From Pseudoalteromonas rubra (lineage in GTDB: Bacteria > Pseudomonadota > Gammaproteobacteria > Enterobacterales > Alteromonadaceae), in contig NZ_AHCD03000044.1 in assembly GCF_000238295.3 (NCBI RefSeq), forward strand, positions 1,056,845 to 1,080,844: a stretch of DNA of 24,000 nucleotides. The letters are read 5' to 3'. Below, piece by piece: positions 1 through 24,000 of the stretch. A program made the position numbers and the translations under genes. The notes beneath the pieces are model-generated. The model did not search any database. It was given only the letters and a program-made list of their open reading frames with translations, and was not told the origin of the DNA. The number at the start of each line of letters is the position of its first letter. Within the stretch, counting starts at the first letter, position 1.

Positions 1-117
1 AATTACGTTAAAACGGGCACCGAGTCGGATTGTATTGCGCAGGAAATTCGCAACATCATCTTTTATAGCGATAAACACCGTACCGAAGCTTGTCAGACGG
101 TATTGGATGAAGCGTAA
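1..117 (+). CDS. 3' end of an unidentified CDS entering from the left window edge (38 codons plus TAA)
   Basis: Frame 1 is open from nt 1 to TAA at 115-117 (NYVKTGTESDCIAQEIRNIIFYSDKHRTEACQTVLDEA*). No start lies in the window, and the fragment is too short for me to assign a family. Confidence 0.35.
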   Translation, partial: NYVKTGTESDCIAQEIRNIIFYSDKHRTEACQTVLDEA

Positions 118-428
118 AAGTGAATGGGACCGTTCTGCATTCAGACACCTGCACCTGATGCGGGATCTGTGAACAGGGTACACATTCACAAAGCAATGGG
201 AGCAGGACGATGGTTCCATTGCAAACAAAAATAAAGCAGTGAGTAACGGCGGTTTTGTATCGTATCCATTGCATTTTAAACGAATTTACTTGCTGTGTTT
301 TAGGACATGGAAAGTGAAAAAGGGCAAGTTAGGGTCTAGGCTTTACCTGACTTGGTGGGTTTAACAACTGTTTATGCCAACTGAATTTTTAACGACGTTG
401 GTACAATTCCAATCATAGAGGAAAAAAC

Positions 429-989
429 ATGACAGCGACAAAAACAGCGAAGGATGACAAGGCCACAACGGCTGCTGGCGCTGCTCCACAGCAGGAATCA
501 GCAAATGTTGAGGTTGAGAATCGCGAAGCCGTAGCACGTATTATTGTCGATAAGTACACCAAATGGTCTTTCGGTACGGGTCTGATCCCAGTACCAGCCA
601 TCGATTTGGTGGCCTTGACTGGTGTACAAATCAAGATGATCAGTGAGATTGCTCAGGTATATGGTCAGTCTTACAGCGACAATAAGATCCGCGGTACGGT
701 AAGTGCGGTGATTGGCGGCTCATTCCCACAGTCTTTGGGCGGTGCAGGACTTAGCAGTTTCTTAAAGTCGGTACCAATCATTGGCACGCTTAGCGCACTC
801 GCATTTATGCCAGTGGTATCAGCTGCATCTACAAATGCAGTAGGTTCTACGTTTATCCGACACTTCGAAAACGGCGGCACTTTGCTAGATCTTAATCTGG
901 CAAGCATTAAGGGAGACATCTCTGAAATTGCTGCTAAGTATCGAAAAGATAAAGGCAACAGCACTCAAGACAACCAAGCTACAGCGTAA
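429..989 (+). CDS. DUF697-like (YcjF-type domain) membrane-associated protein, 186 aa
   Basis: ORF-track ORF with GAGG about 8 nt upstream of the ATG. The core VDKYTKWSFGTGLIPVPAIDLVALTGVQIKMISEIAQVYG, followed by Gly/Ala/Ser-rich hydrophobic stretches, resembles the DUF697 pattern as I remember it. A hairpin terminator follows the stop. Confidence 0.6.
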   Translation: MTATKTAKDDKATTAAGAAPQQESANVEVENREAVARIIVDKYTKWSFGTGLIPVPAIDLVALTGVQIKMISEIAQVYGQSYSDNKIRGTVSAVIGGSFPQSLGGAGLSSFLKSVPIIGTLSALAFMPVVSAASTNAVGSTFIRHFENGGTLLDLNLASIKGDISEIAAKYRKDKGNSTQDNQATA

Positions 990-1007
990 GTTGAGAGGCT
1001 AAAACAC

Positions 1008-1040
1008 AAATAAACCAACGGCGTGTCTGTTGGTTTATTT
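1008..1040 (+). terminator. Rho-independent terminator after the DUF697-like gene
   Basis: Perfect 12-bp stem, aaataaaccaac (1008-1019) pairing with gttggtttattt (1029-1040), with a 9-nt loop. The 3' arm ends in a T-rich run. It starts 19 nt after the stop at 989. Confidence 0.6.
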
Positions 1041-1086
1041 GCTCATCGGTTAATTGGAACTGCTAGTCAGTTCAGAGGAGCAAATC

Positions 1087-1263
1087 ATGTTAGTTACTTT
1101 GTATCTGGTGTTATGTGTACTTTCTGGTTACTGGGGACGCAATACCTTTGCGGGTCCGGTTGGGTTTTTCTTTATTGGCCTGGTATTCACGCCGCTGGTG
1201 AGCTTGCTGGTGCTATTACTTGCCAAAACACGTCTGGCAGAGCCAAGAGAAGCGGAGGAATAA
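1087..1263 (+). CDS. small hydrophobic (two-TM-like) protein, 58 aa
   Basis: Internal ATG at 1087 of ORF 1054..1263 has AGGAG (1076-1080) 6 nt upstream. The product MLVTLYLVLCVLSGYWGRNTFAGPVGFFFIGLVFTPLVSLLVLLLAKTRLAEPREAEE has two hydrophobic segments and a charged tail. The 1054 start abuts the terminator and lacks an RBS. Confidence 0.4.
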   Translation: MLVTLYLVLCVLSGYWGRNTFAGPVGFFFIGLVFTPLVSLLVLLLAKTRLAEPREAEE

Positions 1264-1400
1264 CAGAAAATCCGGCATTGCCTAAATTCACTATTTGATT
1301 GTGACCAAAAAACAGGCAAGCTAAAAACAGAGGATGTAGATCCTCAAGATAAGATAACAAGGATTGCAGTTCTGACTGCGTCGTAGCGCTCAGTATTATG

Positions 1401-1428
1401 ACCAGTGGCGGACTTTCAGGCCACTGGT
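1401..1428 (+). promoter_or_regulatory. 9-bp perfect stem-loop 23 nt upstream of the ABC exporter start
   Basis: accagtggc (1401-1409) pairs with gccactggt (1420-1428) around a 10-nt loop. No T-tract follows, so it is not a classical terminator. It may be a 5'-UTR structure or a palindromic operator. Confidence 0.25.
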
Positions 1429-1451
1429 AACACAATGAAAAGACAATAAAA

Positions 1452-3113
1452 ATGGTATTATACGATTTAATAAGTCGAAACATTAAAATTAAAAAAAGGA
1501 CCTTTGTATTACTCGGTTGTATCTCTGGCCTTGCCAATGCACTGGTGCTTGCTCTTATCAACAACGTGGCAGAAAACATTTCTGATATCCACAAAGAAAA
1601 CCATGTATTTTACTACCTGGTGCTCTTTACCCTGACGGTGTTGATCTACGGATTAACCCAGCAGAGGTTAATGACTAAAGCCGCTAAAATGGTCGAAAAG
1701 TCCATTGATCATATGCGAGTTGAGCTATTCGAATCGGTTCGGCATACCGAGCTATCGACGCTTGAAAAAATTGGCAAGGAGCGAATTTTTAATACGCTCA
1801 GCAAAGAGCTGCAAACCATTTCTCAGTCTGCTCAGCTCTTTGTGATCATTGGTCAGTCTATCAGCCTGGTGTTTTTCACCTCATTGTATATTGCCTATCA
1901 CTCGGTGATGGCGTTTGTGGTTCTGAGTGTATTGATCATGTTGGGCGGCAGTATCCACCGCTTAAGGGCCAATGAAATTCAGCGTAATATGGCGCAGGCA
2001 TTTCAGAGCGAAAACCAGCTTATCCAGCGCTTGTCGGACTTGCTCGATGGTTTTAAAGAAGTAAAACTGAGCGCACCGAGAGCAGACGACCTGGAACACG
2101 AGTTTTCCCTATCCTCTGGCAAAGCGCGGCGCGCACAAACGGTGACCAAGACCTTGTTTGCGACCGACTTTGTCCTTTCTCAGATAACCTTTTTCGCTGC
2201 AACCGGTGCAATGGTGTTTTTTGTGCCAGTGTTATCAGATGTTTATCCGGAAGTGGTCATCAAGGTGACGACAGCCTCGTTGTTTTTAATCGGTCCGATC
2301 ACCAGTATTGTGGGTGGTATTCCAGTGTTCACTACGGCAACGGAAGCGGCGCAAAATGTACTGACACTTGAGGCAGACCTTAAACGGGAGCAAGCTGAAA
2401 ATACGGTACGGCGCAATACCCAGGTACAATCCATTGATAGCTTTGAGGAGTTAAGGCTTGAGGGCGCGTATTATCAACATAATCGTAAGCCTGGCGACAG
2501 GCCTTTCTTTGTCGGGCCGGTCGACCTAACGGTTAAAAGAGGACAAATTACCTTTATTACCGGTGGTAACGGCAGCGGTAAAACCACGTTTATTCGTATG
2601 TTAACCGGTTTATATGAGCTTCAGGCCGGACAAATCTTCCTCGACGGGCGCGCGGTTCACGACGCCGATCGAGAGAGCTTCCGCAGTATTTTTACCTCGG
2701 TCTTTGCGGATTTCCATTTGTTTAAACAGCTCTATGGGATCAAGACAACGTCACAGGAAGATATCGATGAATGGCTGACTTTTTTAGAAATGAACGCAAA
2801 GGTCAGTGTGATTGATGGAGAGTTCAGTACCATAGATCTTTCTTCCGGGCAAAGAAAACGCCTGGCACTACTCAGCACCATACTGGAAAATCGGCCGATT
2901 TATATTTTTGACGAATGGGCCGCCGATCAGGACCCAATATTCAGACGAAAATTCTATGAACAGGTATTGCCCAGGCTTAAGGCCCGTGGCAACACTGTGA
3001 TCGCAATTACACATGACGACGCCTATTTCCATCTGGCGGACGTGCATTTGAAGATGGTAGAAGGACAACTAATGGAACATCATGAAGTAGAAACAGATGG
3101 AGTACCGTCATGA
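1452..3113 (+). CDS. half-size ABC exporter (N-terminal permease fused to C-terminal ATPase), YojI / cyclic-peptide-transporter type
   Basis: 553 aa with an N-terminal multi-TM region. Walker A is GGNGSGKTT, the ABC signature is LSSGQRKRLAL, and Walker B is IYIFDEWAADQDP. The block DEWAADQDPIFRRKFY...AITHDDAYF parallels the C-terminal block of E. coli YojI as I remember it. There is no N-terminal C39 peptidase domain. Confidence 0.88.
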   Translation: MVLYDLISRNIKIKKRTFVLLGCISGLANALVLALINNVAENISDIHKENHVFYYLVLFTLTVLIYGLTQQRLMTKAAKMVEKSIDHMRVELFESVRHTELSTLEKIGKERIFNTLSKELQTISQSAQLFVIIGQSISLVFFTSLYIAYHSVMAFVVLSVLIMLGGSIHRLRANEIQRNMAQAFQSENQLIQRLSDLLDGFKEVKLSAPRADDLEHEFSLSSGKARRAQTVTKTLFATDFVLSQITFFAATGAMVFFVPVLSDVYPEVVIKVTTASLFLIGPITSIVGGIPVFTTATEAAQNVLTLEADLKREQAENTVRRNTQVQSIDSFEELRLEGAYYQHNRKPGDRPFFVGPVDLTVKRGQITFITGGNGSGKTTFIRMLTGLYELQAGQIFLDGRAVHDADRESFRSIFTSVFADFHLFKQLYGIKTTSQEDIDEWLTFLEMNAKVSVIDGEFSTIDLSSGQRKRLALLSTILENRPIYIFDEWAADQDPIFRRKFYEQVLPRLKARGNTVIAITHDDAYFHLADVHLKMVEGQLMEHHEVETDGVPS

Positions 3114-4267
3114 ATATAATCCTGCCTCCTGATCTGGCGCTCATAGGATTGGCGGCTGCCTGCCTGTTGATCCTCATTGCTAACCTGGTAATGCGGGCTC
3201 TCAGGCGCTACAAACCCGCATGGCGTAAACGCATATTGTCCTGGCGCTTCAGAGCTGGTTTAACCCTATTGATTTGTTTGTTCTTAGTCGTGGCGTTGGT
3301 TCCATTTATCTTTATCCGGGTTGACTCCGGTGAGATTGCTGTTTTGTGGAAGCGCTTTGGTGGAGGTACGTATCTGGATCAGCACTTTAGTGAAGGTACA
3401 GTTCTGGTTATGCCCTGGGATAAGTTGGTAATTTACAACGGACGTTTTCAGACTGCACATGAAAGCATAGATGCGATCACCAGCGAGGGTCTCAGAATCA
3501 CACTCAATGTCACAGTCAGGTATCGCCCTGTCATTGAGCATGTGCCTTATCTGCATCAGCTGGTAGGGCCCAGGTACCTGGAGGAGATGGTGTTACCTGA
3601 GGTGGCATCGGCGGTACGTATGATAGTGTCGCGCTATCGTGCTGAGCAGGTTTACAGTCATCAACGGATACAAGTGCAAAAAGAGCTGCTGGAAGAAGTG
3701 CTGCATGAACTACATCTTCAGGAAGAAACGATTTTAGAGCAAACCGGCCACATGAAAGATGGTCATACATTAGTTAATTTAGACGATATGCTGATCAAAC
3801 GTGTCGATGTGCCCGATAAGGTGCATGAGGCGATTATTTCTAAGGTAAATCAGAGTTACCTGAATGAGGAATACGCGATGCGGCTTGAAGTAGCAAAGAA
3901 AGAAGCGCAGCGTAAGAAAACAGAAGCACAGGGTATTGCCGATTTTCAGGAAACCGTGGCAGGCGGTATCTCGGAAACTTACCTGAGATGGCGCGGTATT
4001 GAAGCGACTATTGAACTGGCAAAATCAAACAATGCCAAAGTGGTTGTGATAGGGAGCGGCAAAGACGGGCTGCCGTTGATCCTGAATACAGAAAGCAGCT
4101 TGAATGGCTCTGCCCCTAACCTGGTTCAGGAAACAGCCAATTTAGTTAAAGCTGAGGAAGCAACAAGGCCTGTGCCTGACTACGTAAACAGCGTGATTAA
4201 ACCAGGTGAGCCTATGAGCACGCATCATATGAGCTCTGCAAAATCTGGAGAACCATTGCATAAGTGA
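3110..4267 (+). CDS. SPFH / band-7 (prohibitin, HflK/C-like) membrane protein, 385 aa
   Basis: The ATG overlaps the ABC stop (ATGA at 3110-3113). Two N-terminal hydrophobic segments are followed by the typical SPFH start GEIAVLWKRFGG...VLVMPWDKLVIY...ITSEGLRITLNVTVRYRP. A coiled-coil-like segment EEYAMRLEVAKKEAQRKKTEAQG comes next. Confidence 0.82.
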   Translation: MNIILPPDLALIGLAAACLLILIANLVMRALRRYKPAWRKRILSWRFRAGLTLLICLFLVVALVPFIFIRVDSGEIAVLWKRFGGGTYLDQHFSEGTVLVMPWDKLVIYNGRFQTAHESIDAITSEGLRITLNVTVRYRPVIEHVPYLHQLVGPRYLEEMVLPEVASAVRMIVSRYRAEQVYSHQRIQVQKELLEEVLHELHLQEETILEQTGHMKDGHTLVNLDDMLIKRVDVPDKVHEAIISKVNQSYLNEEYAMRLEVAKKEAQRKKTEAQGIADFQETVAGGISETYLRWRGIEATIELAKSNNAKVVVIGSGKDGLPLILNTESSLNGSAPNLVQETANLVKAEEATRPVPDYVNSVIKPGEPMSTHHMSSAKSGEPLHK

Positions 4268-4503
4268 TATTGCTGCCTCGTCTTTGTGTCTGCATCCTAT
4301 GCCAATGGTTCCCGTGTCGAGCAAGGGATGACGCAGAGGAGTGAAGCGAGAGCATTTGCATACCGTCAGCGCTAACTATATGGCGGTTCTGGTCTTTGGA
4401 GCGATATTGCATGTTAAATGCGCTTTTACTTAATAAGGGAGCAACCAAGTAATCTTGCAATCACCTCAAGTGTGACATGTGTAACCTAAACTATTCACCC
4501 CTC

Positions 4504-4530
4504 CGTCATCCCGGCCTCCGAGCCGGGAAC
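4504..4530. repeat. REP-like palindromic element, dispersed copy 1
   Basis: cgtcatCCCGGCctccgaGCCGGGaac contains a 6-bp GC stem. The same motif GTCATCC...GAGCCGGGAAC recurs at 11989-12013 and ends the tandem array at 14686-14712, always in the same orientation. Confidence 0.55.
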
Positions 4531-4726
4531 TACCTACAAACGACTCGATATGCCAGATACCCATAGTGATGTCGTTGCCTATCGATCTTGTAAAGGGGCT
4601 TTACATTTTTTCAGAACGGGTGTGCAGAGCGGCGAGTTAAGGGCAGCAGCAGCATGGAAAACACAGGCTTGTTATGGAGAATGGCTGAAATGGTCGGATG
4701 ATGAGAGAAGAACAGTGTCTCATATG

Positions 4727-4747
4727 CAGGGCACTCAGCGTGCCCTG
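4727..4747 (-). terminator. hairpin downstream of the GG-leader peptide gene 1 (weak terminator candidate)
   Basis: cagggcac (4727-4734) pairs with gtgccctg (4740-4747) around a 5-nt loop, 12 nt past the minus-strand stop at 4759-4761. No clear U-tract follows on the minus strand. Confidence 0.3.
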
Positions 4748-4758
4748 TTGTAACCTGT

Positions 4759-4932
4759 TTATCTTGGGTTACAGGTATTCACTGGGTAGTAAGAAAAATA
4801 TGGGCAACCTTTCTGGACTCTGGTTGGTGGAATAGCCGTTGCACCACCTGCGATCATTGGTGTTTGATCTGAGTTCAGCGCGTTTTTATTGCCTAGGTTT
4901 TTTAGGTTCTTTTTACTTAGTTGTAACTTCAT
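4759..4932 (-). CDS. 57-aa double-glycine-leader peptide precursor (bacteriocin/RiPP/signal-peptide-like), not in the ORF track
   Basis: Hand translation gives MKLQLSKKNLKNLGNKNALNSDQTPMIAGG|ATAIPPTRVQKGCPYFSYYPVNTCNPR*. AAGGAG lies 6 nt upstream of the ATG (complement of 4939-4944). The leader aligns position for position with the second peptide at 11611..11775. The core has 2 Cys. Confidence 0.6.
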   Translation of the reverse strand: MKLQLSKKNLKNLGNKNALNSDQTPMIAGGATAIPPTRVQKGCPYFSYYPVNTCNPR

Positions 4933-5447
4933 GGAGATCTCCTTCTTCTGTTTAATAATTGTTCGGTAATATTGTTCTCACAAAGTACACTGAGTGTAAA
5001 TTGAAAGAATCTAATGTGTTAATTTTATTGTCTTGAATGGGGGGCTATTCAGTGTGTTGAGTTTCTAAATGATAGCTCGCAATTTACTGTTCTCTGTATG
5101 ATTTTAACGTACCAGCCTTTACATAGAGTTGGCCGGGGACAGAGGTTTTTACCACATCCATATTTTGTTCTTATTTTTTGGGTAATCTTTCGGGACGGTC
5201 TGAGGGAGCATTGTCTGCTTATGATTCGAGCTGTTACTGACGGTAATTACCAGCGCGGCGTTACGCTGCGCAGTAGTAAATATTCCGGGTGGGGATATTG
5301 CGCGTTTTTATGCGTCTGACAGTCATGGTTTGATAGTTCATTTGGCCTTTATTTTAAGGGTAAATAGAATAAATAAGTCTAGTCACTGGCCAGGGTAGCC
5401 TGAAAAGGTGGTCAGTATAAAAGACTGTAATTGAGAGTACTTGTATC

Positions 5448-5474
5448 AAGGCACACAGGATGTGCCTTTTTTAT
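5448..5474 (+). terminator. orphan Rho-independent terminator-like hairpin plus T-tract
   Basis: aaggcaca (5448-5455) pairs with tgtgcctt (5461-5468) around the loop cagga, followed by tttttat. No convincing + strand CDS lies upstream, so this may be the 3' end of a small RNA or a relic. Confidence 0.4.
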
Positions 5475-6227
5475 CCTTAAGCGCCCGCACTATTACTAAC
5501 AAGCACATTTTTTTCATCGTACTATCGATTATTGGCGTGTTAAATTTAAACAATGCCATCATGCTATGGTTGTTTGACTTCCATCGCTTCCTGCACTCCC
5601 TTTTTGGGGAGTTATCAATATCGGGTTTCAGGCGTATATTTCTATGAGCCTAAACGGACAGCCCGGCACACCTTTATATGACTCAATAGCAACATAATGC
5701 TTATATTGGTGTAATTAAGCACTTTTGGTGGCCTGGCACTGGCAATATCGCTATAAAAGTGACTGTTTTGACCAAGCATCGCATTGCTGCCTTTAGGTAA
5801 GACCTGATATGAATGAAGGCCGAAGAAAAATAAAATTATCAAACACGGTGCAAAAAGGCACTTTGGTATGCGCGCTAATGCGTCCTTGGTTGCGAGTGCT
5901 GAATACATGTTTGTTGTCCTGAGTTGTCCACGCTAGTTGGGGTGGCCGCAATTAGAAATGCATTCTGGTATTTATAGCCAGAATAGTTAGGGCAGTGAGT
6001 TCTAAGCAGTTTGAGGGCATTTGCTGCGCTTGCATGGAACCTCGGGTTTTCGCCGGAGTCGAAAGCTGACACAAGCAAAGCGATGAAGTGAGCGATTATG
6101 GCACTCTGATGCCTGGCTAAATCGGGTGCTGGTTATCGCTAACCAGCGAGCTTGCAGATAATCAGCCTGGGGTTTTACAGGGCTTAGTATAAAGAATCCA
6201 GCTAAGTAAATTGAGCGTCAATAAGTA

Positions 6228-6268
6228 GGCCAACCACAGGGGATATACACTGGGTTGGCCACTTTTTT
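6228..6268. terminator. hairpin with flanking T/A tracts abutting the luxR-family stop (possibly bidirectional)
   Basis: ggccaacc (6228-6235) pairs with ggttggcc (6253-6260), extended by cag/ctg. tttttt (6263-6268) follows on the + strand. On the minus strand the hairpin lies immediately after the TAA of the 6267..6980 gene. Confidence 0.45.
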
Positions 6269-6980
6269 AAGGGATGAGCAAACTTTGCTTTGCTTTGAGT
6301 ACTGCCTCAGTTCTGTTGGCTGCACCCAGTTGACTAAGGATCTGGCTTACCAGCTCTTTAACTCTGTCTTTAGACACTTGCATCAGCTCAGATATTTCCG
6401 GGTTAGTCATCCCTTTGGCCATATATAGCAAACACTCGCTACTTTTTGGCGTTAAAGTGGGTCGCATAAATAAATAGTCAGGGCACTCTTTGATTATTCT
6501 GGGGATCAGAGTGAGTGTGATATCACTTAATATCGTACTATGTTGATGATAAACAGATTTTATTTCATCACATGTTTGGCTGGAAAAGAAATTCACCAAT
6601 ACAATTGCGCCGCCATAATGAACAGGTATGACTATGCCGCCATTGATATTCTCCTGAGCTAACAGGTTGCCTAATGTTTTTGGCGCAAGCGTTGCGCTTT
6701 GGTAGTCATGAGTGCTCCAAAAGCGCGGTGCCAGTGTTTGCTGGCAGTAGTCGATCAGGTCATCAGAAAAACAATGTCCATCTGTAAAGTAAGCGCGAAG
6801 GAATTGTTCGGAACAAGTAGAAAGATACCTGAAAACGGGCTCGGTGCCATTCACCCCAACAATGAGAAACTGGTCCATACCTAGTGGTTCTGAAAATCGG
6901 CTTAGAGCGGTAGTGATGGCTGTCTCCGGATACAATGCAAAGGCATCCGGGTGGCTGATTTTGTTACCTGAGTAGTCCAT
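6267..6980 (-). CDS. LuxR-family transcriptional regulator (solo), with an N-terminal ligand-binding-like domain and a C-terminal LuxR/GerE HTH
   Basis: 237 aa, with AGGAG 5 nt upstream of the ATG. The C-terminus LTPKSSECLLYMAKGMTNPEISELMQVSKDRVKELVSQILSQLGAANRTEAVLKA is a typical LuxR/FixJ HTH. The N-terminal ~170 aa is the right size for an autoinducer-binding domain, but I cannot confirm the signature residues. No luxI-type gene is in the window. Confidence 0.8.
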   Translation of the reverse strand: MDYSGNKISHPDAFALYPETAITTALSRFSEPLGMDQFLIVGVNGTEPVFRYLSTCSEQFLRAYFTDGHCFSDDLIDYCQQTLAPRFWSTHDYQSATLAPKTLGNLLAQENINGGIVIPVHYGGAIVLVNFFSSQTCDEIKSVYHQHSTILSDITLTLIPRIIKECPDYLFMRPTLTPKSSECLLYMAKGMTNPEISELMQVSKDRVKELVSQILSQLGAANRTEAVLKAKQSLLIP

Positions 6981-7312
6981 ATAAACTCCTGTGTGCTTTT
7001 TTTAATGTTGCAGGTTCTGTTTTCTCGTTCTGCACCCTTAAGCTAATGAGTTTTGAGAACTACCTGTTATGAGAAAAGCGACACCGAGTACTGCAAAAGC
7101 GACATTTATAATTGTTAGTATAAAAAACAATGTCTTATTGGTTTTTCTTGTTGGTATGGGACGACTTTGGATGTTTGATTATTGTGCAAATCAAAAAGCT
7201 CACGCTTTTTTGATGAATTCTGTTGGCAAATTTTTAACAAATCAGTTGACTGTACCTGATAAAGGTTATAGAAAGTAATTACGCATTTTACAGTAAGGAC
7301 GTAAGCGTAATA

Positions 7313-10300
7313 ATGTTAAGTAGGATACTGGCAACGATCTTGTTGCTTATCGTGCACTGTCAGGCGCTGGCAGAATCGCCAAACCAACTGAGGTTACATC
7401 CGTTAGACGTTGATAAACTGGATATGGTCACTGTGATCAATTCTGTCACTCAGGATAGTCAGGGCTATTTGTGGGTCAGTGGTATTTCTGGTGTACTAAA
7501 ATTTGATGGTTATCACTCTATCTTTTACCCGCTTGAACAAGCCAGAAAAGTGATAGAAGACGCGCAGGGAAGAAGGTGGCTTCTGACTGGCAATGGCCTG
7601 TATCTATACTGTCATGTAACGGACAAGTTCAACCGTTACCTGAGCGACATGCATCAGGACGATATGCATAATAGCTCCTTATTCCGGGACAGCTATAGCA
7701 TTGTTCGACGTATTGATAGTAAAACCTTTCGTCCAACTGAGTTGTATCAGGATAGTCAGAATAAGCTTTGGCTGGTGGGTGACGATGGGCGTTTGATATA
7801 CTTTTCGGCTGATCAGGAACAATATGAAAGTTATGACTTTCCCAGTTCAATAATTCAACATAACCTGCGTTTTGGTATTACATTTTTCAATGATCTGCCA
7901 TTGTTTGTATCTAAAGATGGCAAAGTGTATAGCCTGGATAAAACAACAGGCTCATTTTACGTGTTGTTTCAAGATAACAGGCTGGTGAACACCAGAATTG
8001 TGACTACAGGCCTTTCGAACACTGTGCATCTTGTGTCAGATCATGGTCTTTTCATACTCGACTTGTCAAAACCAAGTCCGCAGTCGCTGACAAAACTAGA
8101 TATCGACCCGCGTTCTATCACCTCTGTTCATGTTGGGCACCATGCTACATTTATAGGTACAAATAAATCGCTTATTGTGTTGGACGCAGACAATCATGTT
8201 AATCGCGTGAGCAGTTATTATTCTGATGGCCTTCAGCAAAATATATTCGGAGTCCAAAATGTGTTTGACGATGAGCGTGCTGTTTGGCTCTCTACAAGTA
8301 AGGGGGTGTACCAGGTAAAGTTTGCACAAACAACACAGGCAAATGGATATGTTAAGGCATCACTGAACGCAACAAAAATGCCGATGATTGAAAGCTTGCT
8401 TGTAGATAAGCGTGACAACCTCTGGATTGTCAGCCAGCGCAAAGTTTACCTGAAAAAAGCAAATACAGGACTAACGGAAGCTATCGAGCTCGATGCTAAT
8501 CGAACAGATGTGCAAGTCCAAACCGTTTTTGAAACCAGAGATGGATCCGTTATGTTCGGAGGGGTGTCGGAGTTGTATCAATATGACATAGAGCGACAGC
8601 GTTTCAGGAGAATACCACTACCGCTAGACCCGGCTAAGATGGGCAAGGAAGTTAGGGACATAGAGCAATCTGAAAATGGTCACTTGTGGTTGCTTACCTT
8701 TCAGGGGGTCGCTGAATATATACCAGCTAAAAACGAAATCGTGTCTTTTCAGCCAGGTCATTTTAAAAACCTGAAAAAAGGTCCCAATGGCACCGTTTTG
8801 GCCTGTGGTTTTGAAACTTACACCCTCGGCAAAGGTAAAGCAGAAAAAGTAGATTTTCAGTTAGAAGAATCAATTAAACATTTAGTTGTATACGATGCGT
8901 CAGTAGACCAAAGTGGGAGATTATGGGCAGCAACTTCACACGGACTATTGCTGCATGAACTGGACACTAAAAGTACTCGAAAACTCGATTTAAACGGCGT
9001 TTATCCCAATGTGGTTTTTGCTTTTACCTACCGGGATAACGGGGGGCACATCTGGCTGATTGATATGACTAATATATACAAAGTTGAGCCAGAGACAATG
9101 GAAGTCGTTTATACAGAACCCGTCAAGCGACTGAACATTGGTGCGAAGACCTATGGTAGCGTGTCGGAGTCATCTTCGGGCACCTTGTTTCTTGGTGGCG
9201 TTAGTGGATTTGCCGCGCTTGAAAATACCACAACCATTGCACCTTATGGTGTGCACTTCAGCCGTGTCATTGTTCAAGGACAAAGTTATCCTGTATATCA
9301 AGCAGAACCCGGGTTGGTAAATACGATTTCTCTAGGCACTGAATTTACGAGTGCGCAAAGAAACGTAAAGTTTGAGTTTGTAAATATTAAACGTGACCCT
9401 AATGTTGATATTTACTATAAATATCGTTTAATTGGGTTTGATTATGAGTGGACAGAAGTTGACCAAACTCAGCGTAATGCAACTTATACTAACCTGCCAT
9501 CAGGTGATTACGAATTTGTAATAAAAAGTCGCTCAATTTCGAGTGAATGGACTGAGTCTAGATTTAAATTTTCCATTGCAACTCCTTACTATTTAACTGT
9601 TTGGGCATTTCTGTTTTATGCGGTATGTTTGATATTACTCATCGCATTAATATTGATTGTTAGAACACATCAGCTGAAACGGCACAATCTTCAACTTGAA
9701 ACACAAGTTCGGGCACGCACAGAGGAAATTGAACAAAAGCGGGTGCAAATTGCCAATCTAATGGAAAGCAAGAACAAACTCTTCGGCAATATTTCACACG
9801 AATTACGCACGCCCTTATCTGTAATCATGCTGCCAATAAAAAGCATGCTAAAACAGAACCCGGACAAAGAAAATATCAGATGGCATGCCGCATATTCTCA
9901 GGCTGTCCGGCTGGAAAAATTAATTGATAATTTGATCCGTTATGCGAGGAAAGACAACTTCGCACCGCCTGAAAATCACCAGTTTACTGCCAGGGTCGTG
10001 CTAATGAAGCAGATACAGGCTTTTGATCTGCTTGCACATGAGAAACAGATCAAGATAAAAACAGACATATGTCTGACCTGTCAGGAAGTTGTGCTTAACG
10101 AAGCCGATTTTGAGCAGGTTGTGACAAACCTGTTGTCTAATGCGGTGAAATATACGCCAGATGGAGGAATAATTCAGGTTTGTGCACAGCAAAAAGGTAA
10201 TATGCTGGTGCTGATGTTTACGAACTCGGGACCCGGTATAGAGCCTGCACTTCAGGCGGACATATTTAAACGTTATGTGCGTGGCACACACAATGACATA

Positions 10301-11290
10301 GCAGGGCAGGGAATTGGATTATCTGTGGTTCATCAGTTGATATCTGGGTGCGGTGGCGCAATTGAACTGACCAGTGAGCCCGGGCAAGGTTGTCTGTTTA
10401 CCTTACATATCCCAATTTTTCTTAACTCGCATAATGAGTTTTATCAAAAAGATCTCTCAGCAATCCAAGACAATGCGTCTGAATCGGAAAGCGCGGATAC
10501 ATTAGAACGAATTTTAATTGTTGAGGATAACCCCGATCTCAGAATGATGTTAAATGAGGCGCTATCGGTCTGGTTTAATTGCACGGTAGCCGGGGATGGC
10601 GAACAAGGCCTGGCAATGGCAAAGAACATTTTACCGGACCTGATAGTCAGTGATGTCATGATGCCGGTTATGACAGGTCTTGATATGTTACGTGCGGTTA
10701 AACAAGACGAAATGACCAGCCATATTCCTGTTGTGTTGCTCACAGCCAAAGAAGATGATGCCAGTCGTATCATTGGATTTGAAGCTGAAGCAGATGATTA
10801 TATGGGCAAGCCATTTGATATCGATGTATTGAGAATTCGAATTGAAAACCTGATCAAGGGTCGCAAGAAGCTGGCACATTTATATCGGCATCATATTTTG
10901 CACGGCGAGGATATAGCGCAGGCCCGTCAAGAAGATAAACGTGTACCTTTTATAGATAAGCTACATCATGTGATCGCACAACATTATCAGAACCCGGAGT
11001 TTGATACTGAGCACATGGCCAGTCTGGTATTTTTGAGTACCAGACAGCTACAGCGTAAATCAAGGAGTCTAACTGGGTTATCACCTATTGCTTTGCTCAG
11101 ACAATACAGGCTACAGCAGGCCTGTAAACAGCTCAGAGCCGGGGCTTTGGTAGCTGACGTAGCCTATCAGGTGGGCTTTTCCTCTCCGGGTTATTTTAGT
11201 AGTTGTTTTAAAGCTGAGTTTAGCTTGTCTCCACAGCAGTATGTCAGGCAATTTGCCAAAGCGGCTTATGAGGATGAGGCGGGTCAGTGA
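7313..11290 (+). CDS. hybrid two-component system sensor kinase/response regulator (propeller repeats, Y_Y_Y, TM, HisKA, HATPase_c, REC, AraC HTH)
   Basis: 1325 aa.
- Signal/TM: MLSRILATILLLIVHCQALA.
- Repeated QD/ED..G.LW..G..GL motifs typical of two-component regulator propeller repeats.
- Y_Y_Y-like segment: YKYRLIGFDYEWTEV...YTNLPSGDYEFVIKS.
- TM: YLTVWAFLFYAVCLILLIALILIV.
- H-box: FGNISHELRTPLS.
- N and G boxes: NLLSNAVKYTPDGG and GQGIGLSVV.
- REC: ILIVEDNPDL...LIVSDVMMPVMTGLD...LLTAK.
- AraC HTH: VAYQVGFSSPGYFSSCFKAEF. Confidence 0.92.
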   Translation: MLSRILATILLLIVHCQALAESPNQLRLHPLDVDKLDMVTVINSVTQDSQGYLWVSGISGVLKFDGYHSIFYPLEQARKVIEDAQGRRWLLTGNGLYLYCHVTDKFNRYLSDMHQDDMHNSSLFRDSYSIVRRIDSKTFRPTELYQDSQNKLWLVGDDGRLIYFSADQEQYESYDFPSSIIQHNLRFGITFFNDLPLFVSKDGKVYSLDKTTGSFYVLFQDNRLVNTRIVTTGLSNTVHLVSDHGLFILDLSKPSPQSLTKLDIDPRSITSVHVGHHATFIGTNKSLIVLDADNHVNRVSSYYSDGLQQNIFGVQNVFDDERAVWLSTSKGVYQVKFAQTTQANGYVKASLNATKMPMIESLLVDKRDNLWIVSQRKVYLKKANTGLTEAIELDANRTDVQVQTVFETRDGSVMFGGVSELYQYDIERQRFRRIPLPLDPAKMGKEVRDIEQSENGHLWLLTFQGVAEYIPAKNEIVSFQPGHFKNLKKGPNGTVLACGFETYTLGKGKAEKVDFQLEESIKHLVVYDASVDQSGRLWAATSHGLLLHELDTKSTRKLDLNGVYPNVVFAFTYRDNGGHIWLIDMTNIYKVEPETMEVVYTEPVKRLNIGAKTYGSVSESSSGTLFLGGVSGFAALENTTTIAPYGVHFSRVIVQGQSYPVYQAEPGLVNTISLGTEFTSAQRNVKFEFVNIKRDPNVDIYYKYRLIGFDYEWTEVDQTQRNATYTNLPSGDYEFVIKSRSISSEWTESRFKFSIATPYYLTVWAFLFYAVCLILLIALILIVRTHQLKRHNLQLETQVRARTEEIEQKRVQIANLMESKNKLFGNISHELRTPLSVIMLPIKSMLKQNPDKENIRWHAAYSQAVRLEKLIDNLIRYARKDNFAPPENHQFTARVVLMKQIQAFDLLAHEKQIKIKTDICLTCQEVVLNEADFEQVVTNLLSNAVKYTPDGGIIQVCAQQKGNMLVLMFTNSGPGIEPALQADIFKRYVRGTHNDIAGQGIGLSVVHQLISGCGGAIELTSEPGQGCLFTLHIPIFLNSHNEFYQKDLSAIQDNASESESADTLERILIVEDNPDLRMMLNEALSVWFNCTVAGDGEQGLAMAKNILPDLIVSDVMMPVMTGLDMLRAVKQDEMTSHIPVVLLTAKEDDASRIIGFEAEADDYMGKPFDIDVLRIRIENLIKGRKKLAHLYRHHILHGEDIAQARQEDKRVPFIDKLHHVIAQHYQNPEFDTEHMASLVFLSTRQLQRKSRSLTGLSPIALLRQYRLQQACKQLRAGALVADVAYQVGFSSPGYFSSCFKAEFSLSPQQYVRQFAKAAYEDEAGQ

Positions 11291-11567
11291 ACTGTTACAC
11301 CAATTTGCTTAATGAAGTGTTCTATTTTGAGGCGAGACAATAGGGTCAATAACACCGCTTCCGCGTCCTGCTATCGCTGAGGCACCTACATCCATATAGG
11401 CGAGGCAAAAATTTGTGAACTTGTGTCTAAGGTATAAGGTTCTAAATGAGAAAATTTTAACGATGTTAGCGTCCTATTTGCTCCTTCAAATAGACCAGGT
11501 ATTAAGTGAAGTTGGTATTGAATATGCCCTGCGGTTTGGAAGCGGTTAATCTGTTCTACTCAATGTC

Positions 11568-11597
11568 CAAGATCAGGCATTATTTTGCCTGATCTTG
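11568..11597 (-). terminator. 11-bp perfect hairpin just downstream of the GG-leader peptide gene 2
   Basis: caagatcaggc (11568-11578) pairs with gcctgatcttg (11587-11597) around the loop attatttt, 14 nt beyond the minus-strand stop at 11611-11613. It lacks a clean U-tract. Confidence 0.4.
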
Positions 11598-11610
11598 ACA
11601 CCTTCCTTGG

Positions 11611-11775
11611 TTAATCGGGCAAGGTACATGTAAGGATATTGCCATTGGAGTCGATTGGTGTTCCAGCAGCATCCTGGTTAGTAGCGCCCCCCTGGACAAG
11701 TGGCGTTAACTTGCTTTGTAGACCCGTTTTAGTAGATAAAACCTTTAATTTTTTTGCTTTGAGGTTAAGTTTCAT
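11611..11775 (-). CDS. 54-aa double-glycine-leader peptide precursor, paralogue of 4759..4932, not in the ORF track
   Basis: Hand translation gives MKLNLKAKKLKVLSTKTGLQSKLTPLVQGG|ATNQDAAGTPIDSNGNILTCTLPD*. AAGGA lies 7 nt upstream of the ATG. The leader matches peptide 1 at MKL.L..K.LK.L..K..L.S..TP....GGAT, with GG at residues 29-30 in both. The track's + strand ORF 11639..11851 is antisense to it. Confidence 0.6.
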   Translation of the reverse strand: MKLNLKAKKLKVLSTKTGLQSKLTPLVQGGATNQDAAGTPIDSNGNILTCTLPD

Positions 11776-11988
11776 AATGGTTTCCTTTTTGTTATGTCAC
11801 CGACGCCACTTTTGCATTTTATTCGAACTATGTAAATGGTCACGTCTCTAAAATAAGTACTTGTTCTTACCCCCATTTGGGGGGGGAGTAAAGCCTTAAA
11901 GGTAACTTATTGTAGCTTCAGAACCTGGATTCTATGGCCGATTGAAAGTATCTATCAAGTCGCACTCCCCCTCTAGCAAGCGCGAAGT

Positions 11989-12013
11989 GTCATCCTCGAT
12001 ATAGAGCCGGGAA
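11989..12013. repeat. REP-like element, dispersed degenerate copy 2
   Basis: gtcatcctcgatatagagccgggaac shares both ends (GTCATCC...GAGCCGGGAAC) with the copies at 4504-4530 and 14686-14712. The 5' arm of the stem has decayed. Confidence 0.4.
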
Positions 12014-12236
12014 CAGCTTACTCGTCACTGTTTTTACTTGAACATATGGCTGCATATGTCGATGTCGCGATGACTCACTTGAAAAACTACTCGCTTCATC
12101 ACAGTACATGGAATTGTACGTGAACCGATTTCGAACAACTTTTTTAATGTTTATCTTGTTGTTACGTCTTTACTCTAGTTTAATAGCCGTGAATTTGTGC
12201 AGTTTAGGTACAAATCACATAAAAAAAGGAATGATA

Positions 12237-14168
12237 ATGAAGACAAAAGCAACAAAAGCCCTGATTGCTGGGTTATTACTCACGCCTGCACTTTATGCGC
12301 ATGCAGACGCAACCAAAGGATATGCCGATCCCTACAATTTTAACAATCATGGTAAGTGTAGCTTCAACGATTCTGGCCCGAGCTATTCAGATGATTCTGA
12401 CTACAACTACATCAACTATATCAAAAATAAGGTCTCGCCGTATCACCATTTGAATACCACTTTGAATGAACGTTTACTGCGTGGCAGCTACTACAGTCTG
12501 GACAATCAGCTTTTCTATGTGGGCGGGCAAAATGTGCCTAAATATTCCGGCCCGGCAGCGACAGGTTCCGCAAAAGCAGCTCCTATGGCGGTTCAGCGTG
12601 GCGACTGGACGTATTACATTATCAATGGCGCGCATTCAGATTGTGCACTCAATGCACCCGCACCAAATAAAGGGTATGAGCGTTTGGTATACGCAGTGGG
12701 TGCCTATAATCATAAATCGGGCATGATTAAAGAGCCTGTGATAGTGCATGTAAAGGATACTAGCGACTTTCATGACACGGCAGTCATCAATGTAGACAGC
12801 CAGGGCTATGTTTATGTATTTATCTCCGGGCGTAATTCGACCCGGGGTGGTCTGGTTTATCGCTCCTCGAACACGCATGACAACTTTTTTGCAAACTTAG
12901 GCTCATTTAAGCTGGTTGATGCAGTTAACGAAGTCGGTAACGAATTAGATAGCAGCCATAATTGTCCGAGTAGCGGCGATAAGTGTTATAACCTGGGCTT
13001 TACCTATCCACAGGCTTGGTGGGTGGACAATAAATTTGTATTGCTTAACACCCGTTATATACAAACGTCTGATGATATGAAGGCGGCATTCCGGCAAACA
13101 GCGCGTCGTCAGCTATATATGACAGAATATAAGGTACAGCCAGGAGGGCTGGAGGCGCCGATAACTAAAAAGCTGGTTGCACTGGATGATAAACGGAGCT
13201 TCGGCCATTATGCCGTGAGTACAGAGCGAAATGGTGTACTGGCCATGGCTTTTAATGTACACGTTCCTGATCGTTGTACTCGCAGTGACATAAAGCAAGC
13301 TGATTGCGAAGCAAAAGGCCTTAACGGCAGGCTAGAGAATCGTCATTACCCCAATGACAACCGCACTAACCTGTACTTTATATACTCCAGAGATGGCGGT
13401 AAAACCTGGTTAAACAGTCAACACAAGACGCTTATTGACACAAGTCGTGGCCAATACATTAATACGCTGAGTAAGCTCAACGAAGCCTTGTTGTATCAGC
13501 CAGATACCAGTGTTGACATCGTCAACGGTTACAACCCTTACAGCACAACCATCAAAAAGCGTATTTATGTCAAAGATCTGGACTTTAACACCAATGGCTA
13601 TCGCGGTTACCTGACTTCTTTGAAAGTACTGATCACAGAAAGTGATGGTATTCACGGCTTTGTGCCGAAAACATCTGCTGAGTCTCGTCGAATGATCCGG
13701 GCCTTGGTTATCGATCATAATGGCAAAAAAGACTACGTAGGTTGTTACAATTCGGCTGATTGCTGGGCTGACCATGCGTATTCATCTGGTACGATTATCA
13801 CCCATACTCAATACGGTTACAGTGAGCTTGCTTTCCCTATGTCAGCTGGCGACATGCTGGCTGGCGGTAAAGTTCACCTGTATAGCAGTAACTTAAAAAC
13901 CGCGGGTGACGTAAAAGTGTGGAGCTATCTGGGCGCACAAGACTACCGTGACCCGAACGATGTAAACTACATCCGCAAAGTACACAATGCCAAATCTGTA
14001 ACGGGTGACGAGCCTGTTTACTTCTGGGCGCAAAGTGAAACTAATTCTCGCGTTGATCTTGTATTGGCCGGACGTAAAGGCCAGCAAGTACAGTTGACAG
14101 GCAACTTTGGTACAAACAAGAAAATGGCTTGCCCAACGCGCTACGTGTTTAACCGTTGTACAAACTGA
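12237..14168 (+). CDS. secreted protein with an Asp-box (BNR) motif, possibly a beta-propeller / sialidase-like fold; function unknown
   Basis: The ORF-track frame 12108..14168 is kept, but ATG 12237 (or 12231) is preferred as the start. AAAGGA lies just upstream, and the product then begins with a classical signal peptide MKTKATKALIAGLLLTPALYAHA|DA. The Asp-box SRDGGKTW is at nt 13386-13409. The protein is rich in Tyr/Asn/Gly, as in extracellular beta-rich proteins. Confidence 0.75.
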   Translation: MKTKATKALIAGLLLTPALYAHADATKGYADPYNFNNHGKCSFNDSGPSYSDDSDYNYINYIKNKVSPYHHLNTTLNERLLRGSYYSLDNQLFYVGGQNVPKYSGPAATGSAKAAPMAVQRGDWTYYIINGAHSDCALNAPAPNKGYERLVYAVGAYNHKSGMIKEPVIVHVKDTSDFHDTAVINVDSQGYVYVFISGRNSTRGGLVYRSSNTHDNFFANLGSFKLVDAVNEVGNELDSSHNCPSSGDKCYNLGFTYPQAWWVDNKFVLLNTRYIQTSDDMKAAFRQTARRQLYMTEYKVQPGGLEAPITKKLVALDDKRSFGHYAVSTERNGVLAMAFNVHVPDRCTRSDIKQADCEAKGLNGRLENRHYPNDNRTNLYFIYSRDGGKTWLNSQHKTLIDTSRGQYINTLSKLNEALLYQPDTSVDIVNGYNPYSTTIKKRIYVKDLDFNTNGYRGYLTSLKVLITESDGIHGFVPKTSAESRRMIRALVIDHNGKKDYVGCYNSADCWADHAYSSGTIITHTQYGYSELAFPMSAGDMLAGGKVHLYSSNLKTAGDVKVWSYLGAQDYRDPNDVNYIRKVHNAKSVTGDEPVYFWAQSETNSRVDLVLAGRKGQQVQLTGNFGTNKKMACPTRYVFNRCTN

Positions 14169-14196
14169 TGACATACTTAAAATAAGTATCTAAACA

Positions 14197-14226
14197 CCGA
14201 CTCTGGCGCGCACATGCCAGAGTCGG
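14197..14226 (+). terminator. 11-bp hairpin after the Asp-box protein gene
   Basis: ccgactctggc (14197-14207) pairs with gccagagtcgg (14216-14226) around an 8-nt loop, 29 nt after the stop. No T-tract follows on the + strand, so terminator function is uncertain. Confidence 0.35.
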
Positions 14227-14324
14227 ACATGACCTGGAACTTGCCATCATTGCCAATGAGTTGAGGACCACCCATCGCCACCTCAAAAGCCTTAGTTATC
14301 CGCACAGCCAACAGCGCCAGTTCG

Positions 14325-14713
14325 TCATCCCGTGCAAAGCTCCGTAGCTTCACCTTGGTTAACAAGACTTTAGCCTGACCCGGGCCATGGAGCTCGCATC
14401 TTCACCCCAGCTAAGTAGCCCATTGTGCCATTCTAGTCATAGCACCCGCAGCGTCACTCTGGCCACCGAGCCCGTAGCGTGATCCCGGCCATGGAGTTCG
14501 CATCTTCACACCAGCCAAGTAACCCATCGTGCCATCCGAGTCATAGCGCCCGCAGCGAAACTCAGGCCAACGAACCCGCAGCGTCTGCCCGGCCAACGAG
14601 CCCGTAGCGTCATCCCGGCGAACGAGCCCATAGCGTCTTCCCGGCCAACGAGCCCATAGCGTCTGCCCGGCCAACGAGCCCGTAGCGTCATCCCGGCCAA
14701 CGAGCCGGGAACC
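14325..14713. repeat. composite intergenic tandem-repeat array ending in the REP-like hairpin
   Basis: Two ~105-bp units (14379-14483 and 14484-14587, clearly alignable) follow a degenerate third copy starting at about 14325. Four 26-bp units CCCGGCCAACGAGCCCGTAGCGTCAT come next (14588-14613, 14614-14639, 14640-14665, 14666-14691). A terminal unit CCCGGCcaacgaGCCGGGaacc (14692-14713) restores a perfect 6-bp stem. The units are contiguous with no spacers. Confidence 0.85.
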
Positions 14714-15028
14714 AACCACCGACGACACCAATAGCTTGTACTATTCACATTGAAGAAAGCGCCATTCCCAGTGTGTAATGCCCTGTAATAGTAATAAAAA
14801 TAACCATAAGTTATTTTATAAAGTTTTCCAAAGCCAGGGTGAAGCGGCCTTGAGAAAAACAAACTGGACCCATTATCCAATTTGTAACCAAAATTTGAAC
14901 ACTTGTATTAAAATCGCTAATAACGGCGGATAAAAAGCTACTCAATCAGACAAAAGTGTTGTAGATTATTCTTGTGTCTGCACCAAATATCGGATTCCCG
15001 ATCCGGTATCAAAGTTGCATCAGACAGC

Positions 15029-15067
15029 CAACAAGAGTAGCTAACAAGAACAGTTAACAAGAATAGT
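15029..15067 (+). promoter_or_regulatory. three tandem 13-bp direct repeats (consensus TAACAAGAANAGT) about 130 nt upstream of the methyltransferase gene
   Basis: caacaagagtagc (15029-15041), taacaagaacagt (15042-15054) and taacaagaatagt (15055-15067). The spacing is iteron-like. Any function as a binding site is inference only. Confidence 0.25.
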
Positions 15068-15195
15068 TTTAAAGTGTCGCGCAAAGGAAGTTGTAACCGC
15101 CGAACAACAGGCTGTGAGCCGGGAAACTCCCCGAATGCCATTACCTGTCCCATGCATCATCTCCTTACCAGCTACACCATTGAGTAAACGGGTGA

Positions 15196-15804
15196 GTGAT
15201 GTCTGACTCCACATTAGAATACTACAGCCGCAACGCAGTCAGTTTTGCAGAGGCAACCTTCGCGGTAGATATGCAGCCGCTGTACGACGTGTTTTTACCT
15301 GCCATATCCAAAGGCGGTAAAATCCTCGATGCCGGTTGCGGCTCAGGCCGCGATGCACTGGCGTTTAAAAACCTCGGCTACCGGGTGGAAGCCTTCGATG
15401 CCTGCGCCGAACTGGCCAACATCGCCAGCTTCCACCTGGAACAACCCGTAGGCTGCTTCAGTTTCGACGAACTCAGAGACATCAACACTTATGACGCTAT
15501 CTGGTGCTGCGCAAGCCTGTTACATGTCCCCATGGCAGAGCTCCCGGCGGTTTTTCAGCGCCTGCAAAACGCACTCAAACCAGAAGGCATAATCTATATC
15601 TCGTTTAAATACGGTGAAGGCGAACGCACTACAGATGGCCGCGCATTCACCGATCTCACAGAGCAAAGCCTGAGCGCCTTACTTGCCCAAAACACCGGTC
15701 TTAAAGCCTGCAAAACCTGGCAAACCGGCGACCAACGCCCCGGCCGCGAACACAAACGCTGGCTCAATGCTTTGTTGGAAAGGGTGGGGGCTGGGTCAGG
15801 CTGA
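15196..15804 (+). CDS. class I SAM-dependent methyltransferase (small-molecule/protein type)
   Basis: 202 aa, starting at GTG 15196 or the adjacent ATG 15199. Motif I is KILDAGCGSGRDALAF, followed by an acidic post-I residue (VEAFDA) and then DAIWCCASLLHVP...LKPEGIIYISF. No DNA-methyltransferase motifs (DPPY/NPPY or PC...ENV) are seen. The gene is notably GC-rich, about 60% in one hand-counted 60-nt line. Confidence 0.82.
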   Translation: MMSDSTLEYYSRNAVSFAEATFAVDMQPLYDVFLPAISKGGKILDAGCGSGRDALAFKNLGYRVEAFDACAELANIASFHLEQPVGCFSFDELRDINTYDAIWCCASLLHVPMAELPAVFQRLQNALKPEGIIYISFKYGEGERTTDGRAFTDLTEQSLSALLAQNTGLKACKTWQTGDQRPGREHKRWLNALLERVGAGSG

Positions 15805-15953
15805 TGTGTAATGTGGTGTAATTTGGAACTTGACCTCAATCAGAACAACCAAACATAACCTTATGATATAGTAGGAAAGTTTTAGATATTAGGAACGCCA
15901 GTCGGCCCCACAAGCGAAACAATGGATAGGAAACTCTCAAAGACAGGAATTTT

Positions 15954-17567
15954 ATGCGTTTAAAAGAAGCTTTAAGTGTTTTATCTAAGTCTTCACCTTA
16001 TTCAGTATCCACTCTAAGAACAGGTGAACAACCTGAAGACTACAAATATAAAGAGTACTTATACATTAAGCCTCAAATTGCAATTGACTTTGAAGCTTTG
16101 TTACTTGATAGCCCTGAAGGTAGCCTCTTGTTTTTGTGTGGTAGCTCAGGGGATGGTAAGTCAGAAATCCTAACTCGGCTTTGTAATAAACCCGAATTTC
16201 AAGATGTAGTATTTCATTTAGATGCCACTCATGGAAAAACCCAACACGGTACAGCGGTTGAAAGCCTTGATGAGCTGTTTGATGAACAGAAGCAACAACA
16301 ACATAAACTCGCTGTCGGTATTAATATTGGTATGTTCCAAAAGTTTATTAAGTTTGGCTCTGATAAGCATAGCGACATTAAAGTGCTATTTTCTAAATTT
16401 TTAGAAAATAGACATGAAAAAGGGTATCAAATAGAGAATGCATATTTTTATGATTTTGAAAGTTACCCAAGATTGCATTTCGATAAAGGCGGTGTGAAAT
16501 CTGAGTTTGTTTTTTCTTACTTAAAAAACTTAACAAAAGAATGTGACTCTAATCCATTTTACGAATTATATCTTTCAGAAAAAGAGAAAGAAAATCAGAT
16601 AGCTTATAACTTTCAAATAATAAGTTTGTCAGAATTTCAAAGTGCGCTTGTTTACTTATTTGGCCTGATTAGGTTGCATGATGAGCAATTTCTAATCCCT
16701 AGACTTTTTGTTGATTTTATTTATCAATTAATCACAACAGAAAATGATGACGGAATAATTGGTAATATTTTCACGTGCCTAGATAACCAGCTTTCGGAAA
16801 AAATAGTTGGTCAAGACCCGCTCCAATCCAGTAGCCAAAAGCTTGATAGCTTTTTACTCGCGCTAGCAACCGGTTCGTTAAGTGAAAATACTCTTGAAAG
16901 CATTAACTATCTTCAAAAAATGGCTGGTTGTAAGCTAAGCAAAAATAATCTAATTAGGTTTGCGTGGGTTTTAAATAAAGAGTTAGGTGACCTCTATCCT
17001 GAAAGTCAGTTAAACAATTTAATTAATAATGAAGTCTTAGAAAGTTACTGCGCTCTTTATGAAATACTTATTAAAAGTGAGTTTAACGAGGAAGAGGTAG
17101 ATTTATTAATCGGTATTTTAGAAGAAAATTTACTGGCTGATGTAGCTAACTATGTAAATAGAAAAGTTAATACCGATGTCAGTGGCTTTGTGATCAGTCG
17201 AGAACTAAAAGACTTTGCTATTTGTAACAAAATAGAAGCGGAAATAGACCTCGATTGGCTAGAGGAAAATAAACTAAAAGCTCCAGATATAATGCCAATA
17301 CGGTTTTTAGTTAATGGCGATGAGGCTGTTACTTTAAACCTTGATATAAAAGTATTTACTCTCATAAGAAATATCCAAAACGGGTACTTGCCAAACAGAA
17401 ACTTGCATAATGAGTACACAAAACTCGAAGAGTTTATATCTGAGTTAATCGCTGCTACTTCAAAGGCTAAGGAAGTGCGAATTATAGATAAAAAAGCGCA
17501 AGGTACTTTCTATGCTGAAGCAAAAAAGAGTCGTAGAGGCTACACAGTGGTAGGTGACTTCAAATGA
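15954..17567 (+). CDS. dptF: P-loop NTPase, DptF/DndF-like (candidate first gene of a phosphorothioation-dependent-restriction-like cassette)
   Basis: 537 aa, with AGGA 6-9 nt upstream of the ATG. Walker A GSSGDGKS is at aa 63-70 (nt 16140-16163), and a possible Walker B is VVFHLDATH. The gene is AT-rich and overlaps the next gene by ATGA. The Dpt assignment rests on size, P-loop position and three-gene synteny, not on a homology search. Confidence 0.6.
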   Translation: MRLKEALSVLSKSSPYSVSTLRTGEQPEDYKYKEYLYIKPQIAIDFEALLLDSPEGSLLFLCGSSGDGKSEILTRLCNKPEFQDVVFHLDATHGKTQHGTAVESLDELFDEQKQQQHKLAVGINIGMFQKFIKFGSDKHSDIKVLFSKFLENRHEKGYQIENAYFYDFESYPRLHFDKGGVKSEFVFSYLKNLTKECDSNPFYELYLSEKEKENQIAYNFQIISLSEFQSALVYLFGLIRLHDEQFLIPRLFVDFIYQLITTENDDGIIGNIFTCLDNQLSEKIVGQDPLQSSSQKLDSFLLALATGSLSENTLESINYLQKMAGCKLSKNNLIRFAWVLNKELGDLYPESQLNNLINNEVLESYCALYEILIKSEFNEEEVDLLIGILEENLLADVANYVNRKVNTDVSGFVISRELKDFAICNKIEAEIDLDWLEENKLKAPDIMPIRFLVNGDEAVTLNLDIKVFTLIRNIQNGYLPNRNLHNEYTKLEEFISELIAATSKAKEVRIIDKKAQGTFYAEAKKSRRGYTVVGDFK

Positions 17568-18877
17568 ATGAACATTTAATTCAATCAAAAAATAGGGTTA
17601 GTAGTAACTATAAAAATAACGCAGCTCGTTATCTCCCAATAGGTCCTAGTTTACCTACAGCACAAAACTTGAACTGGAATATTGTTTATAAAAGCTTATG
17701 CCGAAATATATTTTCACTTGAATGCAATATACAGACACGAAAAGAGTTTTATGAAAATATATTAAGAGACATTAAAGAGAATAGGCATACAAAAGATTTA
17801 GCTACAATTATTGAAAAAGTTTACTTTGAAAATACTGAGTCTTTTGAAATTACACCATACTCTAGGCTTATAAATAGCGAAAAAGTACATGCCAGAACTA
17901 AAACAATGGTAGATGTGTTTGATGCTATGCTGTGCGGCTTAACTACTGAAAATGTAGATTTTATAGGCAATAATTTTCTCGAAGAGATAGTAAATAATAC
18001 TGCTAAGCAATTGTGTAATGAAATTGTAAAAATTAAATCAAAGGCTCCATATTTGCCGTTTTTAGCAAAAAAATGCCAAGAAGATTTTTCATTTATTAGC
18101 GCGAGGCCTGAATTACTCAATGAGTCAATGGAACATCTTATAGAGATATACGCCTTTTTATACATTACTCAGTTATCACTTCATTTATATTCTCCTAAAT
18201 TACGTTTCAGTGAGCCAACCAGTCAGGAAATGTACTTTATCTTAGAAGGAGAAAAAGCAAGTAAAGAACGACACTTTACATTTTTAAAAGGTTACAAAAG
18301 GGTTTTTGAAAAAGATGTAGGAGCTAGTTATGATATTTTTCCTCATTTAGGTTACTTAGAGTTAATTGCAACCGAACCTCTTTGGGCTGTAAGTCAACAA
18401 GCCCATGAACAAGTTTTTATTGACCAAATAAACGAATTGAATTCCTCATTTTGTAATGAGTTTAATATTCACTTTGCTGGAAATCGCACCTCTTTTGAAG
18501 ACGCTATAAATGATGGGTTGACCTATCATAAAGAAATTTTTAAAGAAAATAACAAAAAGTCAGAGCGTTACAGAGCTAATCAAATGGTTTGTACTGCTGC
18601 AACAACTAATTTTGCTAGTAACTTTAAAGTCAATAAAGGCAGAGCTGGTGGTTGGTACTTCCAGTTATCAACTAAGACAGTATTACTTATCACGAATCTA
18701 ATTATTGGAAATAAGAAAAAGCTATTAATCGATGATGTAGTTGAAGGCTTTAATGAGCGTGGGATTTATTTCGATCTCAAATCTAAACAAGCACTTTTAG
18801 CGATTTATGAAAATATCGGAAATGTAATTAAATTAAGTGATAGTGGGGATGCAGTGTATGTCACAAGTACCATTTGA
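17564..18877 (+). CDS. dptG: 437-aa protein of unknown biochemical function, DptG/DndG-like by position and size
   Basis: It is translationally coupled on both sides, with ATGA at 17564-17567 and a 20-nt overlap with the next ORF. I recognise no catalytic motif. Its size and middle position match DptG. Confidence 0.55.
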   Translation: MNEHLIQSKNRVSSNYKNNAARYLPIGPSLPTAQNLNWNIVYKSLCRNIFSLECNIQTRKEFYENILRDIKENRHTKDLATIIEKVYFENTESFEITPYSRLINSEKVHARTKTMVDVFDAMLCGLTTENVDFIGNNFLEEIVNNTAKQLCNEIVKIKSKAPYLPFLAKKCQEDFSFISARPELLNESMEHLIEIYAFLYITQLSLHLYSPKLRFSEPTSQEMYFILEGEKASKERHFTFLKGYKRVFEKDVGASYDIFPHLGYLELIATEPLWAVSQQAHEQVFIDQINELNSSFCNEFNIHFAGNRTSFEDAINDGLTYHKEIFKENNKKSERYRANQMVCTAATTNFASNFKVNKGRAGGWYFQLSTKTVLLITNLIIGNKKKLLIDDVVEGFNERGIYFDLKSKQALLAIYENIGNVIKLSDSGDAVYVTSTI

Positions 18878-21800
18878 GTCGTTTCTCTTAAAGCTTTTTC
18901 TTGAAAGTATTGAACTTGGTAATACTCGTTCAACGAAATTCCATTATGTGTGTTCTGTTCCTGATAAAGCCAAAAAATTATTTAATGCGCGACTAGGTGT
19001 TTTGAATACAAAAAATAGCTCATTAATAATAGACGATGTCACAGTACCAGTTGTTGAAGCTGAATGTGGGTTAAAGTTGATTATTATGCTGCATGATAGT
19101 GCGGCAAAAGAAAAAGATACTTATAGCGAAGATTTTATTGCAAATGTAAGAGATGCGATCAATAACCTCGAAAATACAAGCTTATTCGTAATACATAATA
19201 GTGCTCTAGAGACAATACTAACAAGCTGTCAGGATATAAGTGTAAGCGATGGCGTTTTTACACCTGAGTATGTACAAAACCAGTTGGATAAATTAGCTCA
19301 AAAGCACAAACATACAAATGTCATTGAAGCTATTGCAGAGAAGCAAAAGCGTGACGTTGAAGAACAAAATTTAAGTGTATTTGGTTATGAAGCGTTATAT
19401 AACTCTATAATCAATAATGAAACAAAATTCCAACAGCACGGTCTTTTTCAAGATAGTCGCTTATTAGATTTCACTGATAGAAAAGCGATTAAAAATGACA
19501 TTAATAAAAATGGCAGGCTTTATACAGAGATAGAGGCAATCAAAAACGATCACCTTGATGAAAATAGCGCCAAAGAAAAATTTGAAAAGCTAGGTTTTGG
19601 TGAGAAATTTACAAAAGACAATTTTCTCAAGGGTGATAAATGGAAAGAGCTTGAGTTTAGTGCTTTAGAGACTGAAATAGAAAATAACAAAACAAGAAAA
19701 CTCACTTTTGAGCAATTAGAAGTAAATGGTCAAAAGCATAAACATATCAAAGCCCATGATGCAAAATGCAAAGTCAATAGTATTTTGATTGAAGCCGAAG
19801 CAGGCCCGCTGGAAATAAAGGTTAAATACAATAAAGGCGACACTTTACTTAAAATGGATGAAGTTAAAGTGGTCGGTGATTATGCGTTAAGCAGGTTAGA
19901 ACCACGTATCGGCAATCATGAAAAATATAGCATTCTGACAACTAACTTTAACTATGATGGTAGCGTTAAGTTATTCCAAATTAAGTTAAACCGCACGAGT
20001 GGCCCTGAAAAGATCCAACTTAATATTCTGTTGATCCCCAAAAATACACTCCCATTAATAAACATATGGGAAAAAATGACAATAGAGTTTAATCGTAATA
20101 AAGGGCAGGTAAACCTAGATAATGTCACTGAGCCGCTTGTATTTTATGAAGATTTAAATGAAGCCCTTGATGTATCAGCCGTTGACTCAAAAGTAGATTT
20201 ACTAAAAATAGGAAAAGTAAACTTCTTACCTTTACTTGAAGCTGAAACCGCAAGCACAGCGACTCTTTTTTATGAATTTCATGAATTACCAGTACACCTG
20301 TTTGGTAAAGCCAGTTTAGGAAAAATTAAACTACCGAGTATTCTTGATGAGAGTCGAATAAACAATATCTATAGTTTAGATGGTCAAGCAAATTATAAAA
20401 CAGATACTCAACGTGTTGTTTACGCAGGTAAAGAGAAAGAGCTTTCTGTAAGCGCAAAAGGCTTATGTAGGATAGAAGCTGAATTTATAGAAAGTAATTT
20501 ACTTTATAAGCACCAAACTACAGATGAGCAGCTCAAGCTAGTTGAATTAAAAGATATTAACGCCAATTTAGCTGAAGCATATCAAACTCTTTATAACTGG
20601 CTTTCGACTAACAATACCATATTGTCATTAACAAGCTGGCCCGAAGAATTACAAACAATAGTTGAGAGCTTACTTGAGCACTTTGAAACAGCCTTAAGTA
20701 GTATTCCAGAAAGCTCCTTATCTACTCATCATAAAGCCCTAGTTAAAGTGGGCATGTACCATGGGAAATTTGAGCAAGAAGAAGATACGACAGATTGGTT
20801 GACGCCTTTTCACCCTATGGTGTTGAGTTATTTATTGCAACTAGTAAAGCAAAATAATGACGGCAATAAAGTGATAGGCAAGCTGCCAAAAGTAACCATT
20901 GATAAATTGACACCAGCAGGTCTTCTTCCTGTTGTTTATGATGCTAACTATGACTACGCATATAGCAAGCCAGCTTCAGCAAATAGACTCTGGTTGCAAA
21001 TAGTACCTCAGAAGCAAAGTAATCAAAGTTATGTCGCTAAGTTAGTACAAGAAAAGCTTCATGATTTCATCGGTTGTTTCAACATGTTATTTGAGAGAAA
21101 TCAAAGTACGCCAGTACTAATAAACTCAATACATAACCAAAAGAATGAATATGTGTTTGAAGGCATAATAGATTACTATCGCCGAAATAAGGAAAAGGCA
21201 CTTCGAATTCATATCACTCTGTATGATGACAGGCTGCACAACACAGCGTTTGATACATTTACTGAGTCCACAGATATTAATTTACTTAGAAAGCTAGTAC
21301 GAAAGAAAGAAAGCGAAAAAGTAGACGAAACTGATTCTTTGATAAATCTTGTAAAAAGTAAACTTATTTACAGTAAGAAGGTTAATCAAGAAGATTATGT
21401 TTATGCTCACATTTCCTTTTTCAAAAACAATGAAAAAGTTAAGCTTGTCGACAAAGCTGCAAATAGCGCCAATTCTGGTGTTGGTTGTAATGGTTTAATT
21501 GCAGGTGAAGCTTCGTATCTAGAAAATGAAAACTATTACACTGGTTTTGGTATTAAAGGGCTTGAGCAGCTAAGCGCACCAGTAAGATTTGCACTGAAAT
21601 ACAATAGCTTGTTTAAGCCTTTTCGCGATAATACCGCGAGTTATAATCCCTCTATTGTTCCAGCATTGGCTGTTAAAGATACATTCAGGCAGTCATTAAA
21701 TTCGATTTATTCATCGAGTATATGGACATGCATTGTCGATCCAAAAGTAACGCTAGAGTTTTTTGATGATAAAGATACTATTCTGATCCATTATTCAGAT

Positions 21801-24000
21801 AAATACACAAATTGTACTGGCTATGATGCGATTACTATCTCTACTAAAACGGATTTGTATCGCGGCTTGCTGAAAGAAACCTCAACAGAATTGGTTAATT
21901 CATTTAATGCAATTAGTGGTCAATGGTTACTAGATGTAGTTAAAGCAGTGAGCAAACCGCAAACTGTCAGTGTTCAAAACCAATTGAAAGAGAAGCAAGG
22001 TATTGTTGCTGCTTATAAATTCGTTTCAGGCCTTTTGGCTAAAAGTGACATTACGTGGGTCCCTTTATCTATTGCTGAATTAATTAGAGTAACAGGCAAT
22101 TTAGGATTAAAAATATCTGAGTCTGATTTTTCAGCTCGTTTGCAGAATAAAAAGCATAAAGTGATGAGCGATGATTTATTGATTGTTGGATTCAAACAAA
22201 ACCAAATGTACTTGCTCTCACTTGAAGTAAAAACACGCGAAACAGGGAATGACTTCAGTAAAGCAATAGCGCAAGCTGTAGAATTAAAATCGTTTATGAG
22301 CGAGTTACTCTCTGGTAATGATTTAAAAGCGCAAATATACCGAACTCTATTTGTTCAGCACGTGTTCGCTCAGGTGGAACGGTTTGAGTTATATAAGCTT
22401 TTTCCAGAGAGTTACTTTGAAAAACTCGTGGATAATAAAGAGAGTTACCAGCAAGGTCAGTTTGAATTATGTGATGTCGAAGATTATGTTGATGGTTTTG
22501 CTATAGCCTTCAAAAACGACTTAAAAACAGCAAGGACAAAGCCTAAAGTAGATGAAGCAACCAACATACTTACAATTGAGATTTCATTTGGCTGGATGCG
22601 TTTTCTACAAAGTAACTCAATTGAATTAATAAATGAAAAATTAACTGTTAGCCAAGAGTTGCCTGAGTTAAGCAAGTACACATTATTTGCTACCGAGCCC
22701 AAATTATTAAAGTCTGAGCCGTTGGTTATTAGCAACGATTTTAATGAAGATATTAACGCCAAAGAAATTGAAGCTCTGCAACTTGATAGTGAATACAACA
22801 ATGATATAGAAATTAGCGATATAGAAAGCAGCGAAGAAACAGAAATTTCGTGGAATGCGCAGTTTGACTATCCAGAAGAGTTTGATGAATTAATTACTCT
22901 ACTGTGCGAATGCTTACAGTGTAATTTAACGAAAGAAGACCTGTTTGCACTTACCGAAAGTGATTTCTTAGGTTTAGTTAACAACGATAATAATTATTTA
23001 TTGCCTTTCTATAAGTTAAAGGATTTTCTCAACAATCCAATTCAAAAAAAAGCCAAAGCAAGAGTTGTATTACTTAAAGACTTACTAATTGACCAAGAAT
23101 TTAATGCGCTCTCAAACTTTATTATTCGTTCATTTGGTGAAGAAATTACAGTTGAGCAAGTTACCGAGTTAAAAGACGCTCAAATGTTAGCGTTAACTGG
23201 TTTTGGTAAAGGTAAGCTTGCAAAATTTAATGAATTTAAAAAAAAGTTAGCTGAGGATACATTTGCGGTAGCGGCCAGCGTTGAAGTCACATTATTAATA
23301 GAAGATTATGATATTGACTTGGCACGCTTAGAAACAGAGTTAAGCAATAGTTTACAAAGCTATTTAGAATCAGCTAAAGAGCGTGATAAACAGATTTTCA
23401 CTCGTAGATTAGGCATAAACACCCAGAGTGAAACACTTGAAGAGATAGGCAAAGACTTCGATGTAACAAGAGAGCGTATTAGACAATTAGAAGTCAAAGC
23501 CAAAAAGAGCTTTCTTTCTAAATTAACCGTATCTCAAAAAGTCATTAAAGCAGTTGTGCAGTCAAATTTGAGTGAATTGCGTGAGCCTTTATTTCCTCAA
23601 TTAAGGCACAGTTTTACCAACCAAAAACAGTTTTATATGTTTTTAGAACTTTGCTGTGGCCTTGAAGAAAACGAAATTCAATACATTACAAACCCATCAT
23701 TATCTAGAGACACTTTTAACGAATTTTGGATAGCTAACAAGTCGCCAGCACCGCTTGAAGACTTTATTTGGTATTTGCATGAAACTGCTGATATTGATTT
23801 GGCGGTAGCTGAAAATCAAATATTAAGATGGCAAGAAAGTGGCCACCTTGAGTTAGTAAACGAAAACGTTAAACCGCTAAAACTACCTAAAGTTGAGGCT
23901 ATTGCAAATACATTGCTAGATTTTCCAAATGGTGCAGCATGGCAATTGCTTCAACAGAAAGCGGAAGAAAAAGGCATTAGTGCAAATGAAATGTTGCTTG
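18858..24000 (+). CDS. dptH: giant multidomain protein (at least 1714 aa, 3' end outside the window), DptH/DndH-like by position and size, with a PD-(D/E)xK-like motif, HhH-like repeats and a sigma-70 region-4-like HTH
   Basis: I checked the frame line by line and found no stop from ATG 18858 (GGGGA 8 nt upstream; alternative ATG at 18849) to nt 24000. It is absent from the ORF track because no stop lies in the window. Motifs: DD(1105-1106)...LSLEVK(E1123, K1125); [10 protein letters not shown], which is HhH-like; and [23 protein letters not shown], compared with E. coli RpoD [23 protein letters not shown]. No GxxxxGK[ST] occurs in the 1714 aa visible. Confidence 0.6.
   Translation, partial: [1714 protein letters not shown]

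Follow-up and report, generated by a model that had tools for sequence, protein, structure and literature searches.

A strongly conserved double-glycine leader peptide gene of Pseudoalteromonas rubra, a candidate stand-alone class I lanthipeptide precursor

The 24,000-nt stretch of Pseudoalteromonas rubra DNA analyzed here (the window) contains, on its minus strand, a short open reading frame, pep1, for a peptide with a double-glycine leader. In none of the ortholog loci was LanB, LanC or a C39 exporter found within 10 kb of the gene. What kind of peptide, then, does pep1 encode, and how might it be matured and exported?

The pep1 frame spans 4759..4932 (minus strand) and consists of 57 codons, from an ATG start to a TAA stop at 4761-4759, according to the ORF listing and the translation. 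It reads exactly MKLQLSKKNLKNLGNKNALNSDQTPMIAGGATAIPPTRVQKGCPYFSYYPVNTCNPR, followed by the stop. A ribosome-binding site, AAGGAG (4939..4944, minus strand), was read directly in the sequence 6 nt ahead of the ATG at 4932, and its AAGGA was kept across the orthologs. The initial annotation had described an AAGGAG-N6-ATG opening of a 57-aa minus-strand ORF, and both the sequence and the translation agreed with it.

The gene had also been described as unannotated. This held for the exact protein, which was absent from a collection of 5.8 billion proteins. It held as well for at least two genomes, the present one and that of P. ardens R96, whose DNA encodes a peptide identical to pep1. It did not hold for the orthologs of 73-91% identity, which elsewhere carry the label 'hypothetical protein' or, in one case, 'Bacteriocin' (UniRef). 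A search of PDB sequences gave no match at E <= 10.

Orthologs were found in at least eight Pseudoalteromonas species, with 68-100% identity to pep1, and the frame was maintained in two genomic contexts. Paralogs carried the same leader. The scan of the genome collection with the family alignment relied on a single N-terminal pattern and therefore recovered nothing beyond orthologs and close paralogs. Against the orthologs, the dN/dS of pep1 was 0.05-0.15, with saturated synonymous sites (dS). A frame conserved in relatives with a synonymous bias had been proposed as the mark of a genuine small gene, and this was what was observed. Judged by its substitution pattern, pep1 is a real and strongly conserved gene, with an ORF far beyond chance.

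Upstream of the gene, a block at 4970..5016 (minus strand) reads CATTAG-ATTCTTTCAATTTACAC-N9-TTTGTG-N2-AACAATA. It holds a -35-like TTTACA and a -10-like AACAAT (promoter-like call TTTACA-18-AACAAT), and probably acts as a promoter or operator. Within it, a 17-mer at 4994-5010 was shared exactly by 16 of the 18 sequences compared (the window and 17 ortholog loci), and the other two had one mismatch each. Its position was always 59-61 nt ahead of the ATG, also in P. luteoviolacea despite the different flanks. With up to three mismatches allowed, the 17-mer had no match upstream of the paralogs or of the lanBC/exporter locus, among loci other than L030-L032.

Downstream, a stem-loop at 4727..4747 (minus strand), 3' of the stop, reads CAGGGCAC-GCTGA-GTGCCCTG, with an 8-bp G+C-rich stem. 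The 66-nt stretch after the stop folded at -24.9 kcal/mol, compared with -13.0 +/- 2.8 for shuffled sequences (z = -4.25), and none of 200 shuffles was as good. The hairpin reported in the initial annotation was thus present. The stem lacks a U-run downstream, and for this reason the consensus terminator scan missed the hairpin. Compensatory changes preserved the stem across the orthologs, and we regard it as a probable transcription terminator. Both the promoter block and the covarying hairpin accompany pep1 into a different neighborhood in P. luteoviolacea. The gene appears to be a self-contained, monocistronic transcription unit.

The first 30 residues of pep1 (4843..4932, minus strand; MKLQLSKKNLKNLGNKNALNSDQTPMIAGG) form a leader that ends in Gly-Gly. 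A leader HMM found it with E = 6.7e-15 among 12,821 six-frame ORFs, and the two glycines (residues 29-30) were invariant in every ortholog and paralog. The leader family follows the pattern MKLxLNKKxxKNLS...TPQxAGG. A profile search at E <= 0.001 gave 559 cluster representatives, almost all of 40-90 aa.

Three to four precursors of this family lie within a P. phenolica cluster that contains LanB, LanC, a C39 exporter and HlyD. In P. citrea, a 70-aa gene of the family lies between the exporter and LanC, and other members were found in Thalassomonas actiniarum and T. viridans. The double-glycine leader claimed earlier was supported by the C39-peptidase ABC exporters, with HlyD partners, that members of the family adjoin.

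The leader of the P. citrea 70-aa precursor shared 48% identity and 71% similarity with that of pep1 (BLASTP, E = 4e-07). From its position in the cluster, this gene is probably the one for PciA, which was dehydrated and cyclized by PciBC in E. coli, with no extra tRNA supplied (PMC9993889). The masses in the supplement legend of that paper matched no AspN fragment of the 70-aa peptide of the P. citrea strain that we read. Viridisins, thalassomonasins and pseudorosins are likewise class I lanthipeptides with double-glycine leaders (PMC9680876, PMC11270710, PMC12819058).

We interpreted the pep1 leader to be homologous to the leaders of LanB/LanC-processed precursors. By sequence homology, it shares its family with class I lanthipeptide precursors from the marine Alteromonadales genera Pseudoalteromonas and Thalassomonas. 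The initial annotation had placed the peptide among class II bacteriocins and many RiPP precursors. The RiPP part of this kinship stood, and the nearest kin were class I lanthipeptide precursors, not the unmodified class II bacteriocins.

Curated models did not capture the family. Nothing in Pfam or NCBIfam scored above threshold for pep1 or ten of its relatives. PF14406 gave E = 0.058 on pep1 (14.1 bits, below the cut-off of 25). NF038158 did not match pep1, and on its relatives gave E = 0.07-0.2 (11.8-13.3 bits vs a cut-off of 27). These two Bacteroidetes models (Bacteroid_pep and lant_leader_L1b, respectively) share with pep1 the leader shape MKKxxLNKxxIxxL...GG and the association with C39 exporters, in addition to their weak, sub-cut-off scores. 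Neither captures the Alteromonadales family, whose leaders end in a conserved TPQ(V/I)AGG of their own. Canonical double-glycine leaders carry hydrophobic residues at -4, -7, -12 and -15. The pep1 leader fits at -4 (Ile) and -12 (Leu), but not at -7 (Thr) and -15 (Lys), a deviation common to the whole Alteromonadales leader family. The misses of the curated models and the non-hydrophobic -7 and -15 were counted against a lanthipeptide assignment.

The remaining 27 residues (31-57; 4762..4842, minus strand; ATAIPPTRVQKGCPYFSYYPVNTCNPR) form the core, on the putative cleavage after the Gly-Gly. The cleavage sites of the characterized relatives are putative as well (PMC11270710). The core carries the module T-x5-C-x3-S-x5-T-C. 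The two Cys, which had been placed 11 residues apart, were found at residues 43 and 54, as claimed. The core residues able to form rings are Thr2, Thr7, Ser17, Thr23, Cys13 and Cys24. Among pep1 orthologs, conservation was higher in the core than in the middle part of the leader.

Twelve divergent cores had in common an 18-residue module, T-x5-C-x3-[ST]-x5-[ST]-C. Its only invariants were Thr1, Cys7 and Cys18, and positions 11 and 17 were always Ser or Thr, with a Ser/Thr swap at 11. Cys was present in 47 of the 47 family cores examined, and made up 8.9% of core residues vs 0.3% of leader residues. In P. phenolica and P. citrea, the precursors beside LanBC also contained the sub-motif [ST]-x5-[ST]-C. 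Because the Ser/Thr statistics of the family cores were drawn from related sequences, the shuffling z-scores are inflated.

The conservation of the Thr/Ser positions makes thioether rings likelier than a disulfide, and the core pattern appears to fit the former better. A disulfide or other cross-link had been suggested initially; the second option, in the form of a thioether, is favored by the conserved Thr/Ser, and the disulfide is less likely. Antibiotic lanthipeptides do not typically have strongly conserved cores, and the strong conservation seen in pep1 was counted against the lanthipeptide assignment.

The initial annotation had pointed to a C39 exporter with an HlyD partner as something to be found in the genome. 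Such an exporter and partner, together with LanBC, were found in related species and in P. rubra strains other than that of the window. The genes stood in the order glmU, HlyD, C39 exporter, LanC and LanB in each of the three strains read, two of P. rubra and one of P. luteoviolacea. The LanC at this locus is LANC_like, and the LanB contains Lant_dehydr_N and Lant_dehydr_C. The 90%-identity cluster of the exporter lists P. rubra (three proteins), P. ardens, sp. R3, P. luteoviolacea, P. obscura and XMcav2-N, all of which are carriers of pep1.

The gap between the exporter and LanC was only 182-197 bp in these three strains, with no precursor in it. In P. rubra S4059, whose HlyD gene adjoins that of the Peptidase_C39 exporter, no leader-like ORF was found within 10 kb of the enzyme locus, even at E <= 10. 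In some strains of P. rubra and P. luteoviolacea, leader-like ORFs of diverged sequence lay 4-6 kb upstream of the exporter, so the locus is not precursor-free everywhere.

A comparison of the two P. rubra strains gave dN/dS values of 0.013 (LanC), 0.040 (LanB) and 0.009 (exporter), and LanC retained its zinc-site motifs GLAHG, WCYG and CHG. Compared with P. citrea, the identities were 62% (LanC), 73% (LanB) and 89% (exporter). By these measures, LanB, LanC and the exporter appear intact and constrained.

S4059 carries a pep1 ortholog (P0001) on chromosome II (CP045430) and the enzyme/exporter locus on chromosome I (CP045429). Lanthipeptide clusters have been listed in this strain (PMC7917724). 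No other RiPP enzyme (such as radical SAM or YcaO) was found in a Pfam scan of the neighbors of other orphan family members, at loci L006, L010, L012 and L024-L026. The distance of pep1 from lanBC was counted against a class I assignment. Class I precursors are usually recognized by their location with lanBC, although the chemistry does not require it.

On balance, we consider it probable that pep1 encodes a stand-alone class I lanthipeptide precursor that is modified and exported in trans. LanB would recognize the shared leader and dehydrate Thr and Ser of the core. LanC would then add Cys13 and Cys24 onto the dehydrated residues, the likeliest rings being Thr7-Cys13 and Ser17-Cys24. The C39 exporter with HlyD would cut after Gly30 and secrete a 27-residue peptide with two rings. 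The deep conservation of the core and of its private promoter speaks for one specific target that is itself conserved, and against a fast-evolving bacteriocin.

This assignment was compared with the class I precursors of marine Gammaproteobacteria, namely PciA (P. citrea), the pseudorosins PsfA1-3 (P. flavipulchra), the viridisins VdsA1-3 and the thalassomonasins (Thalassomonas). Like them, pep1 has a Lys/Asn-rich Gly-Gly leader (one HMM family spans the Thalassomonas peptides), a Cys- and Ser/Thr-rich core with [ST]-x5-[ST]-C, and a matching set of LanB, LanC, C39 exporter and HlyD in the genus. On the other hand, the known precursors adjoin lanBC, whereas pep1 stands alone, and on the other chromosome in S4059. 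Its core has no sequence kinship to the published ones and is conserved across species, not hypervariable.

An unlikely, though not negligible, alternative is that pep1 is an unmodified or only disulfide-bonded double-glycine peptide, be it a toxin akin to class II bacteriocins or simply a secreted peptide. It would be exported by the C39 exporter without being touched by LanB and LanC, and the disulfide would form in the periplasm or outside the cell. The Gly-Gly end of the leader, the presence of the exporter, the two invariant Cys, the location of pep1 away from lanBC and the label 'Bacteriocin' on one ortholog would all suit such a peptide. C39 exporters can export unmodified peptides, e.g. 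class II bacteriocins and colicin V, and this was counted in its favor. In Gram-negative cells, colicin V with CvaAB, like class II bacteriocins and microcins, has its Gly-Gly leader removed by a C39 ABC exporter with an HlyD-type partner. The leaders of class II bacteriocins and microcins are, however, shorter (about 15-18 residues) and unrelated to that of pep1 in sequence. Their genes adjoin immunity and export genes, and their cores are unmodified or only disulfide-bonded. No immunity-like gene accompanies pep1.

A disulfide would also leave several of the findings unexplained. These are the invariant Thr1 and the Ser/Thr-only positions 11 and 17 in 12 divergent cores, and the recurrence of [ST]-x5-[ST]-C in precursors beside LanBC. 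The leader is common to LanBC substrates, hence binding by LanB would be expected. Moreover, LanBC is strongly constrained even though there is no precursor between the exporter and LanC, nor any within 10 kb in S4059.

If pep1 is a lanthipeptide precursor, it would be a known kind of peptide in a dispersed layout that is unusual for class I. Prochlorosins, which are class II lanthipeptides of Prochlorococcus and Synechococcus, are made by one ProcM synthetase from many dispersed ProcA genes. The likeness consists of one modification locus, scattered precursors, a conserved leader and diverse cores, the dispersal in the present case being putative. The prochlorosins, on the other hand, depend on a single bifunctional LanM and a Nif11-type leader, whereas the pep1 system would use separate LanB and LanC with an unrelated leader.

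For the pigmented clade (P. rubra, P. ardens and P. luteoviolacea), we put forward, tentatively, a dispersed class I system. The glmU-side locus of LanB, LanC, C39 exporter and HlyD would have lost the precursor that is found between the exporter and LanC in other species. It would serve stand-alone precursors on both chromosomes, each with its own promoter, and some of these peptides may be signals and not antibiotics. The suggestion of signals came from two observations. The first was the species-spanning, invariant core and promoter block of pep1. The second was the location of pep2-type genes (see below) beside propeller-type hybrid kinases, with which they change according to the kinase allele, in the manner of a ligand-receptor cassette.

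Because genome-mining tools look for lanthipeptide precursors beside the enzymes, they miss any that lie on another chromosome. Should pep1 be modified in trans, the lanBC locus, poor in precursors as it is in P. rubra and P. luteoviolacea, would be a multi-substrate hub, not a cryptic or decaying one. To our knowledge, such an arrangement has so far been established only for the class II prochlorosins. In practical terms, the analysis yielded a defined 27-residue target with predicted masses, and a leader profile able to find similar peptides, unannotated or named 'hypothetical', by the hundreds. For a core cut after Gly30, the predicted monoisotopic masses are 3042.484 Da if unmodified, 3040.469 Da with a disulfide, and 3006.463, 2988.453 and 2970.442 Da with two, three and four dehydrations, respectively. 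The sharply defined, invariant promoter element of pep1 offers a handle for finding its regulator.

All the characterized lanthipeptides of marine Gram-negative bacteria lack antimicrobial activity (PMC11270710). With its core fixed across species and relatives beside sensor kinases, pep1 would be a good entry point to their biological role. A LuxR-type solo (6267..6980, minus strand) and a propeller-type hybrid sensor kinase with AraC output (7313..11290, plus strand) are neighbors of pep1 in the window. Beyond the kinase lies a second member of the leader family, pep2 (11611..11775, minus strand), which reads MKLNLKAKKLKVLSTKTGLQSKLTPLVQGG-ATNQDAAGTPIDSNGNILTCTLPD. It has its own ribosome-binding site and a hairpin after the stop (leader HMM, E = 2.7e-12), and is identical to P0013, 'PRUB_b1161 [Pseudoalteromonas rubra]'.

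These neighbors raise the possibility, which we consider quite unlikely, that pep1 is a signaling peptide, modified or not, sensed or controlled by the LuxR solo or the hybrid kinase. The LuxR solo-pep1 order was conserved in the P. rubra/ardens/R3 group, and the unusually conserved core and private promoter block are what a ligand tied to an unchanging receptor would show. Members of the family adjoin propeller-type hybrid sensor kinases twice independently, as pep2 in the window and as a tandem array in P. rubra S2599. The kinase allele of the window (about 60% identity, vs 83-93% among the others) is paired with a different pep2 core. The absence of antimicrobial activity in the characterized relatives also agrees with signaling.

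However, pep1 of P. luteoviolacea has neither LuxR nor a kinase nearby, and both are absent from the P. rubra loci L008 and L021 as well. The two genes flank pep1 in only part of the P. rubra group, and the linkage in all carriers expected of a pheromone was not found. The co-variation with the kinase concerns pep2, not pep1, for which adjacency is the only evidence. Nor was there a conserved lux-box-like palindrome upstream of pep1 among the orthologs. An ACACT-C-AGTGT repeat in the window was considered as a LuxR binding site and rejected, since it is not conserved. Signaling is a matter of biological role, and would be compatible with either biosynthetic route.

Two other neighbors, an ABC exporter (1452..3113, plus strand) and an SPFH protein (3110..4267, plus strand), lie less than 500 bp from pep1. 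The exporter matched TIGR01194 'cyclic peptide export ABC transporter' with E = 2.3e-104. It is nevertheless highly improbable that pep1 is their cargo. The exporter has no C39 domain, is convergent to pep1, and goes with the adjacent NRPS cluster (NRPS, TauD, a beta-lactamase-fold protein and DUF697). In P. luteoviolacea, moreover, pep1 is present without the ABC exporter beside it. This pair was rejected as the export system of pep1.

Four small ORFs around pep1 (4550-4753, 5098-5319, 5642-5908 and 7069-7278) had no family match and no leader motif. In strain R3, paralogs lie between pep1 and the SPFH gene; no remnants of them were found in the window. The window matched no family in Rfam, and a DNA search of the plasmid collection found no match.

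That pep1 is a chance open frame in intergenic DNA, encoding nothing, has next to no probability: the ORF is short and its exact protein is missing from the large collection, but the substitution pattern rules this out, with differences from the orthologs mostly at third positions (15-37) rather than second positions (3-6), and the frame, kept in so many species and both contexts, has paralogs with the same leader.

The gene pep1 is a 57-codon open reading frame on the minus strand (4932 to 4759), with an ATG start and a TAA stop. It translated to exactly the peptide given in the initial annotation. The AAGGAG ribosome-binding site reported there was read at 4944-4939 (minus strand), 6 bases ahead of the ATG. 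The hairpin noted past the stop codon was also present: directly after the TAA lay a stem-loop with an 8-bp G+C-rich stem and a 5-nt loop (4747-4727, minus strand). The 66-nt hairpin region had a folding energy of -24.9 kcal/mol, whereas shuffled sequences gave -13.0 +/- 2.8 (z = -4.25), and compensatory changes among 12 distinct aligned ortholog regions kept the stem. A simple terminator scan did not call this hairpin, because there is no U-run 3' of the stem. A promoter scan placed two sigma-70-like matches closely upstream of pep1 on the same strand.

A search of 5.8 billion proteins did not return the exact pep1 protein. It gave four relatives, each of 57 aa and 73-91% identical, all from Pseudoalteromonas. 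Further orthologs were obtained by family profile and genome scan from P. ardens, P. luteoviolacea, P. obscura, P. rubra, sp. R3 and sp. XMcav2-N. The P. ardens peptide was 100% identical to that of the window, and the window DNA was 91-94% identical to the P. rubra and P. ardens loci. Codon-wise alignment of the coding DNA of five orthologs gave pairwise dN/dS values of 0.05-0.15, with synonymous sites at saturation between the more distant orthologs. Third codon positions differed 15-37 times and second positions 3-6 times. Conservation of the frame in relatives, proposed earlier as a check, was seen in at least 8 Pseudoalteromonas species. The predicted core (residues 31-57) was constrained at least as strongly as the leader (residues 1-30, ending in Gly-Gly). 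We have hardly any doubt that pep1 is a real double-glycine-leader peptide gene.

A block of about 47 nt upstream of pep1 (4970-5016, minus strand) was better conserved than the coding sequence. In the 12 aligned ortholog regions it read (C/T)ATTA(A/G)(A/T)-TTCTTTCAATTTACAC-N9-TT(T/G)TGTG-N2-A.(A)AATA, and it was near-invariant despite the saturated third positions of the coding sequence. Inside it lies the 17-mer ATTCTTTCAATTTACAC (4994-5010, minus strand), which includes TTTACA, the -35-like hexamer of a predicted promoter. This 17-mer was identical in 16 of 18 pep1 sequences (17 ortholog loci plus the window), with a one-base difference in the other two, and stood 59-61 nt from the ATG in every case. 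Neither the window nor the scanned loci (all except L030-L032, the enzyme loci described below) held a second copy. In the same loci the 17-mer was specific to pep1 orthologs, and paralogs were without it. At L006, a locus of one P. luteoviolacea strain, all the flanking genes differ, yet promoter block, reading frame and hairpin were all kept. pep1 is therefore a monocistronic unit whose parts travel together.

The leader is shared with a large family. An exhaustive profile search of 1.84 billion cluster representatives collected 559 proteins at E <= 0.001. Almost all were 40-90 aa long among the 150 matches listed of the 559. The consensus leader among the matches listed was MKLKLNKKKLKNLSKDNKALPADMTPQVAGG, followed by a highly variable core; there, Cys occurred in 132 of 137 cores and made up 10.7% of residues, and Ser and Thr together 17.9%. 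No curated Pfam or NCBIfam model captured the family, the best being sub-threshold matches to PF14406 (Bacteroidetes ribosomal peptide) and NF038158 (class I lanthipeptide leader). A six-frame translation scan of the window found a second member, pep2 (11611-11775, minus strand), of 54 aa with one Cys, MKLNLKAKKLKVLSTKTGLQSKLTPLVQGG-ATNQDAAGTPIDSNGNILTCTLPD. It has its own ribosome-binding site and an 11-bp hairpin past the stop, is convergent with a hybrid sensor kinase gene, and is identical to the annotated protein 'PRUB_b1161 [Pseudoalteromonas rubra]'. Such scans of related loci found further paralogs with the pep1 leader. An orphan member with a TCGMGWTC-type core, P0018, lies at 9266-10192 of L012/L013 (P. 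obscura and a related strain), where it directly adjoins contractile-injection-system genes (sheath, tube, spike tip).

Some family members sit beside modification enzymes. The double-glycine leader that the initial annotation described for pep1 is one shared with precursors next to C39 exporters. P0028 of P. phenolica belongs to a textbook class I lanthipeptide cluster with a dehydratase (LanB), a cyclase (LanC), an ABC exporter with a Peptidase_C39 domain and an HlyD-type partner. This cluster holds three to four precursors with a pep1-type leader and adjoins glmU and the atp operon. The same locus in P. citrea has one 70-aa precursor with a pep1-type leader, between exporter and LanC. PciBC was shown in E. 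coli to dehydrate and cyclise PciA of P. citrea (PMC9993889). The position of the 70-aa gene in the locus suggests that it encodes PciA, or the PciA ortholog of that strain; the published mass values matched no AspN fragment of that strain's peptide. Family members also came from Thalassomonas actiniarum and T. viridans. Thalassomonasins and viridisins are characterised double-glycine-leader class I lanthipeptides of those genera (PMC9680876), and pseudorosins from P. flavipulchra are another published case (PMC12819058). No antimicrobial activity was seen for the published relatives (PMC11270710).

Orthologs of the P. phenolica exporter were found throughout the genus at >85% identity. One exporter cluster at 90% identity included proteins under the names P. 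rubra (three), P. ardens, sp. R3, P. luteoviolacea, P. obscura and sp. XMcav2-N, and pep1 orthologs were found under all of these names. On chromosome I of P. rubra S4059 the locus (L028, 8726-16699) has the order glmU, HlyD, C39 exporter, LanC, LanB; the pep1 ortholog of this strain is on chromosome II. The C39 exporter and HlyD partner that the initial annotation had proposed to look for were thus found adjacent in related genomes. The same order recurred in P. luteoviolacea (L031) and in another P. rubra strain (L032). The gap between exporter and LanC measured 182-197 bp in L028, L031 and L032; P. citrea (L030) and P. phenolica (L009) keep their precursors there. No leader-HMM match was found within 10 kb of the S4059 locus even at E <= 10, and the leader-like ORFs in L031 and L032 were only diverged ones, 4-6 kb upstream of the exporter, beyond glmU. 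The two in P. luteoviolacea L031, about 4 kb upstream, are near a transposase gene.

Between two P. rubra strains, dN/dS was 0.013 for LanC, 0.040 for LanB and 0.009 for the exporter. P. rubra LanC keeps GLAHG, WCYG and CHG, which we take from NisC to be the zinc-site motifs. Related strains carry intact LanBC and C39 exporter genes, in a locus with no precursor gene between exporter and LanC. An enzyme set maintained in this state needs substrates elsewhere in the genome, and the dispersed leader-bearing genes would be the obvious candidates. Across the ortholog loci, LanB, LanC and C39 exporter genes were all absent up to 10 kb from pep1.

The chemistry of the core was considered from 12 divergent cores of pep1 architecture (pep1 orthologs, two R3 paralog types, three P. 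luteoviolacea types and TCGMGWTC types). All 12 matched T-x5-C-x3-[ST]-x5-[ST]-C. Within this 18-residue module only Thr1, Cys7 and Cys18 were invariant; positions 11 and 17 were Ser or Thr only, with swaps, and the other columns varied freely. The [ST]-x5-[ST]-C part was also present in pep2-type cores and in precursors encoded next to LanBC, as TCGMGYTC in P. phenolica and TGNQYGSC in P. citrea. In 47 cores, Ser/Thr was enriched over shuffles at -7 (z = 10) and -1 (z = 6.3) from Cys, z-scores that are inflated because the sequences are related. Of the disulfide or other cross-link suggested initially, a disulfide would account for the two Cys and leave the fixed hydroxyl positions unexplained. 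Dehydration and ring formation would account for all five positions, and the conserved positions therefore favour a lanthipeptide.

It is rather likely that the pep1 peptide is a class I lanthipeptide modified in trans. LanB would bind the shared leader and dehydrate the core, and LanC would close two rings, Thr7-Cys13 and Ser17-Cys24 (core numbering). The C39 exporter would then cleave after Gly30 and, with HlyD, secrete the 27-residue product. The predicted core masses are 3042.484 Da unmodified, 3040.469 Da with a disulfide, and 3006.463-2970.442 Da with two to four dehydrations.

Leader homology places pep1 with the class I lanthipeptide precursors of Pseudoalteromonas and Thalassomonas that have double-glycine leaders, and it would work like them. 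The earlier reading was supported overall and sharpened, from a double-glycine peptide to a class I lanthipeptide-type precursor. Unlike customary class I precursors, pep1 is not co-located with lanBC, and it does not reach the thresholds of the curated leader models (PF14406, NF038158). Its layout relative to the enzymes resembles that of the prochlorosins, class II lanthipeptides with a dispersed arrangement. A limited literature search gave no report of such a layout for class I systems or Pseudoalteromonas. Only tentatively might the organisation and role of the pep1 system be called new.

Conservation of the core, together with a promoter of its own, speaks for a fixed target of the peptide. 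A signalling function is possible, a reading drawn only from gene adjacency. The window kinase (7313-11290, plus strand; 1325 aa with kinase, response-regulator receiver and AraC domains) shared only about 60% identity with its positional counterparts in six related loci, whose kinases were 83-93% identical to one another. The genes flanking it were 84-100% identical across the same comparison. Divergence was greatest in the N-terminal sensor part (36-53% identity), and the neighbouring pep2 core was also of a different type from the related loci. Kinase and pep2 look like a cassette that exists in alternative alleles. P. rubra S2599 has another kinase with this architecture (Reg_prop, Y_Y_Y, HisKA, HATPase, REC, AraC; L024 5611-9726, minus strand), divergent from three to four tandem genes for family peptides whose cores are rich in Cys (9998-10796, plus strand). 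This independent repeat of the adjacency looks like a recurrent peptide-sensor pairing.

The plus-strand genes at 1-4267 form the edge of a non-ribosomal peptide synthetase (NRPS) cluster: a DUF697 gene (429-989), a small conserved membrane protein of 58 aa (about 1087-1263), an ABC exporter (1452-3113) assigned to the 'cyclic peptide' family TIGR01194, and an SPFH/Band 7 protein (3110-4267), its start overlapping the stop of the exporter gene. Beyond the DUF697 side, related loci carry a beta-lactamase-fold protein, TauD and an NRPS of about 4000 aa. This exporter was rejected as the one processing pep1, since it groups with the NRPS genes and a domain search found no C39 peptidase domain in it. 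On the other side of pep1, a LuxR-type solo (6267-6980, minus strand) precedes the hybrid kinase.

Farther along, three consecutive plus-strand genes at 15954-24000 match DndF (E = 1.8e-147), DndG (E = 1.6e-130) and DndH (E = 0), the restriction module of a DNA-phosphorothioation defence system; the DndH gene continues past the window end. A small SAM-methyltransferase gene (15196-15804) is closely upstream of them. Tandem repeats at 14371-14706, intergenic and past a BNR_4-like gene, combine a 26-bp unit (5.5 copies, 89% matches) with a 104-bp unit in which it is nested. Related loci contain short stretches that match these repeats, and the repeats give spurious ORFs with WPGRRYGL-like translations.

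Follow-up and report, generated by a model that had tools for sequence, protein, structure and literature searches.

The 54-residue peptide encoded by PRUB_b1161, called peptide 2 in the following, is probably a genuine, translated class I LanA with a double-glycine (GG) leader. We assign a probability of about 0.6 to this reading, in which the gene stands as an orphan on chromosome 2 of Pseudoalteromonas rubra, and maturation and export are provided in trans from chromosome 1 by an HlyD-PCAT-LanC-LanB operon that has no precursor of its own. We likewise consider it rather probable that LanBC does mature peptide 2.

In the proposed pathway the 30-residue, Lys-rich leader would dock peptide 2 on LanB, which would dehydrate Ser/Thr residues of the core via glutamyl-tRNA. 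LanC would then join core Cys20 to the dehydro-residue seven positions upstream (core Ser13), such that a single 8-residue thioether ring is formed. The C39 domain of the ABC exporter would cleave the peptide after Gly29-Gly30, and the C39-ABC exporter together with the HlyD adaptor (presumably also TolC) would export a 24-residue acidic peptide. We infer that LanB accepts the divergent leader of peptide 2; the pattern of dehydration and ring closure as well as the cleavage site are predicted in the same manner.

The peptide 2 gene and its signals

Peptide 2 lies within a 24-kb stretch of DNA that was analysed as a whole and that we call the window (Table 1). The original prediction had placed a 54-aa ORF here, and both its coordinates and its translation (MKLNLKAKKLKVLSTKTGLQSKLTPLVQGGATNQDAAGTPIDSNGNILTCTLPD) were exact, with the minus strand being the coding one. 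An identical NCBI entry exists under PRUB_b1161, annotated as “hypothetical protein” of P. rubra chromosome 2. The gene is convergent with that of a hybrid sensor kinase and divergent from the gene of a secreted BNR_4-like protein. Past the sensor kinase follow a LuxR solo and then peptide 1.

Table 1. Features of the window that are discussed in the text, in order of their coordinates.
Feature	Position	Strand	Description	Basis
ABC transporter gene	1452-3113
Peptide 1 gene	4759..4932	minus	paralogue of peptide 2, type T1, 57 aa; core ATAIPPTRVQKGCPYFSYYPVNTCNPR with 2 Cys
LuxR solo gene	6267-6980
Hybrid sensor kinase gene	7313-11290		1325 aa, AraC-type output
Hairpin	11568..11597	minus	perfect 12-bp stem, loop AAATAA; 14 nt after the peptide 2 stop, in the gap that separates the convergent genes of peptide 2 and the sensor kinase
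Peptide 2 gene, PRUB_b1161	11611..11775	minus	54 codons plus stop (stop codon 11611-11613)	ORF translation
Peptide 2 core	11614..11685	minus	residues 31-54, ATNQDAAGTPIDSNGNILTCTLPD; 5 Ser/Thr, 1 Cys
Peptide 2 leader	11686..11775	minus	residues 1-30, MKLNLKAKKLKVLSTKTGLQSKLTPLVQGG; ends in the double-glycine cleavage motif	leader HMM, profile search
Shine-Dalgarno AAGGA	11783..11787	minus	7 nt upstream of the ATG of peptide 2	sequence
Putative promoter of peptide 2	11808..11836	minus	TTTACA (11831-11836), 17-nt spacer, TGc-AAAAGT (11808-11816)
Methyltransferase gene	15196-15804

The AAGGA ribosome binding site that had been noted for this gene stood, while the stem of the hairpin after the stop codon comprises 12 rather than 11 bp. 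The hairpin folds with a dG of -23.7 kcal/mol (z = -5.66), and none of 200 shuffled sequences was equally stable. Since it carries no U-tail, it was not called by a terminator scan. It is also kept in the allele L003 and is probably a transcript end or a stabiliser. Upstream of the gene, the TTTACA box at about 60 nt from the ATG is kept across strains in genes of the types T1, T1b and T2 (see below) and may well have promoter function; a consensus promoter scan favours an overlapping pair, GTGACC/TAAAAT (11843-11816). Across 91 non-redundant precursor loci of the family described below, AAGGAA was found at a fixed distance from the ATG in 50 loci, compared to a maximum of 31 after shuffling. 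This ribosome binding site was the sole enriched motif, and no shared upstream operator was found among the 91 loci.

Peptide 2 is a real coding gene under purifying selection. Intact orthologues are present at at least seven other loci (among them L001, L003, L004, L005, L006 and L008), which in the rubra-group strains occupy the same genomic position. For the leader, pairwise dN/dS values were 0.05-0.3 with synonymous sites being saturated between the subtypes 2a and 2b, and the variable sites were distributed over the three codon positions as 13/8/25. Three other assemblies encode the same peptide 1, and the four alleles vary at 12 DNA sites, every one of them synonymous. The original view that both small ORFs are real thus holds. 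It had named equal conservation of all codon positions and lack of an intact ORF elsewhere as marks of a repeated non-coding element that could mimic a leader similarity. Given the dN/dS values, the third-position bias, the purely synonymous changes in peptide 1 and the intact orthologues, such an element, or a spurious ORF, has practically negligible probability. Nothing more than the small size of the ORF speaks for it. The DNA flanks of the peptide 1 and peptide 2 loci could not be aligned, such that the likeness is seen at the protein level alone, where the relatives number in the hundreds and have their ribosome binding site at a fixed distance. An Rfam scan of the window gave no family match.

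Peptide 2 might instead be a decaying paralogue that, translated or not, is no longer processed and has no function. Its leader is divergent, and P. rubra SCSIO 6842 has lost the gene in a rearrangement associated with IS21, which shows it to be dispensable. Furthermore, the C-terminal tail differs even among near-identical alleles: the L003 allele is 96% identical to that of the window, yet 4-6 codons after the Cys codon are wholly swapped (TLPD vs VETKRI), with identity returning from the stop codon onward. We nevertheless consider decay very improbable, as the leader has been under constraint over a divergence that saturated the synonymous sites between 2a and 2b, as ribosome binding site, TTTACA box and hairpin are kept, and as the key residues of the core are invariant.

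The leader family and its cores

The similarity between peptides 1 and 2 is above chance. The 17 identical positions that had been listed for their first 32 residues were all exactly right. When peptide 2 was compared with phmmer to the 678 stop-to-stop segments of the window, peptide 1 was found with E = 1.4e-5, and the next segment had an E-value of 0.95. A third family member was not found in the 24-kb window, which holds just these two peptides. The claim that the two cores are unrelated after the first residues AT was contradicted by an alignment of 14 family sequences, in which P40, T49 and C50 are invariant. All relatives of the types T1 and T2 have the motif P...[S/T]-x5-T-C in their cores. 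Since this C-terminal ring motif is common to both, the cores of peptides 1 and 2 are divergent homologues.

A word-indexed search with four peptides provided 13 close relatives, all from Pseudoalteromonas, which form two orthologous groups. The T1 group, to which peptide 1 belongs, has the core A[ST]AIPPTRVQxGCPYFSYYPVNTCxPR. The core of the T2 group, to which peptide 2 belongs, is A..N..P.ATGSNITTC.[DE]D.. or the variant of the window. Some strains possess the additional tandem paralogues T1b and T1c. With an exhaustive profile search that used the 14 T1/T2 peptides and a limit of E<=1e-3, the family grew to about 160 cluster representatives, nearly all of them 40-90 aa long and matched at the N-terminal leader. 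Their canonical leader reads MKLKLNKKKLKNLSKD..LP.DMTPQVAGG and is followed by hypervariable, mostly Cys-rich cores. All family members with a name are a “hypothetical protein” from Pseudoalteromonas or Thalassomonas, and neither Pfam nor NCBIfam gave a match at threshold for the family peptides or holds a model for the family. A scan with a leader profile for relatives and their neighbour genes had been suggested; the searches gave the approximately 160 representatives and, as neighbours, genes of LanB, LanC, PCAT and HlyD.

A scan of species-representative genomes with 16 canonical leaders yielded 79 loci with 109 peptides. Nearly all loci came from pigmented Pseudoalteromonas, from Thalassomonas or from Colwellia, and a genome has several such loci at dispersed sites. 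As divergent leaders like that of peptide 2 are under-sampled by the scan pattern MKL[KQN]LNKK, counts per genome are lower bounds. Read in this way, rubra-group genomes contain at least 5-8 distinct precursors each, at no fewer than 3-7 dispersed loci. In Thalassomonas and P. denitrificans the canonical members are lone genes in unrelated contexts.

Peptide 2 has the register L(-12), L(-8), T(-7), P(-6), V(-4) followed by GG, which is that of the canonical ...L P A D M T P Q V A G G. We scored the 678 segments of the window with two leader HMMs. The broad one was built from 72 canonical leaders, none of them from a T1/T2 locus. It ranked peptide 1 first (E = 2.3e-10) and peptide 2 second (20.5 bits, E = 1.5e-5), and the next match in the window, from outside the family, had an E-value of 0.49. 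The narrow one was built from 14 leaders located directly beside LanC or PCAT. It provided E = 1.4e-6 for peptide 1 and a non-significant 7.4 bits (E = 0.14) for peptide 2; without the composition (null2) correction peptide 2 reached 14.9 bits (E = 7e-4). Peptide 1 passes both HMMs and, by its phmmer similarity to peptide 2, bridges peptide 2 to the family. With its register kept, peptide 2 reads as a divergent member of the leader family, and we regard its membership as almost certain.

The composition of the cores is in agreement with ring chemistry. Cys accounts for 10.4% of the residues in 95 distinct family cores, compared to 0.2% in the leaders, and in 94 of these cores Ser and Thr together are at least as numerous as Cys. 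In each of the 17 T1/T2-type cores examined, a Ser/Thr stands at -7 and a Thr at -1 from the C-terminal Cys, and the first Cys of the T1 peptides has a Thr at -6. From this spacing two rings are predicted for peptide 1, Thr7-Cys13 and Ser17-Cys24, and one 8-residue lanthionine ring for peptide 2, Ser43-Cys50 (core Ser13-Cys20). With a single Cys, an intramolecular disulfide is impossible in peptide 2. The tail after this Cys has four residues and is hypervariable. The calculated mass of the peptide 2 core decreases from 2401.107 Da for the unmodified form to 2311.054 Da at five dehydrations. An unannotated “hypothetical protein” is thereby given a testable role as a lanthipeptide precursor, with predictions for both its ring and its masses.

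Modification and export genes

In 12 loci the family peptides adjoin the gene of an ABC protein that has 706-737 aa and carries QSEAAECGLASLAMVA as its N-terminal motif; its Pfam domains are Peptidase_C39, ABC_membrane and ABC_tran (PCAT). The layout is recurrent, with LanB and LanC on one side of the peptides and the PCAT with an HlyD adaptor on the other side. LanB has approximately 1061 aa and matches Lant_dehydr_N with E = 8e-130 and Lant_dehydr_C with E = 2e-63 (Pfam), and LanC has 403 aa and matches LANC_like with E = 7e-44 (Pfam). All four genes were found together in 11 loci, and LanB with LanC in two further loci. The four-gene loci belong to P. citrea, fenneropenaei, peptidolytica, phenolica (two strains) and piscicida, to the strains sp. 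MSK9-3, MTN2-4 and BZB3, and to a Colwellia MAG. By this association, the leader family is one of class I lanthipeptide precursors that combine a double-glycine leader with a bifunctional exporter of the LanT type. Homologues of LanB and PCAT are widespread in Pseudoalteromonas, and LanB was found in every family-carrying genome that was checked.

No LanB, LanC or PCAT is encoded in the 24-kb window, and neither LanBC nor a PCAT was found within 10 kb of any of approximately 14 P. rubra loci examined. Many proteins of P. rubra fall into the 90%-identity clusters from rubra-group strains, among them PRUB_a4202 (LanB). This protein and PRUB_a4201 (LanC) share the locus-tag prefix PRUB with peptide 2, with the replicon being “a” instead of “b”. 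The HlyD protein KAF7785525 is from the same assembly as the LanC PRUB_a4201, and the accession order 25-(26)-27-28 suggests that the PCAT is encoded there as well.

The operon was read from P. rubra assemblies that carry the LanB of strain SCSIO 6842, whose operon proteins are ALU43600-43603. On one strand the order is glmU - HlyD (414 aa) - PCAT (714 aa) - LanC (404 aa) - LanB (1048 aa) - a 180-aa protein - an AraC regulator, with the domains PF04738 and PF14028 in LanB and PF05147 in LanC. The catalytic triad of the PCAT is intact (Cys31 in QSEAAECG, His in NHFVVL, Asp in IHDPA). Inside the operon, including the 184-bp gap between PCAT and LanC, no precursor was found. Beyond glmU, at 2-4 kb from the operon, there are three short ORFs with GG leaders. 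One of these operon-proximal ORFs, MKFKVQKKELKNLNEKKSLNAQHTRLIGGG..., has a 30-residue leader in the style of that of peptide 2. The originally proposed picture of a precursor family with conserved leader, variable cores and shared processing and export machinery is hence borne out: an operon with LanB, LanC, C39-ABC and HlyD lies beside the peptides in sister species and on the other chromosome in P. rubra.

As expected for a double-glycine leader, that of peptide 2 has the GG end and hydrophobic residues at about -4, -7/-8 and -12, and its core provides the Cys and the Ser/Thr that a LanA needs for (methyl)lanthionine. LanB and LanC are encoded in the same genome, and P. rubra possesses a PCAT with intact triad together with the adaptor. 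A location inside the cluster, by which precursors are usually recognised (e.g. within +/-7 genes, PMC7268733), is not found, since the enzymes are on the other replicon.

Several genes were considered as exporter or modifying enzymes and rejected. The ABC transporter of the window, together with SPFH, was ruled out as the shared exporter. It lacks a C39 domain, its match is the cyclic-peptide exporter model TIGR01194, and it points in the same direction as the neighbouring NRPS/TauD/beta-lactamase cluster, to which we assign it. The methyltransferase was dismissed as a RiPP tailoring enzyme, as every strain has it overlapping or coupled with defence genes that vary (PLD-helicase, DptFGH). In some strains a 315/316-aa and a 466-aa gene are located between LuxR and peptide 1, which are absent or decayed in the window. 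They are not modifying enzymes but encode secreted proteins with signal peptides, internal repeats and a GHSRGG hydrolase motif, and they gave no Pfam match.

Known systems and alternative readings

GG-leader lanthipeptide systems are already known from marine bacteria, and peptide 2 would add a member. The viridisins of Thalassomonas viridans are class I products with GG leaders and several precursors per operon, and VdsCB modifies VdsA1/A2 in E. coli under guidance of the GG leader; systems of the same kind occur in T. actiniarum (thalassomonasins) and in Pedobacter (Ped15) (PMC9680876). The likeness of peptide 2 to the viridisins (VdsA1-A3 with VdsC and VdsB) and to thalassomonasins A/B consists of the small GG-leader precursors, the paralogues with differing cores and the separate LanB and LanC. 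Thalassomonas peptides match our leader profile (P0028; L009, L010, L030), and the LanB and PCAT of Thalassomonas are homologous to those of the family. In contrast to peptide 2, whose proposed enzymes are encoded on another chromosome, these precursors lie beside LanCB in an operon. Peptide 2 also differs in its shorter, divergent leader (30 vs 31 residues), its one Cys and its unrelated core. Within the genus, PciA of P. citrea DSM 8771 was modified in E. coli with no extra tRNA-Glu being needed (PMC9993889). The pci cluster, from the strain of our locus L015, has the same LanB-LanC-PCAT-HlyD genes (identities to the BZB3 reference: LanB 72%, PCAT 89%). PciA is encoded in its cluster, unlike peptide 2, and the comparison covers the cluster genes. 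Ped15-type class I clusters also combine GG leaders with several precursors, in a different phylum. The leader style MKK/MKL...LKxL...GG is met in Bacteroidota GG-leader RiPPs as well (PF14406 Bacteroid_pep, TIGR04149; Ped15.1/15.2, pinensins). Membership of PF14406/TIGR04149 (GG_sam_targ_CFB) was rejected, as peptide 2 had no match at E<=10, and peptide 1 (14.1 bits) and its relatives (13.6-16 bits) stayed below the cut-off of 25 bits.

With the prochlorosins (ProcA/ProcM of Prochlorococcus and Synechococcus) the P. rubra peptides would share the architecture of one system with many precursors that have a conserved leader and hypervariable cores and are often encoded far from the enzyme. Such distant precursors are missed by neighbourhood-limited mining, as was noted for the prochlorosins in a large precursor-targeted survey that covered +/-7 genes from LanC (PMC7268733). 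Prochlorosins are cyanobacterial class II products of a single LanM with long Nif11-type leaders, whereas the peptide 2 system would be class I with LanB plus LanC and a short, Lys-rich leader. Peptide 2 itself is no prochlorosin, given the separate LanB and LanC in place of LanM and the absence of any Nif11 or NHLP leader match in NCBIfam. We tentatively put forward, at odds that fall slightly short of even, that the rubra group runs a class I counterpart of the prochlorosins. One precursor-less LanBC-PCAT-HlyD operon would then mature at least 6-10 scattered, hypervariable precursors from both chromosomes, including the hitherto unrecognised single-ring subfamily of peptide 2 with its post-Cys tail swapped between near-identical alleles. 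If true, relaxed-specificity class I enzymes would act in trans on products that are still diversifying. What is less ordinary compared to the known systems is the dispersed, cross-replicon set of class I precursors, the single-ring T2 subfamily and the swapped tail.

Peptide 2 could alternatively be a substrate of the peptidase-ABC exporter alone, i.e. be cleaved at its GG motif and secreted in linear form with no modification by LanB or LanC, as is the case for class II microcins and for the GG pheromones of Gram-positive bacteria. The GG motif and the hydrophobic -4/-8/-12 register, which are kept in peptide 2, are in agreement with this, and so are the divergence of its leader from the LanBC-adjacent leaders and its single Cys. 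Two of the 95 family cores have no Cys at all, such that lanthipeptide identity is impossible as a property of every member, and P. phenolica S1093 has a second PCAT-HlyD-AraC-peptide locus (L065) with no LanBC nearby. However, the Ser/Thr at -7 and the Thr at -1 are invariant next to a lone invariant Cys in cores that evolve fast, which is hard to understand without ring formation. In addition, the P. rubra PCAT shares an operon with LanC and LanB, and the genomes checked for the family all encode a LanB, so that we regard export without modification as unlikely. Class II microcins have leaders of about 15-19 residues, unmodified and usually longer cores, and an adjacent immunity gene. The likeness of the family to them (e.g. 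microcin V/CvaAB) lies in the GG motif, the C39-ABC protein with its CvaB-like QSEAAECGLA and the HlyD-type adaptor; unlike theirs, the family exporter is operonic with LanBC. With its 30-aa leader and neither an exporter nor an obvious immunity ORF beside its gene, peptide 2 was rejected as a class II microcin.

A further possibility is that peptide 2, be it modified or not, is a signal tied to the hybrid sensor kinase and the LuxR solo. The block of peptide 2, sensor kinase, LuxR and peptide 1 is kept in all rubra-group loci while its flanks vary, genes of AraC-type regulators lie beside the LanB operon and the L065 peptide as well, and the core of peptide 1 is nearly invariant between species, which would be unusual for a bacteriocin. 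Against this, the T1 orthologue of P. luteoviolacea is found in an unrelated neighbourhood without LuxR or kinase. The linkage thus represents lineage-specific synteny and is weak evidence for signalling. Canonical family members are likewise scattered beside unrelated genes, and no family-wide operator was found in the 91 non-redundant loci. Moreover, the kinase carries a Reg_prop/Y_Y_Y sensor, a type that senses glycans in Bacteroides, and the other neighbour of peptide 2 is the BNR_4-like secreted protein. Overall, a signalling role appears improbable, and maturation of peptide 2 by the chromosome 1 enzymes remains the reading that we prefer.

We found no literature that ties P. rubra to double-glycine peptides. 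For P. viridis the operon appears in an antiSMASH report, in which no precursor is mentioned (PMC11015633). Because this operon contains no precursor and its substrates are encoded at scattered sites, standard mining near LanC and antiSMASH-style reports would miss most precursors in these bacteria. For the bioactivity of Gram-negative class I lanthipeptides, the conserved pair of one-ring and two-ring peptides beside regulators offers an entry point. If the enzymes do act in trans on 6-10 cores that are unrelated to each other, they would lend themselves as promiscuous tools of class I that are well expressed in E. coli.

Variation within the leader family

Two alleles of peptide 2, from the window and from the family locus L003 of another genome, are about 96% identical, yet the 4–6 codons 3' of the conserved Cys are wholly different. 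The post-Cys tail reads TLPD in the window (11614–11625) and VETKRI in L003 (3527–3547). The tails differ in length by 6 nt, and the alleles match again exactly from the stop codon. As judged from the aligned alleles, this is a localised cassette-like diversification.

Otherwise different cores from several species (loci L041, L061, L079, L080, L058 and L006, the last being the rubra-group T1c paralogue) share the C-terminal motif TCG(M/R)G(Y/H/W)TC, which suggests a conserved terminal double-ring module. Two family-type peptides (L092 and L015, the latter from P. citrea DSM 8771) contain no Cys in their cores, such that lanthionine rings are impossible. Their end products may be dehydrated linear peptides, or the peptides may have a different role. 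The PCAT of the second locus in P. phenolica S1093 (L065) is more distant, with 60% identity, and neither LanB nor LanC was found within this locus. L065 is a possible lanthionine-independent branch of the GG-leader family.

Features in the window and in family loci of other genomes
Feature	Location	Strand	Remarks
DUF697, cyclic-peptide-type ABC exporter, SPFH/Band-7	window 429–4267		SPFH/Band-7 gene overlapping
BNR_4-like gene	window 12108–14168	+	
SAM methyltransferase	window 15196–15804		conserved; marks edge of variable slot
DptF	window 15954–17567		upstream of DptG, DptH
DptG	window 17564–18877		between DptF and DptH
DptH	window 18858–24000	+	continues past window end; TIGR03237, E=1e-237
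Second PCAT locus	L065 5662–10150		PCAT, HlyD, AraC regulator; family peptide immediately downstream
Cys-free GG-leader peptide	L092 1434–1583		near LanBC operon
Cys-free GG-leader peptide	L015 18045–18188		near LanBC operon

Surroundings of the two peptide genes

The DUF697, exporter and SPFH/Band-7 genes continue a co-oriented cluster (13.9–20 kb in L001–L003) that encodes a beta-lactamase-fold protein, a TauD dioxygenase and a 4011-aa NRPS. It is a natural-product cluster in its own right, at the border of the peptide locus. Between peptide 1 and the LuxR gene (4932–6267) lie 1.3 kb without ORFs. A weak match therein (5682–6067, + strand; tblastn E=0.002) points to a decayed remnant of the gene for a 466-aa secreted hydrolase, which is intact in L004 and L008; both loci also hold a 315-aa secreted protein with three repeats. 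For the BNR_4-like gene, an internal ATG (12237) is the probable start codon, rather than 12108: the resulting protein begins MKTKATKALIAGLLL..., which is signal-peptide-like, and agrees with orthologues of 643–645 aa.

Defence genes

When comparing window 15196–24000 with its equivalents in L004–L008, we found that the cargo 3' of the SAM methyltransferase differs by strain: DptFGH in the window, and PLD-helicase, DUF6575, ORC/CDC6-like, and Vsr plus DNA methylase genes in other strains. This slot is a defence-island hot spot adjoining the peptide locus. DptH is at least 1714 aa long and has an added C-terminal stretch (residues ~1470–1555) similar to sigma-70 region 4 and to MzaA, the MZA anti-phage sigma factor (E=9e-17). 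Such a fusion is unusual among Dnd-dependent restriction proteins.
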